UHGV virus genome: UHGV-0120889 | DNA from: a virus | DNA: 64,000 nucleotides | Direction: 5' to 3' (one strand) | Shown here: positions 1 through 64,000 of the stretch, piece after piece | Layout: each line of letters begins with the position of its first letter | Position numbering within the stretch: the stretch's first letter is position 1 | Notes under the pieces: generated by a model | Seen by the model: only the letters and a program-made list of their open reading frames with translations | Databases searched by the model: none | Told to the model about the DNA's origin: nothing | Translations under genes and position numbers: made by a program

Positions 1-791
1 TGGAAAGTTTTTGCCTTACTTAAGGTAACACCGTACTCTTTAGCGAAGGTTTGGAGTGCATCTTTTGAACCACTTTTGTCATCTTCGTTGTTAAGAGCTG
101 CGGCCTGTTTAAGGATTTCATCCTTATTCTCAACGGCTACAAATGAGGAAGAGGATACAGTCACATCTTGCGGATCTGCTACAGTAACTTCACCGTCACC
201 ACCAGGTTCAGTAGGACCTACAGGTGGCTCCGGCTCTGGTTCAGGCGGTGGAGCTATCGTAGAGACCAGTCCAAGATTTACAACCTGAGAACGTTTCTTA
301 GGCCACTCAATGGTGAAAGTTTGGGTATCTTCTTCATAAACAATGTTGCATTGCTCATCGTTTATGGTCACTTTTTTAGGCATACCTTCAGGGTCCCACA
401 GATGGCCCTCTGCCACGGAAACTTTGAAAGCAGCATCTACCTCTTTAAACACTGACGGAGTGAGTGTAATATTGACATCCCCGCTTTGCAGTGTTAAAGT
501 GCTTTCATCAAGGTTCTCTGTGAAGAACAGAAGAATAACACCCATACGAATAGTTGAGATACCAGTATCAATTGGCAGGCCTGTGTGTTTTGCAATCTTC
601 TCGAAGAAGTCTACAATCGTTCTGCACGGATAGTGAACACTGCCAATAACGAATTCTGTTGGTGGCAGCAGGGCTGATAAACCAACATTGATTTCTGGAT
701 TGTATTGTGATAAAAATTGATAAAAACTTAACTGATTGTTGAAAACTCTTAATAGAGGATCATACTCGACTGGATATACAGCTCTCTTCAC
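1..791 (-). CDS. hypothetical head/virion-associated protein, partial (runs off window start); Pro/Glu-rich linker PPPEPEPEPPVGPTEPGG
   Basis: Open frame on minus strand from GTG at 789-791 (AGGAG 6 nt upstream) to position 1 with no stop; absent from ORF track because incomplete. Lies directly downstream of the capsid gene. Start codon choice is inference. Confidence 0.45.
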   Translation of the reverse strand, partial: MKRAVYPVEYDPLLRVFNNQLSFYQFLSQYNPEINVGLSALLPPTEFVIGSVHYPCRTIVDFFEKIAKHTGLPIDTGISTIRMGVILLFFTENLDESTLTLQSGDVNITLTPSVFKEVDAAFKVSVAEGHLWDPEGMPKKVTINDEQCNIVYEEDTQTFTIEWPKKRSQVVNLGLVSTIAPPPEPEPEPPVGPTEPGGDGEVTVADPQDVTVSSSSFVAVENKDEILKQAAALNNEDDKSGSKDALQTFAKEYGVTLSKAKTF

Positions 792-871
792 GGGACACTC
801 CTGTTAAACCCTAATAAATAAAAAGGGGAGGGGAGAACCCCCTCCCCATATGGGATGAATCACCTTAGTGA

Positions 872-1879
872 TTATTCACTTTTCAGAGTTACTTTAACAA
901 CCAGCTCTGGACGGGTGTTAACTGCCAGCATAGAAGTTTCAGATTCAATCTTCTCTTCACGCAGGTATGCAGAGTGTTTATACCACATGTACAGTTCCTG
1001 TGCTGGAGTGTTTGCTTCGTTAACATCGTCTGCCGGAGCAAAGTGCAGCTGGAACATCTGATCAATACCCATCGGCAGAATGCGAGCTTCTTTCTTAGGA
1101 ATATTGCCAGAGATATCTTCGATAAAGGTGATACCTTTATGCTCAAACACACGGTATACGCTGTCTTGACCGCCAGCACCCAGACGGCGACGCAAAGGTT
1201 CCTGAGCAGAGCCGTAATAGGTGTATGCCAGTTCTACCAGCGGGTGATGAGTAACAGCACTGAAGAACTCCGGTGAGCACAGGGCTACAATGCGATAGCC
1301 AGCTGCGTTATCACCAGCTTGCAGTGCGATGTGCAGACGAGCTTCTTCCAGAACCTCCATAGGATCCTGATCTGCTTTTGCAGGGTCGATCTCAACAGAC
1401 TTCTGAGACACACCCCACAGAGTGTAGTAATCATACTGGCAGGTAGCGTCACCAGGTGCATAGGATTTACCCAGAATAGCCTGGAACAGCGCTTTCTCAC
1501 GCAGTGCTTCATGGGAAACACGGATACGGCGAACAACGCGGGTCACTACGTCCTGAACAGTTTTCGGAGCATCAGGGGTGAAGTAACGACGGAAGTTCTG
1601 GACATCTGCAGCAGTGATGCCTTTATCCAGAGGGAAGAACGGGATGTTCAGGTTTTTAACCTGAGCACGTTCATTACCAACGTAGTTACGCTCACCACCA
1701 CGACGGCGTGCTGGAATGTCGGTTACAACTTCATCAACACGCTCAATCTGAGCAATTGTTGAGGTGCCGAGACGAGTTTCGAACAGATCCATACCGGTAA
1801 TCAGGCGAAATTGACGCGGAACAAGGTCCAGAGTAGCACCTAAATCGACAATGCCAAATTCATCTTTACGAGTAATCAT
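872..1879 (-). CDS. major capsid protein (lambda gpE-like family)
   Basis: 335 aa ORF in head module between decoration-like gene and next structural gene; size and overall sequence character recall lambda E-type major capsid proteins; RBS-spaced ATG. Confidence 0.65.
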   Translation of the reverse strand: MITRKDEFGIVDLGATLDLVPRQFRLITGMDLFETRLGTSTIAQIERVDEVVTDIPARRRGGERNYVGNERAQVKNLNIPFFPLDKGITAADVQNFRRYFTPDAPKTVQDVVTRVVRRIRVSHEALREKALFQAILGKSYAPGDATCQYDYYTLWGVSQKSVEIDPAKADQDPMEVLEEARLHIALQAGDNAAGYRIVALCSPEFFSAVTHHPLVELAYTYYGSAQEPLRRRLGAGGQDSVYRVFEHKGITFIEDISGNIPKKEARILPMGIDQMFQLHFAPADDVNEANTPAQELYMWYKHSAYLREEKIESETSMLAVNTRPELVVKVTLKSE

Positions 1880-1931
1880 TTATTTCTCCAAAGTAAAACT
1901 TAAATATTTTTCCCGAACAATTTAGGGCTTA

Positions 1932-2318
1932 TTATTCACCAATAGTCTGGACGTGAACTTTGTTACCTAAAGCTTCCAACTTATCCAGAATTCTTTGGTC
2001 TGCTTTAGCTCCATCTGCACCTAACAGCATGTCTTTTGCAAAGGTGACACCATGGACGGCAACAACCAGGTTATAGGATTGTCCTACTTCTAACGGTTTT
2101 GCAAGATGAACCGTACCAGCATCTTTGACAAGAGCACGGTCAACAAGAACGCCGTACACATCAGAACCGTCTGCGTTAGCGATGGTCCCGGTTTTTGTTA
2201 CAACAGTGCCAGCGTGGTGATGCTCTGTCAGTGTTACCTTAATCTCTTTAAAATTGTAGCCAGCATCGCTAGAATCAACTTTGCCGAGCACGATATCAGA
2301 ATATTGAGCGGTAATCAT
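1932..2318 (-). CDS. head decoration protein (lambda gpD-like)
   Basis: 128 aa, Gly/Ala/Val-rich, immediately upstream of capsid gene as in lambda D-E arrangement. Confidence 0.5.
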   Translation of the reverse strand: MITAQYSDIVLGKVDSSDAGYNFKEIKVTLTEHHHAGTVVTKTGTIANADGSDVYGVLVDRALVKDAGTVHLAKPLEVGQSYNLVVAVHGVTFAKDMLLGADGAKADQRILDKLEALGNKVHVQTIGE

Positions 2319-2338
2319 TTATTTCCCCCGTTAATGTC

Positions 2339-3316
2339 TTATTTGTTAGATTCTGCACGTGCACGAGCAAGTGCTTTTGCAACGTTTTCAGCAAGAATTT
2401 CTTCTGCGGATTTTGCAATATCATCCACAACAGGTTCGCCATCATTACCATGTTCAGTGGTGGCAAACTCTTCTTTGGTTTTATGCACCTCTGCTTCCAG
2501 CTCTTCAATTTTTGCTTGAGCTTTCTCCAGCATAGCTACGATAGGTTCGTTAGCTTTTTCCAGCATGAAGTCAACTAGGGTTGCATGATCTTCTTCACCA
2601 ACAAAGCTTAAAGCTTGAGCCTTAGTCAGCATTTTAGCTTTTTCAACTTCAACCTGGGCCTTGATGATTTCTTCAGCTTTACTCTGGGTTGCTTTCAGCT
2701 CTTCTACTTGCTTCAGCAGATCCAGATACTCTTTAGTTTTGGTTACGTCCACCGGATTCTCCTCGGTATTTGCGGATTTTGCAACATCATCCACCTCGGC
2801 AGTTTTATCCACCTCAGCAGGTTCCTGTACCGCCTTGATCAGGTTCCCTTCTTTATCGAAGAGATCAGCGGTTACTTGTTCAAAAATCTGTTGTGTTTTT
2901 AACAGGCTGTACTGATCTACCACACTAAGCTGCTTACCTTCTTTTGCAGCTTTATGAATGGTCACGTTATCACAACGCTCTTCCAGCCATGCAATACAAG
3001 ACTCTGCGTCAGCTTGCGCCCATTCCCAATCAGGATGCTCTTTGGCCCAAGCCTCCTCTTCAATCTCAAAACCAAGCATGTGTGCAAGTGCTTTAGCATC
3101 ATCATACCACATATCGAAGAAACGACGCAGGTATTCTTCAAAACTAAGCTCCACAGTAACTTGGCGAAGTGCCTTAACAATATCGTCTGTTAACTGCTCA
3201 GGCTTAAGATCACTCTTCATCAAAAGAGATACAGGTCTGTTGTTAGCGCTATAGCCTTGCGCCTTATGGCACAGGGCAATCCCCTTCTCTTTAATAGTAA
3301 TCGTTTTTTCAGACAT
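2339..3316 (-). CDS. putative scaffolding protein
   Basis: 325 aa, highly charged and Ala/Glu/Lys-rich with predicted coiled-coil character, between portal-side genes and decoration/capsid genes. Confidence 0.45.
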   Translation of the reverse strand: MSEKTITIKEKGIALCHKAQGYSANNRPVSLLMKSDLKPEQLTDDIVKALRQVTVELSFEEYLRRFFDMWYDDAKALAHMLGFEIEEEAWAKEHPDWEWAQADAESCIAWLEERCDNVTIHKAAKEGKQLSVVDQYSLLKTQQIFEQVTADLFDKEGNLIKAVQEPAEVDKTAEVDDVAKSANTEENPVDVTKTKEYLDLLKQVEELKATQSKAEEIIKAQVEVEKAKMLTKAQALSFVGEEDHATLVDFMLEKANEPIVAMLEKAQAKIEELEAEVHKTKEEFATTEHGNDGEPVVDDIAKSAEEILAENVAKALARARAESNK

Positions 3317-3735
3317 TATTCATTGCCCTCTTCTACAACACTGATCCCGAAGTTTACGTTGGTAATTTCACCAGTTTCTTCATCAACATTACCTGTTGCC
3401 TGAATGCTTAGGCCACCAACAATGCCAGCCTTCTTAGCTTCCCATAATTCAGGATTATTGTATTTAACTTTAGCAACCCAAGAGCCAGCCTTGATGACCT
3501 GCTCAGTGCCAATTACTACAACATCAAACTCTTCTTGAATCCACGTCTTTTCAATAGTGAAAGCATCTGTAGAGGTCAAGTGAAAAAGGTTTTCAGAAAC
3601 TAGGCCTGCGGCGTATGCTGCGTCCCAGTTATCTTTAGCCTTTTTGATGGTGTCTTTACTCATCCACTCACCGTGAGCATCTTTAGTGTCAGGCTCGTAG
3701 ATGATTTCGTAGGAAATCATTTCTTCCTGTGGCAT
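3316..3735 (-). CDS. putative head morphogenesis/maturation protein
   Basis: ORF track extends to 3891 and overlaps portal; internal ATG at 3733-3735 (MPQEEMISYEI...) with GGGGAA upstream removes the overlap. Position between portal and scaffold is where head proteases usually sit; function is inference. Confidence 0.35.
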   Translation of the reverse strand: MPQEEMISYEIIYEPDTKDAHGEWMSKDTIKKAKDNWDAAYAAGLVSENLFHLTSTDAFTIEKTWIQEEFDVVVIGTEQVIKAGSWVAKVKYNNPELWEAKKAGIVGGLSIQATGNVDEETGEITNVNFGISVVEEGNE

Positions 3736-3802
3736 CTTATTCCCCATGTGGATTATTTTATCACGCCAAAGGAGGTTTTGCAACCCCCTGTGTTGATAAT
3801 TT

Positions 3803-5359
3803 TTAATTTTCCATGTTGGATATGGAATTATCTCTGGTTGATGACATCTTAGAAGTGCCGTTGCCAGTGGATCCTGCAGCCATTCCATCACCAGCCCTAC
3901 TGATGTCCTGGCCCAAGAGCTTCATCAGCTCTTCCTGATCCATGTCCTCGTCAAATCTTTCATCAAACCCGCCTACTTCAAGAATCTTATTAATTACTGC
4001 AGGAGTTTTTGGCAAGTAACCTACAGCACCGATCCTCTGGACAAACTTGGAGAAGCTCTCCATATCCACTTCTTCAATCAGACCAGGTTTCAGTTTAGGC
4101 ATATCATCATCTTCAAGGATGATACCATTCAATGCCAGAAGCTGCGGAATAAGATCTTTATTGAAGGCCTCAGTGATAATATCTATATCACGCTGAACAA
4201 AATGACCATGGATAGACTGTTTTGACTCAGACAGAGAGAAGGACCCAACGTTATCGTTACCGAGGTTAATAAAGCCAGCACCGAAACGGTCAAGAATCGC
4301 CTTCTTACGGGCATCAATCAAATCTTTAGTGGAATACTGCTTACCCATACCGTCAACCCCCTTCAGGGTCATGGAGTAAAGCTCTTTACCAGACTTATCT
4401 CTATCAGACGGAAGTATAAAGAAACTTTGCTCACCACTATGGGCGTTTGCTGCGTCAAGCATAAGGTCTGCAACCATTCTCCCTTCCATTGAATTCGGGT
4501 CAATGCTGGCCTTGTTCAAAATATTGGAAGGAATTTTCAGCTCAAGCACACCACCAAGGTCTTTGGAACAGCCAACAACCTCAAGGTTTTCAATCAGAAC
4601 TTTCTCACGGAAAGATCTGTAGCAACCTATCATCGGTGACACACCTGCAGGGTTAGATTCTGTTCCTGACAGGGTCATGAGCATAAGCTTTTTAGCAGGG
4701 ATGAAAATTTCAGGCTCATTAAAGCCTTTTGAAGGCATTGCAGCAAGAGGTCCAGCCCAGCGTGCATTCTGAGTGTTTAGAAATGCATTAGGTGATTGAT
4801 AAATACCTGTCAGTGTTCTACTATTCTTGTCAAAGACAAACGGCTCTGATCTGGACAAACTGGCCTGAGGTCGGAATGCAATTTTATCAATAAGAAGCAT
4901 CCCGGCATATTTACCTTCTTTCTCTCTGCGGTATACTTTCTCAAACAGTGAAAAACCATACTCGTTAAAGGTAGCTGCACTTCTTGCAATATCTCGAAGA
5001 GTTTGTTGGTTTGCCAAATTACGCAAAGAATACTCTATAAGCTCGGCAGCTTTCTTAGAGTCTTCACTTTTAACATTATAAAGGATCTTAAAATCATTAA
5101 ATGCTTTCGTGATGAAAACATATTTTGTATCTAAGGCAGTAGCAACTGTGGAATCACATTTCATAGTCTCCACTGTAGCAATCAGCTGAGGCCAACGCAA
5201 TTCCTCAACCATCATAGATTGCGATTCTGCCATAATTTGGGAAAGTGCGCCAGAACCGATCTCACTCATACGAACATTATGAGTTGGTGCGCCTGCGTTC
5301 CCAGATTTATTCACAGTTTTGGCTGTGGCGTTGTGTTTCCTGCGGTTCTTTTTGGACAC
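3803..5359 (-). CDS. portal protein
   Basis: 518 aa ORF immediately downstream of terminase large subunit on same strand; size and position typical of portal. Confidence 0.65.
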   Translation of the reverse strand: MSKKNRRKHNATAKTVNKSGNAGAPTHNVRMSEIGSGALSQIMAESQSMMVEELRWPQLIATVETMKCDSTVATALDTKYVFITKAFNDFKILYNVKSEDSKKAAELIEYSLRNLANQQTLRDIARSAATFNEYGFSLFEKVYRREKEGKYAGMLLIDKIAFRPQASLSRSEPFVFDKNSRTLTGIYQSPNAFLNTQNARWAGPLAAMPSKGFNEPEIFIPAKKLMLMTLSGTESNPAGVSPMIGCYRSFREKVLIENLEVVGCSKDLGGVLELKIPSNILNKASIDPNSMEGRMVADLMLDAANAHSGEQSFFILPSDRDKSGKELYSMTLKGVDGMGKQYSTKDLIDARKKAILDRFGAGFINLGNDNVGSFSLSESKQSIHGHFVQRDIDIITEAFNKDLIPQLLALNGIILEDDDMPKLKPGLIEEVDMESFSKFVQRIGAVGYLPKTPAVINKILEVGGFDERFDEDMDQEELMKLLGQDISRAGDGMAAGSTGNGTSKMSSTRDNSISNMEN

Positions 5360-5461
5360 AAGCTTTACCCCTCAAAACAGTATAACAAAATAGCCCTCGT
5401 GTTAGAGGGCTAGTATCTCCGATTACTCTATTCTACCACATCTAATTAAGATTGGCAACAC

Positions 5462-6583
5462 TTAGATAAAACGCTTGAACATAGAAGGTGATGAGATTGA
5501 TGGAATCACACAAGGAAGTGCTACTTCCTCTTTCTCCAGGAAATTAATAGCAGAAGCTACACAGTCAGCCCAGTCGTCTTTTCTGTTAAATGTTGATCTT
5601 TCCCCGTTGAATTTTTCAAGTTCAGTCAGAAATGCTTCCAGAGTATCAGGATGGAAACTGGATTTTACAATCCTCACCATTCCTTGTTGGGCAAGATTGG
5701 CAAAAGGTGAGAACCTTGTCAGTTTAGATTTGTTGGAAGGCATTGGGTCTTCTTCAACCCTAAACCCTTCGGCAAGCAAGGATCTGGAGGAGGTTAAGAA
5801 CTCACTCTTACCTGCCTGACCGGGGTCCACAGAGAATACGATTATACAATCATCACCATCAAACTGCGCCTGTTTCCTGATGATCACATCTCGTTCACCA
5901 GCCTTTTTACAGAACTTGCCTTCTAGACCTGTGGAATACCTCCCGTCATCCACGTTCTCAGGACAATAATCACCGGACAGGTAATAAAAGCCGTCGCTAT
6001 CTTTACTTACCTTAACACTGGCGGTAAAGTCAGGAAATTTATTACCGGAAGTTCTCTCGGTTCCTGCCTTATCCCATGCCCTGCAAGATACTGATCCAAG
6101 GGGTACTCTATCGGCATCACGAAGGAAAGATCTTTGAAAATAGTTTGCGCCCTCAGGCTTTGCAAACCAGTTACCATGAAGAAGCTGAGCTTTTTCCAGT
6201 TCCGGCAGACCTTCAAGGAAAGCAAGGTATTCTGGGTTGTCTCTTAAGCAAACAGGATTATCGAATATTGTTGCGCCTATAAACGAGAATGACAACGGTC
6301 TTGGCTTGATCTCCACACCAAGTCCGTTAACCGTGGTGTATTTCTCTATCAACTCTTCTTTAGAGTCCCCCCAGATAAATTCACCGTCGCGTCGGATAAA
6401 ATATCTTTTCTTACCGCATTTCTCCGGATCTGGATACCCTTCATCGTCCAACCACCACCTAACCAGTTTGGCAAGCATGTGTTCTGAATCGGGGTTACAG
6501 CTGATAACCATTCTTGATGGATACTTTGACTGAGATCGCAGACGAGACATCAGATAGTCTATCTGCTCCCATTCGAATTGTGT
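5462..6583 (-). CDS. terminase large subunit, exon 2 (C-terminal part of ATPase plus nuclease domain)
   Basis: Frame is open from 6583 (after in-frame TAA); begins TQFEWEQIDYLMSRLRSQ...MVISCNPDS, the expected continuation after Walker B. Exon start is placed at the proposed 3' splice site. Confidence 0.7.
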   Translation of the reverse strand, partial: TQFEWEQIDYLMSRLRSQSKYPSRMVISCNPDSEHMLAKLVRWWLDDEGYPDPEKCGKKRYFIRRDGEFIWGDSKEELIEKYTTVNGLGVEIKPRPLSFSFIGATIFDNPVCLRDNPEYLAFLEGLPELEKAQLLHGNWFAKPEGANYFQRSFLRDADRVPLGSVSCRAWDKAGTERTSGNKFPDFTASVKVSKDSDGFYYLSGDYCPENVDDGRYSTGLEGKFCKKAGERDVIIRKQAQFDGDDCIIVFSVDPGQAGKSEFLTSSRSLLAEGFRVEEDPMPSNKSKLTRFSPFANLAQQGMVRIVKSSFHPDTLEAFLTELEKFNGERSTFNRKDDWADCVASAINFLEKEEVALPCVIPSISSPSMFKRFI

Positions 6584-6899
6584 CGTTTATGTTCGGGCAA
6601 GGTCGCTAGTCTTGCCCCGCCATTTTCAGGCAGCTGCATGTCTCCATGCAGACCAGACTATATCTTATAAGCGACAACAACCGCTTATCCTCCCGTTTCG
6701 AATCGCTTGATTCTACGTCTTTCGACTAGTCGTTGAACGTTCATCCTCTCGGATGCTTCGCTGCGGATTATCTAAATTAACACACTGTTACCATACCTTC
6801 GATCTCTCTTCGAAGCCTCTATCATGTTACCATGACAGGTTGGTGGTATTAATAGTAAAGATTTCCCCGCAATTAGGGAGGTTTTACGAGAGCTACAAA
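6584..6899 (-). ncRNA. group I self-splicing intron (ORF-less) in terminase large subunit gene
   Basis: Minus-strand hallmarks in canonical order: exon ends GAGGGU then UAA; internal guide GCUCUC (plus 6888-6893) pairs with exon end; P-like AAUUGCGGGGAAA (plus 6863-6875); R-like GUUCAACGACUA (plus 6723-6738); S-like AAGAUAUAGUC (plus 6656-6666); terminal G at 6584. Confidence 0.7.
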
Positions 6900-6902
6900 T
6901 TA

Positions 6903-7328
6903 ACCCTCATCGAAGCAAACCATGGTGTACTCAAGCCCTTGATGGTTAAGCTTATCTTGTACATACTCCATGTGGCAGTATTTTACAACAGCTCCCTTTT
7001 TGCTTCTATCCCACTTGCCAGTGTTCGGATCAAACCGTGGAAAAATGAACTTATGATCCTTCTCTCTGAACTTTGGCTTAATGTTTTCAGGCAGATCACT
7101 ATAAATAGCTACCGCTTTAGGCCATAGTCCACCCTCACCTTCCAACTGCGGGGTTGTTCTTCGGAACATAACCACAGAGCTGTGGGGGTCATCAATAATT
7201 TTAAGTGGCATCAATTGCAAGAGGAACGACTTGCCAGACCCTGCGGCACCGCCGATTACCAAAATATCTGCATCGTTTTCGAGGATCATCTTCTGCTTTT
7301 CAGAACACGGTCCGTAAATCTTAGACAT
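6903..7328 (-). CDS. terminase large subunit, exon 1 (N-terminal ATPase: Walker A and B)
   Basis: Walker A VIGGAAGSGKSF and Walker B MVCFDEG; frame hits TAA (6900-6902) immediately after the Gly codon, which is the first codon of the intron. Confidence 0.75.
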
Positions 7329-7615
7329 TAACCGCTCTCCTTTGGAAACAGTGTTCTAATATAGTCTTGCAAAATGATCAATTTAGCTCTATCATTGCTA
7401 CAAGACAGATTATTATCCCTCATAATGCCAGAATTCACTGCATCTGGCGCACCTTTCTTCAAAGGCATAGCTTTAGCAGGTGGTTTCATGGCACCTTCCG
7501 GGGGTTTAACAATCAACCTTCCTACATCCGGAGGGTCAATCTTGTATTCTCTCTCAACGTTGGTTGCACACCCACATAATAACAAGCACACAATAAACAG
7601 TGTAGCAACTCTCAT
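7328..7615 (-). CDS. o-spanin-like outer-membrane lipoprotein (Rz1-like)
   Basis: N-terminal signal with LLLCGC lipobox-like motif, Pro-rich mature region; start overlaps stop of upstream TM/coiled-coil gene (ATGA). Confidence 0.5.
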   Translation of the reverse strand: MRVATLFIVCLLLCGCATNVEREYKIDPPDVGRLIVKPPEGAMKPPAKAMPLKKGAPDAVNSGIMRDNNLSCSNDRAKLIILQDYIRTLFPKESG

Positions 7616-8010
7616 CGATCCTCCTGATTGATACTCTCATTATAAATATCTATAAGCTGATCAGGGAGTGTTGACTTCTTGCCTTCAGGTGACTGGAGGT
7701 AGATAATCTGCTTTTCTTTACCTGCCTTCTCAGCCATATTTAATTTATCCTGCAGATCAGAAAGGGATTTTTCAAGGTTTTTAACCTCCTCTGCGTGGCC
7801 CATTTTAATTTTGTCGGCCTGCTTTTGTTGCTGATCAAGGATCCGTTCCCACTTTAACTCTGTTGCTGACACACCCTCTTGGTAGGCTTCATTAAGCTTA
7901 AAGTTAAACCAATATACGGCTCCAAGATAAGCTGTACCTAGCGCAGCTGCAAAAACTAAACCTTTTATGATCCCTCTATACCTACTCAGCCATGTTAAAA
8001 CTGAAATCAT
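7612..8010 (-). CDS. i-spanin-like protein (Rz-like; N-terminal TM plus coiled coil)
   Basis: N-terminal hydrophobic segment GLVFAAALGTAYLGAVYWF followed by charged coiled-coil-like region; paired with downstream lipoprotein. Confidence 0.5.
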   Translation of the reverse strand: MISVLTWLSRYRGIIKGLVFAAALGTAYLGAVYWFNFKLNEAYQEGVSATELKWERILDQQQKQADKIKMGHAEEVKNLEKSLSDLQDKLNMAEKAGKEKQIIYLQSPEGKKSTLPDQLIDIYNESINQEDR

Positions 8011-8115
8011 TTTAAGGCTCCAGAAACGAAAAAACCCCGCAGCTATACAGCTAACGGGGCGGGTTAAAATTGAGTAACCTAAATAGATCGAAACTAACTA
8101 AAAGGAGACTAATAC

Positions 8116-8385
8116 TTATCGAGGCACTCGGTGGATGATTCTAACAGTAACTGCATTTTCATTCATCAAGTATGCATCTACATCTCTGTAAATATAAAAC
8201 TTCTGCTCACTATCAACAACACAAGCTACCGCCCCTTCAGAGTTGTCTTCAAAAAAGACCACCACTGCATCGCAGCTGAGTTCATGATATGACTCTCGAA
8301 GATTTACAGCCAGAGGATTGAAATCGTCACGAAAATCTACGGTATGGGTTGGATTTACACGCTCTACAATTTTAAGTGTATACAT
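8116..8385 (-). CDS. hypothetical protein
   Basis: Track ORF trimmed to ATG at 8383-8385 (MYTLKIVERV..., AGGAAC upstream) because the longer form overlaps tRNA-Pro. Confidence 0.4.
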   Translation of the reverse strand: MYTLKIVERVNPTHTVDFRDDFNPLAVNLRESYHELSCDAVVVFFEDNSEGAVACVVDSEQKFYIYRDVDAYLMNENAVTVRIIHRVPR

Positions 8386-8431
8386 TTTAAAGGTTCCTTT
8401 TGTTTGTATATGTTTAAAGTATAACTGAAAG

Positions 8432-8508
8432 TGGTCTCCACGGAGTGATTCGAACACTCGACCTCCTGATCCCAAATCAGGCGCTCTACCAAGCTGAGCT
8501 ACGCGGAG
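8432..8508 (-). tRNA. tRNA-Pro (anticodon UGG)
   Basis: Hand-folded cloverleaf: acceptor CUCCGCG/CGUGGAG, D-arm GCUC..GAGC, anticodon stem CCUGA/UCAGG with loop UUUGGGA, T-arm GAGUG-UUCGAAU-CACUC, encoded CCA. Confidence 0.8.
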
Positions 8509-8519
8509 TATTTATTATT

Positions 8520-8594
8520 TGGTGGCCCTGGGTGGAATTGAACCACCGTCTGGCGATTATGAGTCGCTTGCTTGAACCTTCCAGCTACAGGGCC
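8520..8594 (-). tRNA. tRNA with anticodon CAU (Met or lysidine-modified Ile)
   Basis: Acceptor GGCCCUG/CAGGGCC, anticodon loop CUCAUAA, T-arm GGUGG-UUCAAUU-CCACC, encoded CCA; Met versus Ile2 cannot be told from sequence. Confidence 0.7.
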
Positions 8595-8595
8595 A

Positions 8596-8671
8596 TGGTG
8601 CTGATGGCAGGACTTGAACCTGCAACCTATTGATTACAAATCAATTGCACTACCAATTGTGCTACATCAGC
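8596..8671 (-). tRNA. tRNA-Thr (anticodon UGU)
   Basis: Acceptor GCUGAUG/CAUCAGC, D-arm GCAC..GUGC, anticodon stem AUUGA/UCAAU with loop UUUGUAA, T-arm GCAGG-UUCAAGU-CCUGC, encoded CCA. Confidence 0.8.
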
Positions 8672-8679
8672 AAAAAAGG

Positions 8680-8776
8680 TGCTAGGTGATGGAATCGAAC
8701 CACCTATGTATTCAACGACTACCTCGTCTATTTTCAGGATTAAAAATCCTCGCCCTTGCCAAAGGGCTTACCTAGC
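8680..8776 (-). tRNA. atypical long tRNA-like gene (about 97 nt), anticodon uncertain (candidate UUU) or pseudo-tRNA
   Basis: Perfect 7-bp acceptor GCUAGGU/ACCUAGC, D-arm GCCC-UUUGGCAA-GGGC and T-arm GGUGG-UUCGAUU-CCAUC, but about 30 extra nt between a short AGGA/UCCU stem (loop UUUUUAA) and the T-arm; no encoded CCA. Confidence 0.4.
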
Positions 8777-8874
8777 TCAGTATGTTGACCATGTTGCTAG
8801 TCGGCGATGACGACTGTAACATTTGATAATCCGGTTCTGCTTCCGGCTTTCGCTTAATTACAAGGTCAACAATA

Positions 8875-8965
8875 TGGCTGAGGGTAATGGAATCGAACCA
8901 TCATCGAGTCATCCTCAACGGGACGGTTTTCAAGACCGCTTGAGCACCATTGCTCCCTACCCTCA
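8875..8965 (-). tRNA. tRNA-Ser (anticodon UGA), long variable arm
   Basis: Acceptor UGAGGGU/ACCCUCA, anticodon stem GCGGU/ACCGU with loop CUUGAAA, long variable arm, T-loop UUCGAUU, discriminator G plus CCA. Confidence 0.7.
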
Positions 8966-9079
8966 TTTATAAACAATACTGATAATGACACTGATTTTCG
9001 AGCAGTTAGTGACTAGTATAAACGACGATAAATATCAATGCCATTATCTGTATGATTTATGCATTTAAAACTATAAATT

Positions 9080-9166
9080 TGGTGGGGAGTGGTGGAGTCG
9101 AACCACCCGAGTCGTAATGACAATAGATTTACAGTCTACACCGCTACCTCTACGGGATAACTCCCC
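9080..9166 (-). tRNA. tRNA-Tyr (anticodon GUA), long variable arm
   Basis: Acceptor GGGGAGU/ACUCCCC, anticodon stem GUAGA/UCUAU with loop CUGUAAA, T-arm GGUGG-UUCGACU-CCACC, encoded CCA. Confidence 0.75.
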
Positions 9167-9170
9167 AATT

Positions 9171-9245
9171 TGGCACCCCGTACTGGACTCGAACCAGTGT
9201 CAACGGCTTAGAAGGCCGCTGCTTTATCCACTAAGCTAACAGGGC
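9171..9245 (-). tRNA. tRNA-Arg (anticodon UCU)
   Basis: Acceptor GCCCUGU/ACGGGGU (two G.U), anticodon stem GCGGC/GCCGU with loop CUUCUAA, T-arm ACUGG-UUCGAGU-CCAGU, encoded CCA. Confidence 0.75.
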
Positions 9246-9341
9246 ACTGGGTGGCTTTCTTTTACACCTTAGCCGCCAGAAAAGGTGGGAGACCATGTTT
9301 ACAATATTACACTGTTAAGCAAAGTTTGTCAAGAAAATATT

Positions 9342-9680
9342 TTAGCTATTGCTAACAGGTTGTATTTCTGTGGTAAATGGCATAAAAGGTGCTGGTTTTT
9401 CAGCCTCTTCTACTACCACCTCTTCCTCTTCACCAAACATCTCATCATATTCTTCCTGCATTCGGTCTGCCTTATCAAGAACATACTCTGCAATGCTTTG
9501 ACGAATATTTTGTTTGGTTTTCGGGTCCAACATCAGCTCTCTTAGAACTTTGTGAGCTTCTGGAACCATCGCTATAAAAGATTCCTTCATATCGAGGATG
9601 TTCTTCTCTAGCTGAATGGCGTTGGACTCCTCTTTCAGAGGTCTGCCTCTACGGCGACGCTTTTTAGTTGTATCCGCCAT
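9342..9680 (-). CDS. small basic/acidic protein, possible DNA-binding (N-terminal KKRRRRGRP)
   Basis: Track ORF trimmed to ATG at 9678-9680 (MADTTKKRRRRGRPLKEE...) preceded by GGAGGA; acidic C-terminal tail. Confidence 0.4.
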   Translation of the reverse strand: MADTTKKRRRRGRPLKEESNAIQLEKNILDMKESFIAMVPEAHKVLRELMLDPKTKQNIRQSIAEYVLDKADRMQEEYDEMFGEEEEVVVEEAEKPAPFMPFTTEIQPVSNS

Positions 9681-10030
9681 GTTTCCTCCATTATCACGTG
9701 ATAGGTGGATTTTATCATAGCAAATACTGATTGTCAAGTTCGCCGCAGGGTGGTATTCCCTGCGACTTGTCCAGCGTCCTGGACCAGCAAGACCCAACAA
9801 GTGGGTTTTCCAGCTATACCCATTACCGCGCACAGGCTCGACCTTATTACAGGTTGGCTGGGGTCACATCGTCATGTGCTGGCTGCCCCTACCATTTTAA
9901 GTGTGGTGCACTATCAAGCCCTCTAAGGGGAACTCAGCTTTCTCCGAACCCTGTTTCAAAGCATCCGGAGATAAAAAGCCATCAAATTCATCTTTAAATT
10001 GGATATTCATCATGATACACGAAAACAACC

Positions 10031-10273
10031 TCATTGTAAAGCACAAATAAATAAAACATACTTGATTTGTTTGTTATCGGGCTCAGGGTAGAAGTAGAAG
10101 ATCTTGCTATCACCGATCTGAACACCACCATCCCAACAGCATAGCCCATAACCCGTATTCATACAAGCTAAGTCGTTGGCAAAATCTATTGCATCATCCA
10201 GTGCACGAAATTCACCTTCATCTTCTAAATAATCCTCATTCATGGAACGAAAAACGAGCTTAACCTTAAACAT
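10031..10273 (-). CDS. hypothetical protein
   Basis: 80 aa ORF co-oriented with neighbours; no recognised motif. Confidence 0.35.
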   Translation of the reverse strand: MFKVKLVFRSMNEDYLEDEGEFRALDDAIDFANDLACMNTGYGLCCWDGGVQIGDSKIFYFYPEPDNKQIKYVLFICALQ

Positions 10274-10349
10274 AGCATTACCTGTAGACCTCGTAAGTTA
10301 AAATTGTATCACATCATATTGCAGATCTTATCAGGTAACATTATTTTTG

Positions 10350-10559
10350 TCAACAGATTCCGGCCTTATCCCTCCTGTCTGCGTATTCTTTAATCGCAAC
10401 CTCATCTGCATTGGTGACTAAATCTTCAAAGTAACTCTCAAGCTCCTCGTCAATGTCAGGAAACCAACTCTTTTTCCTATCAGTGTGAATCGCAGACTTG
10501 TTGAATTTATTACAGTTCTTTGCTACCGGATTGTTCATTAATCGCCCCTCAGCGTTCAT
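10350..10559 (-). CDS. hypothetical protein
   Basis: 69 aa ORF, start overlapping upstream gene stop. Confidence 0.35.
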   Translation of the reverse strand: MNAEGRLMNNPVAKNCNKFNKSAIHTDRKKSWFPDIDEELESYFEDLVTNADEVAIKEYADRRDKAGIC

Positions 10560-11127
10560 AGTAAATCTTATTTAACATTACCTCATCCTTTGCAGAAAGA
10601 ATACCGAGATATGCATCACCGAACCTACCTGCAACAACCTCTACATGATACATAACTTCGTTAATATCGTCAAGAGTGATAACTGGATGACCGTACCTCT
10701 CTGAGTATTGTCTCAGAGTGCGATGTAGGGAATCATCATCGTAGGCAGACTTTTTAATATCACAAACACGACGAATAGCCTTGATGTCGAAAAACCCTGT
10801 GCGATACCAACCAAGAAAAAGGTTTCGTACAGTGTCAACACCTACATCAACACCGTCAAGAACCTTATCTACAAGATAGCTGTCATCCTTTGGACCTGCT
10901 TCCTTAGTTCGAATGTAGTTGCCATCTTTTCCTGGTGACAGCTCCTTCTCATCACCAACCTGAATGCCATCATTTGGCGGTGTTAACCACTTATCCGGAT
11001 GCTTACGATCACGAGCGTTAGAATGATTACGCTGGAAACCTGGCTTCCACTTGAAAGTTTTCTCCATCTGTTCTTCATTCTGATAACGTTTTGCAATCTT
11101 TTCACGGTCATCTTTGCGTGGACTCAT
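10549..11127 (-). CDS. hypothetical protein
   Basis: 192 aa ORF with plausible start; no recognised motif. Confidence 0.45.
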   Translation of the reverse strand: MSPRKDDREKIAKRYQNEEQMEKTFKWKPGFQRNHSNARDRKHPDKWLTPPNDGIQVGDEKELSPGKDGNYIRTKEAGPKDDSYLVDKVLDGVDVGVDTVRNLFLGWYRTGFFDIKAIRRVCDIKKSAYDDDSLHRTLRQYSERYGHPVITLDDINEVMYHVEVVAGRFGDAYLGILSAKDEVMLNKIYYER

Positions 11128-11634
11128 AGCTGCCTCCTCTTCAAGTTATAGAAAAACTCACTGTATCGCTTTGTAACGAGCTTTTCTATCAAACTGGTGC
11201 GATTGCCTTACCTGGTATAGTTTATATAGCTGTGGAGCGATTTAGGGGCCTTCTTGTCCGTTTCCACACATAAACTTCATCCAAGCTCGCGCGGGAGACT
11301 CTCAACCGACTCCTTACGGCGCTGGCAAGCTTTCGTCGGTGGTCCACATCAGTGCTCGGCCTTTGGCCTGCGCTATCGCTTCGCTCCCACACATGTTAAC
11401 AGACCTTCATGTATGCACTTCTGTTATTGTGTGCACCAAGGAGGCCCGGCATCTCGCCCCTCGTAGGCGAGTGCCAATGAAGGGCCGACACTACCTATAG
11501 TAAGTAATAAATTTAAAACATGGTACTTAGGATCTAGTATATTCTACATAAGTTAAGTATATGTACTTAGTACCATAAGTACTAGATCTTTTATTTTTTT
11601 TTTATTATTTAGTTATTTTAGTTATATTCTTTAT

Positions 11635-11717
11635 GTGTCCGTATCACGGACAGTTAGTGTCCGTATTACGGACAGATGTGTCCGCGTGACGGACAGTAGT
11701 GTCCGTATCACGGACAG
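11635..11717. repeat. array of four tandem palindromic 19-bp iterons GTGTCCG(T/C)NTNACGGACAG, period 21-22 bp, next to AT-rich tract 11589-11634
   Basis: Units start at 11635, 11657, 11678, 11699; each is an inverted repeat GTCCGT..ACGGAC. Direct observation. Confidence 0.85.
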
Positions 11718-11783
11718 TTACTAACCTCTGTTCCAGAGTGAACATAAAACATACGAATCCTTATAGTACAGATATTTAAGTTT

Positions 11784-12143
11784 TTACTGGTCTAACCAGT
11801 TGTTGACATTCGAATAACTTCTTCTGGTGGCAAAACTTTGGAAAATGTGCATCTTTTTACCTCTCCCTTGTGTGGATATTTCAACCACTCCTGCACATTC
11901 TAAAGTTTTAACGCACGCTGCTGCTTTTGTTTTCTTTATCCCAATATCTGCTGCAATTTTCCTTGTGCTGGGCGTGAAGCGTGAATTTCCTCCAAGCTTA
12001 TACCAGTTGTGCAGGTAGCAGTATACGATCTTGTCATATAAGTCAAGAACAACAACCTCACCAGTTGTGTCATTCAAAACTTTTGACATAGACAGTATTT
12101 CAAGGGGGACTTTAAGATATAGCAGCTTATCCCCATCTTTCAT
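11784..12143 (-). CDS. putative helix-turn-helix DNA-binding protein
   Basis: 119 aa; segment STRKIAADIGIKKTKAAACVKTLECAGVV resembles an HTH; gene ends 67 bp from the iteron array. Confidence 0.45.
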   Translation of the reverse strand: MKDGDKLLYLKVPLEILSMSKVLNDTTGEVVVLDLYDKIVYCYLHNWYKLGGNSRFTPSTRKIAADIGIKKTKAAACVKTLECAGVVEISTQGRGKKMHIFQSFATRRSYSNVNNWLDQ

Positions 12144-12190
12144 ATCTCCTGATTCTCCTTGTGTGGCAATTTTCTTTAAAATAGCAGGGA

Positions 12191-12745
12191 TTACTCCACG
12201 CTGTCAATAGCAAGACTCATTGCAATACGGTATGCCTCTTCTAATGGTAAGAGTCTCCCCCACACATCCCAACCGACATCAAACTGCCTGCCAAACAACT
12301 GCTGTGTGGTTCCGTGAGCATGACCGAACAGTTGGACCGATCCGTGAGGCTTTCTGTTCCACTTTGCAAACTGGTAATGGCTCATACAGATCAAATTCTT
12401 GTTGTGGCGAAGCTCGTAATAATCTACAACCTCATGACCGAACTCTTTCATAATTCTGACAGTCGTCCTTGTGTCATGGTTACCACGAACAAGAATAATA
12501 TGTCCGTTCAACATATTTAGAACATCTGGGAGCAATTTGTTAATATTCTTATCATTAGTGCACGCAATATCTCCTAAGTGAAACACAGTGTCTGCAGGTG
12601 ACACAACAGAGTTCCACTTGGTGATGATCCCCGCATTCATACTGTCAAGATTGTGATCATACTGAGATCTGTGTTTTTGACATGAGTCAAACTCCATGAC
12701 CCGCTGGTGGAGAAAGTGTGTGTCGCTTGTTACAAAGTATTTCAT
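12191..12745 (-). CDS. calcineurin-like metallophosphoesterase
   Basis: Motifs SDTHF, GDIACTND, GNHD, GHAHG; track ORF trimmed to ATG at 12743-12745 (MKYFVTSDTHF) to remove overlap with upstream kinase gene. Confidence 0.65.
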   Translation of the reverse strand: MKYFVTSDTHFLHQRVMEFDSCQKHRSQYDHNLDSMNAGIITKWNSVVSPADTVFHLGDIACTNDKNINKLLPDVLNMLNGHIILVRGNHDTRTTVRIMKEFGHEVVDYYELRHNKNLICMSHYQFAKWNRKPHGSVQLFGHAHGTTQQLFGRQFDVGWDVWGRLLPLEEAYRIAMSLAIDSVE

Positions 12746-12752
12746 ACATTCC

Positions 12753-13220
12753 TCATTTAAGTTTAATGCAGTTTTTAAGCTGGCGTTCCATACGATCCAC
12801 AACCCTGTCTGGAACATCATGAATGCTTTTACTACCATGGCGGTTTTCAACCACGATTACGGTATAACTATACCCATGACTGATCGCCATGTCAATATAT
12901 TCTTGCACATATTTTTCTTTTGTAAATGTATTACTTACCACGATACGGTCGTATCCCATACGCATCATATCTTCTACGTTATCTTTGCACCATTTTGCTG
13001 CAAGTGTTACTTTACTTGCATCCCAGTTGTAATTTCCATCATCGTCGTACCAGAACATGTCGTTCTCAAAATGTGGATACAGACCTTCTAAAGATAGCGC
13101 ACTTGCCAGTGTTGATTTGCCAGACCCTGGTAGACCACGCACGATATATAGCATTTTAGACATAGTAATCCTCCGTTTTAATTTCAACGATAGTATACCT
13201 AACTGTTTTGTTAATTTCAA
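12753..13220 (-). CDS. P-loop kinase (polynucleotide kinase-like)
   Basis: Walker A GLPGSGKST near N-terminus, 155 aa; operon partner of the metallophosphoesterase. Confidence 0.5.
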   Translation of the reverse strand: MKLTKQLGILSLKLKRRITMSKMLYIVRGLPGSGKSTLASALSLEGLYPHFENDMFWYDDDGNYNWDASKVTLAAKWCKDNVEDMMRMGYDRIVVSNTFTKEKYVQEYIDMAISHGYSYTVIVVENRHGSKSIHDVPDRVVDRMERQLKNCIKLK

Positions 13221-13263
13221 GTGTTGACACTAGGTTATTTGTGTGGCAGGATAGACTGACAAA

Positions 13264-14199
13264 ATGACAAATGAGGAACGTATGATGAAGTATTTTAATG
13301 CAGACGACCTAGTTGACAAAGGTCTTGTAACCAGCAGATATCACCCAGACCTTGGGTTAAAGATCTATAAATATGCCAGAAAAGTATTCTACAACAACTT
13401 ATGGCATTTGTCTCCTCGATTACTGGAGTGCCGAGGCATTGTTGTCGGTAATGAAGGAAATGTTGTGGCATGGCCCTTTACAAAAGTGTTTAACTTGGGA
13501 GAAAACTCCACCAACCTGCCTGACAATAAGCTTGTGACGGCGGTAGAGAAAAAGAACGGATTCCTTGGTGTGGTGTCATCTCATAAAGGTGAACTATTGT
13601 TCTCAACAACCGGGTCTCTTGATTCTCCATATTGTAACCTTGCAAAGGAAACCATCCAGGAGCAATGTGGTAATTTAGATCTTATCAAGAAGGTTATGGG
13701 CAATGAAAATATGACATTCATGTTTGAAATTTGTCACCCATCAGATCCGCATATTGTTCAGGAAGATCATGGCGCATATTTGATAGGTTGCAGATATAAT
13801 GATTCTGGAATAATGCTACCAGAAGCAGCTTTAGATTGGATTGCCAAATACCTTGGTGCAAAACGTCCTCACACTGTGCGTGAAATTCCGTTCAGTTATG
13901 CAAAAGAATTAGCTGCAGAAACAAGAGGTGAAGGGTATATGATTCGTAAGCCTTACTACCCTTATGATCTGCAGCTGAAGATTAAGTCTCCATACTATCT
14001 GGCACAGAAGGCCGTAATGAGGGGTAAAGCTTGGAAGATTTGGGATGATGATATCTTTAAACGTGTTGACGAAGAGTTTTACGGCATGGTAAACTTCATT
14101 CGTAACAACTACACAGAGGATGTATGGAACTGCCTCCTGGAGCAGGAACGCCGTGAGATACTCGATTACTATTTCCACAACGAGAACTATATGCAATGA
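13264..14199 (+). CDS. putative RNA ligase / covalent nucleotidyltransferase
   Basis: Motif-I-like VEKKNGFLGVV (KxNG); divergently transcribed from the kinase/phosphoesterase pair. RNA versus DNA ligase not resolvable by eye. Confidence 0.5.
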   Translation: MTNEERMMKYFNADDLVDKGLVTSRYHPDLGLKIYKYARKVFYNNLWHLSPRLLECRGIVVGNEGNVVAWPFTKVFNLGENSTNLPDNKLVTAVEKKNGFLGVVSSHKGELLFSTTGSLDSPYCNLAKETIQEQCGNLDLIKKVMGNENMTFMFEICHPSDPHIVQEDHGAYLIGCRYNDSGIMLPEAALDWIAKYLGAKRPHTVREIPFSYAKELAAETRGEGYMIRKPYYPYDLQLKIKSPYYLAQKAVMRGKAWKIWDDDIFKRVDEEFYGMVNFIRNNYTEDVWNCLLEQERREILDYYFHNENYMQ

Positions 14200-14546
14200 A
14201 GAAGTTGATTGTGTGGCTAGATGACTTGAGAGATCCGTCAAAGTACGGGCTCCAAGACGCTGTTTGGCTAAAGAATTCCTCCGAGTTTATAGATTTTATT
14301 AACGATAATAGAAAGCTCTACAGACGCGTTTCTGAGTGGCATATGGACAACGACCTTGGAGAGGTATTCGAAGGGTACGATTGCCTATCTATGTTGGAGG
14401 AAAAATTTGTATTTGGTAAGCCTCCTGTAGTTGACAACGTGAAGATTTTCGTGCATACTTCTAACCCATCAGCGGCTCGTAAATTCATGCTTGCAGCTGA
14501 CTCGTTTAAAAAGTTTGGAATAGAGATTAAACAAAACATCTACTGA
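14196..14546 (+). CDS. hypothetical protein
   Basis: 116 aa ORF, start overlapping ligase-like stop (ATGA), immediately upstream of the sirtuin-like gene. Confidence 0.4.
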   Translation: MKKLIVWLDDLRDPSKYGLQDAVWLKNSSEFIDFINDNRKLYRRVSEWHMDNDLGEVFEGYDCLSMLEEKFVFGKPPVVDNVKIFVHTSNPSAARKFMLAADSFKKFGIEIKQNIY

Positions 14547-14554
14547 GGACACTT

Positions 14555-15316
14555 ATGCGACGACTGATTATTATCTCCGGTGCTGGTTTGAGCGCTGAAT
14601 CTGGTATTCCCACTTTCCGATCTGGTAGCACTGCAATGTGGGAGAATTTCAGCATCGATGAGGTGTGCAACATCCACACCTTTGCCAAGAACTACTATAA
14701 GGTGCATGACTTTTACAATGCACGTCGTGTAGCTTTAGGCAGTGTTGAGCCTAACCTTGCACATCTTCGGATCGCTGAGTGGTATTCCCGCTGGTCTGGT
14801 CGTGTGATCAACCTTACCACCAATGTAGATGATTTGCTGGAGCGTGCTGGTGTAAAACATGAAGATATTTTACATGTCCACGGGTATTTGCCAGAAATAG
14901 TCTATGAGGACGATGAAGGAAGTGACGTCATTAAGGACATTGGATACTCTGAGGTAGACGCAGGAAAGTATACCTGGGTTAAGCCTAATGTGGTGTTCTT
15001 CGGAGAAGTAGCTCCGAAGTATACAGACATGTATGACCTGTTGACTTCTCTTACGAGCAATGATATGGTTATCCTTGTAGGGTGCTCCAACACAGTTATC
15101 AATTTTAACTGGGAGCTATTCCCTGCCTGCAATAAGGGAACCAAACTACTGATCGTTAATAAATACGACTCACAGCATCTAGAGGAGAATGGCATTTCAC
15201 GTAGTGATATTTACCAGTATGAGGATCGTGGCATCCCAGTTTGGTTTAACGGTGCGGTTGATGCCTTCTCTGATAAAACATTCATTGAGACTGTAGAAAA
15301 CTTTATGGAACTTTAA
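14555..15316 (+). CDS. Sir2 (sirtuin) family NAD-dependent protein
   Basis: N-terminal GAGLSAESGIPTFRS matches the sirtuin NAD-binding signature GAGIS..SGIP.FR; 253 aa. Confidence 0.7.
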   Translation: MRRLIIISGAGLSAESGIPTFRSGSTAMWENFSIDEVCNIHTFAKNYYKVHDFYNARRVALGSVEPNLAHLRIAEWYSRWSGRVINLTTNVDDLLERAGVKHEDILHVHGYLPEIVYEDDEGSDVIKDIGYSEVDAGKYTWVKPNVVFFGEVAPKYTDMYDLLTSLTSNDMVILVGCSNTVINFNWELFPACNKGTKLLIVNKYDSQHLEENGISRSDIYQYEDRGIPVWFNGAVDAFSDKTFIETVENFMEL

Positions 15317-15329
15317 AAGGAGACCTTTA

Positions 15330-16043
15330 ATGCTGAATACTAAATTAATTGACAACCTGGAAAAACTATCCCAACCTGAAAACTACCTTTGGTCTGCCAA
15401 CTGGGTGGAAAACTGGAACCGTGTGGCAGCTAAAGTGAAAAAATCATACACACCATTCGAATTACAGCTTAGCTTCATTAAGGAAGAGTTCAATGAAGTT
15501 TTGGAAGAGCTGGAGAAAGGTGATGGTGGAGATCACCTGCTAAAGGAGGCCTGCGATCTTCACGTTGTCACAAGTTATGCAGCTTATCTTGTTAATGACA
15601 ATCACGAAAAGTGGTCAAACCTGTTTGATAATCCACGAGGTCTTAAGTTCAAGATCGGTGAGTTCTATGACACACTGATCGCTGCGAAAAACACATCCAA
15701 GCAAAGAGCGTCAGCTTACCGTTTAGCGGAGTTGTCAACAGCTTTGCTGTTCCAGCTTCGCGGCGATGTGTGCGGGATGATGCGTAAGGTTCTCAAATCG
15801 AATGACAGCAAGTTTGCACGGGTCAACCATCTACGGTATTCACACGGTGCCAGTGCAGATATGCCTGCTGAACAACTCATAGAGTTGGAGATTAAAGATC
15901 TTGAGCGACGCTTTGATGGTCGATATGAAGGTTTTGTTGCTAAGGAAGAATTCTACAACGGTAATAAAGTTATCATATTCCTTGACAGTAAAGGTAAGAT
16001 CATGAAGCCTTCGAGCTTCAAGGATGTAGCAGAGTATATTTAA
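15330..16043 (+). CDS. hypothetical protein (possible MazG-like NTP pyrophosphohydrolase)
   Basis: Acidic motif FIKEEFNEVLEELEKGDGGDHLLKEACDL resembles MazG EExxE..E..D; weak. Confidence 0.35.
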   Translation: MLNTKLIDNLEKLSQPENYLWSANWVENWNRVAAKVKKSYTPFELQLSFIKEEFNEVLEELEKGDGGDHLLKEACDLHVVTSYAAYLVNDNHEKWSNLFDNPRGLKFKIGEFYDTLIAAKNTSKQRASAYRLAELSTALLFQLRGDVCGMMRKVLKSNDSKFARVNHLRYSHGASADMPAEQLIELEIKDLERRFDGRYEGFVAKEEFYNGNKVIIFLDSKGKIMKPSSFKDVAEYI

Positions 16044-16106
16044 CAACATGGCCGGGATTACCCGGCTTTACTTGTTGTGGAAAGTATGCAAGTGAGGCAG
16101 ATAGTT

Positions 16107-16415
16107 ATGTACAAGCACTCTAGAGATCTTGAAAACGATGCTGTGTTTGGGGATCAGATGAAAGAGTTGGTTAAACTTATAGGCAGGATAGAGGATAAGT
16201 TTGACACTAAGATCTACATCGACAGCAAAGTATTCAACCACAAAATATGGACAAATCTGTGTGTTGGACTACATGGAGATAAAGATGTGGTAAATTTAGT
16301 TGTAATTAAGTTCATAGTGTGGCAGAATAAAACTATAAATTATTACGATCCACACCTGCTTGTTTACCCAATAAAAGATCTATTAGATAAGGAGGACTGC
16401 AATGCCGTTATTTAA
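16107..16415 (+). CDS. hypothetical protein
   Basis: Track ORF trimmed to internal ATG at 16107. Confidence 0.35.
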   Translation: MYKHSRDLENDAVFGDQMKELVKLIGRIEDKFDTKIYIDSKVFNHKIWTNLCVGLHGDKDVVNLVVIKFIVWQNKTINYYDPHLLVYPIKDLLDKEDCNAVI

Positions 16416-16671
16416 TCTTGCTAAACCTGTAGAAGCACACCAGTTTGACGGAAGCTCTTCATCAGTATCTGATCTGCAACGGTGGATTGATACAGGTGTG
16501 TTTACATCGTCACCTGTTCGGACCAGAGATCTTCGTCGCATGTGTGAGCTTGTAGAGCCGTTTGGTAACCTAGTCTTGTACCAGGGTGATTGGCTTGTTG
16601 ATTTTATGGGGGACTGGTTGGTAATGAGTAAAGAAGAGATGTTTAAAATTTTTAAGGAAGAGGCCGAGTAA
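16402..16671 (+). CDS. hypothetical protein
   Basis: 89 aa ORF overlapping neighbours by a few nt. Confidence 0.35.
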   Translation: MPLFNLAKPVEAHQFDGSSSSVSDLQRWIDTGVFTSSPVRTRDLRRMCELVEPFGNLVLYQGDWLVDFMGDWLVMSKEEMFKIFKEEAE

Positions 16672-17954
16672 TGCATCAAATCAAAACAACACTGTACGCA
16701 CTGAACAAAGATGGCAGCTACCAACAGTGGAAAGTATTCACGGATGGTGATAAGGTTATCGTAGAGTTTGGCAAGCTTGATGGTAAACTGCAATACAAAG
16801 AGACGATCTGCACACCTAAGAACGTGGGTCGCGCCAATGAAACTACAGCTGAGCAACAGGCCGAGCTGGAAGCGATCAGTAAGTGGGAAAAACAGGTCCG
16901 ACTCGGGTACGTGGAAAGTATGGAAGATTGTGAGCAAGGTGTTGATCTTTTACCCATGTTGGTGCATGACTACCTGAAGCGTGGCAAGGCACTTAAATTA
17001 CCTTGCTGGATCTTGCGTAAGTTAGATGGCCTTCGTCTACTTGTTGTTTTCCAGAATGGTGAGCCTAAATTTATTTCCCGTGGTAATAAGTCCTACCCTA
17101 TTCAAGGAAAGCTTCTGGAGCAACTTCGCTCTTTCCACCTAACCACCGGGATTAAACAGCTCGACGGAGAGCTCTATATTCATGGTCTACCTCTGCAGAA
17201 AATAGTGTCTCTTGCTAAACGGTGGCGCACACAGGAAGAAATTCAGGCCGAGATCGATAAAGACTACAAGGCAGATAAAAAACGCCGTCAGGCTGCGATT
17301 AAAGCAGGTTTAGCAACATACAAAAACTTCAACAAGGTGGACATTCCTGTTGATGTTGAGCCTGTTCGTGATGATTTGCGTTACGGAGGGTACTGCAGCT
17401 ACGACTTAGAGTATCATATTTTCGATATTCCTAGCGATAAGGTGTGGTGGGATCCTGAAACAGAGTCTGGTCGCTGTAAGGATCTTATGGAGGCAAACGG
17501 TGCTATTACTTCTTTGATGCTTGATCATATTAAGGTTGTTGATGCAGAGCTTGCATATACGGTTGATCGGTGCGAAGAGTCTGTTGGTATATTTATGTCT
17601 GAAGGATATGAAGGTACCATTATGCGTAACTTCTGTGGTAAATATGAGTATGGTCAGCGAACATCTGAAGCATTGAAATGGAAAAAGTTCAACGACGCAG
17701 AGGTGAAAGTTATTGACGTTGAGAAAGATAAGAATGATGAAGGTGTTCTTATCTGTGTTGACAAGGAAGGTGTTGTTGTTAAAATGAAGATGAAAGGCAC
17801 GCACGAGGAGCGTAGCTATGACAGGATGCAGGAAATGATCGGCAAGTTTGTCACCTTCAAATATCAAGCAAGGACAGAAGACAACAACTACCAATTCCCT
17901 GTCGGTATCTGCGTCCGAAATGTTAACCCAGATACTTGGGAGGTTCTGGAATGA
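16671..17954 (+). CDS. lig: ATP-dependent DNA ligase
   Basis: Adenylation motif CWILRKLDGLRLLVV (KxDG active-site lysine); 427 aa. Confidence 0.7.
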   Translation: MHQIKTTLYALNKDGSYQQWKVFTDGDKVIVEFGKLDGKLQYKETICTPKNVGRANETTAEQQAELEAISKWEKQVRLGYVESMEDCEQGVDLLPMLVHDYLKRGKALKLPCWILRKLDGLRLLVVFQNGEPKFISRGNKSYPIQGKLLEQLRSFHLTTGIKQLDGELYIHGLPLQKIVSLAKRWRTQEEIQAEIDKDYKADKKRRQAAIKAGLATYKNFNKVDIPVDVEPVRDDLRYGGYCSYDLEYHIFDIPSDKVWWDPETESGRCKDLMEANGAITSLMLDHIKVVDAELAYTVDRCEESVGIFMSEGYEGTIMRNFCGKYEYGQRTSEALKWKKFNDAEVKVIDVEKDKNDEGVLICVDKEGVVVKMKMKGTHEERSYDRMQEMIGKFVTFKYQARTEDNNYQFPVGICVRNVNPDTWEVLE

Positions 17955-17981
17955 TGTAGGATGGTTTAGTAGGTAACGGTA

Positions 17982-18010
17982 GCCAATTGAATGATGGTTT
18001 TTCAATTGGC
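17982..18010 (+). repeat. perfect 10-bp inverted repeat hairpin GCCAATTGAA-N9-TTCAATTGGC
   Basis: Seen directly between ligase and endolysin genes; no U-tract follows, so a terminator role is uncertain. Confidence 0.5.
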
Positions 18011-18078
18011 ACCTACATAACCACACTATGCAGTGTTGTTGATCGGGTTAGTTATGAGCAAACTGGAGAGTATGAAAA

Positions 18079-18549
18079 ATGAAACTTGATAAAAATGTTC
18101 AACGAAAAGCTTTCTTGGATATGATCGCATATTCGGAAGGAACAGATAATGGTAGACAACCTACCAAGGATCGGGGGTACGATGTCATAGTCGGCGGCAA
18201 GCTGTTCAGCGATTACAGCAAGCATCCAGGTGTTTACGTTAAGCTAAATGCTAAACTTACCTCCTCCGCTGCTGGTCGTTACCAGGTTTTGGAGAAGTTT
18301 GCTAAACACTACATGAAACAGCTAGGATTACCAGATTTTGGCCCTGCCAGTCAGGACAAGATTGCGTTGCAACTGATCCGTGAGTGCAAGGCTCTCGCCG
18401 ACATTGACGAAGGGCGTATCCACGAAGCTATCCGCAAATGCCGTTCCCGCTGGGCTTCGTTACCCGGCGCTGGATATGGTCAGCATGAACAGAAGATCGA
18501 GAAGTTGATCGAGGTGTTTAAAAAGGCAGGCGGCATTGTCCTGGATTGA
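18079..18549 (+). CDS. endolysin, lambda R-like lytic transglycosylase
   Basis: Motifs QRKAFLDMIAYSEGTDNGRQ, GYDVIVGG, DYSKHP, AAGRYQ, WASLPGAGYGQHE closely track lambda R as recalled. Confidence 0.8.
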   Translation: MKLDKNVQRKAFLDMIAYSEGTDNGRQPTKDRGYDVIVGGKLFSDYSKHPGVYVKLNAKLTSSAAGRYQVLEKFAKHYMKQLGLPDFGPASQDKIALQLIRECKALADIDEGRIHEAIRKCRSRWASLPGAGYGQHEQKIEKLIEVFKKAGGIVLD

Positions 18550-18597
18550 TCATTGACATAACCACACGGACGTGGTATTGTTACCTCATAAAATGTT

Positions 18598-18819
18598 ATG
18601 GAGTGTTTAACCATGAAAGATTTTCTGTTGGCAATTTTGTTCATGGCAGCATGTCTGGCCTGTGGTGTCGTGTTTGCAGGTGAAACAGCGTATCTTGTCG
18701 ATGTGTATCGGGACAATGGTAAACGTATTTGCCTTTATGAGACAAGCCAAGGTGAGCTCTACGAGCTTGTGAAACAAGGCGAGGCAGGTTCCTGCCCTCG
18801 CACCCATTTCTTTGAATAA
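18598..18819 (+). CDS. small secreted or lipoprotein-like protein
   Basis: N-terminal hydrophobic signal LLAILFMAACLACGVVFAG with Cys residues. Confidence 0.4.
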   Translation: MECLTMKDFLLAILFMAACLACGVVFAGETAYLVDVYRDNGKRICLYETSQGELYELVKQGEAGSCPRTHFFE

Positions 18820-18828
18820 GGGGGATAC

Positions 18829-19293
18829 GTGGAAGACGGACGTTTAATGAGGTCTGAACGCAGGCTTATTGTGCAACTGATCCCAGAAACAGCTTGGTAT
18901 AATAACCTCCGAAACGCTGTGAAGAAGAGTGAGTGGGATAAGATCCGTAAGAAGTGCTACAGAGAGGCAAACTACACTTGCGAGGTGTGCGGCGGTAAAG
19001 GCAGCAAACATCCAGTGGAGTGTCATGAACTTTACACTTTCGAAGAGGGAGTGATCCGGCTTGTCGGACTGATAGCGTTGTGCCCAGATTGTCACACATC
19101 GGTACATCCTGGATTAGCAAATATCCGTGGAAAGTATGCTCAGGCAGTTAATCAGTTGGCTAAGGTGAATAAGATCACCAGAGGTATGGCAGAGGCGTAT
19201 TACCGAGACTGCTTTGCAGAGTGGCGCGAGCTTAGTAAAGTTCCAGAATGGAAGACTGACTTTTCGTGGATAGAGGGTTACCTTGATAGCTAA
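18829..19293 (+). CDS. zinc-finger protein, possible HNH-like nuclease
   Basis: CEVCGGKG...HPVECHELY...CPDCHTSVH resembles CxxC-H-H-CxxC spacing. Confidence 0.35.
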   Translation: MEDGRLMRSERRLIVQLIPETAWYNNLRNAVKKSEWDKIRKKCYREANYTCEVCGGKGSKHPVECHELYTFEEGVIRLVGLIALCPDCHTSVHPGLANIRGKYAQAVNQLAKVNKITRGMAEAYYRDCFAEWRELSKVPEWKTDFSWIEGYLDS

Positions 19294-19576
19294 GAGATCT
19301 GTAAAAGAGAAATTCGATAAGACAGCTTTTGTATTCGATACACCTCTGGACGATATCATCAGGGGTATGCAAGCCTTGTATCGGAAGGCTGAATCTGAGC
19401 AGTTGTCTGAATCAGAACTTTACTGGCTTGGTTGGTGGGAGTTAAACCTGCCTAAAGCTGAAAGCTCTTGTCTGAGAACTGTTAAAACGTGCGCCCAAGA
19501 AAACGCTGCACTTGGAATCTACCACAAAAGGAAAAGATCAACAAAAAGCTCTCCAAGAAAGACTAAAAAGTCTTGA
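19283..19576 (+). CDS. hypothetical protein
   Basis: 97 aa ORF. Confidence 0.3.
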   Translation: MIAKRSVKEKFDKTAFVFDTPLDDIIRGMQALYRKAESEQLSESELYWLGWWELNLPKAESSCLRTVKTCAQENAALGIYHKRKRSTKSSPRKTKKS

Positions 19577-19602
19577 CAAAAGTGTTATTAATCTGATATT
19601 AT
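19573..19602 (+). promoter_or_regulatory. sigma70-like promoter (TTGACA, 17-18 bp spacer, TATTAT)
   Basis: TTGACA at 19573-19578 and TATTAT at 19597-19602. Confidence 0.5.
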
Positions 19603-19635
19603 CGGTCAGATATCTATAAACTAGGAGAACTAGGT

Positions 19636-19944
19636 ATGCTTAAAATTTTTATTGTTGAAGATAAAGATATTGTCCAGTTGTATGCAAACGAGAATCATAA
19701 AGGTATGATTCTGAAGAAGGCAAGCAACCTTCATGAAAACACAATTCAACCTGGCGATGTAATTAAGATCTGTGGTTATATGATACCGGACTCCTTGATG
19801 AAAATAACCCACCACTGGGGGTCTAATCCGTTCCTTTTTGAAAAGTATTGGGATGTTGAGTCACTTATTGCAGGGAGTGATGATGCATTCCATTACAGCA
19901 TCCAACCATCTTGCAGAATAACTAACAGGAGGGTCTTTGAGTAG
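19636..19944 (+). CDS. hypothetical protein
   Basis: 102 aa ORF with RBS. Confidence 0.35.
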   Translation: MLKIFIVEDKDIVQLYANENHKGMILKKASNLHENTIQPGDVIKICGYMIPDSLMKITHHWGSNPFLFEKYWDVESLIAGSDDAFHYSIQPSCRITNRRVFE

Positions 19945-21076
19945 AGAATATCCACTTATTGAGTCCATAGATTGTCTGGCTGATCTTCTTGAACCTGACG
20001 CTATAGTTTATTATGACTTCGATCAGGTTGCATATCAAGCTGCAGCAAGTTGTGAAAAAAGGACAATTGAGGTAACACACAAAGCCTCCGGACGTAAGAA
20101 GATGTTTAAAACACGAACAGAGTTCTGGGGGCGGCAGAAGAACACCGTTGGTGGTTGGCTAAAAGCTGAGAATACCAACCGTGAAGCCGCATGTAAAAAG
20201 TCTGGTAAGGAGTTTATTCCGTGGACACGTGAAGATTTTGATGTCTTGGATATCCAAACACCTGACCCTGTAGAGAACTGCTTGCACACAATAAAATGTA
20301 AGGCAAATGCAGTTCTTAACTATCTTGGTATTCCGGAAGAGCGATGTGTCGGGGTGTTGGGAGGCACAGGTAACTTCAGACTAGATCTTCCAATGCCGGA
20401 AAGATACAAAGCCAACCGTAACAATACTCTTCGACCACTGCTGCTTGGAGATGCAAGACAGTATCTCCAAAAGCAGTATAATGCTCAAGTGATCAACGGT
20501 ATCGAGGCTGATGACTGGTTAGCTATCCAGCAATTTGAAGGTTGGAACCACTACCAAAAAACAGGTAAGTTCAACAAGTTTATTATCTCTATTGATAAGG
20601 ACCAAAGAACACTACCGGGGCTTGTGTTCGATCCCATGCGAAACGATAAGGGAGATTTTGTAAGGGAAACCCCTATGCTGATCGATAACGGTATGGGGAA
20701 CATCTTCATGAAGCCTAATGGAGAGGTTGGTGGTTACGGAATGCTGTTCTTCGGATACCAAATGCTGTGTGGTGACTCTGCTGACAACATCAAGCCGTAT
20801 CAAGGACTTATCGGTAAGGGTAAGTTCGGAGATGCCTCAGCATTCTACCTACTGTCTCAGTGCAGCACTCCAAAGGAGATGTGGGTGGCTATTATTGATC
20901 AGTACAAGAAGTGGTTCCCGAAAGGTGTTGTTAAGTATACTGACTTCAATGGTATTGATCGTAGAATCTCCGTAGGTCAATGGATGAGTATAATTTTTGA
21001 CTGTTTGTATATGAAGCGAACATTCAATGATCAAACAAAACTTGTTAACGTTCTTAGAAATGTTGGAGCAATTTGA
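19937..21076 (+). CDS. flap endonuclease / 5'-3' exonuclease
   Basis: Motifs YKANRN, NGIEADDWLA, CGDSADNI match the FEN/5'-3' exonuclease family. Confidence 0.65.
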   Translation: MSREYPLIESIDCLADLLEPDAIVYYDFDQVAYQAAASCEKRTIEVTHKASGRKKMFKTRTEFWGRQKNTVGGWLKAENTNREAACKKSGKEFIPWTREDFDVLDIQTPDPVENCLHTIKCKANAVLNYLGIPEERCVGVLGGTGNFRLDLPMPERYKANRNNTLRPLLLGDARQYLQKQYNAQVINGIEADDWLAIQQFEGWNHYQKTGKFNKFIISIDKDQRTLPGLVFDPMRNDKGDFVRETPMLIDNGMGNIFMKPNGEVGGYGMLFFGYQMLCGDSADNIKPYQGLIGKGKFGDASAFYLLSQCSTPKEMWVAIIDQYKKWFPKGVVKYTDFNGIDRRISVGQWMSIIFDCLYMKRTFNDQTKLVNVLRNVGAI

Positions 21077-21408
21077 TGACTAAAAATTCTGTAGATAACG
21101 CAATTATGGAAGCTGTTTTTGAGGATGATCACACAACAGGGACACTTAAAACAAAAAATACATTCGTTGTTGCCACAGGTATGTGGCGGTTGTATGAAGA
21201 TGACACCATTTCATACATCCTGTACACGGATGATTACGCAGATGACCGTGTATGGTCTGCTGTTTTAAAAGAGGATTGTGAGCTGATTGAGGGCGAGCGG
21301 TTATGCATGTTCACCAGTGTGGAAACAGATGTTAAGCTTTGCTCTCTCGTATTGTTCAAAGATAAGGCTTATGCTCCTGATGAAGGAGAGGAGGATGAGG
21401 AAGCATGA
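21073..21408 (+). CDS. hypothetical protein
   Basis: 111 aa acidic ORF. Confidence 0.35.
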   Translation: MMTKNSVDNAIMEAVFEDDHTTGTLKTKNTFVVATGMWRLYEDDTISYILYTDDYADDRVWSAVLKEDCELIEGERLCMFTSVETDVKLCSLVLFKDKAYAPDEGEEDEEA

Positions 21409-22034
21409 GAGAGCGTCTATTATCCATAGACCAGTCGTTGACACACACAGCTTGCGTTGTATGGGACGATGGAAAGCCTGTTCATAAGGTTGTGTTACGA
21501 ACTCAAAGCTCATCTGCAAAAGAGAAGAAACCAGGGACGGTTTCTTTTGCAACAGCTGCTGAGCGTATTGACTGGATCTGCAAACAGGTCAGATATTATA
21601 TCCACACGCACGGCGTTGACACTGTAGTTATGGAAGGGCTTTCCTTTGGATCACGCGGGGATGCCACACGTGAACTGGCTGGGTTGTTTTACGGTCTTGA
21701 AGTTATGCTTTGGGATGCCTTAGCTGATTGTGAAAATGACGGCCTGTTTAAGGTCCACACAGTGACACCAACAACTGCCAAAAAGTTTGCTCGTGGTCAT
21801 CTTCCTGAGGAACTTGCTTTCGAGGAGAAGAAAAAGCTTGACAAAAAGACAGGTAAAGAGCATACTGTGAAGAAACCTGTTACGATGGATAAAAAGTTGA
21901 TGGTTAAGGCCTGCGAAGTATCTGAACCTGGGTTCCTAGATGGGATCAATTTGGTACAAGGTAAGGCCGATCTCGCAGATGCTTATTGGATAGGCAGGGC
22001 GCATCTGGAGGGATTATCGCAAAGCGTAAAATAA
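21405..22034 (+). CDS. putative RuvC-like Holliday junction resolvase
   Basis: LSIDQSLTHTACVV, VVMEGLSF and DLADAYWIG resemble RuvC catalytic Asp/Glu motifs. Confidence 0.45.
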   Translation: MRERLLSIDQSLTHTACVVWDDGKPVHKVVLRTQSSSAKEKKPGTVSFATAAERIDWICKQVRYYIHTHGVDTVVMEGLSFGSRGDATRELAGLFYGLEVMLWDALADCENDGLFKVHTVTPTTAKKFARGHLPEELAFEEKKKLDKKTGKEHTVKKPVTMDKKLMVKACEVSEPGFLDGINLVQGKADLADAYWIGRAHLEGLSQSVK

Positions 22035-22591
22035 GAAAGAAAGCTGTCAAAGCCCCCGTTCATAACGGGTGGTTAAAAGATTCTAAGGACATAGCCAACT
22101 TTCGAAAAGAATTGTCAGAGGAGCAGGATGGTCTTGATCCTATCTTGTGCGAGCCACTTCGTAAGCCTTGTTTGGATCATGACCATCTGACTGGTCGTTG
22201 CAGGGGTGTTTTGTCCCAATGCACTAATACCTTTGAGGGGTATGTGCTTAAATACTGGATGAAATACTGTAACGAGTATACAGATTGCAGTTTATCAGAG
22301 GCGTTGCGCCGGATGGCTGACTATTTGGAGAAAGACTACAGCGACTTCCCGCTCCACAAAAACTACAGAGATGATATGACAAAGTTCTTGAGGAGATGCT
22401 CTAAAGCTACGATCATTGCACGAGCAGAATCAGATTTCAATCTTGTCATTAATCCGGAGTGCACCAAGCATGAGGCTATTGAGTTCTACATGCAGGAGTT
22501 TATAAAGAAAACTGAGGAGAGAGATTTCTATGGGGATGAAAAAGGTATTCAATCCTTGCGATTCAGTTCTGATCAGGATGAAATACCGTAA
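21986..22591 (+). CDS. endonuclease VII-like resolvase
   Basis: CEPLRKPCLDHDHLTGRCRGVLSQCTN matches the endonuclease VII zinc-binding motif; start uncertain. Confidence 0.6.
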   Translation: MDRQGASGGIIAKRKIRKKAVKAPVHNGWLKDSKDIANFRKELSEEQDGLDPILCEPLRKPCLDHDHLTGRCRGVLSQCTNTFEGYVLKYWMKYCNEYTDCSLSEALRRMADYLEKDYSDFPLHKNYRDDMTKFLRRCSKATIIARAESDFNLVINPECTKHEAIEFYMQEFIKKTEERDFYGDEKGIQSLRFSSDQDEIP

Positions 22592-22751
22592 CTGGAAAGG
22601 TGTTGTTGCAGATCGCTGCGTTACTGAGCCTAATTTATGGTTTGGCTCTACAGAGTATCATAAAGAAGAGCAATGGTTGATGCGTGCCTTCGATGTAGAC
22701 AAGGGCGAATATCGTGACTTCGCTTTAAAAGACATTCTTCAGTTTTACTAA
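22578..22751 (+). CDS. hypothetical protein
   Basis: Track ORF 22530-22751 trimmed to internal ATG. Confidence 0.3.
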   Translation: MKYRNWKGVVADRCVTEPNLWFGSTEYHKEEQWLMRAFDVDKGEYRDFALKDILQFY

Positions 22752-22763
22752 GGAATCTTAACG

Positions 22764-23747
22764 ATGATGACAAAGTTAACTCTTGAGCAAATTTTAACAC
22801 TAAAGCAACAGGGATACACTAATAGACAAATTGCTCGTGAATTTTTAGGCCGTGAGTCACGTGAGAGCTGGATCCGACTACAGCTTAAACGTGCACAAGA
22901 GAATATGTCAGAGATTCTAGGAGAAGCAACGGAGCGCTTCCTTGAAGAGCACAAAGGTGCTAAAGTTTGGGTGTATGATACAGAGACATCTCCAACAAAC
23001 GGCTGGTTCTTTGGGCACTATAAGACCAACATTCAAACCTGCGGTATTGAAATTATGCCCTACATGCTAACTTTCGCAGGTAAGTGGTTAGACAGTCCTA
23101 GTGTGGTTGACTGCGCTCTTCCTGATTACAAAATGTGGGATGAGGATATTCACAATGATCTCGAATTGATTCAGGATTTGTGGTATTATCTGGATAAATG
23201 TGATGTCGCAGTAGCCCACAATTCAGGTTTTGACTGTGGGTGGGCCAACCAACGATTTGCATTTCACGGATTGCCTCCAACAAGCCCCTACAAAGAGGTT
23301 GACACCCTTAAAATGATCAAGAAGGCATTCCGTTTGAATGCAAACACTTTGGAGTATGCATGCAAATACTTCCAACTTGCCCGACAGAAACTGATTGACC
23401 ACACATTTGAAATGTGGATCAAGTGTGTTCACGGTGATCTTGAGGCGTTTAAACAGATGCGGGAGTACAATGTTGGCGATATCCTATCTCTGGAAGGCCT
23501 GTATTTGCTGGCTCGCCCGTTTGCTAAGCAGCACCCCAACATGTCATTGTACTACCAGGATGAGGAGCCAAAAGTTCGTTGCCCACGCTGTGGTGGAGAA
23601 CACCTTCACGAGGAAGAAGCTTTGGCGTATACTCAACTGAGTGCATTTAAAACATACCGCTGCGAAGGTTGTGGATCTGTTGTTCGTGACCGTAACAACA
23701 TCCGCACCAGAGAAGAAATGAAAAATACCCTGATTCAGATAATCTAA
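22764..23747 (+). CDS. DnaQ-like 3'-5' exonuclease with N-terminal HTH and C-terminal zinc ribbon
   Basis: Exo I VYDTETS, Exo II VAHNSGFD, Exo III YNVGD; C-terminal CPRCGG...CEGCG. Confidence 0.5.
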   Translation: MMTKLTLEQILTLKQQGYTNRQIAREFLGRESRESWIRLQLKRAQENMSEILGEATERFLEEHKGAKVWVYDTETSPTNGWFFGHYKTNIQTCGIEIMPYMLTFAGKWLDSPSVVDCALPDYKMWDEDIHNDLELIQDLWYYLDKCDVAVAHNSGFDCGWANQRFAFHGLPPTSPYKEVDTLKMIKKAFRLNANTLEYACKYFQLARQKLIDHTFEMWIKCVHGDLEAFKQMREYNVGDILSLEGLYLLARPFAKQHPNMSLYYQDEEPKVRCPRCGGEHLHEEEALAYTQLSAFKTYRCEGCGSVVRDRNNIRTREEMKNTLIQII

Positions 23748-23762
23748 CAATTATAGGGAGGC

Positions 23763-24611
23763 TTGCGCCTCCCTTTTCCTTTTGGAGGAACTTTGAGCAA
23801 GAAAGAGTCCAACGACAAATACTACACAAACCCTGAGTATGCAGAATATCTTGTTGGTAAAGTAAAAGATAAGTATGGGAATTGTGCATACGTTGAGCCT
23901 TCTGCTGGAAGGGGTTCTTTTTCAAAACTATTTTCAGAGATACTGTCGTACGATTTAGTACCAGATCCTGAATTTGAAGGACCAACACCGTGCATTCAGG
24001 CAAACTTCTTGGAGGTGCATCCCAAGGCAGATGTCTTCATAGGTAACCCACCATTTGGCAAGAATTCATCCTTAGCTTGCAAATTCTTTAACCATTGTGC
24101 ATCATTGCTAGAGCTTGGAGGGGCTATAGCCTTCATCTTGCCACGGACATTTGAAAAAATATTTTTTGCAAACAAACTGGACATGTCGATGCACCTTGTC
24201 TACAGCGAAAGGTGCCCTAAGAATTCGTTTTTACTTAATGGCAAACCTTATGACGTGCCATGTGTTTTCCAAATTTGGGAGAAAAAGGCGTGCAATAGGG
24301 ATCCTGTAGAGATTGGAGAGAATAAGTTATTTTCTTTTAGCACACCAGATGACTACGACTTCTGTGTAAGACGTGTTGGGTATAATGCTGGAAAAGTATT
24401 GGGGGATGATGACCCAAAATCTGAAGAATCAACATATTTCATAAAATCTTTAGTTAACGGTGTTGACAGAGTGTTTGCTGAATGCTATTCTTCTTTTCAA
24501 GAAGAAGCAGGTAAGACTGCTGGAATGAAGAGTATAGGTAAGAAAGAACTACAATACATTTTGGAGACCAGGTATGATCAAAAGCATAGACTTGACCAAA
24601 GAACTTACTGA
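23763..24611 (+). CDS. DNA N6-adenine methyltransferase
   Basis: Motif I-like EPSAGRGSF and motif IV IGNPPFGK. Confidence 0.55.
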   Translation: MRLPFPFGGTLSKKESNDKYYTNPEYAEYLVGKVKDKYGNCAYVEPSAGRGSFSKLFSEILSYDLVPDPEFEGPTPCIQANFLEVHPKADVFIGNPPFGKNSSLACKFFNHCASLLELGGAIAFILPRTFEKIFFANKLDMSMHLVYSERCPKNSFLLNGKPYDVPCVFQIWEKKACNRDPVEIGENKLFSFSTPDDYDFCVRRVGYNAGKVLGDDDPKSEESTYFIKSLVNGVDRVFAECYSSFQEEAGKTAGMKSIGKKELQYILETRYDQKHRLDQRTY

Positions 24612-25032
24612 TGCAAAAGCTTTTGGTGAGACAGCGGTACAAAGAGGACAGGCGATGGGACTGGCACTACCTTTCGTCTTAAAAGAGCACTTTACAGATT
24701 TTCAACTTATCAAAGGTGATAAGGGAATGCTTATCCTGGAGCATAAGTTGAGTAAGAAACGCTATAAAGTCGTTTTTAATTCTAAAGCTCCAACAAAACT
24801 GGGATTCAGAACTTACAATCTTAACCCATCCTACACTAAGGGTGTTGGAAGGGTAGAACAACAGCATTTCAGTGCCAGAGCTTCTTTAGCCCCTTTGATG
24901 CTAAATTTCTCAGGGGTGGCTTTAGGATACCTTGATAAGAAAAGGGTTCTTCATGTTCGTTTCACAGACTTTGTAACGCTTTTAGCTAACAACGAGGTTG
25001 ATGAGAAGGGACGTGTAAAAACAAACTTCTAA
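24574..25032 (+). CDS. hypothetical protein
   Basis: 152 aa ORF. Confidence 0.35.
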   Translation: MIKSIDLTKELTDAKAFGETAVQRGQAMGLALPFVLKEHFTDFQLIKGDKGMLILEHKLSKKRYKVVFNSKAPTKLGFRTYNLNPSYTKGVGRVEQQHFSARASLAPLMLNFSGVALGYLDKKRVLHVRFTDFVTLLANNEVDEKGRVKTNF

Positions 25033-25047
25033 TAACGCATAGTATGA

Positions 25048-25251
25048 TTGGAGACCGAAATGACACTAGAGTTAACAATTCCAGACAGCTTTTCAGAAAA
25101 CTTTATCCCAGAAATGATGAGTAAGATGCGATCATTGCTTGATCAGATTGAGGAGGCTGTTTGGGAAGACGATGCTGTAGTGGCTAACGAGCTGGTAGAT
25201 AAGTGTAAAAGTATTATTGATGCAGTTGAAGAATACCACGGAGGTTTTTAA
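25048..25251 (+). CDS. hypothetical protein
   Basis: 67 aa acidic ORF. Confidence 0.35.
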   Translation: METEMTLELTIPDSFSENFIPEMMSKMRSLLDQIEEAVWEDDAVVANELVDKCKSIIDAVEEYHGGF

Positions 25252-25868
25252 TGGATATTATTGTTCTTAACGCCCCACCCAGCAGTGGTAAGGATCACAT
25301 TGCAGATCTCTTGTTGGAAGCTATTCCTAACTCACACCACCGTGAGGTTAAGGAAATGCTCTTCAGTGTGGCAATTAAGGCAGCTGGTGTAACTCCTCAA
25401 CTCTGGAATGCACTTTATGACGACCGCCACTACAAAGAAGAGCCTTGCCCTTTCTTAATGATAGACGGCAAGCATGTTTCTCCGCGAGAATGGATGATCC
25501 ATTGTAGTGAAAATCTGATTAAACCTATCTTTGGTGAAGATGCTTTCGGTAAAGCCGCAGTCGCATCTTTGAAGAAAGATTTCCCTGAAGGTAAAGGGGT
25601 TATTGTTTACTCCGATGGGGGATTCAAAGAGGAGCTGGCATGCCTTAGCGAGTACGCATACAGCACAGGTGGAGATCTGTTGTTGTTCCGTATTCACCGT
25701 GTAGGATATGACTGGGGAAATGATTCCAGAACCTATCTAAGTCTGGAAAAGAACGGAATAAAAGGGGTTGAGTTTGATGTTGTAAACCCTGAAGGTGCAC
25801 CTTGGGAGTGTGCATCGGAGATTGTGTGCAAGTATATTGATGCTAAAGAGGCCCAAGAAGAATGTTAA
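25251..25868 (+). CDS. putative deoxynucleoside monophosphate kinase
   Basis: N-terminal P-loop LNAPPSSGKDHIADLL resembles phage dNMP kinase SGKD motif. Confidence 0.45.
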   Translation: MDIIVLNAPPSSGKDHIADLLLEAIPNSHHREVKEMLFSVAIKAAGVTPQLWNALYDDRHYKEEPCPFLMIDGKHVSPREWMIHCSENLIKPIFGEDAFGKAAVASLKKDFPEGKGVIVYSDGGFKEELACLSEYAYSTGGDLLLFRIHRVGYDWGNDSRTYLSLEKNGIKGVEFDVVNPEGAPWECASEIVCKYIDAKEAQEEC

Positions 25869-26455
25869 TCGGAATTGATGTAGATCTGACACTGGTAGAT
25901 TCAGGAACAGCATGGTGGGAGTGGTTGGAGCGTTTGTATGGTCCAGCCAGTAAGACAGTAGCTAAACCTTCTAATGGGCTAATGTATTACGATCTGTCAA
26001 AGTATTGGCCTGATCGTCCCAAAGAAAACATCATAGGACCTTTTGATTTCTGGAGTGATCCGTTCCTCTACGACTTCCTTAAGCCTGAAGAGGGGGCTAT
26101 TGAGGTTATGAAAGATTTGGTGGCTCGTGGTCACAAGCTTGCATTTATCTCGGTATGCAAGAAAGGTCACCTTGCATCTAAATCAAGGTTCTTAAAGCGT
26201 TGGACCAGTGATTTTATGGATCTGGACGATCACACCCAGGGCCACGGCTTCTACGCCACACATTTCAAAGGGAATGTGGCTGTAGATGTTATAATTGACG
26301 ACAGGCATGAATACCTGAACCAATTCGCTTCACGACCTGAAGTTATTAAAATCCTAAAAGATACGCCTTATGAGCAATTCGAGGAGTTAAAGGTCAGTGT
26401 TGACTATACCGCTAATAGCTGGTATAAAATAGGAAAATTTTTAGAAGGTATTTGA
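25862..26455 (+). CDS. HAD-family phosphatase, likely 5'-deoxyribonucleotidase
   Basis: N-terminal IGIDVDLTLVDS (DxDxT) and later VIIDDR. Confidence 0.5.
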   Translation: MLIGIDVDLTLVDSGTAWWEWLERLYGPASKTVAKPSNGLMYYDLSKYWPDRPKENIIGPFDFWSDPFLYDFLKPEEGAIEVMKDLVARGHKLAFISVCKKGHLASKSRFLKRWTSDFMDLDDHTQGHGFYATHFKGNVAVDVIIDDRHEYLNQFASRPEVIKILKDTPYEQFEELKVSVDYTANSWYKIGKFLEGI

Positions 26456-26456
26456 A

Positions 26457-26657
26457 ATGGGCAGATGTTCTAAAGGTGGCGATCCTGTAGTCAGATACGG
26501 TGACTGGCTAGAGGTGTATGATCTAGGAGGTAAGCTAGTGTATGCCTCTAGGATCACCCAAGATATGTGCTCTGACATGTTCAACAGATACCTTGCATTT
26601 AAGGCCAACATAAACCCAGACGAAATTTCCAAAATTAAAACAAGGAGAGCTAAATAA
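26457..26657 (+). CDS. hypothetical protein
   Basis: 66 aa ORF. Confidence 0.35.
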   Translation: MGRCSKGGDPVVRYGDWLEVYDLGGKLVYASRITQDMCSDMFNRYLAFKANINPDEISKIKTRRAK

Positions 26658-27640
26658 TGCTAAAACTGTGCACTGCAAAGATTATTGCTGACAGCATTTC
26701 CGAGAAAGGTAAGCGTATCACCACTTTTGAACTAGAGTATCCTCGAATTATTCACTCAGAGCTTATGACGCACCGAGTGTTCAGCCGAAACGCCATGTCT
26801 TCCCGTGCAGTGCCTGTCGGCAAGATGCTGCAACAGATTGTGGAGAATCCGGCAATGCCAGTTCGCTTCGGTGTAAATAAGCGAGGAATGGAAGATGGTG
26901 GGGAACACGATCAAAAGATCCGTGTAGAGTACACTGACATGGAGCTAACTCCTGAAGAGTTTTGGAAAGAAGCTGCAAAAAACGCCGCTTGGCATGCAGA
27001 GAAGTTCGCCCTTGCTGGTTACCATAAGCAAGTATGTAACCGCTTAGTGGAGCCGTTCCAGCGCATGAAAACAGTTGTAACAAGCACCGAGTGGAATAAT
27101 TTTTTCCACCTCCGTTGCTGGCACGATGCGGATCCTACGATTCAGATGTTAGCTAATTGTATGTGGGAGGCTCTTGAGAATAGCACTCCTGAAATCCTTA
27201 AACCGGGTCAATGGCACACCCCATATGTAGAGCACGTTTATTTGGACGGAGAGTTTAACTACGCTGTACGTGACACAGAAGGAAAGCTCTGCATTCTCGA
27301 TACTAAAGAAGCTCTGTCTATCAGTGCTAGTTGCTGTGCACAAGTATCTTATCGAAATATTGACAGCACGTTTGAAAAGGCAGATAGTGTGGCTAAAAAA
27401 TTGATTGGTGGGGATCGTATTCATGCAAGCCCTTACGAGCACCAGGCAACACCTATGGATCACGATAACGCAATGGAACGTTTAAACTACTACCTGTCTT
27501 CATGTGAAATCACACAAGACATCAGTACTTGGCAGGAAGGTGTAACCCATCAAGACCGTGATGGTAAATTCTGGTCTGCCAACTTTTGTGGGTGGGTTCA
27601 GCACAGACAACTGCTTAATAACCACTTCGTGAAAGGTTAA
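26657..27640 (+). CDS. thyX: flavin-dependent thymidylate synthase ThyX
   Basis: THRVFSRNAMSSRAV matches ThyX RHRxxSxxxxSxR signature; 327 aa is longer than typical. Confidence 0.6.
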   Translation: MLKLCTAKIIADSISEKGKRITTFELEYPRIIHSELMTHRVFSRNAMSSRAVPVGKMLQQIVENPAMPVRFGVNKRGMEDGGEHDQKIRVEYTDMELTPEEFWKEAAKNAAWHAEKFALAGYHKQVCNRLVEPFQRMKTVVTSTEWNNFFHLRCWHDADPTIQMLANCMWEALENSTPEILKPGQWHTPYVEHVYLDGEFNYAVRDTEGKLCILDTKEALSISASCCAQVSYRNIDSTFEKADSVAKKLIGGDRIHASPYEHQATPMDHDNAMERLNYYLSSCEITQDISTWQEGVTHQDRDGKFWSANFCGWVQHRQLLNNHFVKG

Positions 27641-27669
27641 TCCTATCACAGCGATAGGTAACTTTTGTG

Positions 27670-27698
27670 TTGACTAATAGTATTAGATAATCTATAAT
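27670..27698 (+). promoter_or_regulatory. sigma70-like promoter (TTGACT-N17-TATAAT)
   Basis: TTGACT at 27670-27675, TATAAT at 27693-27698; preceded by hairpin CCTATC-ACAGC-GATAGG just after thyX stop. Confidence 0.55.
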
Positions 27699-27699
27699 A

Positions 27700-28200
27700 A
27701 TGGCTCACTTTGTTGGTGAGCCAGAAATGGAGACAGATATGAGTAATGTTATGATTCCTAAAAAGACATTTATTTCAGTTACTTTAGATTTTCTATCTAC
27801 CGTCCCAGGGTTTAACGTTCGCACACGAAACGGTCTCCGAGCTGCACTCTTTGCCGTAGGGTTTGATTTAAAAAGTATTGATGTTCTTCGTGGAAAAAAC
27901 GTTCGATGCAAAAATAAGCCAACACATTATCGAAAGGCAGATGTATTTGCTGGTGTCATGCGTGCAGACTTTAGATACCCACAAATGTATAACGGTGTAG
28001 ATATTTTAGATGTAGATAAAGCACCTGGTGAGGCAATGCTTGTTCAAGATCTCCCGTATGATATCCCTGTAGAGGATCGTGTTAATGTAAGAAAGTATAC
28101 AAAACAATCTGAAAAGGCTGAAGATATTCATATTGTTGATGAACCTTTCAATTTTGAAGATCTGCATCGCCTGGAAAAATTATTCGGTATTGAAAGCTAA
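27700..28200 (+). CDS. hypothetical protein
   Basis: 166 aa ORF downstream of promoter. Confidence 0.4.
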   Translation: MAHFVGEPEMETDMSNVMIPKKTFISVTLDFLSTVPGFNVRTRNGLRAALFAVGFDLKSIDVLRGKNVRCKNKPTHYRKADVFAGVMRADFRYPQMYNGVDILDVDKAPGEAMLVQDLPYDIPVEDRVNVRKYTKQSEKAEDIHIVDEPFNFEDLHRLEKLFGIES

Positions 28201-28210
28201 GGTGGTGAAG

Positions 28211-28441
28211 ATGAGTCATAACTCCAAGTGGAAGGATCTTGGTTTTGCAAGTCGGGCAGAGTATGTTGGTTGGCTTTGGTTCAATGGCCTGACAAACGAT
28301 ATTAAAATGTATGATGATGTCTATTATGACGAGTATACAGGTAAAATTATAAATATCTCTGTAGAAGAGGATACTTTTATCCAGCAAGATACTGATACCT
28401 GCCTTGATAAATACGTTAGTGAAGTGGAGGAAGCAAATTGA
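28211..28441 (+). CDS. hypothetical protein
   Basis: Track ORF trimmed to ATG 28211 after RBS AAGGTGGTGAAG. Confidence 0.35.
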   Translation: MSHNSKWKDLGFASRAEYVGWLWFNGLTNDIKMYDDVYYDEYTGKIINISVEEDTFIQQDTDTCLDKYVSEVEEAN

Positions 28442-30753
28442 TCACCAAGGTAATTAAAAGCAACGGATGTGAAGTGGCATTCGATCCAGAACGTTTAAAT
28501 AAGGCAGCTATTTTCGGTGACGATGGTAACGGCAATTGGTCACATATTGCACTGGATGCCTACAAGCGGTTGTATGATGGATGTACAACCAAAGAAGTTA
28601 ACCAAGCTATTATAGACTCTTGTGTTAGCCGTAAAGACGAAGCACATTCCCGTATGGCTGGTCGTGTTCTTATTGGTCAGATCTATAAAGAGGCTTTTGG
28701 AGGGTTTACAAAGATCCCTTCCTTACCATCATTTTACAATGACATGGTTGAGAAAGGTTATTGGGAGGATATGGGTTATAGCTTTACCGAGCTGAACACT
28801 TTAGACGCTGTTATTGACCACAGTAAAGATCTCGGTTATGGCTATGCAGTCCTTAAACAGTTTCGCGACAAATACGGGATCAAGGATACTCTTAAAGACA
28901 CCTTGTTTGAATCTCCCCAGATGATGTTTATGGGGATAGCAATGGCTGTCATGAAGAATATGCCGAAAGAACGTCGTATCAACGATGTTGTAAAATTATA
29001 CACTTATCTGTCCGACTTAAAGATCAATGCCCCAACACCGTACTTAAACGGGCTGCGTACAGGTAAGACAGGGTATGCATCTTGTTGTGTAATAAAAGCT
29101 GACGATACAGCAAAATCTATTGGTGTGGCACGTGAAGTTGCGTACACAATGACGGTTAACCAAGCAGGTATCGGCTACTACTTATCCTCAAGATCTGCAG
29201 GCGATGGTGTTCGTGGTAACACTATTAAACATATGGGTAAGATTCCATATTATCGAGGTATTGATGCTGGGGTTAAGGAGAACAGACAACAATCACGTGG
29301 TGGTTCTGCAACAGTATCATTCCTTGCACTGGACCCGCAGATTGATGAGCTAATCCGTTTGAGAAACCCTATGACTGTTGCTTCAAAAAGAATCAACACC
29401 ATGGACTACTCCATCGGTATTAATAGGTCGTTTATCAACCGTGTGGCTAAGAATTTAGATTGGATGCTTGTTTCTTATAAGCACGCGCCTCAACTGCATG
29501 AGGGTATCTTCACCATGTCTATGGAGGAGTTTGATGCAGAGGTTGATCGTATTGCTAAAGATGACAGTATTCCTAAAACATGGATCCGAGCCAGAGATCT
29601 TGCTGTTGAACTGATCACGCAGCGTACTGAGGTGGGAAGGCTGTATGTATACTGGACAGATGAGATGAATAGGCATACACCTTTTAAAGATGTGATCTAT
29701 TCAAGCAACCTGTGTGCAGAAATAGCCCTCCCGACAAAAGGCTATTCAGATATGCGTAATATCTTCAAGTACGATGTTGATGATGGTGAGGTTGCATTGT
29801 GCTTCCTGTCATCTCTTGTAGCTGGAAGGGTTACCCCAGAGGAGTATGAGGATGTTGCATACTACACGGTGCTTATGATTGACAATGTTATGGAAATCAT
29901 GACATATCCGTATGAAAATATGGAGAGCACTGTTAAAAAACGCAGATCCATCGGGGTTGGCCTTACCAATGTTGCACATTTTATTGCCAGCCACAAGGTT
30001 ACTTACGGATCTCCTGAAAGTAAACAGCTCGTTCACGATCTTGCAGAACTTCACAGCTACAGCTTGCATAAGGCAAGTTTACGGTTGGCAAAAGAGCGTG
30101 GTGTCTGCGAGTGGATGCATAAAACAAAATATCCAGAAGGTTGGTTACCAATCGACACCTATAACAAAGAGGTCGATAGCGTGGTGAAAGATCCTTCTCT
30201 TAAACAGGATTGGGAAGGGTTACGTAAAGAAATCATTGAGAATGGTGGGCTACGTAATAGCGTTCTTGAAGCATATATGCCTAATGAAAGCTCTTCGCTG
30301 GCAACAAACACCACTAACGGGGTTTATCCTGTCCGTGAGCACATTATCTTTAAAAAGTCGCCACAAGGGCAGGTGCTGTTTATCGTTCCTGACTATGATG
30401 AGTTGAAAGAGTATTACACCTCGGCTTGGGACGTTGATACTAACGACATGATCGATATGTATGCCGTGATTCAAAAATTCACAGGTCAGGCAATCAGCGC
30501 GGATTTATACATAGACTACACCAAGTTGAAAGATGGTAAAATTTCAATGAAGGAGCAGTTAGGGTACCTTATCCGTGCCACTAAATTCGGGATGAAGACA
30601 TGGTATTATTTAAACTCTAGGGTTGGTGCTGGTGACTCCTTGGCAGAGGAACTTCATGCCAAGAAACAGGCTGAAGATGAAACCAGAAAGAACTATCCTT
30701 TGATTGCAGATAGTTCAGTTGAAGATCCGTATTGCGAAAGCTGTGCACTATAA
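28438..30753 (+). CDS. nrdA: ribonucleotide reductase class Ia, alpha subunit NrdA
   Basis: 771 aa; conserved NLCAEIALPTKG and C-terminal CESCAL redox tail; TTG start overlapping upstream stop. Confidence 0.85.
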   Translation: MITKVIKSNGCEVAFDPERLNKAAIFGDDGNGNWSHIALDAYKRLYDGCTTKEVNQAIIDSCVSRKDEAHSRMAGRVLIGQIYKEAFGGFTKIPSLPSFYNDMVEKGYWEDMGYSFTELNTLDAVIDHSKDLGYGYAVLKQFRDKYGIKDTLKDTLFESPQMMFMGIAMAVMKNMPKERRINDVVKLYTYLSDLKINAPTPYLNGLRTGKTGYASCCVIKADDTAKSIGVAREVAYTMTVNQAGIGYYLSSRSAGDGVRGNTIKHMGKIPYYRGIDAGVKENRQQSRGGSATVSFLALDPQIDELIRLRNPMTVASKRINTMDYSIGINRSFINRVAKNLDWMLVSYKHAPQLHEGIFTMSMEEFDAEVDRIAKDDSIPKTWIRARDLAVELITQRTEVGRLYVYWTDEMNRHTPFKDVIYSSNLCAEIALPTKGYSDMRNIFKYDVDDGEVALCFLSSLVAGRVTPEEYEDVAYYTVLMIDNVMEIMTYPYENMESTVKKRRSIGVGLTNVAHFIASHKVTYGSPESKQLVHDLAELHSYSLHKASLRLAKERGVCEWMHKTKYPEGWLPIDTYNKEVDSVVKDPSLKQDWEGLRKEIIENGGLRNSVLEAYMPNESSSLATNTTNGVYPVREHIIFKKSPQGQVLFIVPDYDELKEYYTSAWDVDTNDMIDMYAVIQKFTGQAISADLYIDYTKLKDGKISMKEQLGYLIRATKFGMKTWYYLNSRVGAGDSLAEELHAKKQAEDETRKNYPLIADSSVEDPYCESCAL

Positions 30754-30791
30754 TTTTAAAGGGGCTTCGGCCCCATTTTAGAGGTAGAATA

Positions 30792-31880
30792 ATGGCTGTA
30801 TTTAATGCTGAGAACACCGCTCATAAAACTGGTGACTATCCGCTGTTTCTGGGACAGCAAATGGGTATGTACGACTCTATCAACAAAAAATATCCACAAC
30901 TGTTTGAACTATACAAAAAACAAAAAGAGCAAGATTGGGCAGAGGATGAAGTGGATTTGTCGCAATCTATTTCAGATTTTGTAACATGCTCAAAATCAAC
31001 TTATGACGTGATGGTGCAGACCTTGATGTGGCAATGGGAGGCTGATAGCGTTGCGGCAAGATCGATCATCTGCCTCTTTTCACCATTCATCACTAATAGT
31101 GAGCTTTTCACTCTATTGATGAAACAGTCAGAGATTGAAGTTCTTCACGCACTAACTTACTCAGAGATTGTTAGACAATGCCTCCCCAATGCCCGTGAGA
31201 TTATAGAAGAGATTCAGGAAAACCAAAACGTTCTGAGCAGATCCGGCGTTATTGTCAAATACATGCAAGAGCTTGAGGTTATTGGTGCAAAATACCGCCT
31301 GGATCCTTCTAGTGTTGAAGAAGATATTGTGCGGAAATGCATTCTTAGAGCGCTTTTTGCGCTTTTAGCTCTGGAAAGTATTGAGTTTATTGCAAGTTTT
31401 GCATGCACTTTCGCAGTAGCTGAACAGGGTATCTTTGTTCAGGTGGCGCAGCTTGTTCAAAAAATCATGCTTGACGAAATGCTACATTCGAAAGGTGATT
31501 TTGCCATCATTGATATCTTGCTTAATGATCCCGCATGGGAGAAAAGCTTCCTTGAGATAAAGGGGGAGTTAAAAGAGATTCTTGATGAAGTACGAACCAA
31601 AGAGTACGGTTGGAGTGACTATATTTTCAGCGAAGGAAGAGCGATTATAGGTCTTAACTCACCGTTGCTTAAAGAGTGGGTTGACTATAACTGCTCACCG
31701 ATTTATGATTACTACGACATCGACAAAGACTTTGTGCCGCCAACAAAGGACCCGCTACCGTTTATGCAGGTGTGGATGAAACCTTCATTACAACAGACGG
31801 CGAACCAAGAAATGTCGAACACTGACTACCGCGTCAACACAACTGTTAACGACGCTGAAGAAGAAATTTGGGAGTTTTAA
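30792..31880 (+). CDS. nrdB: ribonucleotide reductase class Ia, beta subunit NrdB
   Basis: Trimmed to ATG 30792 (MAVFNAENTAHK..., RBS GAGGTAG); 362 aa downstream of nrdA. Confidence 0.8.
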   Translation: MAVFNAENTAHKTGDYPLFLGQQMGMYDSINKKYPQLFELYKKQKEQDWAEDEVDLSQSISDFVTCSKSTYDVMVQTLMWQWEADSVAARSIICLFSPFITNSELFTLLMKQSEIEVLHALTYSEIVRQCLPNAREIIEEIQENQNVLSRSGVIVKYMQELEVIGAKYRLDPSSVEEDIVRKCILRALFALLALESIEFIASFACTFAVAEQGIFVQVAQLVQKIMLDEMLHSKGDFAIIDILLNDPAWEKSFLEIKGELKEILDEVRTKEYGWSDYIFSEGRAIIGLNSPLLKEWVDYNCSPIYDYYDIDKDFVPPTKDPLPFMQVWMKPSLQQTANQEMSNTDYRVNTTVNDAEEEIWEF

Positions 31881-31883
31881 TAT

Positions 31884-32162
31884 ATGAGCTGCGAAAAATC
31901 TTTTTTCATCATCATTTACGGTAAGGATAACTGCCCACATTGTGTCAGAGCAAAAGAATTTGCAATCAGCAAAGGTCTGCCTTTTGTATATAAGACACTT
32001 GGCGAGGGCTACACAAAAGAAGAGCTTATTGAGAAGTGCAGTCCAATCGTCCCCCGAACGTTGCCGCAGATCTTCTTAGAAAGCGATCTTGACAGTATCC
32101 ATATAGGCGGTGCCGACGATTTCATCTCTTTTGTTAAGAATGGTTTTGGAGAGAAAAAGTGA
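31884..32162 (+). CDS. glutaredoxin-like protein (NrdH/Grx family)
   Basis: 92 aa with CPHC redox motif, between nrdB and nrdD. Confidence 0.6.
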   Translation: MSCEKSFFIIIYGKDNCPHCVRAKEFAISKGLPFVYKTLGEGYTKEELIEKCSPIVPRTLPQIFLESDLDSIHIGGADDFISFVKNGFGEKK

Positions 32163-33019
32163 AAGTTGTAAAACGGGACGGTAGAGAAGAGTTCTATAAC
32201 GGAATTAAGGTGATCAAGGCGGCAGAGTCCGCCTTACTTGAGTCTGGACATACTGAAGAAGAAGCTTACCGGATCGCTTGTGCGGTTAATGAAGTTGTTG
32301 CTAACAATCTGCCAACCGACCAGTGCACGATCTCTGTAAAAAATATCCATATCCTTGTTGAAGATGCTCTTATGGATATGGGTTTAAAATGTGCAGCCAG
32401 AGAATACATCCAGTATAGACAGACAAGAGATAATAACAGAGAGGCAGGTGGAAAACTACTTGCAGATATTAGTGGCTTCTTGGATCGAACTTGTGATGAA
32501 TTTACAAAAGAAAACGCAAATAAGCCCACTAATCATGTACACACTCATCGTGACCTGCTTGCAGGCATCCTTAGCAAACACCTTGCATCAACACAGATCC
32601 TGCCAGACCGTGTTTCAGAAGAGCACAATAAAGGCTTCATCCATGTGCATGATCTTGACTACTTGATCAGTCCGTTAACAAACTGTTGTTTGGTAAATTA
32701 TCCAGATATGTTGGAAAACGGATTCAACATTGGCAACGCCCATGTCAGTAAGCCGAAGTCAATAGGGGTTGCAACAACAATCCTTAGTCAAATCTCTAGC
32801 GCGGTAGCTAGTGCTCAATATGGTGGTCAGACTATGAGCCATATTGATCATTATCTGGCACAGTATGCTGAAGCAACCTATGAGAAGAACCTTAAATTTT
32901 GCCAGGAACATTGGTTGCCGGATGCTGAAACTGTTGCAATGCAAATGACAGATAAAGATGTATTTGACAGCATGCAGACTTTGCTCTATCAAATCAATAC
33001 GTTAACCTCTGTCAACGGT
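32159..33019 (+). CDS. nrdD: anaerobic ribonucleotide reductase NrdD, exon 1
   Basis: Ends ...YQINTLTSVNG matching NrdD (E. coli EYEVNTLHTANG as recalled); frame hits TAA at 33020-33022, the first intron codon. Confidence 0.8.
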
Positions 33020-33173
33020 TAACAAACTGGCCGTTGTAAAACTCTCCTAACCTCATAAGAGGGGTCGGTAAATCCGGCTAACGGGGAACGCTAAGGCGAA
33101 AGCTATGCCAATCCCGTGACTAGTTCTTACAGGAGTTGGAACGGTTGTAACGACTAACGAAAGGCAGAGATGC

Positions 33174-33202
33174 TTGACAAACATTTCTGAACCAAGTAGT
33201 GT
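33174..33202 (+). promoter_or_regulatory. sigma70-like promoter inside nrdD intron, upstream of HNH ORF (TTGACA-N17-TAGTGT)
   Basis: TTGACA at 33174-33179, TAGTGT at 33197-33202. Confidence 0.4.
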
Positions 33203-33243
33203 AGGGGTTAGTTGAAATACTAACTTCGAAATGGAGAGGCTCT

Positions 33244-33777
33244 ATGAAAAAGATCATTCTTAATGGTGAAGAATCGAACTATGTGATTGATGAGGTTGGA
33301 AACGTATACGGAAAACGTGGAATGCTACACCCAATATTGTGGGGAGGTTATGGAAAAGGTAACAAGCATGTTAAACGCCGTTATATGTACTCTTTCAACC
33401 ACAAAGGTAAAAAGATTCGAATCCAAACCTCAAGGGTTGTTGCCTTGTATTGTTTGCCAGATGTCCCAGAAGACCCTGAAAACTGGGAAGTGAATCATAA
33501 AGATGGCAATACATTGAATGATCATCCGTCTAACCTAGAGTGGGTTTTGCCGGAAGATAATAAGAGACATGCTTTCCGAACAGGACTTTGTCCAGGTAAG
33601 TGCTATAGGAAAGTGCAGGCATACAAAGGGAAAATCTTGGTGGGTGAATATCCTTCACTCTATGCCTGTGCAAAAGCCTTAAATTTGAACGTAGGTAACG
33701 TTCACAGGGCTATCGAAGGAAATGCCGAAGGTAAGCATCTCACAATAAAGGGTTATTATCTTATTGAAGTAGAGTAA
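33244..33777 (+). CDS. HNH homing endonuclease (intron-encoded)
   Basis: EVNHKDGNTLNDHPSNLEWV is a classic HNH motif; 177 aa inside the intron. Confidence 0.75.
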   Translation: MKKIILNGEESNYVIDEVGNVYGKRGMLHPILWGGYGKGNKHVKRRYMYSFNHKGKKIRIQTSRVVALYCLPDVPEDPENWEVNHKDGNTLNDHPSNLEWVLPEDNKRHAFRTGLCPGKCYRKVQAYKGKILVGEYPSLYACAKALNLNVGNVHRAIEGNAEGKHLTIKGYYLIEVE

Positions 33778-33816
33778 GAGATAGTCTGGCCCTGTGGAAA
33801 CACAGGGAGGAGACAG

Positions 33817-35079
33817 CAGACTCCATTCATCACATTAAGTTTAGGACTAGATACCTCGGTCTTTGGTAGAATGATTACCAAAAACTACTTGAAAGTCCAC
33901 AAAATGGGTCTTGGTGAAGAACGTATCACACCTGTGTTCCCTAAAGTGCTGTTCTTCCTGGAAGAGGGTGTCAACATGAACCCTGGGGATCCTAACTATG
34001 ATTTGAAACGATTAGCTCTGGAATGCTGTGCAGAACGTATCTATCCTGACTTCGTATCTGTACCACTAAATAGAAAAGTGACAGGCTCGACAGATGGCAA
34101 AGTAACTAGCATGGGTTGCAGGAGTTTTCTTAGCAAATACAATGACTTGGAAACAGGCGAGGAGAAATACCTTGGCAGATTTAACTTAGGCGTTGTTAGC
34201 CTTAACCTGCCAATGATTGCGGCAAAAGCTAAAACGGAAGGTGTTGATTTCTTTGCAGTTCTTGACGAATACCTGGATCTTGCATACGAGGCTCACCTTG
34301 TAAGGGTTAATCGTCTAAAAGGGACAAAGGCAGGGCAGAACCCTATCATGTGGTGTGAAGGCGCTCTTGCTCGCCTGGACCCTGAAGAGAGTATTGATAA
34401 ACTCTTCTATGACGGGTACGCTTCCATCAGTATTGGGTATATTGGTGTGTATGAAACCTGTCAGATTTTGGGCAGAGAGGGTGACAAGGCTTTAGCTCTT
34501 GGAATCCTTCAGCACATGAGAGATGCTTGTGAGCGACACAAGAAGGAAAGTAGACTAGCGTTTAGCTTGTACGGCACCCCTTCTGAGAGTCTATGCTATA
34601 AAGCTGCAACCTGTCTGGATCGTGAATATCCTGAAGTGTTGAAGCACGAGCATGAATATCTCACCAACAGTTTCCATCAGCCAGTATGGATCAATAGCTC
34701 TCCTTTTGATAAGTGGGAGTATGAGGAAGGTTTTGCTATGATCTCCTCTGGTGGCAACATCGGATACGTAGAGACACCAAATCTGAAAAACAACTTAGAT
34801 GCTTTGGAAGCTCTTGTTGATTTCGGATATAAACACATTATGTATTTTGGTATTAACCAACCTGTGGATAAATGTCTCAAGTGTGGTTTCTCTGGTGAGT
34901 TCAGTGCAACAGCTAAAGGCTTTGTATGCCCAGAGTGTGGAAACCATGAAGAGGGAACGATCAGTGTAATTCGACGTGTGTCTGGATACCTTTCCAGTCC
35001 TAACTCCCGTCCTTACAATAAAGGTAAGCAAGCGGAAGTTATCGAGCGAGTTAAGCACTACGGAAGTTGTGGTTGCTGA
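33817..35079 (+). CDS. nrdD: anaerobic ribonucleotide reductase NrdD, exon 2
   Basis: Starts QTPFITLSLGLDTSVFGR...ITPVFPKVLFF...GDPNYDLKRLALECC, continuing NrdD; C-terminal glycyl-radical/zinc region; spliced protein about 707 aa. Confidence 0.8.
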   Translation, partial: QTPFITLSLGLDTSVFGRMITKNYLKVHKMGLGEERITPVFPKVLFFLEEGVNMNPGDPNYDLKRLALECCAERIYPDFVSVPLNRKVTGSTDGKVTSMGCRSFLSKYNDLETGEEKYLGRFNLGVVSLNLPMIAAKAKTEGVDFFAVLDEYLDLAYEAHLVRVNRLKGTKAGQNPIMWCEGALARLDPEESIDKLFYDGYASISIGYIGVYETCQILGREGDKALALGILQHMRDACERHKKESRLAFSLYGTPSESLCYKAATCLDREYPEVLKHEHEYLTNSFHQPVWINSSPFDKWEYEEGFAMISSGGNIGYVETPNLKNNLDALEALVDFGYKHIMYFGINQPVDKCLKCGFSGEFSATAKGFVCPECGNHEEGTISVIRRVSGYLSSPNSRPYNKGKQAEVIERVKHYGSCGC

Positions 35080-35142
35080 TTCTTGACAAAAGCCACAAGA
35101 ATGTGGCATATTATTGACACACAGTGAGCTAGGAGGTGCAGT

Positions 35143-35259
35143 ATGTCATCAGGTATTTATAAAATTTGCAAGTGCGGCTGTAGTTGTAATCTTCGTTGGT
35201 GCAAGGCACTAGACGATTTTATTTGGCATTGCCCTAAATGTGATGCGGAGTATCTATGA
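35143..35259 (+). CDS. small Cys-rich zinc-ribbon protein (38 aa)
   Basis: MSSGIYKICKCGCSCNLRWCKALDDFIWHCPKCDAEYL; RBS AGGAGG; stop overlaps nrdG start (ATGA); below track size cutoff. Confidence 0.4.
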   Translation: MSSGIYKICKCGCSCNLRWCKALDDFIWHCPKCDAEYL

Positions 35260-35729
35260 ACATTGCTGGATACACAGAAATATCTTACACCGAAGGACCA
35301 GGTATTAGAACTGCCTTGTGGGTATCTGGGTGCCCACACGCTTGCCCTGGTTGCTTTAATCAGGCATTTTGGTCAAAAGATAAGGGGAGGAAGTTCACTG
35401 AAGAAGACTTGCAAAAAATCTTGTCAGATTTAGATAACCCGTCTGTGTGCGGTATCTCTCTACTAGGTGGAGAACCCTTAGCATACTATAATGAGCCAGA
35501 TATTATTAGCCTGATGGAGAAAATTAAGGAAAAATTTGGTGACAAGAAAACTATTCTTGTATATACTGGGTTCACATTTGACCATATCTCTAGTGATGTT
35601 CTTAAACTGGCTGATATCATCATTGACGGTAAGTATGTAAAAGATTTACCAACCAAGAAACCGTTCCGAGGCAGTGATAACCAAAGAATGTTTAAAAAAG
35701 TATCAGGCGGTTGGGTTCAGGTAGACTAG
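35256..35729 (+). CDS. nrdG: anaerobic RNR activating enzyme NrdG (radical SAM)
   Basis: Cys motif CPHACPGC; 157 aa downstream of nrdD. Confidence 0.8.
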   Translation: MNIAGYTEISYTEGPGIRTALWVSGCPHACPGCFNQAFWSKDKGRKFTEEDLQKILSDLDNPSVCGISLLGGEPLAYYNEPDIISLMEKIKEKFGDKKTILVYTGFTFDHISSDVLKLADIIIDGKYVKDLPTKKPFRGSDNQRMFKKVSGGWVQVD

Positions 35730-35732
35730 TTG

Positions 35733-35762
35733 TTGACAAAGCTTTGTTGAGTTGGTTATAAT
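35733..35762 (+). promoter_or_regulatory. sigma70-like promoter (TTGACA-N18-TATAAT)
   Basis: TTGACA at 35733-35738, TATAAT at 35757-35762. Confidence 0.6.
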
Positions 35763-35791
35763 TGCCGTAATGAAAGCAGAGGAGGTGCCAA

Positions 35792-35905
35792 ATGGCTAAA
35801 AAAGCCTTGAAGAAGGCGTACAAGAAAGAGATTGCGCTTGAGCTTAAGAAAAAACACAAGCGTGAAAAGAAACATCATGAAGATGAAGAGGGGGTGCAAC
35901 AGTGA
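35792..35905 (+). CDS. small highly basic protein (37 aa)
   Basis: MAKKALKKAYKKEIALELKKKHKREKKHHEDEEGVQQ; RBS GAGGAGG; stop overlaps GTG start of next ORF. Confidence 0.4.
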   Translation: MAKKALKKAYKKEIALELKKKHKREKKHHEDEEGVQQ

Positions 35906-36252
35906 CACAAGAACGTATCGATTTGGCTAATAAGTTTGTAGATCTCATTTTGCCACGGTTAGTTACTCAACATGCAGATGCTATTTCTACTAATCTTGAT
36001 GGCTTACGCCTAATGCTGAATCGCACAGATGACCCTCGTATTCGGGCTGATTTAGAAGCCTCTGCCAACAAACTGGAAAAGTTCTTGCAAGTAGACACGC
36101 AAGAAGCCTTGCACAAGATTATGGTGGAAGGTTTCTCTAAAGAATTTACCATTAAAGAGCTTAAGGAGCTGATCCACCAAGAAGAGATGAATATCCGAGT
36201 TCAGGCTGTTGCAAGCAGCATGGAAGCGGCTATTGAAAAACTGTTGCAGTAA
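35902..36252 (+). CDS. hypothetical protein
   Basis: 116 aa ORF with GTG start. Confidence 0.4.
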   Translation: MTQERIDLANKFVDLILPRLVTQHADAISTNLDGLRLMLNRTDDPRIRADLEASANKLEKFLQVDTQEALHKIMVEGFSKEFTIKELKELIHQEEMNIRVQAVASSMEAAIEKLLQ

Positions 36253-36290
36253 AAGTACTTGGCACATCTCAATCTGAAAGGAGTCCCAAC

Positions 36291-37079
36291 ATGGGTCGAG
36301 CTAAAGAAACAAAACGCATGCGTGATGAAGCTAGAGAGGCTCGCAAATCTGATCGCCTGCGTAAGGCTGCTGAGAAATTTGCTGACGAAAGAGAGCACAC
36401 CGCTCCAGCTCTCCGACCAATGAATAAGAAGCAGCAAAAGTATCTTGATTATCTAGGGTCACGTAAGATTATTATTGTAAACGGTGTGTTTGGATCTGGT
36501 AAGACATTCATGGCATCTGCATATGCAGGTGATCTTCTGCGTAAGAACGAGATTGATAAGATTATTGTTGCACGTCCTTACGTTCAGACAGGAAAGACTT
36601 CAGGATTTAAACCTGGAAATGCAATGCAGAAACTGTGGCCCTATCTTCGAAGCATGATGGACACGATTTGTCGTCGTGTTGGCAAAGGTGCTTTTGCCGC
36701 AATGCTGGGAGACGGTCAGAACAGCCGTATCGAGATTTGTGAAGTTGAAAGCATTCGTGGTCGTAGTTTCGATGAGCGATGCTTTGTCCTGATTGACGAG
36801 GCACAGCAAACTAACCCTGAAGAAATGTTGTCAATTATCACAAGGATCTCTGATCAAGCCACCCTTGTAATTATGGGTGATAATAGCCAACGTGACATCC
36901 CTGGTAAATCTGGCCTTGCATGGGTGACGGATTTCTTTACTCGTCATCCAGATCCTGAGGTTGGAATGATCAGCTTTGATAGTCCAGACGATGTCGTTCG
37001 TTCTGGGTTGGGTCGTCAGATCGCACTCAATCTTATTGAGGATCGTGCAAATCATATTTGGACCCCTGTTTCCGAGTAA
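36291..37079 (+). CDS. phoH: PhoH-like ATPase
   Basis: P-loop GVFGSGKTF and downstream LIDEAQ, IMGDNSQRD motifs typical of PhoH. Confidence 0.75.
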   Translation: MGRAKETKRMRDEAREARKSDRLRKAAEKFADEREHTAPALRPMNKKQQKYLDYLGSRKIIIVNGVFGSGKTFMASAYAGDLLRKNEIDKIIVARPYVQTGKTSGFKPGNAMQKLWPYLRSMMDTICRRVGKGAFAAMLGDGQNSRIEICEVESIRGRSFDERCFVLIDEAQQTNPEEMLSIITRISDQATLVIMGDNSQRDIPGKSGLAWVTDFFTRHPDPEVGMISFDSPDDVVRSGLGRQIALNLIEDRANHIWTPVSE

Positions 37080-37123
37080 TACAGAAGGGTGGTTATTCCA
37101 CCCTTAAATATCTAAAACAGTTG

Positions 37124-37152
37124 TTGACAAATAGGTAAGCTTTAGATATTAT
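37124..37152 (+). promoter_or_regulatory. sigma70-like promoter (TTGACA-N17-TATTAT)
   Basis: TTGACA at 37124-37129, TATTAT at 37147-37152; preceded by hairpin AAGGGTGG-TTATT-CCACCCTT (37085-37105). Confidence 0.55.
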
Positions 37153-37180
37153 TATCGGACAAAACAGAGAGAAGGACAGT

Positions 37181-37492
37181 ATGGCTACAATACAAGAGAA
37201 ACTGAATAAAATATACTGCCTGTTTGTCTATAACGGCGAGACAATTTTGGCAAATAAAGGATCCAAGAATGTGTGGACCAAGGACAGTGGTGGTAATATA
37301 ATTAACTTAGCGTTGCTACGTGAGCGCCGACACAGATTCTTTATCGAGTCTCGAATTATTGAAAGCAGCACTTGCTACAGAACAGGCGATAAAGTAATTG
37401 TTGACAATGATACGTGGTATGTGGTAGACTGGCAATCATTGAGTTGTGATGCTTCTGACAATCGTAAGTATTCCCTAGTGATTGCTAAATAA
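37181..37492 (+). CDS. hypothetical protein
   Basis: 103 aa ORF downstream of promoter. Confidence 0.4.
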   Translation: MATIQEKLNKIYCLFVYNGETILANKGSKNVWTKDSGGNIINLALLRERRHRFFIESRIIESSTCYRTGDKVIVDNDTWYVVDWQSLSCDASDNRKYSLVIAK

Positions 37493-37552
37493 AGGTAAAT
37501 GTGAATCAGGTTTAAATAAATAGCTTTCAACTTCCAATATTAAGGATTTCTC

Positions 37553-38602
37553 ATGAATTTAACACCTCGCAGCACCATGGTACACGGCATGAAAGAAAAA
37601 CAGAACGGTTTCGAACCTATGAGTAATAAAATGTTTGGTATGCCGGGTGGTATTATGGAAACATACAGCTACCCAACACCTGTTGTTGACCACGTTCTTT
37701 ATATCGACGATTTGGAAGACCTGCAGGATCATATGTCTCGTCTGCAGACGATCCGTATGGCTCAGCCGGAAGAAAGCATTCGGGTGATCATCAATAGCCC
37801 TGGGGGTTGCGTGAACATTGCAATGGCTTATCTACAGGCATTCCGCGAGTCTCAGGCAAGCGTTGTTGCACATGCTGAAGGGATGTGCTGCTCTGCGGGA
37901 ACAATCTTATGGCTGGGTTGTAAAGAACGCACTGTGGCTCCGGACACAGAATTTATGTTCCACTACTATCAAGGTGGCACCTATGGTAATGGTGTGAACA
38001 TGAATACTCAGGTCAGCTACTGGAAAAAACGTTTTGAACGCCTGATCGAAAAATACTACGGTGGGGTGCTGACAGAAGATGAGATCGCATCCATCACAGC
38101 TGGTGGTGAAGTGTGGTTGGACGGAGAGGAGCTGGCAGCTCGAACTGGAGCCATCGTTCTGGATGAAGGCAACATACAGCGCATCCAGAACGGACAAAAA
38201 CCTAAAAAGCTTTTGGCAAAAGGTGATGAAGAAGGTGTGCTAGGTGAAGCAGGTCTTCCGGAGATTCACCAGTGCACCTCTTTAGATGAGCTAGTTCATG
38301 CTGTTGAATCTGCAAAAGCGGGTGGTTCGAAAGGTGATGTTCACACTGTGTTCCTGAACCTGCAGATGGAAAGTGGTGAGACCGTTAAGATTGCCTTAGG
38401 CGAGATTACCTCAGAAGATCTGCAGCGATTCTCTGTCGTTGAACTTCAAGACATTCTGTCCCAATTGAAGACAACCCTGAACGGCGGTGAAGAGGTTAAG
38501 GTAAAAGATAAGACTCGCAAGCGTCTGGTGGACAATATTATTAAAACAGCAAAAGAGCTCAATGAAAAAATCCTGGGTGCAGGAATTGTCGAAGAAGCTT
38601 AA
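37553..38602 (+). CDS. ClpP-family serine protease-like protein with C-terminal extension
   Basis: VIINSPGGCVNIAMAYLQAF and MCCSAGTILWLG resemble ClpP motifs; 349 aa, so about 150 extra C-terminal residues. Confidence 0.55.
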   Translation: MNLTPRSTMVHGMKEKQNGFEPMSNKMFGMPGGIMETYSYPTPVVDHVLYIDDLEDLQDHMSRLQTIRMAQPEESIRVIINSPGGCVNIAMAYLQAFRESQASVVAHAEGMCCSAGTILWLGCKERTVAPDTEFMFHYYQGGTYGNGVNMNTQVSYWKKRFERLIEKYYGGVLTEDEIASITAGGEVWLDGEELAARTGAIVLDEGNIQRIQNGQKPKKLLAKGDEEGVLGEAGLPEIHQCTSLDELVHAVESAKAGGSKGDVHTVFLNLQMESGETVKIALGEITSEDLQRFSVVELQDILSQLKTTLNGGEEVKVKDKTRKRLVDNIIKTAKELNEKILGAGIVEEA

Positions 38603-38613
38603 ACATTAATTCT

Positions 38614-38636
38614 AAAGCCCTCTTCGGAGGGCTTTT
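38614..38636 (+). terminator. rho-independent terminator
   Basis: Hairpin AAAGCCCTC-TTCG-GAGGGCTTT followed by T-run. Confidence 0.65.
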
Positions 38637-38653
38637 ATGATCTGGAGATTTGC

Positions 38654-39187
38654 ATGACTTGTGCTCGAAAACCTGATGAACAACGTAACGCCTACGATGA
38701 GTATGTGACACCGGAGTGGTGTGCAGAAGGGCTGTACGACCTTATTCCGTTCCCAGAAGACTGGACCTACTTAGAGCCTTGCAGGAATAGTGCCTCAGGT
38801 GTGTTCTACTCCCGTATGCCGTTAGGATCTGCATGGGGAGAAATCCAAGAAGGTGTTGACTATCTGAATACAGAATACAACCATGTTGACTGTATTATCA
38901 CCAACCCACCATACAGTTTGGCTCGTGAGTTTGTAGACAAGGCGTTGAAAGATGCTGACGTAGTTATTATGCTTTTGCGTCTTAATTTTCTGGAAAGCAA
39001 AGCCAGATTTGAATGGTGGCTTGATAATGCACCTACCACTGTGATCACAATATCTAAGCGTCCATCTTTTCAATCAAATGGCAGAACTGACGGGCAAGCA
39101 TATGCATATTTTGTGTGGGATAAGAAAAACCGTTTAGGCTTGCCGCCATTTATGTGGTTGGCACCCCCAGAGGTAGACCTGAAATGA
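38654..39187 (+). CDS. DNA N6-adenine methyltransferase (small Dam-like)
   Basis: Motif IV IITNPPY; 177 aa. Confidence 0.5.
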   Translation: MTCARKPDEQRNAYDEYVTPEWCAEGLYDLIPFPEDWTYLEPCRNSASGVFYSRMPLGSAWGEIQEGVDYLNTEYNHVDCIITNPPYSLAREFVDKALKDADVVIMLLRLNFLESKARFEWWLDNAPTTVITISKRPSFQSNGRTDGQAYAYFVWDKKNRLGLPPFMWLAPPEVDLK

Positions 39188-39468
39188 AAATGAGTGCTAA
39201 GGACAAATTACACCAGCTAGCGCTAAAACGCCCTGTAACGCTCCCTGACGAGCTTAACTCCATTTATGATGCGATTGTAGGGGAGATACAAAATAAAGCG
39301 TTAGCAGGCTTTCTGGGGTGCGGATTTTCGATAAATCTACCCTCGCATCTCTCAGATTACTTCCCGCACATTGTTGGAGATTTAAGGGCAGGAGGTCTGC
39401 AGGTAGATGTTGTTGGCATCTCCCCAGAGAAAAATAATACGGTTGCCTACTTGACAGTAACCTGGTAG
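39184..39468 (+). CDS. hypothetical protein
   Basis: Track ORF trimmed to ATG 39184 overlapping upstream stop. Confidence 0.35.
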   Translation: MKMSAKDKLHQLALKRPVTLPDELNSIYDAIVGEIQNKALAGFLGCGFSINLPSHLSDYFPHIVGDLRAGGLQVDVVGISPEKNNTVAYLTVTW

Positions 39469-39744
39469 TTGTGTATTGTTGTTTTCAACAAGAGGGGGTC
39501 ATTTATGTACAAGTCATTTTCAATCTACTCAAGACAGGCGAAACACTACACAGAGATCCTGATCACTCAGAAAAAATTTGTGGAAGGTGAGTGGGAATAT
39601 CACCATAAAATGTTGCGTCCAGACTGGGTTTTTGATAGACTTATTGCTATGATCCCTCTCGGAGAAGTATACCCTCTGACAGCCCATCGCGATGCTTGGG
39701 ATTTAATTGATTACATAGATTCATTTAAGGAGCCTAGATTATGA
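39469..39744 (+). CDS. hypothetical protein
   Basis: 91 aa ORF. Confidence 0.35.
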   Translation: MCIVVFNKRGSFMYKSFSIYSRQAKHYTEILITQKKFVEGEWEYHHKMLRPDWVFDRLIAMIPLGEVYPLTAHRDAWDLIDYIDSFKEPRL

Positions 39745-40139
39745 AGATTGAGATTACTAAAGAAGGTAAGAAAGTGTCCGGCAACTATGCAACAGTAATT
39801 CGGGATTTAATGTTTGAAGCCACCAAGATCGGTACATCTAAAGTTGGTCAAACTGTTAGTGTGAAAAGTAATATCTCCACAGGAGAGAAGGTATTCATTG
39901 TGGTCAAAGGGCAGGATCCCGTGGAAGGAACAGTGGGCCGAGGTGGCTACCTGTGCATTTCTGAAGAGCCGCGTATGTTAGTGGCTGACGCTACTATGGG
40001 TGGGAAACGTGTGTGCGAGGCGGATGAGGTAATGATTATCCAACCTGTTGATCCAGATGACCCAGCAACTTGGGTGGTAGGAAATGAAATCTTCTCTTTA
40101 GAAGAGTTATCCTTCCCAGCACCGCGCTCTGTTCAGTAA
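39741..40139 (+). CDS. hypothetical small protein (N-terminus MKIEIT)
   Basis: 132 aa; shares N-terminal MK(I/V)EIT with several downstream ORFs. Confidence 0.4.
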   Translation: MKIEITKEGKKVSGNYATVIRDLMFEATKIGTSKVGQTVSVKSNISTGEKVFIVVKGQDPVEGTVGRGGYLCISEEPRMLVADATMGGKRVCEADEVMIIQPVDPDDPATWVVGNEIFSLEELSFPAPRSVQ

Positions 40140-40176
40140 TAATTTATCTTACCAGGGACGGTAGGTAGGAGGTAGC

Positions 40177-40410
40177 ATGAAAGTTAAATTTCTTACAGAT
40201 TTAGGGTACCCTTCCTTGGTTGACTGTGTTGGTAAAATTGTGGAAGCAAAACGGCTATCTGCAAACGAGAATGTTGTCCTGGTTAAAGGGAAGGATTTAC
40301 TAGCTGCAGGTGCAGAGTCTGGCAGGATCTCTCCTGATTATATGTATTACCTATCTTTAAGTAATCTGCCAGAGCGAGGCGGTAAAGGCCTTGAAGTTGT
40401 GGAGGAGTGA
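40177..40410 (+). CDS. hypothetical small acidic protein (C-terminus LEVVEE)
   Basis: 77 aa; family member. Confidence 0.4.
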   Translation: MKVKFLTDLGYPSLVDCVGKIVEAKRLSANENVVLVKGKDLLAAGAESGRISPDYMYYLSLSNLPERGGKGLEVVEE

Positions 40411-40940
40411 CAGGTATGCTTCTGATTAACTGGGAAGACCTCTATGGGGACAAAGACCCTGTTGCGTTTGTTGATCGTAGGTGGAGATACACTGAAGAAC
40501 AACTGGCGGCAAAAAATTTAACTGCAAAACGCAGAAAGATCATCCAGTGCAAGTACAAATACGCACAGTTTGCTGCAAAAGTGTCTCCACAAATCGAGAG
40601 CTTTGTGCTTAAATTGTATGACGAGTACCTCAAATTCAAATTGGATTTTGTGCAGGTGTACCGTGCACAGGTACGACCAGATACCAACATATGTAGATGG
40701 AAGGTTGTTTGTGACGGTAAAGATTTGCCGCTCAGCTTGACAATTGAGTGGCGTTATGGGTATCATGAGTGTGGTCTGTATGATATTTGGGATGTCATTG
40801 TAGATCCTGCTAAGCACCTGAACACAGAGGAGCTGGAATATATCAATAAGATTATTCTTGATATGTTTTTCAGCTACACCCGTGAAAACTCTGGGAAAGA
40901 ACGGGATAATTTTCTTGACACCCTCAGCGACCATTTGTAG
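40407..40940 (+). CDS. hypothetical protein
   Basis: 177 aa ORF. Confidence 0.4.
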   Translation: MTGMLLINWEDLYGDKDPVAFVDRRWRYTEEQLAAKNLTAKRRKIIQCKYKYAQFAAKVSPQIESFVLKLYDEYLKFKLDFVQVYRAQVRPDTNICRWKVVCDGKDLPLSLTIEWRYGYHECGLYDIWDVIVDPAKHLNTEELEYINKIILDMFFSYTRENSGKERDNFLDTLSDHL

Positions 40941-40970
40941 TATACAATTTAACCTACAAAGGGAGGCCCA

Positions 40971-41198
40971 ATGAGTATAAATGTTGTGCTAATAGGTTAC
41001 CTGGTAATATCCGTTATAACAGCGGTATTCTTGACAGGTATATGCATCGTGTCCAGACGAAGGGTGAAGTTTGATGATTTTATCACCATCATCACTGCTG
41101 CGCCTTTTTGGCCTGTTGTTATCTTCATCGTAATAATGTGCCTAGTTGATTACTACAAGAATATCCGGAAGGAGAGTAGGGATGGAGACCACACCTAA
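40971..41198 (+). CDS. small membrane protein (two predicted TM helices)
   Basis: Two hydrophobic segments VLIGYLVISVITAVFLTGICIV and AAPFWPVVIFIVIMCLV. Confidence 0.4.
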   Translation: MSINVVLIGYLVISVITAVFLTGICIVSRRRVKFDDFITIITAAPFWPVVIFIVIMCLVDYYKNIRKESRDGDHT

Positions 41199-41334
41199 AA
41201 CTGTTTATACTGTTCTTAAAGAGATTGCGTTCTACGCAGATCTTAGCCAGGCACCTTTATGGGAAAAGAGCATGTATTTAAAATGGTGCGTTAATTTAGG
41301 GAGACCTTCCAGTGTTTCAAGCCATGTTTATTGA
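41182..41334 (+). CDS. hypothetical protein
   Basis: Trimmed to ATG 41182 (RBS GGAAGGAGAG). Confidence 0.3.
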   Translation: METTPKTVYTVLKEIAFYADLSQAPLWEKSMYLKWCVNLGRPSSVSSHVY

Positions 41335-41417
41335 GATGCTATCTGGGGTATTGTTACTGGTAGCCATCTTAGGTGGTGCAGTTCTGATGTATAACTATCT
41401 TGAAAAAGGAGACAGCA

Positions 41418-41603
41418 ATGGCAAAAAATAAATCTTTAGAGCAGGCTGAAAACCTTCTCCACGAGCTGGTAAAGGAGTGGAAAGTTGAATACTCAGATTT
41501 TAATGCACGAGAGGGTGAAGATTATTGGCCTACGGAGCGCTCAGAGGGCGAATGGTATCAAGATTTTATAGAGTGGTTATATCAGACGTGCGATGAGGGG
41601 TGA
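41418..41603 (+). CDS. hypothetical protein
   Basis: Trimmed to ATG 41418 (RBS AAGGAGA). Confidence 0.35.
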   Translation: MAKNKSLEQAENLLHELVKEWKVEYSDFNAREGEDYWPTERSEGEWYQDFIEWLYQTCDEG

Positions 41604-42061
41604 CGATGTTTGTTAAATATGTAAAAACGTGCCTCAACAGTCTTGGCAGAGAGCATTGGTACACCTTACTTGAAAAAGGAGAAATTTTAACAAAATCTGG
41701 AAAGATAACTTTGATACCCTTGGACGATAAAGACCCGTCACTCCTTGTCATAGATGATTACGTTACAGGTGTGTCGTACGAGGTCTCTGTGGAGAGGTTA
41801 ATACGCAGAGCTGGCGGCCCTTATGACCGAAGAGAGTATATTTTCGATTCTGTTACAGAGAAGGAAGATCCGTCTCTAATGTTCAGGATGGTAATCAGGG
41901 ATATGAAATCATCTATAAATAGGATCGTAAAGGACATTAAGGAGCCTTTTAGGGTAAAAGTTAAGAAGTTTTTTGATTCTAAGATTAACATACTTGCCGT
42001 TGTGCTAGGCGTAATTCAACTTCTGTTAATTTTGCACTATCTTGAACTGTTGTTTAAGTAG
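41600..42061 (+). CDS. hypothetical protein with C-terminal TM segment
   Basis: 153 aa; C-terminal ILAVVLGVIQLLLILHYL. Confidence 0.4.
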   Translation: MTMFVKYVKTCLNSLGREHWYTLLEKGEILTKSGKITLIPLDDKDPSLLVIDDYVTGVSYEVSVERLIRRAGGPYDRREYIFDSVTEKEDPSLMFRMVIRDMKSSINRIVKDIKEPFRVKVKKFFDSKINILAVVLGVIQLLLILHYLELLFK

Positions 42062-42121
42062 TGTGCAATAAGGCACAAAGGATGTGCCATAACTAAATAA
42101 ACTAAGAAAGAGGTAGAGAGA

Positions 42122-42469
42122 ATGCCAAAGATTAAATCGATATTAATGTGGGTAGCTGTTGTAGCTTTTGTAGGATACTGGACTTGGGAAACTGAATTAA
42201 AAGATATTGGATATACTAGTTTTGAGAGCAAGGCGTGCATTGGTATAACCGATGCGTTCAGGCAAAATGCTATGGATCACGAATGTGTTGATGCAGATAT
42301 AGATGAGAAACTGTCTAAGGACAAAGATTTTTACCATGGGCATGCTTTGCTTGATAGTGGTGATACTGTAGAGTTCTGGTCGTGGTTCCGTGAAGATGGA
42401 ACAATAAAAACAGCAGTAAAGATCTCTAACAAAGAGTTAATGCTGTTGCAGCAGAAGGAGGCTCAATGA
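42122..42469 (+). CDS. hypothetical protein with N-terminal signal/TM
   Basis: 115 aa; N-terminal ILMWVAVVAFVGYWTW. Confidence 0.4.
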   Translation: MPKIKSILMWVAVVAFVGYWTWETELKDIGYTSFESKACIGITDAFRQNAMDHECVDADIDEKLSKDKDFYHGHALLDSGDTVEFWSWFREDGTIKTAVKISNKELMLLQQKEAQ

Positions 42470-42753
42470 TCTGGATATCCTATGCTGATGGCACCATGCT
42501 GTATACTGCAGGTACCAGATATGAAGTTCAGGAGAACGATAAAAAATTTATCGTAAGAACATTTGACAAGGACGACAACCTTTTGCTAGAATTGACTTAC
42601 AAGGTTGGAGAGGTATCCAATATCCAATTGGATTGTGGTCATAAAGATAATCCACTCAAAAAACCTGGAATAGGCAAGGCTTCAGAAGAACGTTTGTCTC
42701 GTATTGCAGAAAGCGTTTCTACACAAAAATCTAAGAAGGGGACTAGAAAATGA
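42466..42753 (+). CDS. hypothetical protein
   Basis: 95 aa. Confidence 0.4.
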   Translation: MIWISYADGTMLYTAGTRYEVQENDKKFIVRTFDKDDNLLLELTYKVGEVSNIQLDCGHKDNPLKKPGIGKASEERLSRIAESVSTQKSKKGTRK

Positions 42754-42944
42754 AAAACTTACGTTTTAACACTTATTACTACAACACATTGAATGATTTG
42801 TACTATATTGTTCGAAGTAAAAGTCCTGAAACAGTCCTATTCTGCCGTGAACCTTTCAAAGGGGAGGAAGTAGAGTCTGAGATGAATGTTAGCCAAATCA
42901 CCTCTTTGTTGCTCTCAGGCGCAATGGAAGAAGCAATATTCTAA
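42750..42944 (+). CDS. hypothetical protein
   Basis: 64 aa. Confidence 0.35.
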   Translation: MKNLRFNTYYYNTLNDLYYIVRSKSPETVLFCREPFKGEEVESEMNVSQITSLLLSGAMEEAIF

Positions 42945-42962
42945 ACCGGGCGGGAGGGTTTT

Positions 42963-43148
42963 ATGAAGCACTATTGCCTGTCTGGTAGAATGGGTGCAGA
43001 TTGTGATTGGGTTTTCTTAAAACTTGTCAGCATTCGAGAGTTCATCCCAGAGGAAGAGCAAGAAAGCGAGCTGATGTCATGGATCAACCATTATGGTAAC
43101 ACTTTTCGACATGTTAAGGTAGAAGAGTTGCCAAGCGAGGCTGATTGA
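42963..43148 (+). CDS. hypothetical protein
   Basis: 61 aa. Confidence 0.35.
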   Translation: MKHYCLSGRMGADCDWVFLKLVSIREFIPEEEQESELMSWINHYGNTFRHVKVEELPSEAD

Positions 43149-43243
43149 CTATGATTGCATCAATATTAACGTTTATGGGTGGCGTGGCATTCGGATTCAT
43201 TGTTTGCCTGTTTATAGTGATTATGTCTATGCGAGGCTGAATT

Positions 43244-43540
43244 ATGAAACTTTTTGAGTGGTTTAAAAAGTTTAAATATAAAGCTGTAGCCATCGTGCCG
43301 TGGTCAATTCAGTGGGTTGATGAAGGTGGTCTACCAATACCTGGTGACAAAGATACTGGGTACTGGATTATGATGGAGAACGGGTTTGGAAAGCGAAAGT
43401 ATACGTGCACAAACTCTACTCGATCTGCACTTAATAGAGTGCCTGGTTACAAACTTATGGTTGTGTGGAAAATGTCAGGCGTCCCTCCAGCCAATGCTCA
43501 ATTTCTTACTGACAATCCTACCACGGTAGAGGAAGATTGA
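43244..43540 (+). CDS. hypothetical protein
   Basis: 98 aa. Confidence 0.4.
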   Translation: MKLFEWFKKFKYKAVAIVPWSIQWVDEGGLPIPGDKDTGYWIMMENGFGKRKYTCTNSTRSALNRVPGYKLMVVWKMSGVPPANAQFLTDNPTTVEED

Positions 43541-43824
43541 TAATGAAAAAGATTAACAGTAGTGAAGTCGAGTTTAAACTTGTCGGAAAAGGCACTTACT
43601 GGGAAGTTCGTCAAAAGGTATATTTGTTCGGTCTTATTCCTTACTGGTCTAAATTCTACTGGGGAGCTAACGAGTGGGGAAGATACGCCACCAAATCAAT
43701 GGCACTTATTGGTATAGCAGAGTACATTGCAGCCAGAGATAGGGTTGGAGACACTTATTACTATACTGCGGACGATATTCGTAACAGTGTTTACGTCCCA
43801 CAACCACCTGATAGAGACCGTTGA
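43537..43824 (+). CDS. hypothetical protein
   Basis: 95 aa. Confidence 0.4.
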   Translation: MIMKKINSSEVEFKLVGKGTYWEVRQKVYLFGLIPYWSKFYWGANEWGRYATKSMALIGIAEYIAARDRVGDTYYYTADDIRNSVYVPQPPDRDR

Positions 43825-44047
43825 TGAAAGTTAAAGTTTTAGATTCAAGCTTCTATATTGGTCAGGAGCCCTTAGTGGGGAAGTGTTTACTGCTGTCCCT
43901 AACGAAGATTACCCCGACCTTTTAAAAATAAAAGGAGCAGACCTGATCACCGCTGGTGCACCTGAATATTATTTCGGGGAAGAGTCCTATTATACCTTTG
44001 GGGTAGGGTCAGATGCAGATATTGTAGAGCTGTGATGGGTAACCGTT

Positions 44048-44446
44048 GTGAAAAATAAACTGTTCAAAGTTACAATGAAAATTCGCGGAGCTTGGAGCGT
44101 AAAGCAAGGGCGTATTCCAGAATTTGAGAAAGACTTCTACGTAGTCTCCACCTCGGAGGAGGCTGCATGCTGGCAAGCTGGCTATGCCTATGCAAGAACC
44201 TGGTACGAAGGATACCAGACTGGGGGCTATGACGGAGAAATTATCAGCAAGGGTGTAGAAGAAATTAATGTGTTGACAAGTGAAAAAGTTTTTGTTATAG
44301 TGCATCCAGATTCCAGAGTGAAGCATTACTGGAATGCCAGAACAAAAACTTGGACACCGTTTGCAGATTCTGCTACGCCACTTTTAAACCAGAAAGCTCT
44401 TGACTCTGCCCCAAGTTATGGGGTTGTTGAAGAAAAGCTAAACTGA
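44048..44446 (+). CDS. hypothetical protein, paralogue of 46253-46648
   Basis: Shares FV(I/M).HP.S...YW and (T/E)WTP with 46253-46648. Confidence 0.45.
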   Translation: MKNKLFKVTMKIRGAWSVKQGRIPEFEKDFYVVSTSEEAACWQAGYAYARTWYEGYQTGGYDGEIISKGVEEINVLTSEKVFVIVHPDSRVKHYWNARTKTWTPFADSATPLLNQKALDSAPSYGVVEEKLN

Positions 44447-44463
44447 AACAGTGAGGTGCCACT

Positions 44464-44754
44464 ATGATGGATTTAGTTCTGAATATTGATAACGCAGGAG
44501 AGCTTAAAGACGATGGTGTAACAAGCATGGACAAACCCTGCTCTGCCGAGGTTGACTCAAAATGGACCTACAAGTTTGACGGAGAGATCTTCGCAAATGA
44601 TGAGAAGGTTGTAGATGCTGCAGCCATTTTGAACGCTTTAGGGTACGACCCTGTGAATTCTTTGATCAAGGATCCTGTTGAGTTTGCAGAGTATGTTCGA
44701 AAAATGGCAGATCTTGCTGTGGATATTTTAAAAACTATCGATAACAAGCTGTAA
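44464..44754 (+). CDS. hypothetical protein
   Basis: 96 aa acidic. Confidence 0.4.
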   Translation: MMDLVLNIDNAGELKDDGVTSMDKPCSAEVDSKWTYKFDGEIFANDEKVVDAAAILNALGYDPVNSLIKDPVEFAEYVRKMADLAVDILKTIDNKL

Positions 44755-44760
44755 AAACTG

Positions 44761-44789
44761 TTGACACAACGCTTCAGATTTAGTATCAT
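44761..44789 (+). promoter_or_regulatory. sigma70-like promoter (TTGACA-N17-TATCAT) upstream of HPF-like gene
   Basis: TTGACA at 44761-44766, TATCAT at 44784-44789; followed by leader hairpin AGAGGG-TTTGGTT-CCCTCT plus TCTTT (44799-44822). Confidence 0.55.
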
Positions 44790-44836
44790 TGTTTTCAAAG
44801 AGGGTTTGGTTCCCTCTTCTTTAAAAGGAACACGTT

Positions 44837-45154
44837 ATGCAAATTGAAATCACTGGCAACGTAGAAATCACTGAAGGTATGGTGTCTTTCATTTCCCACA
44901 AAATGTCTAAGCTGGAGCGTTTGCACCCCTCTGCCAACTATGCACGTGTGAGTGTAAAAGTTGAAAATGATCACCAGGAAGTTATGGCGTTCATTTTTGA
45001 CAATTCCGGAAAAGAAGTTATTGCCAAAGCTAAAGGTAGCGATGCTTACGAGGCAACTGACCGTATGGTAGATGTTGCAGCACGTCAGCTGGCTAAATGT
45101 GGTGGAAAGAAAGGTAAGGGGAAAGGCAAAGTAAAGATTGACTTTGTAGAATGA
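44837..45154 (+). CDS. hpf: ribosome hibernation promoting factor homologue (HPF/YfiA/RaiA family)
   Basis: MQIEITGNVEITEGM...KLER...VSVKVEN...AKGSDAYEATDRMVDVAARQLAK tracks E. coli HPF (MQLNITGNNVEITEAL...KLEQ...LKVEK...AEGQDMYAAIDGLIDKLARQLTK) as recalled; Lys/Gly-rich tail. Confidence 0.7.
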   Translation: MQIEITGNVEITEGMVSFISHKMSKLERLHPSANYARVSVKVENDHQEVMAFIFDNSGKEVIAKAKGSDAYEATDRMVDVAARQLAKCGGKKGKGKGKVKIDFVE

Positions 45155-45291
45155 GGTGCTACAATGAGCGTGATTAAGAAATTAGTCCCAAATGTAGAGA
45201 TTGCATGCTTTGAAATTATGTTTGCAATCGCAGTTGTAGTTAATGTGTTAGGTTACGGCTATTAATATCAAATAATTGAGGAGACCTCTAA

Positions 45292-45561
45292 ATGAAAATT
45301 AAATTATTCAAAACTGAGCTGGCAGACAAAAACTGTGGACTGGTTGAAGGCATGATTGTTGAAGCACAACCAGTGGACTATATGAAGGTGGTTCGTGATG
45401 CCCTGGGTGAAGGTTTTGATCTGATGGAGCCAGCTCTGCGAGAAGATGTTATCGAGATGGCTAAAAAGCACACACCTGAGGGTTTGGTGGTGTTTGTTGC
45501 ACCTGGTAATGGAGAAGAGTTGATTGTAACTCCTGATGTGTATGAGATTGTAGAGGAATAA
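45292..45561 (+). CDS. hypothetical small acidic protein (MKIKL..., C-terminus YEIVEE)
   Basis: 89 aa; family member. Confidence 0.4.
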   Translation: MKIKLFKTELADKNCGLVEGMIVEAQPVDYMKVVRDALGEGFDLMEPALREDVIEMAKKHTPEGLVVFVAPGNGEELIVTPDVYEIVEE

Positions 45562-45652
45562 TCCTGCTTGGATTAGCATACTTCCTCGCTAAGGAAGATT
45601 TGTAATTATTTGTGGGAAAGGAATCCCAATCTCTTACCAGAGGTGATACTAT

Positions 45653-45916
45653 ATGATTGTTTATTTTAAAACTTCAGGTGGATACCCTGATTCTCAAAGC
45701 TTGATCGGAAAAACGTGCACAGCATACTCACCTCTTGATGAGGAGGTAAGTGATATTCTACGAAATATGTATCGGATTGACCCCCAAGAAGCTTTTGATC
45801 AAAACCTTGTATTTGTCAAGGGCTCAGACATGAAGTCTTTGGGAGCATTCCCTGAAGCAGATGATGATGCCGTTTATTCGTTCATGACTCCTTTTGAAGC
45901 TATGGTTGTTGGGTGA
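45653..45916 (+). CDS. hypothetical small acidic protein
   Basis: 87 aa. Confidence 0.4.
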   Translation: MIVYFKTSGGYPDSQSLIGKTCTAYSPLDEEVSDILRNMYRIDPQEAFDQNLVFVKGSDMKSLGAFPEADDDAVYSFMTPFEAMVVG

Positions 45917-45920
45917 TAAT

Positions 45921-46253
45921 ATGAAAGTACGCTTTATTGGTGAAACAATTCCTGTGCATCTCCGGTCTCCTGAGGATTCTGCAGATCTTGCATCTCAAAA
46001 GGCGAGAGGTTATGATAAGAAAGTAACCTCAACTGATGTAGTGCTTGAGGCTACTAGTCTACCTGACCCTGCTGCATTCTTTAATCATTATGGGTACTAT
46101 TTCAGCAATCTGATGAATATCGGTGAGCTTGTGTTTATTAGTGGTGGAGAGATTGTTAGCAAGCTTGGCGGCGATCCGGATGTCTTTCATGAAACCTGTC
46201 CTTTTGCATTTGTGGTAGGTTCAGATGTGGAAGTTATTGAGGAGGTGCGGTAA
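45921..46253 (+). CDS. hypothetical small acidic protein (C-terminus VEVIEEVR)
   Basis: Trimmed to ATG 45921 (MKVRFIGE...). Confidence 0.4.
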   Translation: MKVRFIGETIPVHLRSPEDSADLASQKARGYDKKVTSTDVVLEATSLPDPAAFFNHYGYYFSNLMNIGELVFISGGEIVSKLGGDPDVFHETCPFAFVVGSDVEVIEEVR

Positions 46254-46648
46254 TGGTAAGCCTATACCGTGTTGAGTATAGCTCAGATACTGTATACAAC
46301 GTAAGAAGCAAAGATCGCAGCGACAGAGTGCAAGAAATGTATGTTCTTGCCGACAGTCCGTTATCTGCAGCGTTCAAGGCAGGGGCTCTTGCATCTCGTT
46401 GGAAATTTGAAGGCGGATCTTTCTATGAAGAAACCCTTGAAGATTCTGTTGTTATTTCTTCTGTAGAGGTTTCAGATGACTACGAAGGGAAAAAGTTCGT
46501 AATGCGGCACCCACACAGCAACATTGCGTACTACTGGGATGTTCTGAACAACGAGTGGACCCCAGATCTTCAGAAGGCTACTGTGCTAACACCGTTTTTG
46601 GCAGATAAGTTCCCACCAGAAGGTAATTTATCCGCACTGTTTCAGTAA
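46253..46648 (+). CDS. hypothetical protein, paralogue of 44048-44446
   Basis: 131 aa; KKFVMRHPHSNIAYYWDVLNNEWTP versus KVFVIVHPDSRVKHYWNARTKTWTP. Confidence 0.45.
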   Translation: MVSLYRVEYSSDTVYNVRSKDRSDRVQEMYVLADSPLSAAFKAGALASRWKFEGGSFYEETLEDSVVISSVEVSDDYEGKKFVMRHPHSNIAYYWDVLNNEWTPDLQKATVLTPFLADKFPPEGNLSALFQ

Positions 46649-46724
46649 TTTTCTTGCACACAGGTGTTGACAACGCCAACCCTGTGTGAAATAATACCTT
46701 CATCTTAACAAGACAGGAGACCGA

Positions 46725-46985
46725 TTGATGAAGATTAAATTGAAAAACCTTGAAACGGCAGAGATTCAGGACGGTGTTGATTTCCGTTCTAAAGATGGTG
46801 ACATCTTAGAGGTAAATATTCCAACCTACGAGCTGATTAAAGGTTTTGGCAACGTTCCGGAAGAGGATATTACAGAAATTCTTATGATGTTGATTCTTGA
46901 CGGAACTGTGTTTGTAGGTGAAGGTGAGAACGCTATTGCAATCCCAGGCCATTTTTATGAAGTAGTTGACGAAGAGGTGCTGTAA
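46725..46985 (+). CDS. hypothetical small acidic protein (MMKIKL..., C-terminus YEVVDEEVL)
   Basis: 86 aa; preceded by TTGACA 46667-46672 and AATAAT -10. Confidence 0.4.
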   Translation: MMKIKLKNLETAEIQDGVDFRSKDGDILEVNIPTYELIKGFGNVPEEDITEILMMLILDGTVFVGEGENAIAIPGHFYEVVDEEVL

Positions 46986-47336
46986 ATGAAAGTAGAAATT
47001 ACTGGTTTTGATGTTAATGTGGTTCCGGAAGATATTTTAGCTAAACTTCCGGAAGGTTTTGGTAACGGTGTTGTGGTGGATGCTGTTCCTCCTACTAAAG
47101 ACATTCTGCTGCAGTATGGTGTAGCAGAGGAAGATGTCGATAAAGTTCTTACAATGATGGCAATCGATCGTGTTGTCGTTGTTAAAGGTCTCGATAATTT
47201 TGAGAGTGATCCACTGATTATTCGTGGAGATGACTACAAAATCATCGATAATGAAGGCCAAGAGTTCTATGAGCCTTGTGCAGAAGATATTCTTAACTTA
47301 TTACTGGAAGCAGGCACCGAAGAGGAGGACGAATAA
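46986..47336 (+). CDS. hypothetical small acidic protein (MKVEITG...)
   Basis: 116 aa; N-terminus resembles the HPF-like ORF. Confidence 0.4.
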   Translation: MKVEITGFDVNVVPEDILAKLPEGFGNGVVVDAVPPTKDILLQYGVAEEDVDKVLTMMAIDRVVVVKGLDNFESDPLIIRGDDYKIIDNEGQEFYEPCAEDILNLLLEAGTEEEDE

Positions 47337-47665
47337 TGAAGATTGACCCGTTACTGAAGGCTCGTGCAGAAAAAGCGTACACCATTAAGTTGACCAACTT
47401 GGTTCCTACTTGTCATCCGGATGTAGGTTGGCCCGAAGGTTTGGTGGAGGGAACTGTAACAGCTGCATACCTTCCTAACATCAAATACCTCATGGAAATC
47501 TTGGAGCTGGATGAGGAAACGGCAGAAGAGTTCCAGTTGGACATGAAACAAAGTGGGACTCTGGTTATTCACGGGTGGTACAATACTAAAGATGTAGAAG
47601 ACCCTCTGGTAACTTCTAATCTGGCATATGAAATCTTAGGGCCTTTGAACCTGGAGGAAGACTAA
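47336..47665 (+). CDS. hypothetical small acidic protein (C-terminus YEILGPLNLEED)
   Basis: 109 aa. Confidence 0.4.
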   Translation: MKIDPLLKARAEKAYTIKLTNLVPTCHPDVGWPEGLVEGTVTAAYLPNIKYLMEILELDEETAEEFQLDMKQSGTLVIHGWYNTKDVEDPLVTSNLAYEILGPLNLEED

Positions 47666-47952
47666 TGAAAGATCTGGTTAAGATTAAGATTAAAGATACC
47701 AATGGAGAACTCAGCCATTTTGGAATTAATGATGGTGACGAGCTGATCGCACACCTGCCTACCAAGGAGGTTGTAAGCAAAGCAGTTGCCGGAGAAGAAG
47801 CTGCAATGCAGGCTGCAGGTGTGGATGAAAACTATGTAGCTATGTGCATGTGCCGAGATCAGGTTGTTCTGTATAAAGCGTATCGACCAAACGGAGCCAC
47901 GGAGTGGCTTGTATTCCGACCCGAAGGATATGAAATCTTAGAGGCACTATGA
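47665..47952 (+). CDS. hypothetical small acidic protein (C-terminus EGYEILEAL)
   Basis: 95 aa. Confidence 0.4.
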   Translation: MKDLVKIKIKDTNGELSHFGINDGDELIAHLPTKEVVSKAVAGEEAAMQAAGVDENYVAMCMCRDQVVLYKAYRPNGATEWLVFRPEGYEILEAL

Positions 47953-48032
47953 TAAATCTTGCCAAGGTTGCAACGGCACTGTTAATTATTTGCTGGTCAG
48001 TAACCTTAACACTGTGTCTTGTATTTCAGTGA
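47949..48032 (+). CDS. micro-ORF encoding 27-aa hydrophobic peptide
   Basis: MINLAKVATALLIICWSVTLTLCLVFQ; ATG overlaps upstream stop (ATGA); below track cutoff. Confidence 0.3.
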   Translation: MINLAKVATALLIICWSVTLTLCLVFQ

Positions 48033-48041
48033 GGTGCTTGT

Positions 48042-48305
48042 ATGAACATCCTGATGTGGGTTATAGCAGTGGCGTTTGTTGCATGTTTTTGCTGCTGGGT
48101 TGCGGTGAGGATTTCTGTAGCTACCCTTCGGAAGTTGGGGTTCTCAGAATGGGATATTAATATCCTTTCTTTTCGCAATGAAACAATCTCAGCCGCCCTG
48201 CTTTGTAAGAAATTTAAGTGGGAACCTTGTGAGGTCATGAGCTATCTAAGAACAGGCGATATCCCTGAAAGATTTAAAAAAGTTCTTGACGGCAAGGATA
48301 AATGA
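48042..48305 (+). CDS. small membrane protein
   Basis: N-terminal ILMWVIAVAFVACFCCWVAV; 87 aa. Confidence 0.4.
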   Translation: MNILMWVIAVAFVACFCCWVAVRISVATLRKLGFSEWDINILSFRNETISAALLCKKFKWEPCEVMSYLRTGDIPERFKKVLDGKDK

Positions 48306-48460
48306 CAGTATAGTGACTAACAAGAGGTGAGGGGTGACTGATTTTACTGAAGCTTTAATGATGGCCTTGTCTGTTTTAGCGCTATCGGTGTGTTTTGGGG
48401 CGTTATTCACATCTCTGGTTAAAGTTTTACATACAGTATTATTACCCAAGGAGCGCAGTA

Positions 48461-48712
48461 ATGACGAAGATTGACTTGAATGCTGGTGATCATGTTGTTG
48501 TCAAATGCGTTGGAGATTATCTTGGATTCACAATCGGCAATACTTACGAGGCGGTAGTGGCGAAGGTTTATCATGATAAAGTCCTCAGTCTTGTATTTGA
48601 CTGTGATGATGACGGAGATGACCGTTACGTCTGTGAGGTGCTGGCTCGTGACGATAGTGAAGACCAGAAATTCCTGGTTATTGAACTGAACGGTATTTTT
48701 GTAGAACGTTAA
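48461..48712 (+). CDS. hypothetical protein
   Basis: Trimmed to ATG 48461 (RBS AAGGAG). Confidence 0.4.
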   Translation: MTKIDLNAGDHVVVKCVGDYLGFTIGNTYEAVVAKVYHDKVLSLVFDCDDDGDDRYVCEVLARDDSEDQKFLVIELNGIFVER

Positions 48713-48740
48713 TTTAAAACAACATAAGGAGACTCTTACT

Positions 48741-49046
48741 ATGGCTAAATCTAAAGTTGAACTGTTCACCTCTCTTCCTTCTGACACTGCAGAACGTGAT
48801 CGCCTTCGCAAAACAATTGAAGAACTGGTGGAACTCCAGCTTCAGATTAAAGATTTGAAAGATGCCATCAAGGATATCATTCTTGTTGAGAAGCAGGATC
48901 ATCTGTATTCTCCTAAATTCATCAAATCTTTGGTGGCTACAGAGTTTGATATCCGCTACGAAGCTGAAAAACGTCGCGCTAAGATTGAAGAAGAGGTTGA
49001 GCACATGTCTGAGGCAGACATTCTGTTCAAACGCTCTGTAGAATAA
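48741..49046 (+). CDS. hypothetical protein (charged, coiled-coil-like)
   Basis: 101 aa. Confidence 0.4.
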   Translation: MAKSKVELFTSLPSDTAERDRLRKTIEELVELQLQIKDLKDAIKDIILVEKQDHLYSPKFIKSLVATEFDIRYEAEKRRAKIEEEVEHMSEADILFKRSVE

Positions 49047-49047
49047 T

Positions 49048-49419
49048 ATGGCAGAGGGGCCCCTCTTTCACTATTTGCAAAAGGAACCAGCTATGAGAAT
49101 GCCAATCACTGTGAAAGAGCTAAATGAACGTGATGCAGGTGGTCTATGGCCTGCACGAAAAATCCGCTGCGTCTATATGAAAGAGAATCTTGAACATCTT
49201 GATCAACAGATCAAGGTCGGTGATATTTTCGAGGTCTTCTATTCCAATCGTCGCAACTGGGAAACCATTCAGCCTTCTGGTTTTGTTCTTGCCAAACTTG
49301 ACACTGGAGAAGTGATTATTCCTGGGTTGGATATTGTCTTCGAAATTATCCAGGAGTGGGATCCGGATAAGATTAGATATGAAGAGTTATTCGGTGAAGG
49401 TATTATCAAACCTGTGTGA
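49048..49419 (+). CDS. hypothetical protein
   Basis: 123 aa; true start may be internal ATG (MRMPITV). Confidence 0.4.
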   Translation: MAEGPLFHYLQKEPAMRMPITVKELNERDAGGLWPARKIRCVYMKENLEHLDQQIKVGDIFEVFYSNRRNWETIQPSGFVLAKLDTGEVIIPGLDIVFEIIQEWDPDKIRYEELFGEGIIKPV

Positions 49420-49727
49420 GGTGGATTATGTCTACAAAGGCGGCTAAATACTCCTATATGCCATCAACCTCTGCAGAGGTAGACTTTAGTTTCGATGTGT
49501 TTCCACTGTTTGAGGTGGTTCTGGCATACCCAACAATACTATCTACTCCTGAATCACTTGTGCCTGTTAAGTTGCAGAACGCTATGCATTCCATGCACTA
49601 CAACAACAAATGTAGGCACAGATGGTGTCAGGACGAGGAAAAAGATTTGGATAGTTTGAGAGATTTTGACAGTCACCTTTTGACACCTTTCAGCTACTCC
49701 AACCTTGATAAGCCCTCGTGGGTATAG
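49416..49727 (+). CDS. hypothetical protein
   Basis: 103 aa. Confidence 0.35.
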   Translation: MRWIMSTKAAKYSYMPSTSAEVDFSFDVFPLFEVVLAYPTILSTPESLVPVKLQNAMHSMHYNNKCRHRWCQDEEKDLDSLRDFDSHLLTPFSYSNLDKPSWV

Positions 49728-49751
49728 CAAAATATCAAATTTAAGACACCT

Positions 49752-49779
49752 AGGACGCTCTGTGGCGTCCTTTTCTTTA
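49752..49779 (+). terminator. rho-independent terminator
   Basis: Hairpin AGGACGC-TCTGTG-GCGTCCT followed by TTTCTTTAT. Confidence 0.65.
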
Positions 49780-49940
49780 TCTGGTGCACGATTGCATACC
49801 TTGGGTAGTTAATCTCATTACAGAGCGTTTAAGAGCTCCCTACAAACAACTCCATATTTCGAGCGTAGCGAGAACGCACGTCCGTTTTGACCCAAATCAC
49901 CATACGCTCGGATTTTAACCAAACCCTCGCGGCGTTTCTG

Positions 49941-49969
49941 TTGACACATTGCCGATCCAGTGATAGTAT
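49941..49969 (+). promoter_or_regulatory. sigma70-like promoter (TTGACA-N17-TAGTAT)
   Basis: TTGACA 49941-49946, TAGTAT 49964-49969. Confidence 0.45.
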
Positions 49970-50001
49970 CCACACATAGTTTGTAGAATATGGAGTACAC
50001 A

Positions 50002-50091
50002 ATGAGAACATTGTCCGAAGTTTTAGTGGTGATCCTGATGATCATTACGTCCATAGTGGCTGTTGCCGGAATACTCACGGGTGGAACATGA
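50002..50091 (+). CDS. micro-ORF encoding 29-aa hydrophobic peptide
   Basis: MRTLSEVLVVILMIITSIVAVAGILTGGT; stop overlaps next start (ATGA). Confidence 0.3.
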   Translation: MRTLSEVLVVILMIITSIVAVAGILTGGT

Positions 50092-50300
50092 TAAACACAC
50101 ATGCATCTGAAGAGACATCCAAAGGAGTGACTATATGTCCCTTGACTGAGCCAGTGAAAGAGGAAAACTTCGATTCTGAAGATTCTCCATCTTCGCTCCA
50201 GGTAGATCCTGAGGTTGATGACCTAACGTGGGAGGACATCGTAGATATCTGGTTCTCTATTATGCCTGAGCACGAAGAGTTCAGGGGCGGCAGACTATGA
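50088..50300 (+). CDS. hypothetical acidic protein
   Basis: 70 aa. Confidence 0.35.
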   Translation: MINTHASEETSKGVTICPLTEPVKEENFDSEDSPSSLQVDPEVDDLTWEDIVDIWFSIMPEHEEFRGGRL

Positions 50301-50422
50301 AGCACCGAGCCCACACAGGTTCCTCATGCTAAAGCATGGCCTGAAGAGGCAAACGTGCATAATTCCAGCGTATTGGAACGCATAAAACCCTGTTCACACT
50401 CTCATTTTCCAGAGGAGATTTC

Positions 50423-50638
50423 ATGAAGATAGAAATATTTGGTGGAGCTGACAACACTCGTGGCCTGATTTACCTTGAATTCGAGGAATCATACCTGCCA
50501 GAGGTGTTAAATATAGACTCTGTTGCTGAGGCTTTGGGAGTAAACCCTAAAGAACTCCACTCTTGTGCTGAGATCGATGGTTGGGAAGAGACCATGAACA
50601 TTGATTTCAGTGAAGTAGAGGATGAACCGCTGGACTGA
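50423..50638 (+). CDS. hypothetical small acidic protein (MKIEIFGG...)
   Basis: 71 aa; family-like N-terminus. Confidence 0.4.
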   Translation: MKIEIFGGADNTRGLIYLEFEESYLPEVLNIDSVAEALGVNPKELHSCAEIDGWEETMNIDFSEVEDEPLD

Positions 50639-53102
50639 CACACAATTAGCTGCCCGGCTAAAGTGCTGGAAGCACCTATAACACATCTTTCAACTAAATT
50701 TCCTACCACCACAATCACTTACCTCCCACACATGACTGTTTGCTTGTTTAGTGAGCAGTCATGCCTTGACATTCTTGCCTATCTTGATAAAATTAAGTTC
50801 TTCTCTTTTCTTTTACCGAGTAATTCGGGTTTTCTGTTCTCTTCGGTTTGAAGGGGTATGGAGATACACCTGAGTGAACAGGGTGAACAACCGAACCTTT
50901 GGCTATGGCATTAGCATGGCGAAGCGGACGGGTGACGAAAGAGGGGCCGGAGGACACCAGTCACTGCCATATGATATATGGGTGATAACCTGAAGAGTCT
51001 GAATAAGTGTTTAAGTACCAGTCAGAGGAAAAGGTGAATGGTAGCCGAAGGGGGAGGGGGGTTTCTTGTATCTTTAATTTGTATATTATGTATACACTTG
51101 TAAACCAACACCATCTGAATTTGTTTACCACAGAAAGCGGATAGAGACAAATATTACCTATTAAACTTGAATTATTTATAGAAAATACCACAACACCACT
51201 TAAGTATTTGATTTTACACATAAATCCTACAGATATTCACCCTCCATATTTAACATACTTGTAACATATTCCATACTCTACCTGTCTGATCAATTTCCCC
51301 AACTACACCCACCATATTTTCCCTGTCTGTACCACCCCTGACCCGCCGGGAGTCCCGTCATATCTGGCTTTCCAGCAAATATCACACCCACAAATATCAT
51401 TGCCTGAAGAGGGTTTCATCCCATAATACATGCCTTACCTGAAGAGCGCTTCATACACCACGTAAATTTTTTAATTGACCCCCTCCCCGCCGCCGGAGAG
51501 GTTGTCTTTTCCCACACAGACCTGAAGAGTCAGTCAGAAATATCTGAATGGACCCAATTCTGCCCTGTCATGAGCGGTAGCGACTGGAGTGCTGCCAGGC
51601 GGACGAAATGGGAATACTTCTCATTCTTATAATAATTCTCAAATATCGAGGCAGTGAGGAAAATTAATAGGTGAGGCCGTTCACACAGTGGCACAACATT
51701 TGCAACCTATCTTGTGGGGGTGAATGAGAATACCTATCATTGTGAGAATAGTTATCATTACGGGCAATTTAACATAATACCCATTATGCGCACCACTGGC
51801 GATCCATACAGGGATTGATAACATGAGTTACAGTTTACGCATATAACAATCATATTTCTTACTATTTGTGTGGGATATAGTTAGCAGCCGATAGATTAGA
51901 TATTGACCTGTGGACTTCCAACCATCTAGACGTCTAAACGCCCACACAACAAGGATTATACATACATTACTGAATGTAAACAGGGCCGCAAAAATGCTAC
52001 CATACCAGTTTGTAAATTTTTCATGCAGCACTTGACAAAGAGGAGGAAAACTTGTCTGACATAATGTGACCTAACTGACACAACATGACACTTTTACACA
52101 CCTATTAGTTTACACACTGGATTGTTTACATTCCTGATTGTTCACATGCTAACCATTTACATGATTGACTGTTTACACACCGATAATCAGCCATGCCATT
52201 CGTTTGCATGACAATAATTATACATGACAATAATCGCACTGATTATAATTAGCATGACATAATATAAAAGCAGGGCAACTATTAGCAGATCTATAGTTGC
52301 CTTGCTTGTCATGTCATGATTAACTAAATACAAGGCAACTATGATCTGATTAATAGTTTGCAGACAAACTATCACGGGGGTGATGGTTACTGCTTTTATA
52401 TTATGTCGCGACTCCGTCGCGCCATGCCATTCGTTTGCATAGTTGCCTTATTGTTACAGGTAAAATAATTGTATTGTTAATTATTTCTTATCTTTCTATT
52501 AGTCATCTAATGATTCCAGTTAGTATAGTAACGTACAGTAAACATTAGACGACTAAAGATTTCTCTGCTTATGATAACCTAACGTGACAATTTCAGACTG
52601 TTTACGAAAAATGTTGACACCTGAGCTGATTTATGTTATGCAGTTTACACGAATAATTATTTTATGCAGGTATTGACTATTCCGTTATTCTATGGTTGGA
52701 ATAAATACTTAGCAGACTATAGAATGGTGAGCGTACGTAAATTCTGAGATCTGTCGGCTATAGTTATACTCGATTTTTCACGTAGAACACGCTTTTTGGT
52801 TTGTGTAAGTGTATGACTTATAAAGATTTTTAGTTGTTGACAAGATATTGGAGATGTGCATCAGATTAAATTTTGTGCAATAGCTACATTACGTGCACTT
52901 TTGGAAGAAAAAACGTGTAAAAATGGCCCTGCTACCACACAATGAAAGATTATGCAATAGTTATTTTATATGTATATTTGTACAGTGTGTGGGATTAATG
53001 GCTAGTCAATTATTCCACTTGCCAGGTAGGGCCGTTTATGGTAGGAGAAGAGCAGACAAAAAGAAAGGGGCCTTTAAGCCCCTTGATAATTCAATTAAGA
53101 AA

Positions 53103-53522
53103 TTATAATGATTCGTATATTTCAAAAATCCGATTTGCCAGGTCGTTACGGTAGCGGAATTTTTCATCACGCTTGATCATTAAATCCTTATAGCCGTACT
53201 CTTTAAGCACTTCATTAACTTTATGGCGGCATACCTGCATATTATCTTGAGCGTCACCAATAAATCTGTTGCTATGGTGCATGGCTTTAATTTCTTCTTC
53301 CAGGACCAGGGCAACTATGCGGACCGGATCAAGCTGATAGGCGGTAACATCCATGCGGCATTGTAAACGGCTTTTTACGTCTGCCACCGGATATACTGCA
53401 ACCTCTTCCCCGTCAACATTGACAATAATTAGTTTACCATCGATTTCGAATCCTTTCGCCGCCGGACCGTGACAAAAAGCGTTATCAAAGCTATATGCCG
53501 GATTATTAGATTTAATGTTCAT
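53103..53522 (-). CDS. hypothetical protein
   Basis: 139 aa; first gene of minus-strand block. Confidence 0.4.
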   Translation of the reverse strand: MNIKSNNPAYSFDNAFCHGPAAKGFEIDGKLIIVNVDGEEVAVYPVADVKSRLQCRMDVTAYQLDPVRIVALVLEEEIKAMHHSNRFIGDAQDNMQVCRHKVNEVLKEYGYKDLMIKRDEKFRYRNDLANRIFEIYESL

Positions 53523-53666
53523 GGTGTTTTTACCTCTTAGTTAATTTTCTTACAACTTCCCTTCAAAAAAGAATATAGCAAAACTGCCGATCCCTGTCAA
53601 CCAGGGATAGCATAATTTTTATGTGATCAAGGGGCTTTATTGCCCCTGACCATGTAACTTGTTGTA

Positions 53667-53930
53667 TTATTTGTTGCTCATCCAGTTTTCCCAAGCTGCC
53701 TGATAATCTGCCTCACTACGGCGGATCTCTTCTTGCTCTTCAAGGCGGATCTCTTCTTCCAGGTACCCCAAGATGTCAGCCTTTTTAGTCTGGCGTAGCA
53801 TCCAGTCATCTTTTTTGCGAGTGAAGATCTTATAAGCTTTCTCGCAAACCTCTTTTTTGCTACCTTTCTGGACTTCAAGAACACGATAAGCCATATATTG
53901 AACTAATTTGAGCTGATCAAGACGTTTCAT
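53667..53930 (-). CDS. hypothetical protein
   Basis: 87 aa charged. Confidence 0.4.
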   Translation of the reverse strand: MKRLDQLKLVQYMAYRVLEVQKGSKKEVCEKAYKIFTRKKDDWMLRQTKKADILGYLEEEIRLEEQEEIRRSEADYQAAWENWMSNK

Positions 53931-53990
53931 GATGTTTACCTCTTTGTGCGGTTCTGATTAGTGGGCCTTTTGGCCCGTGTCATTATCTTA

Positions 53991-54263
53991 TTACTTATGA
54001 CGGCAGAGTTCAAGCGTTTTTAATTGATAATCTTCCTCAGCTTGGAGTACGACCGCCTCGATCATTTCGTTGGCATTGTTAAAGCCATAACCTTTAGCGA
54101 ACTCATCCGCGCCACCTTCGTGATCATGTTCTGCGTTCATCGCTTCCACAAAATGGAATTCCAAATTGTTGAGGTAGGGGCTTGATGTTCCGTCCTCTTT
54201 TTCGATGAGATCCCAAATAGCATTAAAACGTGATTCGACTTCTTGATTAATCCAGCTTGACAT
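53991..54263 (-). CDS. hypothetical protein
   Basis: 90 aa acidic. Confidence 0.4.
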   Translation of the reverse strand: MSSWINQEVESRFNAIWDLIEKEDGTSSPYLNNLEFHFVEAMNAEHDHEGGADEFAKGYGFNNANEMIEAVVLQAEEDYQLKTLELCRHK

Positions 54264-54480
54264 AGTGTTTTCCTCTCTCCTGGTTGTTGTGTGGGCACTT
54301 TTGCCCCTTCAAGATAAATGTTACCTCACCCCATGGCAGATGTCAACGGTTTTTATAGTTCTTATATGACAGGCAGGCCCGGTGATTGTCTCCCCCTGTT
54401 CCCAAGTGCCGCCCGTTTAATAAGAATAGCAAAAGGGGCCGAACAAGTCAACCCCAAAATCAGTACCAAAACACTTTTAT

Positions 54481-54792
54481 TTATACGGTCCGATCATTGG
54501 CCTTTGTCCAGGACCTGGCGATCCGTTTCCCGGTCACCTGGAACGGAGGCTGCATTGTGTGTAATGAGTCCAGAGTAAGGGAGGACCGTTTACGGCGTAT
54601 CTTCAGGATCGCTAACGTATTGTCCATCTCACGGCCAGGTCCTGGGCGGTATGGTGTGCCTCCAGCGTTAAGGTTGATGATCTCATGTATTGAGATCCGG
54701 CGTTGTTTTGCTTCCGCATCTTTGAAGATAGCCAGCGGAGGCGCTATGCGTTGCCGATACCAATCTAAAACGGTTGGCGTAATAGCGATCAT
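54481..54792 (-). CDS. hypothetical protein (coding status uncertain; GC-rich locus)
   Basis: ATG overlaps stop of upstream gene (ATGA), but region also carries 11-bp inverted repeats CCAGGACCTGG/CCAGGTCCTGG (54507-54517 and 54631-54641). Confidence 0.3.
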   Translation of the reverse strand: MIAITPTVLDWYRQRIAPPLAIFKDAEAKQRRISIHEIINLNAGGTPYRPGPGREMDNTLAILKIRRKRSSLTLDSLHTMQPPFQVTGKRIARSWTKANDRTV

Positions 54793-54980
54793 ATTTTACC
54801 CCCTATGTAGTCCGGTCGGTTTTTCTCTGTCATACGCTTAAGCAATTCTTGCATGTTGCTTATGGCTTGTAGTGTATCCTCTTCAAGGGATGAATCAAGA
54901 TAATCAGGATCATTCTTCACCTTGCAATGATTATGATAACGCAGTACCGCCAGTACTTTTTTAACTTCTTCCGCTGTCAT
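54789..54980 (-). CDS. hypothetical protein
   Basis: 63 aa. Confidence 0.35.
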   Translation of the reverse strand: MTAEEVKKVLAVLRYHNHCKVKNDPDYLDSSLEEDTLQAISNMQELLKRMTEKNRPDYIGGKI

Positions 54981-54988
54981 TATCGCGC

Positions 54989-55123
54989 CTAAAACAATGA
55001 GTTAATATATAACACCAGATCGCTGACTACCAGGACAACATTAATCAGCACATACCTAACCATAAAGGGAAAGATCGCCAACATTGCCGCCACGATCCCC
55101 ATGGTAATAATTATCTTTCTCAT
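54989..55123 (-). CDS. micro-ORF encoding 44-aa hydrophobic peptide
   Basis: MRKIIITMGIVAAMLAIFPFMVRYVLINVVLVVSDLVLYINSLF; starts 2 nt after upstream stop. Confidence 0.3.
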   Translation of the reverse strand: MRKIIITMGIVAAMLAIFPFMVRYVLINVVLVVSDLVLYINSLF

Positions 55124-55125
55124 GG

Positions 55126-55410
55126 TTAACGGTTCACGTAAGTTTTCCCGTTTACGGTTATCGGCAGATCCTCCAGGTCTGGATCTTCTTTAAGGTCGTG
55201 AGCAAGTTCACCGCACCGAACGCCCTCGAATCCGTAGTACTCTGTCGTGCCATCCTGGAAAGTTTTAGCGGCAAGGCATAGGCGATAAGTAACACCGATT
55301 TGATTGACGGCATGGATATCAGTTAGATCTACCTCTTTTGCCAGCTCTTTGGCCATTACAGGCGCATTAAGTCCAACAACCAGGGCAACCACTGCGATCA
55401 TCTTTTTCAT
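55126..55410 (-). CDS. secreted/periplasmic protein
   Basis: N-terminal signal peptide MKKMIAVVALVVGLNAPVMA. Confidence 0.45.
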   Translation of the reverse strand: MKKMIAVVALVVGLNAPVMAKELAKEVDLTDIHAVNQIGVTYRLCLAAKTFQDGTTEYYGFEGVRCGELAHDLKEDPDLEDLPITVNGKTYVNR

Positions 55411-55541
55411 TGTATCTATCCTCTTTCTGCTACGTTTAAGGCGGCGGCAACCGCCTGTTTATGCTTTGTTGGTTAATTTTCGGGTATCGGTATAAATTAA
55501 ACTATGCTGTACGCTCAACTATAACAACGGCTTGAGGGATC

Positions 55542-55718
55542 TCACCTTCCACCACTATCAAGGCTTTTTTTCTGCGTAATGGATATCTTTACCCGCTTCA
55601 GCGTGGCGGTAAAGTCTTTCATTTCGTCGCGTGGTGTTTTAGTGCAATGCCAGATCTCAGGCTTACCTATTTGCAAGCCGCGTAAAAATTCTGTTTTTCC
55701 TGTTTTGTTAGTGATCAT
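55542..55718 (-). CDS. hypothetical small protein (58 aa)
   Basis: Hand-translated minus-strand ORF MITNKTGKTEFLRGLQIGKPEIWHCTK...; below track cutoff. Confidence 0.3.
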   Translation of the reverse strand: MITNKTGKTEFLRGLQIGKPEIWHCTKTPRDEMKDFTATLKRVKISITQKKSLDSGGR

Positions 55719-55727
55719 TTGCCAACC

Positions 55728-55832
55728 TCACCCGATACCGTTGGAAGACAAGATCACATTAGCCATGGTTGCAATCAGGCCAATACCCAGGGTAATAACC
55801 AGGATCACCGCATCAATTAATTTCTGTTTCAT
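55728..55832 (-). CDS. micro-ORF encoding 34-aa hydrophobic peptide
   Basis: MKQKLIDAVILVITLGIGLIATMANVILSSNGIG with RBS AGAGGAA. Confidence 0.3.
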   Translation of the reverse strand: MKQKLIDAVILVITLGIGLIATMANVILSSNGIG

Positions 55833-55922
55833 TTTGTTTTCCTCTTCTTGTTCCAGGTGGCGGACCATTCCACCGCCTTATGTATTATGCTTTGTAAGAT
55901 GGTTGTTTGTTTTCAAACTATT

Positions 55923-56102
55923 TTAACGATAATCATCGTACGCTTTATTAACCTGGCGAATATAACATTCAAAAGCCAGATCAATAGATTTATATTCACG
56001 GATATACTCACCATAGGAAACCACATACATTTCTATAGCTTCCTCATATGCGAGGAGAATAGAATCCAAGCCTACGATCTCAGTCTTTGCAATAATAGCC
56101 AT
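55923..56102 (-). CDS. hypothetical small protein (59 aa)
   Basis: MAIIAKTEIVGLDSILLAYEEAIEMYVVSYGEYIREYKSIDLAFECYIRQVNKAYDDYR with RBS AAGAGGA. Confidence 0.4.
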   Translation of the reverse strand: MAIIAKTEIVGLDSILLAYEEAIEMYVVSYGEYIREYKSIDLAFECYIRQVNKAYDDYR

Positions 56103-56173
56103 GATTTTTATCCTCTTTGTGGTTGGTGGGGCTTGCCCCTTTGATTTATATACTACAGTCTTATATGGTCATG

Positions 56174-56407
56174 TCAACTATTTTCAAAAAATTTTTCTGC
56201 TGTGATATTTTTCCCGGTCGGATTTGCTACTTTCAAAATTCTATCATGAACCGGACGCCCGAAAGAATAAGATCCGTATACAGTAAACCAATAATCGCCG
56301 TCAGGTTGTACTATTACCGCCGCATATGGTACGCCTTTTTCGTTTTTGCTGACAAAATAGATCACATTGCCATTAATAGCCTCAGCGCGTTTAATTTGTT
56401 CCATCAT
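56174..56407 (-). CDS. hypothetical protein
   Basis: 77 aa. Confidence 0.4.
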   Translation of the reverse strand: MMEQIKRAEAINGNVIYFVSKNEKGVPYAAVIVQPDGDYWFTVYGSYSFGRPVHDRILKVANPTGKNITAEKFFENS

Positions 56408-56461
56408 GATGATTTACCTCTCTTTATTTTCATAATTGGGGCCGAAAAGGCCCCACCAGGT

Positions 56462-56746
56462 TTATTTATTGATAGCGTGCAGCGGGAAAGGTACTCCAGG
56501 TTGATAGATAACTTTTACAACCTCATCAGGGCAAAAGAAATTGCAGAATTCACCCTGATAAGCCTCATCCTCTTTCAATTCTTCATCAACATACTCAAAA
56601 AAGTAGTCGATGCTTGGATAATCCTGGCCGGGATTATAGTCTACCATCGTTAATAACAATTCTTGATCATTCCGTAGGATATGCATACCCGCTTTTAAGT
56701 ATTTTGCTTCCATTTCCACTACATCGCCAACGGTGACAATAGCCAT
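56462..56746 (-). CDS. hypothetical protein
   Basis: 94 aa acidic. Confidence 0.4.
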   Translation of the reverse strand: MAIVTVGDVVEMEAKYLKAGMHILRNDQELLLTMVDYNPGQDYPSIDYFFEYVDEELKEDEAYQGEFCNFFCPDEVVKVIYQPGVPFPLHAINK

Positions 56747-56947
56747 GATTTTAACTCCTATCTATCCGGTTAATGATTGGGGGCCGCCCCCCTGACACGT
56801 CCTATTATCCATATTGTAGGACTTGATGCAAGTACTTCTTTAAAAATTTTTTAAGCGCCTTGGGGCCGCTGTAACGCTAAAATAATAAAGGCCATGCAAC
56901 CGCATAGCCTTTATGTGATTATATCGCTGCAGGCCCTGCCTGGGGCC

Positions 56948-57298
56948 TTATTTTGCATTCTTGCCTGTATTGCCGCCACGGTACCAGCGTTTGCGGTGAA
57001 AATGGTAATAATCACCCTCGGCATTAAACATCAGATGATTTTCAATAACCAGCTTACGAAGGTGGGCCGGATCTTGTTCCATTCTTGCCAGATTCCGGCG
57101 GCTGTTACGTAAGCGTATAAATTCCATATTCAGGCCGTTGATTGCAGCATGGATGTCAAAGTAACCCCCTTTGAGACGTTCACGCATGGCGTTAAGCTCA
57201 ACACAATATGCAGATTTCTCACAAATCAAGGTATTAGCCAGGGCGCGGACCTGGGCAAGGGGGTTAAGCTCATTAAGGTAATATAGTTTGACTTTCAT
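56948..57298 (-). CDS. hypothetical protein
   Basis: 116 aa basic. Confidence 0.4.
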   Translation of the reverse strand: MKVKLYYLNELNPLAQVRALANTLICEKSAYCVELNAMRERLKGGYFDIHAAINGLNMEFIRLRNSRRNLARMEQDPAHLRKLVIENHLMFNAEGDYYHFHRKRWYRGGNTGKNAK

Positions 57299-57315
57299 AA
57301 AATCACCTGCTGAAA

Positions 57316-57636
57316 TTAGTTTGAGAAAACATCGTTCACAATAGCGATCACAATGCCGCCCACCTTGTCACGGTCAACAATGCACAAATCGCCATGGATC
57401 ATGCGGTAGTCTGGATGATCTTTCACAGAATAGTCAATAAGTGTTTTCTTGTCGTCCAGCTTCGTAACTTCCATTCTCATAACGATATGAGAATCATCAA
57501 AGGCATTATTCCGAAAAGTCATAACCTGACCGCCAGGGCACCCGGTGATCTCCACTTCCACGCCGTCTACGATCTGACCATCAAAGAAATAAAGATTATT
57601 AGCCTGGATAAACATGATCATTACTCCTTTTTGCAC
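57316..57636 (-). CDS. hypothetical protein
   Basis: 106 aa; lies downstream of 44-bp element copy A. Confidence 0.4.
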   Translation of the reverse strand: MQKGVMIMFIQANNLYFFDGQIVDGVEVEITGCPGGQVMTFRNNAFDDSHIVMRMEVTKLDDKKTLIDYSVKDHPDYRMIHGDLCIVDRDKVGGIVIAIVNDVFSN

Positions 57637-57659
57637 TGATTATTTTAACAGGGTTTAAA

Positions 57660-57703
57660 TTTACTTTATTGATGGCCCTGGAGTCAAGGCCATCTAAAAA
57701 TAA
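57660..57703 (-). repeat. conserved 44-bp intergenic element, copy A (palindrome GATGGCC-N10-GGCCATC around TTGACT)
   Basis: Plus-strand TTTACTTTATTGATGGCCCTGGAGTCAAGGCCATCTAAAAATAA; identical to 61405-61448. Confidence 0.85.
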
Positions 57704-57706
57704 ATT

Positions 57707-57907
57707 TTACAGGCCTACAATCTCTTTAATTCGTTTTACTGCTGCCTCAGCGCCTTGAGGGTAAAAATTATGGTAACCAATCACGCGAGTGATACTAATC
57801 GCCGTTTGATGATCTTCATAATACCCCTTGAATATTTCTTGACCATCAACCAGCACAGCAATTTTTTCTTCTTTTTTGAAGTTAATAACGCGGATATTGT
57901 TGCTCAT
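57707..57907 (-). CDS. hypothetical protein
   Basis: 66 aa. Confidence 0.35.
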   Translation of the reverse strand: MSNNIRVINFKKEEKIAVLVDGQEIFKGYYEDHQTAISITRVIGYHNFYPQGAEAAVKRIKEIVGL

Positions 57908-58192
57908 TTTGTTTCCCCTTCTGGAACTTTGTCTGTGTGGTGGGGAGTGTCTCCCCGTTGATTGTTATTATCCATATTCAGGACCGGATTGCAACACCCC
58001 GGAAGAAAAATTTTTTGAAAAAAGTTAGGCCCCCAGGGATCGGGGGCCGTTATCAGTTACTTACAGAGATAAAATACATCCCTACTCCTAACAATATTTC
58101 AAGGGCGATGATCTCAAGCCATACCATAACACGGCGCACCTTATCAGCGCATGGCTTATCCTTGGTTGTCATCGTCTCCCCCTTCCCTCCTG

Positions 58193-58414
58193 TTAGTAGT
58201 GACGTGGTTTACAATGGCCCCCAGGAGTCCTATCACCACGCACACCACAAGAAAAATTATCTCCGCTGTTGTTCGATCCATTGTTATAAAATTCCTCAAG
58301 ATCAGGCCTGAAAATAAAGCGTTCGTTATTGAATCCGTCACGCCAGGCGGCTGGCTTCAAATCTTCACTAAAGGGATTAATTAACGTGGCGTTATTTAAA
58401 CGGCTGGTCCACAT
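58193..58414 (-). CDS. hypothetical protein (overlaps an alternative-frame TM ORF 58156-58341)
   Basis: Two overlapping candidate frames; cannot choose by eye. Confidence 0.25.
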   Translation of the reverse strand: MWTSRLNNATLINPFSEDLKPAAWRDGFNNERFIFRPDLEEFYNNGSNNSGDNFSCGVRGDRTPGGHCKPRHY

Positions 58415-58763
58415 ATTTTCTATTCCTCTCAAATAGGCGATCCGCCTCAGTTAAACATATCTCATGGGCTTGGTCTCTGGTTTTAGCCTCATCAAAAACC
58501 TGTTGTGCCAGGCTGCAGCGTAGGGAGACTGGAAGATCACTATAATAGGCGTTGACAAACGTTTGTGCGTCATACAGGTCGGAAAACACTTTACCCTTTC
58601 TATTATCGCCCTTGTCAACAATTGCAAGGATAACCAATACAATAGTTGCAACCACTCCCAGGAAAATAGATATAACAAACCATAGAAAAGCGGATCTACC
58701 TATCTTGCCAGCGATCCAGGCGTTGAACAAGGCAACTACTACAGCCAAAATAATAAATTCCAT
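58392..58763 (-). CDS. membrane protein (two predicted TM helices)
   Basis: Trimmed to ATG 58761-58763 (MEFIILAVVVALFNAWIAG...FLWFVISIFLGVVATIVLVILAIV). Confidence 0.45.
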   Translation of the reverse strand: MEFIILAVVVALFNAWIAGKIGRSAFLWFVISIFLGVVATIVLVILAIVDKGDNRKGKVFSDLYDAQTFVNAYYSDLPVSLRCSLAQQVFDEAKTRDQAHEICLTEADRLFERNRKYVDQPFK

Positions 58764-58827
58764 TCTATGTACCTCTTTTGCAGTTCTGTTTAACAATAAG
58801 GCGGCAAATATGCCGCCTGTTACCTGA

Positions 58828-59208
58828 TTAAAAATTATCGCCGTAAATCTTTCCGCTTTCTGCCCACACCACCACGCGGGGCATGTTATCCCATACATCT
58901 TGTTTCAGATTTAACGCGTGCAATTCTTCGGTGGTGCTCATACCAGGCACGGGCTGATTGTATACTGCAAAACGACCACCTGCATAATCATAGGCCAGAG
59001 TTAAATCACACTGAATCATCTTTTTGATCATGGCGTTAAGCATAGCGTTAGCCGCATACTGGTCACGTTTTAAAGGCAACTCTTTGATTAGTTTGCGATA
59101 GTTTTCGATATGGTCGCACACTGTTTCACGTGGAAGATCTTTCATATCTTCACGGAATGTAACCAGGTTAAACATAACGGTGTCAATAGCTTTAGTAGTG
59201 TTTTTCAT
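58828..59208 (-). CDS. hypothetical protein
   Basis: 126 aa. Confidence 0.4.
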   Translation of the reverse strand: MKNTTKAIDTVMFNLVTFREDMKDLPRETVCDHIENYRKLIKELPLKRDQYAANAMLNAMIKKMIQCDLTLAYDYAGGRFAVYNQPVPGMSTTEELHALNLKQDVWDNMPRVVVWAESGKIYGDNF

Positions 59209-59298
59209 GATGTTTTCCTCTTTGTTTTGTGTGGGGGCAAACGTCTTGCCCCCTTGAGTTTTAATATAGCAGGTTTTTAGGTTATTGCAACACTTTAT

Positions 59299-59922
59299 TT
59301 ATGAAAAAGTCATCTCACCATATTCATCTACATCAAACCGCCAATCATTGGCCTCGATAAGGCCGATCAGGTTTTCTGCGGTGAACTGTTCTAGATAGGC
59401 CTCCTCCAGGTCTACGTAAACCTTGCGGGATAGCTCCCGTACCGTCTCGGTGATCAGTTCTTCCAGGTCTTCCACTTTGTTTTCTTGTTTGGCGGTCAGA
59501 TCTAGCCAAGTGGTATCAATGTACCCGCTTACAGTGTTTTCATGGCTGTAATGGCTGTACTTGTCGCGTTCAACACTGGCTGATAACTCGCCATCGTGCA
59601 TTGTGCCGAACAAGTGACGAATTGATCGGAACTTGGTCAGGGCCTTTACTTTACGCAAAAATTTTTCTAAATCCACGTTTTCAGCACTGATTGACGCGCC
59701 GTCACCCTGGCACCAAAAGCCGGACCAATGTACTTCGGTATCTTCAAGGCCGTACTCTGGAAAGATATATTCTTTGTAGTGTTCAATTACACTTTCTGCA
59801 AAAAAGTCATCCCCGCTGTGTTCTTCTCTTTCGCGTACCATTTCAATGGCTTTTTCTTTTTGTTCGTCGGTCAGCACGTCGAAAGATAAATTGTAACCTG
59901 TGGTAATGTTAACGGTGGTCAT
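59299..59922 (-). CDS. hypothetical acidic protein
   Basis: 207 aa; largest ORF of the block; no recognised motif. Confidence 0.45.
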   Translation of the reverse strand: MTTVNITTGYNLSFDVLTDEQKEKAIEMVREREEHSGDDFFAESVIEHYKEYIFPEYGLEDTEVHWSGFWCQGDGASISAENVDLEKFLRKVKALTKFRSIRHLFGTMHDGELSASVERDKYSHYSHENTVSGYIDTTWLDLTAKQENKVEDLEELITETVRELSRKVYVDLEEAYLEQFTAENLIGLIEANDWRFDVDEYGEMTFS

Positions 59923-59996
59923 GATATTTTCTCCTGTTTTCTTTGTTAGTGGCGGTAAGTTTTCCCGCCTGTGTGTTTAATTATACTTATTGAGAT

Positions 59997-60257
59997 TTAC
60001 TTGTCAACACTATTTTTTAAATTATTGTGGCGCAAAATGTTTAAAATCTCCTCAACGTCATCAACACGGCGGCAATTTTTAAACGCTACCAATTGCCCCA
60101 TGATTTTAATCACTGGGCGGCCTTGCCAGTGCCCCTGGAGAAAGCGCGCCTTGACTTTATCGGTGGAACTATCACGCCACCAAATGGCCTTGTTGTTGCA
60201 GTAGTAAAAATTATTCAGGACAACATCAACTTTATCAAAATTTTTTAATTTACGCAT
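59997..60257 (-). CDS. hypothetical protein
   Basis: 86 aa. Confidence 0.4.
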   Translation of the reverse strand: MRKLKNFDKVDVVLNNFYYCNNKAIWWRDSSTDKVKARFLQGHWQGRPVIKIMGQLVAFKNCRRVDDVEEILNILRHNNLKNSVDK

Positions 60258-60498
60258 GGCGTTTACTCCTTTCTCTCTTTGATGTGGTTAGTATAGCTAA
60301 CCTGTTTAAGATGTCAAGCTTTAAATAAAATCACTGTCAATGATATTTTTAACGCCATAAAACGGCCCTAAGCGATGTTTTCAGGTTAAAGGGGGGCGAT
60401 TGCATAGGTGGGGCCTTTTTGGCGCTTACAGGGCCAACCAGGGGCGCTATTCGTAGGATAGAAATAAAAAGCCCCGCACAATGGCGGGGCGTTGGTTG

Positions 60499-60696
60499 TT
60501 ATTTGTCTTTATGGCGGTATCGTTCTGCCTGTCGTTCACGTTCCAAAAGTAGGCCAGGCAATTTACGATCATAATGATTTCGCCAGATCTTTCCAAATCT
60601 TTTTGGCTTATTCAGTTTATTGTTACGCTGGCGTCGTTCCGGCAGCTCTTCGGAATCATGAGATCGCTTTACAATCTTCTCAAAATTAATCTTCAT
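60499..60696 (-). CDS. hypothetical basic protein
   Basis: Trimmed from track ORF 60499-60720. Confidence 0.3.
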   Translation of the reverse strand: MKINFEKIVKRSHDSEELPERRQRNNKLNKPKRFGKIWRNHYDRKLPGLLLERERQAERYRHKDK

Positions 60697-61057
60697 ATAT
60701 TCCCCCCTTGCTAACTTCAATATTGGCCTGAATAGCCCGGATACGCCGTTTTATAACCTCCTGATCCTTGCAATCATATCCCCAAAAGTCTACGATTTTT
60801 GCGCCTCCAGCCTTTAGGCGGTATAGTGTTTCTTGCATCTTGTAGGCCGGGATCGGTCGCGGTGTTACCTGGTCGCCCTTCTCATTCTTGTACTTGATAA
60901 TGTAGTCTTCATTGTCGTTGAATATCCAAAATGGGTATTCTGTGAGCGCGTTGCTCTCTTTTTCGTTTTTAGATTGGATCTTGTTTACAATTAAAGCCGT
61001 AGCAATAGCGCCAATAATAAAACTTGCCCCACTGATCATGTTACTTTCTCCTTTCAT
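60686..61057 (-). CDS. hypothetical protein with N-terminal TM anchor
   Basis: N-terminal ISGASFIIGAIATALIV. Confidence 0.4.
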   Translation of the reverse strand: MKGESNMISGASFIIGAIATALIVNKIQSKNEKESNALTEYPFWIFNDNEDYIIKYKNEKGDQVTPRPIPAYKMQETLYRLKAGGAKIVDFWGYDCKDQEVIKRRIRAIQANIEVSKGGIYED

Positions 61058-61115
61058 TGTATTGATAAACTATCTTTATAGATGGCCCTGCTACCAGGAC
61101 CACCGAAAAAACAGT

Positions 61116-61361
61116 TTATTTGACGATACCGACAAAACAGATCCCGCCTTCCCCTATATAGGCAATATCGGTAATTTTATAATTTGTCAAGATCCGCGTG
61201 TTCAGCTCATTAATAAAATCTGTCATCGCGTTGGTGTAGTTGTCTTCCGTGTCTAAGGCATAATCCCAGGTGTAAACCTTTTTACGTCCGAAGCCTTTTA
61301 CCATGATACGGGCGCTTTTGGTGTTGGTAGGGGCATAATATTTGGTGATTAGTGCTGCCAT
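61116..61361 (-). CDS. hypothetical protein
   Basis: 81 aa; downstream of element copy B. Confidence 0.4.
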   Translation of the reverse strand: MAALITKYYAPTNTKSARIMVKGFGRKKVYTWDYALDTEDNYTNAMTDFINELNTRILTNYKITDIAYIGEGGICFVGIVK

Positions 61362-61404
61362 GGTTTTAACTCCTATGCATTAGTTCAGTGTTAACAGTAT
61401 AAAG

Positions 61405-61448
61405 TTTACTTTATTGATGGCCCTGGAGTCAAGGCCATCTAAAAATAA
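61405..61448 (-). repeat. conserved 44-bp intergenic element, copy B
   Basis: Identical to copy A. Confidence 0.85.
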
Positions 61449-61450
61449 TC

Positions 61451-61792
61451 TTACTCGTTTTCTTCCAGCTCCGCAAGCTCTTCTTTTGCTTCTTCTAACT
61501 CTGTCTGTAATTCCTGGTATTCTTCATCGTCCTCAATATCCAGGCTGTCGATGTAGTCGCTAAATCCGCAGCGGTAAGCGATAGGATCTAGCTCCTTGAG
61601 GATACGCGACGGAAGAAAAGAAATGTTTCCGATCATGATTTCGCCGTAGATCTCGTCTAACCATTCATCATAGTTTTCGTCGTACTTGTCCTCGTCGATT
61701 TCAAAGGTATCGATCTTGTTCTCAAGGTCTGCGATCTGTTTTTTCAGTGCGGCAACCTGAATAGCTTTTTCTGCGGCGGTCATAGTAGTCAT
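61451..61792 (-). CDS. hypothetical acidic coiled-coil protein
   Basis: 113 aa. Confidence 0.4.
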   Translation of the reverse strand: MTTMTAAEKAIQVAALKKQIADLENKIDTFEIDEDKYDENYDEWLDEIYGEIMIGNISFLPSRILKELDPIAYRCGFSDYIDSLDIEDDEEYQELQTELEEAKEELAELEENE

Positions 61793-62015
61793 GGTGTTTT
61801 CTCCTTTTGTGTGTTCTGGGAAGTTTTCCCGTTTACGGGTTTAAGTATACCGATCTAAGTTAGCTTGTCAATTAAAAATTTAAGAAAAATTTTGCAAAAC
61901 TGTTAGCGCTACTCATTAACATTTGCGCCAGGATGTAACCGACAACGCAGACGATAATAGTTACCTTTGTGTATTGGCGTGTAGTGCCCATCTTAAAGCC
62001 CCCTTTTTCGCTTAA

Positions 62016-62059
62016 CTGAGATTAGTTTACTTTATCGATGGCCCTGGAGTCAAGGCCAT
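62016..62059 (-). repeat. conserved 44-bp intergenic element, copy C (one mismatch)
   Basis: TTTACTTTATCGATGGCCCTGGAGTCAAGGCCATCTAAAAATAA. Confidence 0.85.
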
Positions 62060-62071
62060 CTAAAAATAAAC

Positions 62072-62476
62072 TCAATAAGTTTTTAGTACTTTCCCGTCCA
62101 ACCTGTCTAGCTGGATCTCAATGGCTGCAGAAAACCTATTATAAACCACGTCGCCCATGGAATCCAACCAGTCTATGACGTTATACACTTGCTCTTTGTT
62201 CTTGCAGGTCCGGATCCGTTTCATGATGTAAGCCGGATCAATATTGGTACTCTCGTTGGTGTTCCCCTGTACCTGGTTTGCCGTATTAGCTACATCTTTA
62301 ATGGCCTTTACCACCACCTGGAAGGGCTTTAAGGTGCCTTTTGCGTTCATCTCACGCGCTTTTGCGGCGCGGTTGTTATAGGTTACACAACGGCGGCAAA
62401 TGTTCACTAAGTGCATGTCAATAATTTTTTCATCGTTTGCCAGTTCGTTCATGATGCGGCGTACGTTCTTATTCAT
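62072..62476 (-). CDS. hypothetical protein
   Basis: 134 aa. Confidence 0.4.
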   Translation of the reverse strand: MNKNVRRIMNELANDEKIIDMHLVNICRRCVTYNNRAAKAREMNAKGTLKPFQVVVKAIKDVANTANQVQGNTNESTNIDPAYIMKRIRTCKNKEQVYNVIDWLDSMGDVVYNRFSAAIEIQLDRLDGKVLKTY

Positions 62477-62558
62477 GATCTTTTTCCTTTGTGCTGGCGG
62501 GAAACATTCCCGCCTTTTGTGTCTAGTTTACTTAAATTTTGCAGCGTGTCAATGATTT

Positions 62559-62957
62559 TTATTCGTGGGCGCATGTCACAATGTGCTTTTTATAGCCCAG
62601 GTGGTCAGCAAGTGCCGACAAAAACTCTTCTTCGTAGATCCAGCCGTCGGCAGTGATCCCCATAGCATTTAATGCACTCTCAAGTGCTGCGTTAGCTTTA
62701 TCGTAACCGTGACCGCTCGCCTTGCCGCCAGTATAACCGTACTTATTGTTCTTGTTGTCGTGAATCCAAAACACGCAGTAGTGAGTGTTACCACTGGCGG
62801 CGGCATAATACCGGATCTCAGCTACTTCGTGCAAATTATTGTCATCGTCCAGGCCCACCAGATTATAAGCCTTGTAAAATCCACGATCACGGCGGCAGTT
62901 CTTGACATCAGAAAAAGAAAAGTCCGCATTATCAAAATTAAAGGTAGTGGTTTTCAT
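62559..62957 (-). CDS. hypothetical protein
   Basis: 132 aa. Confidence 0.4.
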   Translation of the reverse strand: MKTTTFNFDNADFSFSDVKNCRRDRGFYKAYNLVGLDDDNNLHEVAEIRYYAAASGNTHYCVFWIHDNKNNKYGYTGGKASGHGYDKANAALESALNAMGITADGWIYEEEFLSALADHLGYKKHIVTCAHE

Positions 62958-63020
62958 GATTTTATCCTCTTAGTGTCTTTTGCGATTTCAGTGTATTTTG
63001 TGTCAGACCATATGTCAACA

Positions 63021-63218
63021 TTATTTTTTATTAAACCAGTGGTTGATCTGACCTTTTGTCAGGGCGCAACGGTTAAGCTGTTGCAGGGTATAGCTATGAC
63101 CGCGACGAAATTTATAAAGGCCTTGCCCGTTGTTGATGGTTACATCCACCCGGCAAATCACTTGATTGGTGACCACCTGGCGAGTGTTGCGACGTACTTT
63201 AATTCCGTAGGCGTTCAT
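63021..63218 (-). CDS. hypothetical basic protein
   Basis: 65 aa. Confidence 0.35.
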   Translation of the reverse strand: MNAYGIKVRRNTRQVVTNQVICRVDVTINNGQGLYKFRRGHSYTLQQLNRCALTKGQINHWFNKK

Positions 63219-64000
63219 GATTTTTTATCCTCTCTGTTAATTGGTGTGGTGTTGTTCACCTTGCGAGGATAAGAATAACAAGAACTGTCCGAGCTGTCAA
63301 CCATTAGTTAAAATTATTTTTTGGGTAGAATTCTCCAGCCGCCGCCCCTGCCAGGTTAACCATCATTTTTCGTACTCTTCTTTATGTTCCAACGCTCCCG
63401 CCATAGCCTTTTCAACCAGGGCGATAGCCTCAGCGTCATTAATAGCTACATTTTCCAGGTGGATCATATTACCTTCCATTTTTGTACCTCCTCTTCAATT
63501 GTTACCTATCCTATAGCATAGGCCCACCAGGTTTGCAAGCCTTCATTCTCTCCTACCTGGTCAGTTAGGCCCTGCCAGGCTGGCCCCGCCAGGTTGCAGC
63601 GGTCAGCGCATCAGGTTAGAATTTTTTTTTTTTTTGAAAAGTGTTGACAGCGGCCCCGCCAGGTGGCAAAATATACCTATCGAAAGGACGGCAGGCACCG
63701 GTGACGGGGGAGACAATCACCGGGCCTGCCCGTTATTCTGCAAACGAGAATGATTATCATTCAAAATTCTAAATGAGAACTCCTCGCATTTAATAAATTT
63801 AATTAGCACGCTAATTACCCTCCGTAACAATTTCCTATAAAATAGTATCCACTAAAATATTCCCATATAGAAATTTTAAAAATCCATTTCTGAAAACGAA
63901 AAATCGATTTCGTCCCCAAAAATTTCAGGTCGAGAGCCGGAACGATTTCCAGAAAATCCGATTCAGAAAACGAAAAACAGATCGAGTACTGAGAAATTTA

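Follow-up and report, generated by a model that had tools for sequence, protein, structure and literature searches.

Six probable small genes, one of them apparently new, in non-structural blocks of an rV5-like coliphage genome

Six micro-ORFs in the virus genome UHGV-0120889, analysed as a single stretch of 64,000 nucleotides (the window), appear to be separate, unrelated and genuine small protein-coding genes, a reading drawn from sequence comparison and given a probability of roughly 0.8. The genome is that of an rV5-like coliphage of the genus Vequintavirus, and the six ORFs lie in densely packed non-structural blocks with sigma-70-type promoters. Four of them (m1 to m4) would encode hydrophobic single-pass peptides, m5 a Cys-rich mini-protein and m6 a highly charged peptide. 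Only m1 looks new, because m2 to m6 are already catalogued in relatives. The set as a whole probably consists of ordinary phage accessory micro-genes and one new gene, m1.

All six frames (6/6) were found in the window where an earlier note had placed them, with a correction of strand: m3 and m4 lie on the minus strand, and m1, m2, m5 and m6 on the plus strand. pN/pS is blind to the choice between a frame and its antisense counterpart with the same third positions; strands were assigned from the orientation of the blocks, the geometry of starts and stops, and Shine-Dalgarno sequences. The ATGA stop/start coupling described in that note holds at m1, m2 and m5, takes the form of GTGA at m6 and breaks down at m3 and m4, which have no overlap. 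RBS-like sequences are likewise present for m1 (GAGG), m2 (GGAG) and m4 (GAGGA), but not for m3. Each micro-ORF is predicted to be translated in line with its neighbours, either through an overlap (m1, m2, m5 and m6) or across a spacer of 2–9 nt (m3 and m4); no function has been assigned to any of these neighbours. Loss of the reading frames in relatives had been named as grounds for rejecting the proposal. Instead, the frames are conserved, and all six show coding-type substitution patterns (pN/pS 0.06–0.48, compared with 0.08–0.21 for neighbouring ordinary genes) among relatives mostly 88–97% identical to the window. A literature search found no Vequintavirus Ribo-seq or whole-cell proteomics, and the mass spectrometry available for rV5 covers virion proteins only (PMC3606486).

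The hydrophobic peptides of m1 to m4 are 27, 29, 44 and 34 aa long, respectively, in agreement with the small membrane peptides originally proposed. Their best 19-residue Kyte-Doolittle means range from 2.39 to 3.08. Across the six reading frames of the window, only 10/225 (4.4%) ATG-initiated ORFs of 25–50 aa reach 2.2, and m1 to m4 stand well above this background. Both the presence of the ORFs and the hydrophobic or Cys-rich nature of their products are thus taken as real rather than due to chance. The four peptides share a layout of a short N-terminus with Lys or Arg, one stretch of about 20 hydrophobic residues and little else, and they end in uncharged tails (..LVFQ, ..LTGGT, ..INSLF and ..SNGIG). 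With ≤50 aa and one hydrophobic segment of sufficient length to cross a bilayer each, they fit the class of small single-TM proteins, which is defined by structure and not by homology. For rV5, ORF170 and ORF173 were listed in 2013 as membrane protein with 1 TMD by TMHMM/Phobius (Table S3 of PMC3606486).

At least six further small TM ORFs occur in the window beyond those listed earlier. A 46-aa single-TM ORF at 48334..48474 (plus strand), equivalent to rV5 ORF156, matches phrog_16755 and is intact in 18/19 homologues (pN/pS 0.28). Another of 39 aa at 41312..41431 (plus strand), whose size and place in the gene order suggest rV5 ORF131 as its probable equivalent, is intact in 10/10 (pN/pS 0.05), and a 29-aa single-TM ORF at 43151..43240 (plus strand) is intact in 8/8, with DrSchubert annotating a 90-nt CDS at the corresponding position. 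A 33-aa TM ORF at 45164..45265 (plus strand), probably equivalent to rV5 ORF145, comes just after a RaiA/HPF-like gene and is intact in 15/17. Two 39-aa TM ORFs on the minus strand, at 58053..58172 and 61872..61991, have Shine-Dalgarno sequences and may correspond, by size and order only, to rV5 ORF181 and ORF193.

The apparently new gene, m1 (47949–48032, plus strand), is an unannotated micro-ORF for a putative single-TM peptide of 27 aa, MINLAKVATALLIICWSVTLTLCLVFQ. It begins with an ATG that shares bases with the TGA of an upstream 95-aa ORF (ATGA), with GAGG 4 nt upstream, and its stop lies 9 nt ahead of the start of a gene for an 87-aa membrane protein, abutting the GAGGTG of that gene. 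This protein (48042..48305, plus strand; phrog_13956), encoded directly 3' of m1, has an N-terminal TM segment and is a possible m1 partner. Full-length tblastn matches to m1 are found in 118 Vequintavirus records. The ORF is intact in all 18 homologues fetched (18/18), with pN/pS of 0.39 and 5/6/10 variable sites by codon position among close relatives, counts kept small by the high identity of those relatives. In the FV3 clade, the Shine-Dalgarno sequence is reduced to the weaker GAGA.

An alternative view is that m1 is not a gene, but an intergenic spacer of 90 nt that by chance is open and has T-rich second codon positions. In keeping with this, m1 is annotated in 0/11 relatives, searches of PHROG and Pfam gave no match for it, and its exact peptide is absent from a collection of 15 billion proteins. 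Moreover, a random 26-codon frame is open in about 28% of simulations, and the variable sites among close relatives are few. A chance frame is nevertheless unlikely. At 51% nucleotide identity, with differences of 15/8/18 by codon position and 40/78 core sites changed, the divergent contig L011 keeps the 27 codons, the start overlap (as GTGA), the stop position and a TM-like peptide (TM score 2.73); in simulations of unconstrained divergence, m1 stayed both open and TM-like in 0.24% of trials (P=0.002). The lack of indels in the 18 homologues also argues against a spacer, as does a stop that stays in place among relatives while alternating between TGA and TAA. The RNA structure of the region is not significant (z = -1.0), and there is no spare non-coding sequence flanking either side. 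The earlier claim that standard annotation would miss such ORFs is only partly right. It is true of m1, which was skipped in 11/11 relatives, and in part of the others, which GenBank often skips. However, m2 to m6 are PHROG families, and m3 and m4 have been listed for rV5 since 2013. GenBank records are inconsistent, with m2 to m6 annotated in 3/10, 5/10, 7/10, 6/9 and 9/9 relatives, respectively.

The 29-aa putative single-TM micro-ORF m2 (50002–50091, plus strand) is preceded by GGAG, and its stop overlaps the ATG at 50088 of a 70-aa ORF (50088–50300) as ATGA. A second possible start, the ATG at 49990, lacks conservation and reads ATA in JLBYU08. Found in 114 records, m2 is intact in 16/18 homologues (pN/pS 0.13); its N-terminus is deleted in S127 BCL3, and L011 carries a homologue. 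It matches phrog_34195 (29-aa profile) over its full length (E 1.6e-19), and the rV5 annotation at this locus has an overlapping ORF162 in another frame. A sigma-70-like promoter identified by consensus match only, TTGACA-17-TAGTAT with TG (49941..49969, plus strand), lies just upstream of m2. A terminator-like hairpin is present at 49752–49771.

On the minus strand, m3 (54989–55123) encodes a 44-aa predicted membrane micro-protein corresponding to rV5 ORF170. It starts 2 nt after the TAA of an upstream 94-aa gene, whose product has a signal-peptide-like N-terminus; the local 'ATGA' is just ATG followed by A, and no Shine-Dalgarno sequence is recognisable. The frame is intact in 15/15 homologues (pN/pS 0.48), and variable sites by codon position number 26/14/29, position 2 being the least variable, as expected if hydrophobicity is under selection. 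A full-length match to phrog_16005 (E 1.5e-26) was found. The gene also occurs in Phapecoctavirus phiWec179 (L006) and is deleted in JLBYU08. Two candidate family assignments were rejected: DUF7396 scores 16.1 bits against a Pfam gathering cut-off of 27, and DUF3096, the label on one UniRef entry, is not reported at E≤1 in the Pfam search.

Also on the minus strand, the 34-aa putative single-TM micro-ORF m4 (55728–55832) corresponds to rV5 ORF173 in a shorter form. A GAGGA Shine-Dalgarno sequence precedes it, and a gap of 9 nt, with no overlap, separates it from the start of the next gene. The rV5 annotation uses the start of a longer, 46-aa form (55868), which is not conserved. Gapless homologues are all intact (5/5; pN/pS 0.35). 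Two alleles, MKQKLIDAV... and MLEKIFTVV..., occur across Vequintavirus, the Phapecoctavirus L006 and the phi92-like phage Eryne (L007), a second allele being found in three genera. The match to phrog_14631 (34-aa profile) is full-length (E 2.2e-21), and DrSchubert carries a nonsense codon in m4.

The 38-aa m5 (35143–35259, plus strand), between nrdD and nrdG, bears out its earlier description as Cys-rich and coupled to nrdG. It has seven Cys, all invariant (one CPxC, a CxCxCxC cluster and one further Cys), a strong AGGAGG and, in the window, a stop that overlaps the nrdG ATG (ATGA). The ORF occurs in 122 records and is intact in 10/11 homologues (pN/pS 0.14), with a full-length match to phrog_20137 (E 4.7e-30); rV5 is annotated here with an overlapping ORF114 in another frame. 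Homologues were found only as orphan peptides of 38–54 aa, and relatives of 41 and 54 aa keep the Cys pattern. The zinc-ribbon fold named in the earlier note, which would call for two CxxC-type knuckles on beta-hairpins and a zinc-ribbon family match, is conjectural for m5. There is no Pfam match at E≤1, PDB sequence matches are insignificant (best E=0.018), and a single-sequence AlphaFold2 model has too low a pLDDT (58.5) to be relied on. m5 would be a soluble mini-protein whose seven cysteines probably bind metal.

PHROG and GenBank attach the label 'ribonucleotide reductase' to m5, implying that it works in the anaerobic enzyme as a subunit or cofactor. Its place between nrdD and nrdG and its coupling to nrdG in the window fit this role, and m5 could carry a metal centre because all seven Cys are invariant. 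Even so, such a role is decidedly unlikely. In rV5, DrSchubert and HMD-6, two other small genes separate m5 from nrdG, as does at least one in Alma, and in a distant phage (L016) nrdD and nrdG are 16 nt apart without such an ORF. Furthermore, the NrdD of the window already possesses a CxxC...CxxC site at its C-terminus, m5 lacks a Pfam match, and the label looks like name propagation. Assignment as a class III ribonucleotide reductase component was rejected on the Pfam result and the failure of nrdDG linkage beyond the genus.

The last ORF, m6 (35792–35905, plus strand), encodes a 37-aa peptide, basic then acidic, corresponding to rV5 ORF118. It has GAGGAGG and a GTGA overlap with a 116-aa ORF, and the sigma-70 promoter annotated in rV5 as P118 has m6 as its first ORF. 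Intact in 10/11 homologues, with 2/2/12 variable sites by codon position and pN/pS of 0.06, it matches phrog_7670 over its full length (E 2e-20). The peptide, strongly conserved and rich in charge, is probably helical, and m6 would stand at the head of an operon.

As to function, m1 to m4 would insert into the host inner membrane N-in/C-out, in the manner of bacterial micro-proteins such as the 27-aa YohP, and would act by binding larger host or phage membrane proteins rather than by catalysis; the neighbouring 87-aa membrane protein is a candidate partner of m1. They may tune envelope processes during infection, such as superinfection exclusion, transport or membrane energisation. That any such envelope-modulating role is the true function of m1 to m4 is tentative, and the odds are against it. 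The membrane-targeting inhibitors suggested in the earlier note are likewise speculative. The peptides would be accessory and fast-evolving, since individual ones are deleted, truncated or nonsense-hit in viable relatives. A broader proposal is that m1 is an unrecognised 27-aa membrane micro-protein forming a module with the 87-aa and 46-aa membrane proteins next to it, and that ten or more unrelated single-helix peptides in the 64-kb window make up a deliberate 'membrane micro-proteome' that rewires host envelope proteins during takeover; this is doubtful.

It is improbable that m1 to m4 are instead membrane-depolarising toxins that aid host shut-off, similar to the type I toxins TisB, Hok, DinQ and ZorO. 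Their size and single-helix build match, and the host micro-protein YohP is reported to depolarise the membrane (bioRxiv 10.1101/2025.05.06.652344). However, no sequence similarity to any toxin family was found in Pfam, and an early collapse of membrane potential would harm a large phage, whose replication depends on energy. Least probable of all is the holin-like role suggested in the earlier note, or any lysis-related role as holin, antiholin, pinholin or spanin-like protein: the peptides are small and hydrophobic, and rV5-like phages have no verified holin, since the only candidate, gp129 (78 aa, 2 TMD), is a prediction only, but m1 to m4 have one TMD each and no charged C-terminal tail, give no holin match in Pfam or PHROGs, and are located in blocks with sigma-70-type promoters. 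In rV5 these genes lie at 88–109 kb, away from gp129 and far from the lysin gp89 at 71.6 kb (PMC3606486). Moreover, relatives that form plaques can lack an intact copy of m2, of m3 or of m4.

With the six ORFs read as genuine small genes, the practical value lies mostly in annotation: about 120 sequenced Vequintavirus genomes would gain m1, a gene probably missing from their annotation, and gene models can be corrected for m2 and m5, in whose place several records have overlapping frames. Phages of this genus are under study for phage therapy and as biocontrol agents against E. coli O157. The rV5-like group appears to carry a dozen or so fast-evolving predicted single-helix membrane peptides; should some of these inhibit defined host membrane proteins, they could provide compact tools or antibacterial leads.

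Many small phage gene families are predicted to be transmembrane or secreted in large-scale surveys of phage genomes. Like these families (cf. small-protein catalogues such as PMC11364881), m1 to m6 are conserved, TM-enriched genes of ≤50 codons, and they form no new class but specific instances in one genus. Direct orthologues are rV5 ORF170, ORF173 and ORF118 for m3, m4 and m6, and PHROGs 34195, 16005, 14631, 20137 and 7670 for m2 to m6 (full-length, E 1e-19 to 1e-30), whereas m1 has no counterpart among rV5 annotated ORFs or PHROGs. Holins and pinholins resemble m1 to m4 as small hydrophobic phage proteins. A holin typically has ≥60 aa, 1–3 TMDs and a cytoplasmic C-terminal tail with charged, usually basic, residues, and tends to be linked to the endolysin; m1 to m4, at 27–44 aa, have neither such a tail nor endolysin linkage. 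Bacterial small single-TM proteins such as YohP (27 aa), AcrZ, MgrB, MgtS, KdpF and CydX (PMC12648545) share with m1 to m4 a length of ≤50 aa, one hydrophobic helix, a short positively charged N-terminus and the lack of a catalytic domain, and they too are often missed by annotation. They differ in that m1 to m4 show no sequence homology to them and are encoded by a lytic phage genome. YohP, identical in length to m1, offers through its membrane insertion (PMC7549839) an architectural precedent.

The micro-ORFs of this phage are nothing unusual for a large lytic phage, and most have been catalogued before. What is new is probably one 27-codon gene, together with some gene-model corrections. 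By megablast, 286-290 GenBank phage records match the intervals 47000-56500 and 34900-56100, about 100 of them over the greater part of the query at 91-97% identity. Those with annotation are rV5-like coliphages (Vequintavirus), whose type genome, rV5, was published in 2013 (PMC3606486); the micro-ORFs therefore lie in blocks of non-structural genes in a lytic myovirus of 136 kb. Approximately 25 unannotated records (MG0656xx) that bear the name 'Campylobacter phage' share 94-97% identity with the window over 21 kb, and this host label looks doubtful. About 20 homologous loci in all were compared, drawn from 11 GenBank Vequintavirus genomes, the Phapecoctavirus phiWec179, the phi92-like phage Eryne, and IMG/VR and metagenome contigs. 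Scans of IMG/VR and metagenomes for distant relatives returned close relatives and one divergent contig only.

All six micro-ORFs proposed in the earlier note are present. Four encode single-TM peptides, m1 (47949-48032, 27 aa) and m2 (50002-50091, 29 aa) on the plus strand and m3 (54989-55123, 44 aa) and m4 (55728-55832, 34 aa) on the minus strand; two plus-strand frames encode the Cys-rich m5 (35143-35259, 38 aa) and the charged m6 (35792-35905, 37 aa). Their proposed coupling through ATGA overlaps holds for m1 (with the upstream 95-aa gene), m2 (with a downstream 70-aa gene) and m5 (with nrdG). The overlap of m6 with a 116-aa gene is GTGA, and m3 and m4 have none: m3 starts 2 nt past an upstream TAA, m4 ends 9 nt ahead of the next start, and at these two sites 'ATGA' is just an ATG with an A after it. 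Good Shine-Dalgarno-like sequences precede m2, m4, m5 and m6; that of m1 is moderate (GAGG, inside a Glu codon of the upstream gene), and m3 has none. The best 19-residue Kyte-Doolittle means of m1-m4 are 2.39-3.08, whereas a value of 2.2 is reached by only 10 of the 225 ATG-ORFs with 25-50 aa across all six frames of the window. Hydrophobicity alone may nevertheless mislead, as basic peptides can yield hydrophobic antisense frames. A 50-aa hydrophobic ORF at 35756-35908 (-), antisense to m6 and lacking a Shine-Dalgarno sequence, is such a shadow ORF, mirroring the Lys-rich m6 frame (AAA/AAG read as TTT/CTT).

Conservation in relatives bears out the frames, which are largely intact among the compared loci with pN/pS values of 0.06-0.48 (0.08-0.21 for ordinary neighbouring genes scored in the same way). 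For all six, an antisense frame sharing third codon positions scores alike, so the strand assignments draw on Shine-Dalgarno sequences, start/stop geometry and the orientation of the gene blocks. The highly charged m6 is the most conserved (intact in 10/11; variable sites 2/2/12 by codon position; pN/pS 0.06) and has no match in PDB or Pfam; tblastn also gave none, an effect of the low-complexity filter. The corresponding values are 16/18, 0/4/9 and 0.13 for m2 and 10/11, 5/3/11 and 0.14 for m5. Among the compared loci, only phage Alma has m5 and m6 broken, each by a one-base frameshift, which in m6 lies in a run of A residues. The frame of m3 is intact in 15/15 loci (26/14/29; pN/pS 0.48), and codon position 2 is the least variable, as expected of selection on hydrophobicity rather than on exact sequence. 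Its homologues are restricted to Vequintavirus and Phapecoctavirus-type coliphages, and in Phapecoctavirus it retains exactly 44 codons at about 75% nucleotide identity. The gapless homologues of m4 are all intact (5/5; 5/1/3; pN/pS 0.35). This gene occurs as two alleles, MKQKLIDAVILVI... and MLEKIFTVVVVG..., which share the C-terminal ATMANxILSSxGIG, always have 34 codons, always lie directly 5' of the same gene, and span Vequintavirus, Phapecoctavirus and a phi92-like phage. The TM micro-proteins are not paralogues of one another: apart from the two m4 alleles, which are related, all pairs score z<=3.5.

The claim that standard annotation misses these genes stands in full for m1 only, which is annotated in 0/11 relatives. 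The others are often skipped (annotated in 3/10 for m2, 5/10 for m3, 7/10 for m4, 6/9 for m5 and 9/9 for m6) but have full-length matches to existing PHROG families, with E-values of 1e-19 to 1e-30. The profile lengths, 29 aa for m2 and 34 aa for m4, confirm the short starts of these genes. Table S3 of the rV5 paper includes ORF118 (m6) and lists ORF170 (44 aa, m3) and ORF173 (46 aa, m4 with a long start) each as 'membrane protein, 1 TMD' (PMC3606486).

Several GenBank records carry a 306-414 nt CDS in which the 70-aa gene is extended upstream across m2 in another frame (window 49887-50300), as in A51.2, JLBYU08, HMD-6 and rV5. Such an extended gene can be rejected: ahead of 50088, its frame in the window lacks a start codon and is closed by a stop; in FV3 and Alma, stops interrupt it; and the downstream gene's PHROG profile is 70 aa. 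The extension also evolves like non-coding sequence, with a pN/pS of 0.52 versus 0.13-0.18 for m2. The m2-spanning CDS and rV5 ORF114, which overlaps m5 out of frame, look like mis-annotations arising from a preference for the longest ORF. The list in the earlier note was itself incomplete. Further single-TM ORFs fill gaps at 41312-41431, 43151-43240, 45164-45265 and 48334-48474 (all plus strand and conserved) and, as candidates read from the window sequence, at 58053-58172 and 61872-61991 (both minus strand).

The one frame without annotation, m1, has its full 27 residues matched by tblastn in 118 phage records, all rV5-like. It is intact in 18/18 loci (5/6/10; pN/pS 0.39), with no indels among the 18 homologues scored, and within Vequintavirus its stop has a fixed position, as TGA or TAA. 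Further evidence comes from the divergent relative, a 137-kb contig in which the flanking 95-aa protein shares 86% identity with that of the window. Its m1 slot has only 51% nucleotide identity (43/84; 15/8/18 differences by codon position), and it still has 27 codons, with a GTG overlapping the upstream TGA and an end just ahead of the next gene's GAGGTG. The product, MMNMSKVVTAALVITIISTVLLCVFGH, has a TM score of 2.73. Under simulated unconstrained divergence of equal size (n=200,000), the frame remained open in 28% of cases and was both open and as hydrophobic in 0.24%. Readthrough fusing m1 to the downstream 87-aa protein (48042-48305), with which it shares a reading frame in the window, is ruled out by the TAA that replaces TGA in many relatives and by a 10-nt spacer in the divergent contig, which places the two in different frames. 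An attenuator or other structured RNA in the spacer was also rejected, the region showing no significant fold (z = -1.0) and no Rfam match. On these sequence comparisons, m1 is very probably (about 85%) a real, fast-evolving gene. Neither PHROG nor Pfam offers a match for it, and its exact peptide is absent from a collection of 15 billion proteins.

The Cys-rich m5 contains seven invariant cysteines, in the order CxCxCxC, Cys20 and CPxC, and from this pattern probably binds metal. For the zinc-ribbon fold suggested in the earlier note, no confirmation came from Pfam (no match), from PDB sequences (best match E=0.018) or from a single-sequence AlphaFold2 model (pLDDT 58.5, too poor for structure search). 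The genuine relatives in an exhaustive HMMER search are orphans of 41-62 aa only, the two large matches (1093 and 248 aa) being artefacts inflated by repeats and lacking the Cys pattern. The 'ribonucleotide reductase' label of m5 looks propagated rather than evidenced, because that search gave no relatives but these orphans, because other small genes intervene between m5 and nrdG elsewhere (two in rV5, DrSchubert and HMD-6, at least one in Alma), and because nrdD and nrdG are adjacent in a distant phage with no m5-like ORF. The nrdD gene itself is split in the window, its N-terminal part at 32159-33022 and its C-terminal part at 33871-35079, whereas NrdD of rV5 is an uninterrupted 707 aa. Between the parts lie a 177-aa ORF (33244-33777) that likely encodes a homing endonuclease and a group I intron match below threshold (33520-33807; 28.7 bits, E=1.5e-4).

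Other features of the window deserve mention. A clear group I intron at 6634-6912 (-) (Rfam RF00028, 84 bits) is probably the counterpart of the intron reported in the terminase large-subunit gene of rV5. Seven tRNA genes cluster at 8432-9245 (-); there is a 99-nt tRNA-like gene (8678-8776) with a 4-base anticodon in ARAGORN and only 35.5 bits in Rfam. Where the plus- and minus-strand gene blocks converge, about 2.4 kb (50640-53100) contains no credible ORF and no Rfam match, and its rV5 equivalent is drawn as a 'non-coding' box (PMC3606486). Iteron-like repeats at 52190-52460 comprise AAGCAGGGCAACTAT / ATAGTTGCCTTGCTT inverted repeats, a 20-nt direct repeat with identical copies at 52190 and 52421, and a perfect 18-nt inverted repeat with arms at 52256 and 52390. 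The region may serve as an origin of replication or in regulation. Just downstream of m3, a 63-aa gene (54789-54980, -) is matched at 83-93% at the nucleotide level by unrelated jumbo coliphages and Salmonella phages (phAPEC6, SD-1_S14, vB_Ec-M-J), the match in vB_Ec-M-J lying within an annotated direct terminal repeat; this sequence similarity suggests recent horizontal exchange. Downstream of m4, the gene at 55542-55718 (-) encodes 58 aa; its counterparts in relatives have 71 aa (216 nt) and match it over the first 53 residues only, which suggests a frameshift or altered C-terminus in the window phage.

As for function, the proposal of small membrane peptides survives, and that of holins does not. 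Each of m1-m4 has one TMD, lacks a charged tail, matches no holin family and is not linked to the lysin, and the sole holin candidate of the rV5 authors is gp129, with 78 aa and 2 TMD (PMC3606486). The blocks have sigma-70-type promoters: rV5 is annotated with promoter P118 directly 5' of m6, and a promoter-like TTGACA-17-TAGTAT adjoins m2 on its upstream side. Moreover, three of the peptides are each lost or broken in some viable phage, m3 being cleanly deleted in JLBYU08, m4 carrying a nonsense codon in DrSchubert, and m2 lacking its N-terminus in S127 BCL3. Family scans label all genes neighbouring the micro-ORFs 'unknown function', and m3 scores 16.1 bits against DUF7396, below the threshold of 27. 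The build of m1-m4, a Lys/Arg-bearing N-terminus, some 20 hydrophobic residues and almost no tail, is like that of YohP (27 aa) and other bacterial small membrane proteins (PMC7549839; review PMC12648545). By this analogy, m1-m4 would insert into the membrane N-in/C-out and might act by binding larger membrane proteins, which for m1 may be the 87-aa and 46-aa membrane proteins encoded just downstream.

Follow-up and report, generated by a model that had tools for sequence, protein, structure and literature searches.

The non-coding gap between two convergent gene blocks of a Vequintavirus genome as its probable chromosome-end region

Short direct terminal repeats (DTRs) have been published for the genus Vequintavirus. 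The length given for its terminal repeat is 459 bp (PMC7471380), and terminal redundancies of 458 bp were reported for EdH4 and HdK5 (PMC6563267). For KPP-1 of the same subfamily a 514-bp DTR with 2x coverage was described, and T7-like packaging was predicted by PhageTerm (PMC9862379). For PhiTE and PVP-SE1, which are more remote relatives within the subfamily, circular permutation was reported. In T7, the packaging of a phagemid requires the origin, the pac site and the terminal repeat (PMC13236587), and T7 packaging also involves pausing of the RNA polymerase at the junction. The genome map of rV5 has a box labelled 'non-coding' between genes 163 and 164, for which the authors stated that it contains no ORFs and separates convergent transcription units, and a change of the GC and AT skew was noted at 104425-105475 in the same locus (PMC3606486). 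The rV5 paper differs from the present analysis in that the genome was taken as circularly permuted, no terminators were found at this locus and no function was proposed (PMC3606486). The descriptions of Gotham, EdH4 and HdK5 give only the length of the repeat, and in a literature search we found no paper that describes the flanking repeat arrays, the conserved boxes or the invariant block of this locus.

The DNA analysed here is a window of 64,000 nt whose source is, by its sequence, a Vequintavirus, an rV5-like coliphage and myovirus. Its positions 50640-53100 correspond to the 'non-coding' box of rV5 and were matched by 122 phage records with 88-96% identity. The preliminary description had presented them as separating a plus- and a minus-strand gene block, which holds with the correction that the blocks converge: the plus-strand genes stop at 50638 and the minus-strand genes at 53103. 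The neighbouring genes, which end at the region, encode small hypothetical proteins. That the region has no credible ORF was upheld by a codon-position and intactness test against relatives. The flanking genes, used as controls, showed an excess of the third codon position among variable sites (7/4/29 and 10/6/53); the 14 ORFs of at least 40 aa in the region all had a flat pattern, and most were disrupted in 18 relatives. Hidden small genes were thereby ruled out. The ORFs called here by annotators differ from genome to genome and are non-homologous. No tRNA or tmRNA was found in the region, and a scan of the whole window with Rfam 15 gave nothing in 50300-53400 that reached the gathering score; at E<=5 the region gave four chance-level matches, none in the block 50804-51064. 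Much of the region is conserved as well as the genes or better, and some of its boxes are common to several genera.

The identity of the core of the region as a DTR is already known, since it is published for close relatives. Positions 51598-52056 are co-extensive with the 459-bp DTR of Gotham and EdH4 and 94% identical to it (93-95% over the loci), and are found as a single copy in this circular or concatemer-style sequence. In the Gotham record a 459-bp repeat_region is annotated at both ends (MT682716), and in the EdH4 record the first 459 bp equal the last 459 bp (MK327930). The two end copies are identical within each of these relatives and map exactly to 51598-52056, both records starting at the base aligned to 51598 and ending at the base aligned to 52056. 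The record ends of bov10K2, bov22_2, Pr121LW and EcoIv14a_Aya also fall exactly on a DTR boundary; Pr121LW and EcoIv14a_Aya start at the 52056-equivalent base in the reverse orientation. At least six records from several laboratories thus begin exactly at one of the two boundaries. The sequence is homologous to the repeat of Gotham, EdH4 and HdK5 and shares with it the extent of 459 bp, the boundary sequences and the flanking genes; by homology to these relatives, the ends here would lie at the corresponding places. The mapped ends of the relatives give good support to the view that the virion genome ends would lie in this region. A packaging site had been among the functions proposed earlier, and the region would indeed contain the DTR and, with it, the two cut sites established in close relatives. 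Because 51598-52056 is the DTR homologue, positions 50640-51597 would form the non-coding right arm and 52057-53100 the non-coding left arm of the linear genome, and the genes on both sides read outward, towards the genome ends. We consider it very probable that the region is the Vequintavirus chromosome-end region or concatemer junction, built in the T7 style with cis-acting packaging and processing signals.

The context of the left cut site (51582-51612) reads GACTGGAGTGCTGCCA/GGCGGACGAAATGGG, with the slash at the boundary, and coincides with the record starts of Gotham and EdH4. The right context (52032-52062), where these records end, reads ACTTGACAAAGAGGAGGAAAACTTGTC/TGACAT and includes a polypurine tract. 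The boundary sequences GTGCTGCCA/GGCGGACG and ACTTGTC/TGACAT were kept in 19 genomes. In the same genomes the DNA adjacent to both DTR boundaries is an indel hot-spot, which on the left occupies 51550-51580 and adjoins the conserved cut context. Inside the DTR, TGAGAATA-N-TATCATT repeats are found at 51609, 51725 and 51743, and a core at 51757-51802 is conserved across genera.

Three other lineages of the subfamily, KPP-1, A5-4 and LTH01, were compared with the 87-aa gene adjoining the left arm as the synteny anchor. A conserved upstream regulator gene was unusable as an anchor, being 35 kb from the DTR in KPP-1. A gap of 1.8-2.1 kb between convergent gene blocks also houses the DTR or its homologue in all three lineages. 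When the non-coding gap was compared with them by blastn, only the core 51757-51802 was detected. The left boundary reads GGTGCTA/GACGGACAG in KPP-1 and CTGCTGCCA/GGCATGGC in A5-4; the right boundary of KPP-1 reads CTTGACAAGGAGAGAGAATTGTGT/T, and in A5-4 a polypurine tract is located at a distance of about 460 bp from the left boundary. In KPP-1, A5-4 and LTH01 the equivalents of CAAATATC, CAAA(A)TATC boxes, are found at corresponding places. To the left of the DTR, CCTGAAGAG, CCTAAAGAG or CCTGAAG recur in the three lineages, and the flank homologous to 51179-51500 is likewise C-rich. Perfect stems of different sequence are located 217-308 bp to the right of the DTR, with 16 nt in A5-4 and LTH01 and 21 nt in KPP-1, and the stem-closed elements have a conserved tail, GTC/GC..TCGCGCCAY, across the lineages. 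Common to the lineages are the cut-site contexts, the CAAA(A)TATC and CCTGAAG boxes, the mid-DTR core, the polypurine tract at the right end and the stem-closed element.

All repeat families listed in the preliminary description were present, far above chance. The motif families are enriched and arm-specific, each being restricted to one side of the DTR, with CCTGAAGAG and CAAATATC on the left. CCTGAAGAG has 8 copies in the window (0.39 expected), all on the plus strand. The four that had been noted in the region are located at 50989, 51403, 51438 and 51521, and those at 51403 and 51438 carry the extension to CCTGAAGAG-N2-YTTCAT that had been ascribed to two of them. A fifth non-coding copy lies at 50340, and the three others outside the region encode Pro-Glu-Glu in frame within long ORFs. 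The three plus-strand boxes in 51403-51529 (51403, 51438 and 51521) are invariant in 19 genomes, and CCTGAAG is enriched in the arm left of the DTR (P=1.5e-4). Two CAAATATC boxes are found at 51376-51398 on the plus strand and a third copy at 51640, within the DTR, giving 3 copies in the region versus 0.12 expected. The pyrimidine-rich plus-strand stretch that had been described was recovered as a C-rich, G-poor arm at 51179-51500 with a GC skew of about -0.6. The skew is -0.5 to -0.6 across 51150-51400, and in 78-nt windows the C/G ratio rises to 7.9, compared with a genome background maximum of 2.29. We infer that 51179-51500 is a Rho-utilisation-like zone that would stop rightward transcription ahead of the DTR.

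A sigma-70-type promoter (50766-50793, plus strand) is situated about 830 bp upstream of the DTR and faces it. It consists of TTGACA, a 16-nt spacer and TGnTAAAAT with an extended -10, and agrees with the consensus at 11/12 positions plus the TG. Both hexamers are kept in 19 genomes; in L009, the most divergent of them, the spacer has another length and another sequence. The promoter is followed by a nearly invariant purine-rich block of 261 nt (50804-51064, plus strand), which is a candidate ncRNA or R-loop element. The block contains the hairpin CCGAGTAATTCGG (50816-50828), one CCTGAAGAG (50989) and a terminal G5AG6 tract (51051-51062), and the GC-rich block described before was found here with 54-56% GC at 50850-51000. 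The conservation begins just past the -10 box and ends sharply after GGGGGGTT, the G-tract. Within the block pi is 0-0.035, compared with 0.04-0.10 in the flanking genes, and the identity is 97.5-99.7% in about 118 records. Outside the genus the block was found neither in KPP-1, A5-4 or LTH01 nor in any other genus; E. coli genomes contained no host copy, and IMG/VR yielded one contig only. The transcript of the block would be G-rich (C/G 0.3-0.57), with C-rich rut-like stretches on both sides.

An ncRNA locus had also been proposed for the region, and the conserved promoter together with the nearly invariant block makes a candidate. That the two form a genus-specific ncRNA gene with a job unrelated to the genome ends, for instance as a regulatory or anti-defence RNA, is a real possibility, though we lean against it. 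It would account for promoter hexamers that are conserved while the spacer varies, for the sharp limits from the -10 box to the G-tract, for a diversity below that of the flanking genes and for a G-rich transcript within C-rich brackets, as expected of a discrete transcription unit. The 11 variable columns fit as well, 6 being at predicted unpaired positions and 3 keeping the pairing by wobble, and pseudo-ToxI of PhiTE is a precedent in an rV5-like phage (PMC3475682). As an equivalent locus, pseudo-ToxI was rejected; it lies in a plus-strand gene cluster by tRNAs and the terminase gene, with no convergent gap. Against an ncRNA gene, no Rfam family matched the block even at E<=5, its folding energy gave it no advantage over shuffled sequences (z=-0.66), and the predicted start is followed after only about 20 nt by a terminator-like hairpin. 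Two-sided compensatory change was seen in 0/87 predicted pairs, a test that is uninformative here because the block sequences are 98% identical. The near-identity may equally come from a recent sweep or from a function at the DNA level. A CsrB-like GGA decoy was also considered and rejected, as GGA, counted by eye, is no commoner than the composition would give. An ncRNA gene and a genome-end region are compatible, with the block simply sited in a gene-free terminal arm.

To the right of the DTR are found TGACAY arrays, TGTTTACA arrays, GGCAACTAT palindromes and a 20-bp repeat. Two short-repeat arrays occupy 52057-52177 on the plus strand and start at the first base past the DTR. The TGACAY-type array has 4 copies (3 exact and TGACCT) spaced by about 10 bp. 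For the TGTTTACA-type array, (c)tgTTYACR, the reported spacing of 15-16 bp was correct, and the copies number six instead of five (52093-52177, spacings 16/16/16/15/16). GTTTAC occurs 10 times in the region versus 1.28 expected (P=1e-6). The architecture of the arrays was seen in 19/19 genomes, with copy numbers and sequences that are hypervariable (pi 0.26-0.34, 24-44% gaps at 52050-52150). The direct repeat that had been given as 19 bp at about 52193 and 52425 exists as a 20-bp repeat, GCCATGCCATTCGTTTGCAT, at 52190-52209 and 52421-52440, so that its starts (52190, 52421) were off by 3-4 bp. It flanks a multi-hairpin element (52256-52407) that is closed by perfect 18-nt inverted arms, has GGCAACTAT palindromes within and is followed by the GCGACTCCGTCGC hairpin tail, the parts spanning 52190-52440. 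GGCAACTAT was present four times in both orientations, as stated before, at 52274(+), 52293(-), 52334(+) and 52439(-), and the whole window has 6 copies versus 0.47 expected. No counterpart of the stem-closed element was found in FV3. Since FV3 lacks it and the arrays are hypervariable, neither can be strictly essential in its present form. The stem is perfect with differing sequences in three lineages, which demonstrates selection for pairing, RNA and DNA not being distinguished by it.

The remaining left arm (52460-53060) is AT-rich and, for leftward transcripts, C-rich. Conserved TGTTKACR-like copies are scattered over it, with exact matches at 52599, 52612 and 52835 and near ones at 52642 and 52672. 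TTGACA at 52612 and 52838 was rejected as a sigma-70 promoter, as no acceptable -10 box follows, and fits the TGTTKACR family. The intrinsic terminator of the minus-strand gene block lies at 53065-53084 (minus strand) and consists of an 8-bp G+C-rich stem and a T-run; the records of Gotham, EdH4, Murica and Alma also carry a terminator annotation for it. The suggestion of a transcription-switch region is only loosely correct, for a convergent end zone with this terminator and the C-rich rut-like arms, and incorrect for a divergent promoter region.

A replication origin had been suggested as well. The left arm 52057-52460 would then be an origin of the iteron type, in which an initiator binds to the TGTTTACA repeats beside an AT-rich unwinding stretch and cruciform-forming inverted repeats; we regard this as unlikely. 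The layout is that of iteron origins such as lambda ori and those of the P1 and F plasmids, with direct repeats, an AT-rich stretch and inverted repeats: six direct repeats with 15-16-bp spacing are followed by DNA of 31-33% GC (52150-52300, compared with a genome average of about 43%) and then by long inverted repeats. The motif family is significantly enriched, DnaA-box-like variants occur in the window (TTGTTCACA) and in L009 (TTATCCACG), and compensatory change across genera has preserved the stem of the closed element. Unlike in those origins, the repeats are short, out of helical phase and not conserved among close relatives in sequence or number. The array is the most variable part of a 6.4-kb alignment in sequence, copy number and spacing, in genomes that are otherwise 90-96% identical, and KPP-1 and A5-4 have other repeats, different from the TGTTTACA array, at that place. 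Beside the iterons neither a DnaA-box cluster nor a cognate initiator gene was found. Strict DnaA boxes (TTWTNCACA) number 2 in the region versus 0.28 expected, which is not a convincing enrichment, and with none in the array core the reading of the iterons as DnaA boxes is unsupported. FV3 is without the inverted-repeat element, and the turn of the GC skew is accounted for by the change in gene orientation, as noted by the authors of the rV5 paper. The origin was not upheld.

Improbable, and more so than the iteron origin, is a mechanism in which a transcript ending at the G5AG6 tract forms a persistent RNA-DNA hybrid that primes DNA synthesis towards and through the DTR, as a transcription-activated origin or as a step in the duplication of the DTR. 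It would have its analogues in T7 phiOR, ColE1 RNA II or mitochondrial CSBII, and a resemblance to the last two would speak for it. The conserved strong promoter faces the DTR from about 830 bp upstream, the transcript would be purine-rich with a terminal G5AG6, and AT-rich DNA (26-32% GC) directly follows this tract. KPP-1 (C6TTC5), A5-4 and LTH01 (both G5AG5AG5) likewise carry G/C tracts no more than about 150 bp away from the left cut site, and for T7 packaging both an origin and junction transcription are needed. However, these tracts vary in orientation and position between the genera, and no termination of the host RNA polymerase at such tracts is known. The block is absent from other genera that have the same DTR system and is therefore not a core part of the mechanism. 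A further proposal is tentative and in our view rather doubtful: that 50804-51064 is a new functional RNA element specific to Vequintavirus, either an ncRNA or an R-loop transcript priming synthesis towards the DTR, and, separately, that the stem-closed element 200-310 bp inside the left end is a conserved structural signal of Vequintavirinae genome ends.

Finally, a circularly permuted genome packaged by headful, with the region as a mere spacer or terminator zone of decaying repeats between convergent operons, was proposed in part for rV5 (called circularly permuted, PMC3606486) and would agree with a 2026 report that infers headful packaging in a vequintavirus from PhageTerm and with the arbitrary opening of most deposited records, but is very hard to reconcile with the identical 459-bp repeats at both ends of two independently sequenced genomes, the record ends from further laboratories at exactly the same boundaries, the explicitly published short terminal repeats (PMC7471380, PMC6563267), and a conservation that in large part equals or exceeds that of genes and includes cross-genus boxes, which is unexpected for a spacer.

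For the chromosome-end region, we propose that replication would lead to concatemers with one DTR copy between the genome units, as in T7-type DTR phages, and that the terminase would recognise cis-acting signals around the junction. The ends would be made at CCA/GGCGGAC on the left and TTGTC/TGACA on the right, with duplication of the DTR. Candidate protein-binding sites, picked by conservation and enrichment, would be CCTGAAGAG and CAAATATC on the left, the TGACAY and TGTTTACA arrays and the stem-closed element on the right, and also the mid-DTR core. The C-rich, G-poor arms and the intrinsic terminator may keep convergent transcription from the junction. The sigma-70 promoter (50766) may drive the 261-nt purine-rich transcript towards the junction, with a candidate role as an ncRNA or in a transcription-coupled step of replication or DTR processing; it faces the DTR, yet C-rich rut-like DNA lies between the two.

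About 120 vequintavirus genomes have been deposited, mostly opened arbitrarily and some called circularly permuted or headful, and the DTR at 51598-52056 would give their true ends. The terminal repeat also accounts for the assembly breaks and duplications that have been seen. CM1 and I29 show a putative tandem duplication of the DTR plus 64 bp. For annotators, no ORF calls are warranted in the 2.4-kb stretch. The comparison defines a compact set of cross-genus boxes around both cut sites; as candidates for terminase recognition, these boxes can be tested in a large group of myoviruses considered for therapy. If any element proves new, it would be the promoter-driven invariant block.

A known architecture of this kind is the T7/T3 junction, and the likeness is one of architecture alone, with no sequence similarity or homology. 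T7/T3 have a short exact DTR whose ends are fixed, as would be the case here by the records of the relatives. A promoter facing the junction and non-coding DNA with short-repeat arrays on both sides of the repeat are common to both. The arrays beside the T7 terminal repeat are reportedly the SRL and SRR repeats (Dunn & Studier 1983). The locus differs in belonging to a 137-kb myovirus without a phage RNA polymerase, so that host sigma-70 promoters are used, and in its DTR of 459 bp, compared with about 160-230 bp in T7/T3. The genes here read outward to the ends on both sides, whereas the early genes of T7 read inward from the left end. The R sites of lambda cosB and the hexamers of P1 pac are short direct repeats right beside the terminase cut site, on the packaged side. 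The left-arm arrays resemble them as multiple short direct repeats adjoining the cut site on the packaged side, and by this analogy may be binding sites too, but, unlike them, they are hypervariable between close relatives.

The gene-free region at 50640-53100 harbours the genome ends of closely related phages. Several records start or end inside it, exactly 459 bp apart, and the Gotham record carries a repeat_region annotation at 1-459 and 136567-137025. In Gotham and EdH4 the first 459 bp are identical to the last 459 bp, and both map precisely onto 51598-52056 of the window, the direct terminal repeat (DTR). For EdH4 and HdK5, 'short terminal redundancies of 458 bp' have been published (PMC6563267). 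When the DTR alone was used for searching, the records of bov10K2, bov22_2, Pr121LW and EcoIv14a_Aya were found to start exactly at a DTR boundary, in either orientation. Since the DTR of the relatives maps to 51598-52056, the linear chromosome would have its non-coding right arm at 50640-51597 and its non-coding left arm at 52057-53100. The genes at both chromosome ends are oriented outward. The genome-end identity of the region is already known for close relatives and has been poorly propagated in databases and literature. The preliminary description had offered an origin, a packaging site, a transcription switch or an ncRNA locus; the packaging-site option is supported, and the interpretation as a whole holds in part.

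The 2.46-kb query matched 122 phage records at 88-96% identity, all of them rV5-like coliphages of the genus Vequintavirus. Nineteen records named 'Campylobacter phage' (MG0656xx) are 88-94% identical to the window phage across the region. They are classified as Vequintavirus by NCBI, and the one that was fetched (C7) is marked UNVERIFIED. Because they match a coliphage and carry this classification, their Campylobacter host labels are probably wrong.

The ORF layout and the GC skew of the window place plus-strand genes from about 13.3 kb to 50638 and minus-strand genes from 64 kb to 53103. The region separates the plus- and minus-strand blocks, as first described, and these therefore converge on it. 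On the rV5 map this locus, between genes 163 and 164, is shown as a box in grey labelled 'non-coding'; its authors reported a skew change, expected bidirectional terminators and found none, and assumed a circularly permuted genome (PMC3606486). The 139-aa gene that borders the left arm (53103-53522, minus strand) is missing in 5 of 18 relatives (Gotham, EdH4, FV3, VB-EcoM-WM and Alma), which makes the outer edge of this arm an insertion/deletion site. Elsewhere, the minus-strand block contains a group I catalytic intron at 6634-6912 (RF00028, matched over the full length of the model at 84 bits). Seven tRNA genes are clustered on the minus strand at 8432-9245; one of them, a 99-nt 'tRNA-???' (8678-8776), has a four-base anticodon according to ARAGORN and a weak Rfam score (35.5 bits).

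Coding capacity was tested in an alignment of 19 genomes by counting variable sites at each codon position and by ORF intactness. The flanking genes, taken as controls, showed the expected excess at the third position (7/4/29 and 10/6/53). All 14 ORFs of at least 40 aa in the region were flat (e.g. 16/16/16) and most were disrupted in relatives, which bears out the earlier view that no credible ORF is present; the ORFs called here by annotators differ between genomes and are non-homologous. Several relatives carry an annotation for the ORF at 50088-50300 (plus strand), and 17 of 18 relatives have it intact. Its variable sites are distributed 27/23/35, with little third-position bias, unlike those of the neighbour genes; either it is doubtful as a coding sequence or it evolves fast.

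The repeat motifs of the preliminary description were all found and are non-random. Four copies of CCTGAAGAG lie in the region, and the window holds 8 against 0.39 expected, all on the plus strand; three others are in-frame Pro-Glu-Glu codons within long ORFs. A fifth non-coding copy was seen at 50340, beyond the coordinates of the preliminary description, in the short gap between the ORFs 50088-50300 and 50423-50638. GGCAACTAT occurs four times in the region, in both orientations (6 in the window, 0.47 expected). The TGTTTACA-type array at 52093-52177 is present with six units instead of five (spacing 16/16/16/15/16 bp), and the direct repeat at 52190 and 52421 is 20 bp long rather than 19. 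The pyrimidine-rich stretch is C-rich on the plus strand (GC skew about -0.6) and the GC-rich block has 54-56% GC.

Within the genus, conservation was followed as nucleotide diversity (pi) in the 19 genomes, with 0.04-0.10 in the coding flanks. Both cut-site contexts, GTGCTGCCA/GGCGGACG and ACTTGTC/TGACAT (slash, cut), are conserved and are adjoined by indel hot-spots at 51550-51590 and 52063-52250. The CCTGAAGAG boxes are invariant at 51403, 51438 and 51521. In every genome two arrays follow immediately on the right side of the DTR: TGACAY at about 10-bp spacing, from the very first post-DTR base, and then ctgTTYACR at 15-16-bp spacing. Their copy number, spacing and sequence vary so much (pi 0.26-0.34, 24-44% gaps) that they are the most diverse stretch of the alignment; their architecture is conserved, their sequence is not. 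The GGCAACTAT palindromes lie together with the 20-bp repeats in a segment (52250-52450) that is well conserved again (pi 0.03-0.07). The motif families are enriched and arm-specific in distribution: CCTGAAG and CAAATATC occur only left of the DTR or just inside, TGAGAATA inside it, and GTTTAC/TGTTKACR, TGACAY, GGCAACTAT and GCCATGCC to its right. TTGACA at 52612 and 52838 was rejected as a promoter box; both lack usable -10 elements and are members of the TGTTKACR family. At 51725-51759 the DTR contains the near-palindrome TGAGAATA-N-(G/C)TTATCA, and KPP-1, from another lineage of the subfamily, has four TGATAA-N3-TTATCA near-palindromes right of its DTR (4441-4664). In form, both units may be compared with the 7-1-7 consensus of Fur boxes.

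In each gap the strongest inverted repeat is found 200-310 bp to the right of the DTR, and a conserved tail, GTC/GC..TCGCGCCAY, follows it. Its arms are perfect and differ in sequence; they measure 18 nt in the window phage, 16 nt in both A5-4 and LTH01 (also other lineages) and 21 nt in KPP-1. This is compensatory stem evolution, and it fits RNA or DNA alike. Phage FV3 (NC_019517) was observed to lack the stem-closed multi-hairpin element in the segment aligned to 52250-52420, and no inverted repeat of at least 12 nt was found in its left arm. FV3 is a natural deletion mutant of this element, which is therefore not indispensable. The arrays of the left arm could also be read as an iteron-type replication origin. 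This reading loses weight because the iterons are hypervariable, because neither a DnaA-box cluster nor an adjacent initiator gene is present, and because FV3 has lost the inverted-repeat element.

Between the last plus-strand gene and the pyrimidine-rich arm lies an almost invariant block of 261 nt (50804-51064), with pi of 0-0.035 (0.000 over 50800-50850 and 51000-51050) and 97.5-99.7% identity in about 118 records. It is preceded by a strong predicted sigma-70 promoter (50766-50793, TTGACA-16-TGnTAAAAT, 11 of 12 positions); the most divergent of the genomes keeps both hexamers and has an altered spacer. Conservation sets in directly behind the -10 box and stops abruptly after GGGGGAGGGGGGTT; the block is purine-rich (C/G 0.3-0.57), with C-rich stretches on both sides. 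No counterpart was found in KPP-1, A5-4 or LTH01, no match in any phage outside Vequintavirus, in E. coli genomes or in Rfam, and in IMG/VR only a single vequintavirus contig. The folding energy is unremarkable (z=-0.66). RNAalifold gave 87 pairs. As the sequences are 98% identical, a two-sided change was seen in none of them; among the 11 variable columns, 6 fall at unpaired positions, wobble preserves the pairing in 3, and 2 disrupt a pair, in the same genome. The block looks like a discrete transcription unit; it may yield an ncRNA or a primer that forms an R-loop, act as a site at the DNA level, or simply be a segment that was swept recently. A core part in the end-processing machinery is unlikely, since other genera run the same DTR system without it. 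The PhiTE pseudo-ToxI ncRNA was rejected as an equivalent locus, as it is not in the equivalent gap. With this block, the analysis adds one genus-specific invariant element.

Transcripts arriving from one or the other gene block would meet C-rich, G-poor sequence in the arms, with C/G up to 7.9 on the right arm and 1.7-2.5 over the left arm's first 400 nt (genome-wide median 0.78, maximum 2.29). Rho-utilisation sites typically have this composition. Jointly with an intrinsic terminator at 53084-53065, the C-rich arms would exclude convergent transcription from the junction. The conserved boxes are candidate recognition or processing signals for terminase or accessory proteins, and the cuts would be made at the two conserved contexts. 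The literature is in conflict here, with vequintaviruses described as circularly permuted or headful (PMC3606486, PMC13211470) versus fixed-end repeats of 458/459 bp (PMC6563267, PMC7471380), and the permuted or headful view is at odds with the coincidence of record ends. A perfect tandem duplication of the 459-bp DTR plus 64 bp of the TGACAY array was noticed in Shigella phage CM1 (MK962749, 3031-4076), its second copy beginning exactly at the left DTR boundary, and I29 (ON286975) has two DTR pieces over 1052 bp. Either such duplications are real and arose where the DNA physically ends, or DTR genomes recurrently produce this artefact in assembly.

A terminal repeat is also reported for KPP-1 (Mydovirus), where a 514-bp DTR with doubled coverage was confirmed with PhageTerm, which predicted T7-like packaging (PMC9862379). 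There, too, the DTR lies where gene blocks converge, in a gap of about 1.8 kb; A5-4 and LTH01 have the same layout of the gap and an adjacent 87-aa protein that is about 70% identical. The region shows almost no blastn similarity to these three phages, yet the same elements recur. The left cut context reads GGTGCTA/GACGGACAG in KPP-1 and CTGCTGCCA/GGCATGGC in A5-4, with a G/C tract nearby, and the polypurine tract at the right DTR end reads CTTGACAAGGAGAGAGAATTGTGT/T in KPP-1. Boxes of CAAA(A)TATC recur at some 200 bp to the left of the DTR and some 45 bp within it. CCTGAAG or CCTAAAGAG boxes and the mid-DTR core (51757-51802) recur as well. The analysis thereby adds a dissection of conserved cis elements at the genome ends. 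In phage T7, plasmid packaging required an origin, a pac site and the terminal repeat, according to PMC13236587 (citing Chung & Hinkle 1990). By analogy, the architecture described here would match a T7-type concatemer junction, in which an exact, short repeat has fixed ends and is flanked left and right by repeat arrays, with a promoter facing the junction.

Follow-up and report, generated by a model that had tools for sequence, protein, structure and literature searches.

Promoter-coupled leader hairpins, terminators and repeats in the ORFan block of an rV5-like coliphage

Promoters paired with stem-loops have been described in T4-type phages (RB49/phi1, PST/T4 and nt-1/KVP40) as PeSL, or promoter-early stem-loop, cassettes (Arbiol et al. 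2010, PMC2839356; Comeau et al. 2014, PMC4122927), and stabilising 5'-terminal stem-loops are known in E. coli from ompA, papA and a hairpin appended to bla (Emory, Bouvet and Belasco 1992, as summarised in PMC3997798). Here we focused on the GC-rich hairpins of a 64,000-nt viral sequence, UHGV-0120889 (the window), which comes from an rV5-like coliphage (Vequintavirus). About 30 ORFans on the minus strand fill 53-63.5 kb of the window, a presumed early block, and this region shares 96% identity with Shigella phage CM1 and other Vequintavirus genomes.

Among known systems, the PeSL cassette of RB49/phi1 comes closest. In both, a near-consensus sigma-70 promoter bearing an AT-rich upstream tract stands next to a Gn-loop-Cn stem-loop, and an A/C-rich leader precedes a strong Shine-Dalgarno sequence (SD) and the start codon. 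Both recur in front of small ORFans within a hyperplastic block, and in both the gene indels of close relatives break in cassettes, leaving hybrid or orphan half-cassettes. The main difference is the position of the stem. Scanned with one and the same script, RB49 has 14 of its 18 stem-loops within the promoter (seven in the spacer and seven across the -10 box), three upstream and only one downstream of the -10 box, whereas in the window and in phages phi92 and phAPEC8 the stems are mostly 9-12 nt downstream of the -10 box, and therefore within the promoter's own transcript, and lack a U/A-rich tail. The lineages also differ (Vequintavirinae and Stephanstirmvirinae here, Straboviridae there). 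They may be viewed as PeSL-like promoter-plus-hairpin units in which the hairpin has moved into the transcript. With the E. coli stem-loops, as far as the summary in PMC3997798 describes them, they share a simple hairpin, independent of sequence, with which the leader begins, an accessible ribosome-binding site after it, and a structure that is kept while its sequence is not. However, those stem-loops sit at the very 5' end, whereas 2-5 unpaired nt are predicted here, and the design is repeated on many genes of one phage block instead of being a single-gene feature.

The original prediction that GC hairpins are common in the gaps of this block is confirmed. Counting perfect stems of at least 5 bp with at least four G:C pairs and a loop of 3-10 nt in 53000-63500, we observed 33 hairpins against 7.7±2.9 in 100 first-order Markov shuffles (maximum 15), with 14 stems of at least 6 bp against 1.2±1.1; a terminator-like scan gave 28 against 12.3±3.5 expected. 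As read from per-gap folds, about 19-20 of the 21 intergenic gaps of at least 50 nt hold one or more. All six hairpins originally quoted are present, that at 60471-60490 exactly, the others slightly displaced: 53630-53646 is at 53631-53646, 53962-53975 at 53963-53976, 59231-59251 at 59233-59253, 56429-56445 at 56438-56454 (9 nt off) and 62503-62521 at 62496-62514 (7 nt off, its arms parsing instead as GGCGGGAA-ACA-TTCCCGCC). Fold energies, which had been suggested as a check, varied: seven of 16 folded segments were equalled by none of 200 shuffles, but single-hairpin z-scores range from -0.6 to -4.35 and several hairpins (z -0.6 to -1.9) are no stabler than shuffles. Significance therefore resides in hairpin number and placement and not in any one hairpin. 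Energies are about equal on both strands, so that assignment of the functional strand is putative. The hairpins are not one kind of element acting at 3' ends or against antisense transcription, as originally proposed with the promoters overlooked, but fall into three classes, A, B and C.

Class A is the majority and accounts for three of the six hairpins originally quoted (53963, 59233 and 62496). Its members begin 8-11 nt after a sigma-70 -10 box and precede the SD, and are therefore part of the downstream gene's 5' leader. On the coding (minus) strand, with regions anchored on the ATG, the order is an AT-rich tract (73% A+T in the 20 nt upstream of the -35 box), TTGACA-N16/17-TAnAnT, an A-rich discriminator of 8-12 nt, a GC hairpin (stem 4-9 bp, loop 3-10 nt), an A/C-rich, U-poor linker, a strong SD and the ATG. 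A makes up 52% of the linker, C 22% and U 15%, compared with a block average of 25% U, and the SD is unpaired in all folds. Across the window, phi92 and phAPEC8, a leader hairpin with a dG of -5 or below is found in 23 of 37 promoter-plus-gene cassettes and is absent at the other 14 promoters; 15 of the 23 begin 9-12 nt past the -10 box (binomial p about 9e-8 against uniform placement). A promoter scan found the TTGACA-type sigma-70 sites in the ORFan block, nine of the cassette promoters are contained in an independent prediction (rV5 Table S4), and on the window's minus strand promoter and hairpin pairs are confined to this block.

The individual hairpins upstream of genes are all on the minus strand. 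Within class A, GGCGGGAA-tgt-TTCCCGCC (62496..62514; -14.6 kcal/mol, z -3.95, 0/200 shuffles) lies 10 nt from the -10 box of TTGACA-16-TAAACT (62552-62525; rV5 P194), before gene 62476-62072. GGCGG-gaaaactta-CCGCC (59951..59969; z -4.28) is likewise 10 nt from TTGACA-16-TATAAT (60007-59980; rV5 P185), before gene 59922-59299; relatives have an 8-bp form, GGCGGGAA-aac-TTCCCGCC, whose stem a c>a change shortens in the window. Next come GGGGGCAA-gacgt-TTGCCCCC (59233..59253; -15.9 kcal/mol, z -4.02), 9 nt from TTGCAA-16-TATATT (59290-59263; gene 59208-58828) and present as a register-shifted, equally stable variant in L002/L003, and GGGGAG-aca-CTCCCC (57942..57956), 10 nt from TTGCAA-16-GATAAT (57994-57967; gene 57907-57707). 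GGGGG-gcgg-CCCCC (56779..56792), with a z of only -0.58, is 11 nt from a weaker promoter, TTGCAT-16-GATAAT (56831-56804; gene 56746-56462), and occurs in relatives as six sequence variants, each folding at -8.4 to -12 kcal/mol. GGGG-caag-CCCC (56128..56139; gene 56102-55923), 10 nt from TTGACA-16-TAGTAT (56177-56150; rV5 P174), has a longer stem in relatives after a +GCAA insertion. GGGCA-aaag-TGCCC (54293..54306; gene 54263-53991) is 11 nt from TTGACA-17-TAACAT (54346-54318; rV5 P168), and GGGCC-aaaa-GGCCC (53963..53976; z -3.85; gene 53930-53667) is 8 nt from a weaker TTGAAC-17-TAAGAT (54013-53985) that overlaps the upstream gene's 3' end. Besides these eight class A hairpins, two weak, overlapping leader hairpins, CCCG-taaa-CGGG and GGGAA-aac-TTCCC (61818..61839; z -1.3), follow TTGACA-16-TATACT (61871-61844; gene 61792-61451; rV5 P192), and only the latter is kept in relatives. 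Upstream of the leader hairpin GGCGGTGG-aatgg-TCCGCCACC (55856..55877; z -2.98; gene 55832-55728), a perfect 10-bp stem in L003, there is only a poor promoter match, TTGAAA-18-AAGCAT, and AGGCGG-ttgccg-CCGCCT (55439..55456; gene 55410-55126) lacks a convincing promoter at the canonical distance.

Class B hairpins come after stop codons. The original statement that most hairpins lack a coding-strand U-run holds for class A, none of 29 having at least five U in the 8-nt tail, but not here, where six of eight have a U-tract, and it fails for one of its own examples, 60471-60490, which is followed by UUUUUAUU. A 3'-end role is thus tenable for these six; the majority of hairpins sit in 5' leaders. 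By their sequence features the six are probably ordinary intrinsic terminators, matching rho-independent terminators as class A and class C, both without a coding-strand U-tract, do not. All on the minus strand, they are GCCCCGC-cattgt-GCGGGGC (60471..60490; z -3.27) after gene 60696-60499; AGGCGGCA-tatt-TGCCGCCT followed by UAUUGUUA (58799..58818), between genes 59208-58828 and 58763-58392; GGCCCCC-gatccct-GGGGGCC followed by UAACUUUUUU (58028..58048), after gene 58172-58053; a 13-bp stem followed by UAUUUUAG (56885..56914), after gene 57298-56948; GGGGTTGACTTGTTCGGCCCC followed by UUUUGCUA (54435..54455), from the terminator scan, with TTGACT in its loop and stem 17 nt from TATTCT; and a GC stem with U-tract at 53065..53084. 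Those at 58799, 58028, 56885 and 53065 match t184, t181, t177 and t164, respectively, among the predictions of the rV5 genome paper. Often the same gap continues with a class A cassette (58048 and 57956; 54455 and 54306). A second hairpin, 56931-56948, adjoins the stop codon of gene 57298-56948 and coincides with an indel breakpoint. Two further minus-strand post-stop hairpins differ: AGGGGC-aataaa-GCCCCT (53630..53647), 22 nt upstream of the next promoter's -35 box, has a U-tract on neither strand, and the orphan TGGGGCC-ttttc-GGCCCCA (56437..56455) has neither promoter nor U-tract, its loop being inverted (gaaaa) in all relatives examined.

We favour, with about as much conviction as reserve, the explanation that the hairpins are parts of compact promoter/stem-loop cassettes making almost every ORFan autonomous, with class A protecting or insulating the mRNA; a protecting or insulating 5'-leader stem-loop on each mRNA seems the likeliest class A role. 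Host RNA polymerase would start about 7-8 nt past the -10 box, a position that we infer, as we do any effect on mRNA stability or translation, and in the literature that could be searched we found no mapped transcription start for an rV5/phi92-like phage. With such a start, the hairpin would be the mRNA's first structure, preceded by about 2-5 unpaired nt. The leader would fold identically in monocistronic and read-through transcripts, so that the SD would stay open, and the U-poor linker would offer few RNase E sites. A 5' hairpin stabilised bla mRNA and impeded RppH, according to the summary in PMC3997798. However, RNase E cleaves substrates with four unpaired nt before a stem, and its scanning is hardly hindered by a simple stem-loop (PMC11194081), which makes the predicted 2-5 nt borderline for protection; the promoter-less hairpins 56437-56455 and 55439-55456 also count against the cassette explanation, as do the 14 promoters without a leader hairpin, the single hairpins no stabler than shuffles and the near-equal energies of the two strands. 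In six relatives the stems have undergone clustered substitutions, indels, one register shift and loop inversions, and every variant folds at -5 to -18 kcal/mol, which shows that structure is conserved and sequence is not. The same -10-to-hairpin phasing surrounds unrelated genes in phi92, KKE7M and phAPEC8.

That class A hairpins instead stop or attenuate upstream read-through, each ORFan being expressed mainly from its own promoter, as has been suggested for RB49/phi1 PeSLs, is unlikely. The stem style and the setting of ORFans and indels are those of PeSLs, and the PeSL211/210 stem-loop, placed between promoter and lacZ, cut expression about as much as rrnB T1 (PMC2839356), but the absence of U-rich coding-strand tails argues against it, the RB49 stem being followed by a U/A-rich -10 box and the stems here by ACACAAA-type linkers. 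Moreover, a terminator placed behind its own promoter would halt that promoter's transcripts too, and canonical U-tract terminators already lie upstream of promoters where termination is evidently wanted. The original prediction of terminators against antisense (plus-strand) transcription into the block drew on T-rich sequence on the opposite strand. This is true of four of eight class A hairpins in the window (at least five U in the 8 nt past the stem), and 59233-59253 and 62496-62514 are plus-strand hits of the terminator scan, but the tail is found in only one of 21 equivalent hairpins in phi92 and phAPEC8, whose conserved discriminator TAyCACrTAg yields no antisense U-run. T-richness arises because this strand is the complement of the -10 box, the A-rich discriminator and the initial transcribed region, which are equally A-rich at hairpin-free promoters (45% A). 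Antisense termination is thus not a conserved feature; it also leaves the fixed distance to the -10 box unexplained, and no strong (at least 10/12) plus-strand promoter match lies within 53.1-63.5 kb. We consider it very improbable.

Short GC hairpins made shortly after an early promoter and ahead of terminators also resemble the antitermination hairpins of lambda nut boxB and the HK022 put RNAs. In those the loop and stem have a defined sequence and a genome contains one or two, whereas in the window each gene has its own hairpin, variable in stem and loop. Class A might be a specific element recognised by a phage factor or RNA polymerase, acting in nut/put-like antitermination, as a hairpin-stabilised pause coupling transcription to translation, as a translational operator or as a phage-specific promoter. 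The last variant is implied by the phAPEC8 annotation, in which 20-mers at the cassette position are marked as putative promoters found with PHIRE. The stereotyped discriminator and stem of phi92, KKE7M and phAPEC8 (nTAyCACrTAg-GGCGGGAAA-nnn-TTTCCCGCC) would fit, and the downstream terminators would give antitermination something to override. However, the window's stems are of unrelated types (GGGGC, GGGGAG, GGGGGCAA, GGCGGGAA, GGGCC), its loops of 3-9 nt have no common motif, likeness among paralogous cassettes can stem from recombination between them, and an Rfam search of the hairpins gave no match, all of which leaves little room for such an element. Finally, the hairpins could have no RNA function and be DNA recombination or template-switch hotspots, or selfish palindromic repeats hitch-hiking with promoters. 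Loop inversions in relatives (ttttc/gaaaa, tgt/aca) show DNA-level interaction of the arms, breakpoints coincide with hairpin edges, two genes are lost through recombination between class C repeats, and recombination is proposed as the key role in the PeSL papers (PMC2839356, PMC4122927). Yet the narrow 9-12 nt phasing across two phage subfamilies and the persistence of stem stability through many independent changes would go unexplained, and several breakpoints are outside the hairpin, in the -35 box or the linker/SD; we regard this as a rather unlikely account.

Under the cassette explanation recombination would be a secondary role, cassettes serving, because they are mutually similar, as points at which ORFans are added, deleted or swapped. 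Five of six gene-content indels among relatives break within cassette elements, with junctions verified at the sequence level. A gene-plus-hairpin module (54435-54786) is missing from five relatives, its left breakpoint being the edge of hairpin 54435..54455. Class C, a repeat of about 45 nt whose 10-bp stem spans a -35 TTGACT, has minus-strand copies at 57671..57694, 61416..61439 and 62037..62060. The first (GATGGCCTTG/CAGGGCCATC; -25.2 kcal/mol, z -4.35) has one G.U pair on the coding strand, encloses the -35 box of TTGACT-18-TAAATT and is lengthened by U-rich and A-rich arms; recombination between the second and third explains the deletion of 61452-62023 in L008. The hairpin GGTCCTG-gtag-CAGGGCC (61084..61101, minus strand), which precedes gene 61039-60686, looks like a degenerate class C element and also has extended AU arms. 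An orphan TTGACA (60338..60343, minus strand), 20 nt upstream of the functional -35 box (starts 26 nt apart), is a crossover scar between two TTGACA boxes; S127 BCL3 and L009 carry one or more extra genes at this site. Two other minus-strand hairpins overlap promoter boxes: ATCCCTG-gttga-CAGGGAT (53590..53608) overlaps the -35 box of promoter 53600-53572 (rV5 P164), and GGTTAG-ctata-CTAACC (60286..60302) spans the -10 box of promoter 60317-60290 (rV5 P186), a geometry that resembles that of RB49.

The main outcome of this analysis is that an observation of many hairpins becomes a defined regulatory design, in which a host-type promoter and a phased leader hairpin precede most ORFans of the minus-strand block. 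Across the block (53000-63500), many Vequintavirus (rV5-like) coliphages show 93-98% identity, and Shigella phage CM1, for example, matches it over its full length at 96%. ORF and Shine-Dalgarno (SD) scoring finds some 30 small genes, with products 34-207 aa long, a gene map consistent with the annotation in relatives, where these genes are labelled hypothetical; all 10 block proteins tested were assigned to PHROGs of unknown function. On the minus strand of the window, cassettes combining a promoter and a hairpin are confined to 53-63.5 kb. Rfam 15, run at the gathering threshold over the whole window and at E <= 1 over 53-64 kb, gave no gathering-threshold match in 53-64 kb, the best sub-threshold hits there (E 0.23 and 0.54) being to unrelated families.

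The six GC hairpins quoted in the original prediction are all present, although four of the six positions are shifted by 1-9 nt and the last hairpin has the form GGCGGGAA-ACA-TTCCCGCC, at 62496-62514. Their reported abundance is borne out: the block contains 33 perfect GC-rich hairpins with a stem of at least 5 bp, against 7.7±2.9 in Markov shuffles (4-fold), and 14 with a stem of at least 6 bp, against 1.2±1.1 (12-fold). A consensus terminator scan of the block gave 28 against 12.3±3.5, and our reading of the per-gap folds places at least one hairpin in about 19-20 of the 21 gaps of at least 50 nt. The fold-energy calculation proposed for each hairpin was less uniform, some standing out from dinucleotide shuffles and others only weakly (z from -0.6 to -4.35), so that the signal lies in the number and placement of the hairpins. 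What had been overlooked is the promoters, whose TTGACA can be read all along the plus strand as its reverse complement, TGTCAA.

Anchoring the upstream regions on the ATG reveals, on the coding strand, a recurrent order—an AT-rich tract, TTGACA-N16/17-TAnAnT, 8-11 nt, a GC hairpin, an A/C-rich linker, an SD and the ATG—and we are highly confident of this anatomy. Most genes with a gap of at least 60 nt are preceded by the promoter motif, TTGACA-16/17-TAnAnT, with a match score of 9-12 of 12, and the promoter scan found matches of 12/12, 11/12 and 10/12 at cassette sites. Nine cassette promoters coincide with predictions in Table S4 of the rV5 genome paper (range P164-P195A), in which the promoter sequences end just before the hairpin and none of these hairpins is listed as a terminator. 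The 20 nt upstream of the -35 are 73% A+T, against 57% block-wide, the ACACAAA-type linkers that follow the leader stems contain 52% A, 22% C and 15% U, and the SD duplex energies of the block genes range from -6 to -13 kcal/mol. By folds and promoter scan, the leader hairpins (class A), 8-11 nt past the -10, lie on the minus strand at 62496-62514, 59951-59969, 59233-59253, 57942-57956, 56779-56792, 56128-56139, 54293-54306 and 53963-53976, with a weaker one at 61818-61839.

Class B hairpins follow stop codons instead, and six of the eight have a U-tract on the coding strand, with at least 5 U within the next 8 nt (60471-60490, 58028-58048, 56885-56914, 54435-54455, 53065-53084 and 58799-58818, all minus); four class B hairpins match the terminators t164, t177, t181 and t184 predicted in rV5. 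Post-stop hairpins with neither U-tract nor promoter are found at 53630-53647 and 56437-56455 (minus). Classes A and B often share one gap, where the terminator comes first, then the promoter and then the leader hairpin, which shows that they are different devices; terminator predictors overlook class A entirely. Class C is a minus-strand repeat of about 45 nt, in three copies and a degenerate one, whose 10-bp stem GATGGCCTTG/CAGGGCCATC surrounds the -35 TTGACT of TTGACT-18-TAAAyT. Two further minus-strand stems cover promoter elements, the -35 at 53590-53608 and the -10 at 60286-60302.

The same arrangement is found in KKE7M, phi92 and phAPEC8, which belong to another subfamily (Stephanstirmvirinae) and have only scattered genes in common with the block. 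Counted from the end of the -10 to where the hairpin begins, the spacing is 9-11 nt in the window, with 8 nt at 53963-53976, and 9-14 nt in these three phages. In a non-redundant set of 37 promoter-plus-gene cassettes from the window, phi92 and phAPEC8, 23 carry a leader hairpin that folds at dG <= -5, and 15 of the 23 begin 9-12 nt past the -10 (p about 9e-8 vs uniform placement). The phi92 and phAPEC8 groups have a stereotyped discriminator and stem, nTAyCACrTAg-GGCGGGAAA-nnn-TTTCCCGCC, and phi92-type cassettes are more uniform in stem than those of the window. In the phAPEC8 record, 20-mers at the leader-hairpin spot, right after MEME sigma-70 promoters, are labelled "putative promoter determined with PHIRE"; they are probably leader hairpins, not promoters. 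These 20-mers (9555-9574, 10970-10989, 11820-11839 and 12201-12220) lie just upstream of gene starts, at least the first of them directly 3' of a MEME sigma-70 promoter.

This design extends PeSL-like cassettes to Vequintavirinae and Stephanstirmvirinae, with a changed stem position. The PeSLs (promoter-early stem-loops) of RB49 and phi1 combine a sigma-70-consensus early promoter, an upstream AT tract, a Gn-loop-Cn stem-loop and an SD, are concentrated beside ORFans in hyperplastic regions and have been implicated in modular shuffling (PMC2839356, PMC4122927). The cassettes described here share the sigma-70-consensus early promoter, the adjacent stable GC-rich Gn-loop-Cn stem-loop, the AT-rich tract 5' of the -35, the SD and start codon at the 3' end, the ORFan-adjacent, hyperplastic setting and the tendency of relatives' indels and replacements to break within them. 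The difference is in geometry. When the same script was applied to a 30-kb RB49 stretch with 18 stem-loops, 14 of them lay inside the promoter—7 in the spacer, starting at -24 as counted from the end of the -10, and 7 over the -10, starting at -13 to -17—whereas 3 were upstream of the -35 and only 1 was downstream (+9). The rV5-type stems, in contrast, mostly start 9-12 nt past the -10, and RB49-like geometry in the window is limited to class C and the two stems covering promoter elements. The dominant rV5-type geometry thus matches a rare subclass mentioned in the 2010 PeSL paper, with the stem-loop "downstream of the -10" (PMC2839356), which puts the stem in the promoter's own transcript rather than in promoter DNA and does away with the U/A-rich tail provided in RB49 by the -10 box.

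How the stems have changed among relatives points to retention of structure. A search of IMG/VR with the 207-aa protein returned two close relatives only, making formal covariation statistics impossible, and GenBank relatives at 85-96% identity were therefore used. In six of these, the hairpins differ by substitutions, by insertions, by loop inversions and by a seven-base replacement that shifts the register, and all variants remain stable stems of -5 to -18 kcal/mol. Such retention through sequence turnover is consistent with a structure-dependent, stabilizing stem-loop. The window copy at 59951-59969 has, through a single c>a change, a shorter stem than the 8 bp of its relatives. Two loops, 56444-56448 (ttttc/gaaaa) and 62504-62506 (tgt/aca), are exactly inverted between close relatives while their stems are unchanged, a pattern characteristic of inversion, or of template switching, across the inverted repeat. 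As for the strand on which the structure matters, the fold energies of the two strands of each leader are about equal, and single-side stem changes in relatives (about 5 G.U vs 2 A.C events) are too few to decide.

The hairpins had been read as RNA 3'-end stability elements, processing sites or terminators against antisense transcription, and a 3'-end reading suits only a minority, which are true coding-strand terminators; most of the hairpins are promoter-coupled leader hairpins. The reported lack of a coding-strand U-run in most hairpins is accurate for class A, in which none of 29 hairpins has a U-rich tail, but not for class B. For class A, the sequence thus argues against termination, as there is no U tail. 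On the antisense strand, 4 of the 8 window class A hairpins do have tails with at least 5 U of 8, in line with the original prediction, but just 1 of 21 in phi92 and phAPEC8 does, giving 5 of 29 overall. This T-richness mirrors, on the complementary strand, the A-richness of the discriminator and -10, which is also seen at promoters without hairpins; antisense termination is therefore not a conserved property of the design. Processing by RNase III, whose typical substrates are far longer, was rejected because the stems of 4-10 bp are too short. SD sequestration, and with it translational repression, was likewise rejected because every predicted fold leaves the SD unpaired. A nut/put-type antitermination RNA would have a conserved stem and loop sequence for a factor or RNAP to recognize, and the stems of the window belong to at least five unrelated types, their loops 3-9 nt long.

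Known stabilization by 5' hairpins, the unpaired SD and the U-poor linker favor a role as a 5'-leader stem-loop. Transcription would start about 7-8 nt past the -10, where nearly all cassettes have a Y-1/R+1 step, and this predicted start would leave 2-5 unpaired nt before the stem, which would thus lie close to where the mRNA begins. There, it may protect the message and standardize the fold of the leader. A hairpin at the 5' end stabilizes E. coli mRNAs and impedes RppH (PMC3997798). However, RNase E cuts substrates with four unpaired 5' nt ahead of a stem, and its scanning is barely hindered by simple stem-loops (PMC11194081), so that any benefit depends on the exact start site. In the literature on Vequintavirinae and Stephanstirmvirinae, we found no mapping of transcript ends or start sites and no account of promoter-hairpin coupling. 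A protective or insulating role is a tentative proposal, a little short of an even chance. If it is right, the cassettes are a natural library of compact, portable expression units, and the robust expression of dozens of tiny early genes would be explained, in phage types (rV5, phi92 and phAPEC8) that are widespread therapeutic-candidate coliphages. A bolder and unlikely idea is that the hairpins are a self-marking of phage messages, which would exempt early ORFan mRNAs of these phages from 5'-end-dependent decay while the phage speeds the decay of host mRNA, or, as a variant, that the phi92 group's stereotyped CACrTAg-GGCGGGAAA hairpin serves as the recognition site of a phage factor timing early expression. 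T4 Srd stimulates RNase E. The rV5 paper describes gp11, the gene for which lies outside the window, as a homologue of T4 Srd.

Cassette similarity may secondarily promote the shuffling of ORFans. When the gene content of the window was compared with that of six relatives and the junctions were read at sequence level, five of six indels were found to break in cassette elements: their junctions fall at class C repeats, at the edges of hairpins, in the linker/SD and at a TTGACA box. A gene-plus-hairpin module (54435-54786) is missing from five relatives, its left edge being a hairpin edge, and the gene at 57298-56948 is missing from two, with the breakpoint at the hairpin 56931-56948. JES2013 has an extra gene flanked by repeated linker-SD-ATG segments, while S127 BCL3 and another relative (L009) have one or more additional genes bounded exactly by a pair of TTGACA boxes, which leaves the window with an orphan TTGACA at 60338-60343. 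A further relative (L008) lacks 61452-62023 and has a chimeric class C repeat instead. If the cassettes do drive recombination, this would explain gene-content mosaicism between near-identical phages and carry the PeSL concept beyond T4-type phages.

At the edge of the block, a long near-perfect plus-strand hairpin, GGCAGGC-A-CCGGTGA-cgggggagacaa-TCACCGG-GCCTGCC (63690-63730), lies 17 nt 3' of a plus-strand TTGACA-17-CAAAAT (63644-63672) and may be a terminator at the block boundary or a small structured RNA. Fourteen consecutive T (63620-63634, plus strand) separate that promoter from the upstream region of the last minus-strand gene, and the segment 63708-63761 is present twice in relatives. 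A diverged copy of the 3' half of this hairpin occurs at 54370-54400 (minus), in a 217-nt gap after TTGACT-17-TATTCT (54451-54423). Other hairpin-dense patches of the window are unrelated to the cassettes: tRNA genes cluster at 8.4-9.2 kb, and palindromes form an array at 11.6-11.7 kb. The tRNA genes (8432-9245, minus) number seven—those for Pro, Met, Thr, Ser, Tyr and Arg, plus an odd call of 99 nt whose anticodon has 4 bases—and a group I intron is found at 6634-6912 (minus; Rfam RF00028, 84 bits, full-length match). The palindrome array (11636-11706) is intergenic, consists of 3-4 tandem copies of the palindrome TGTCCGTAT(C/T)ACGGACA and looks like a set of operator- or origin-like binding sites. 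Palindromes of the forms GCCACA-n4-TGTGGC and GGCACA-n5-TGTGCC, which may be a regulator site of middle or late genes, occur in plus-strand blocks at 21172-21187, 35092-35107 and 42072-42088, one of them directly after a TTGACA.
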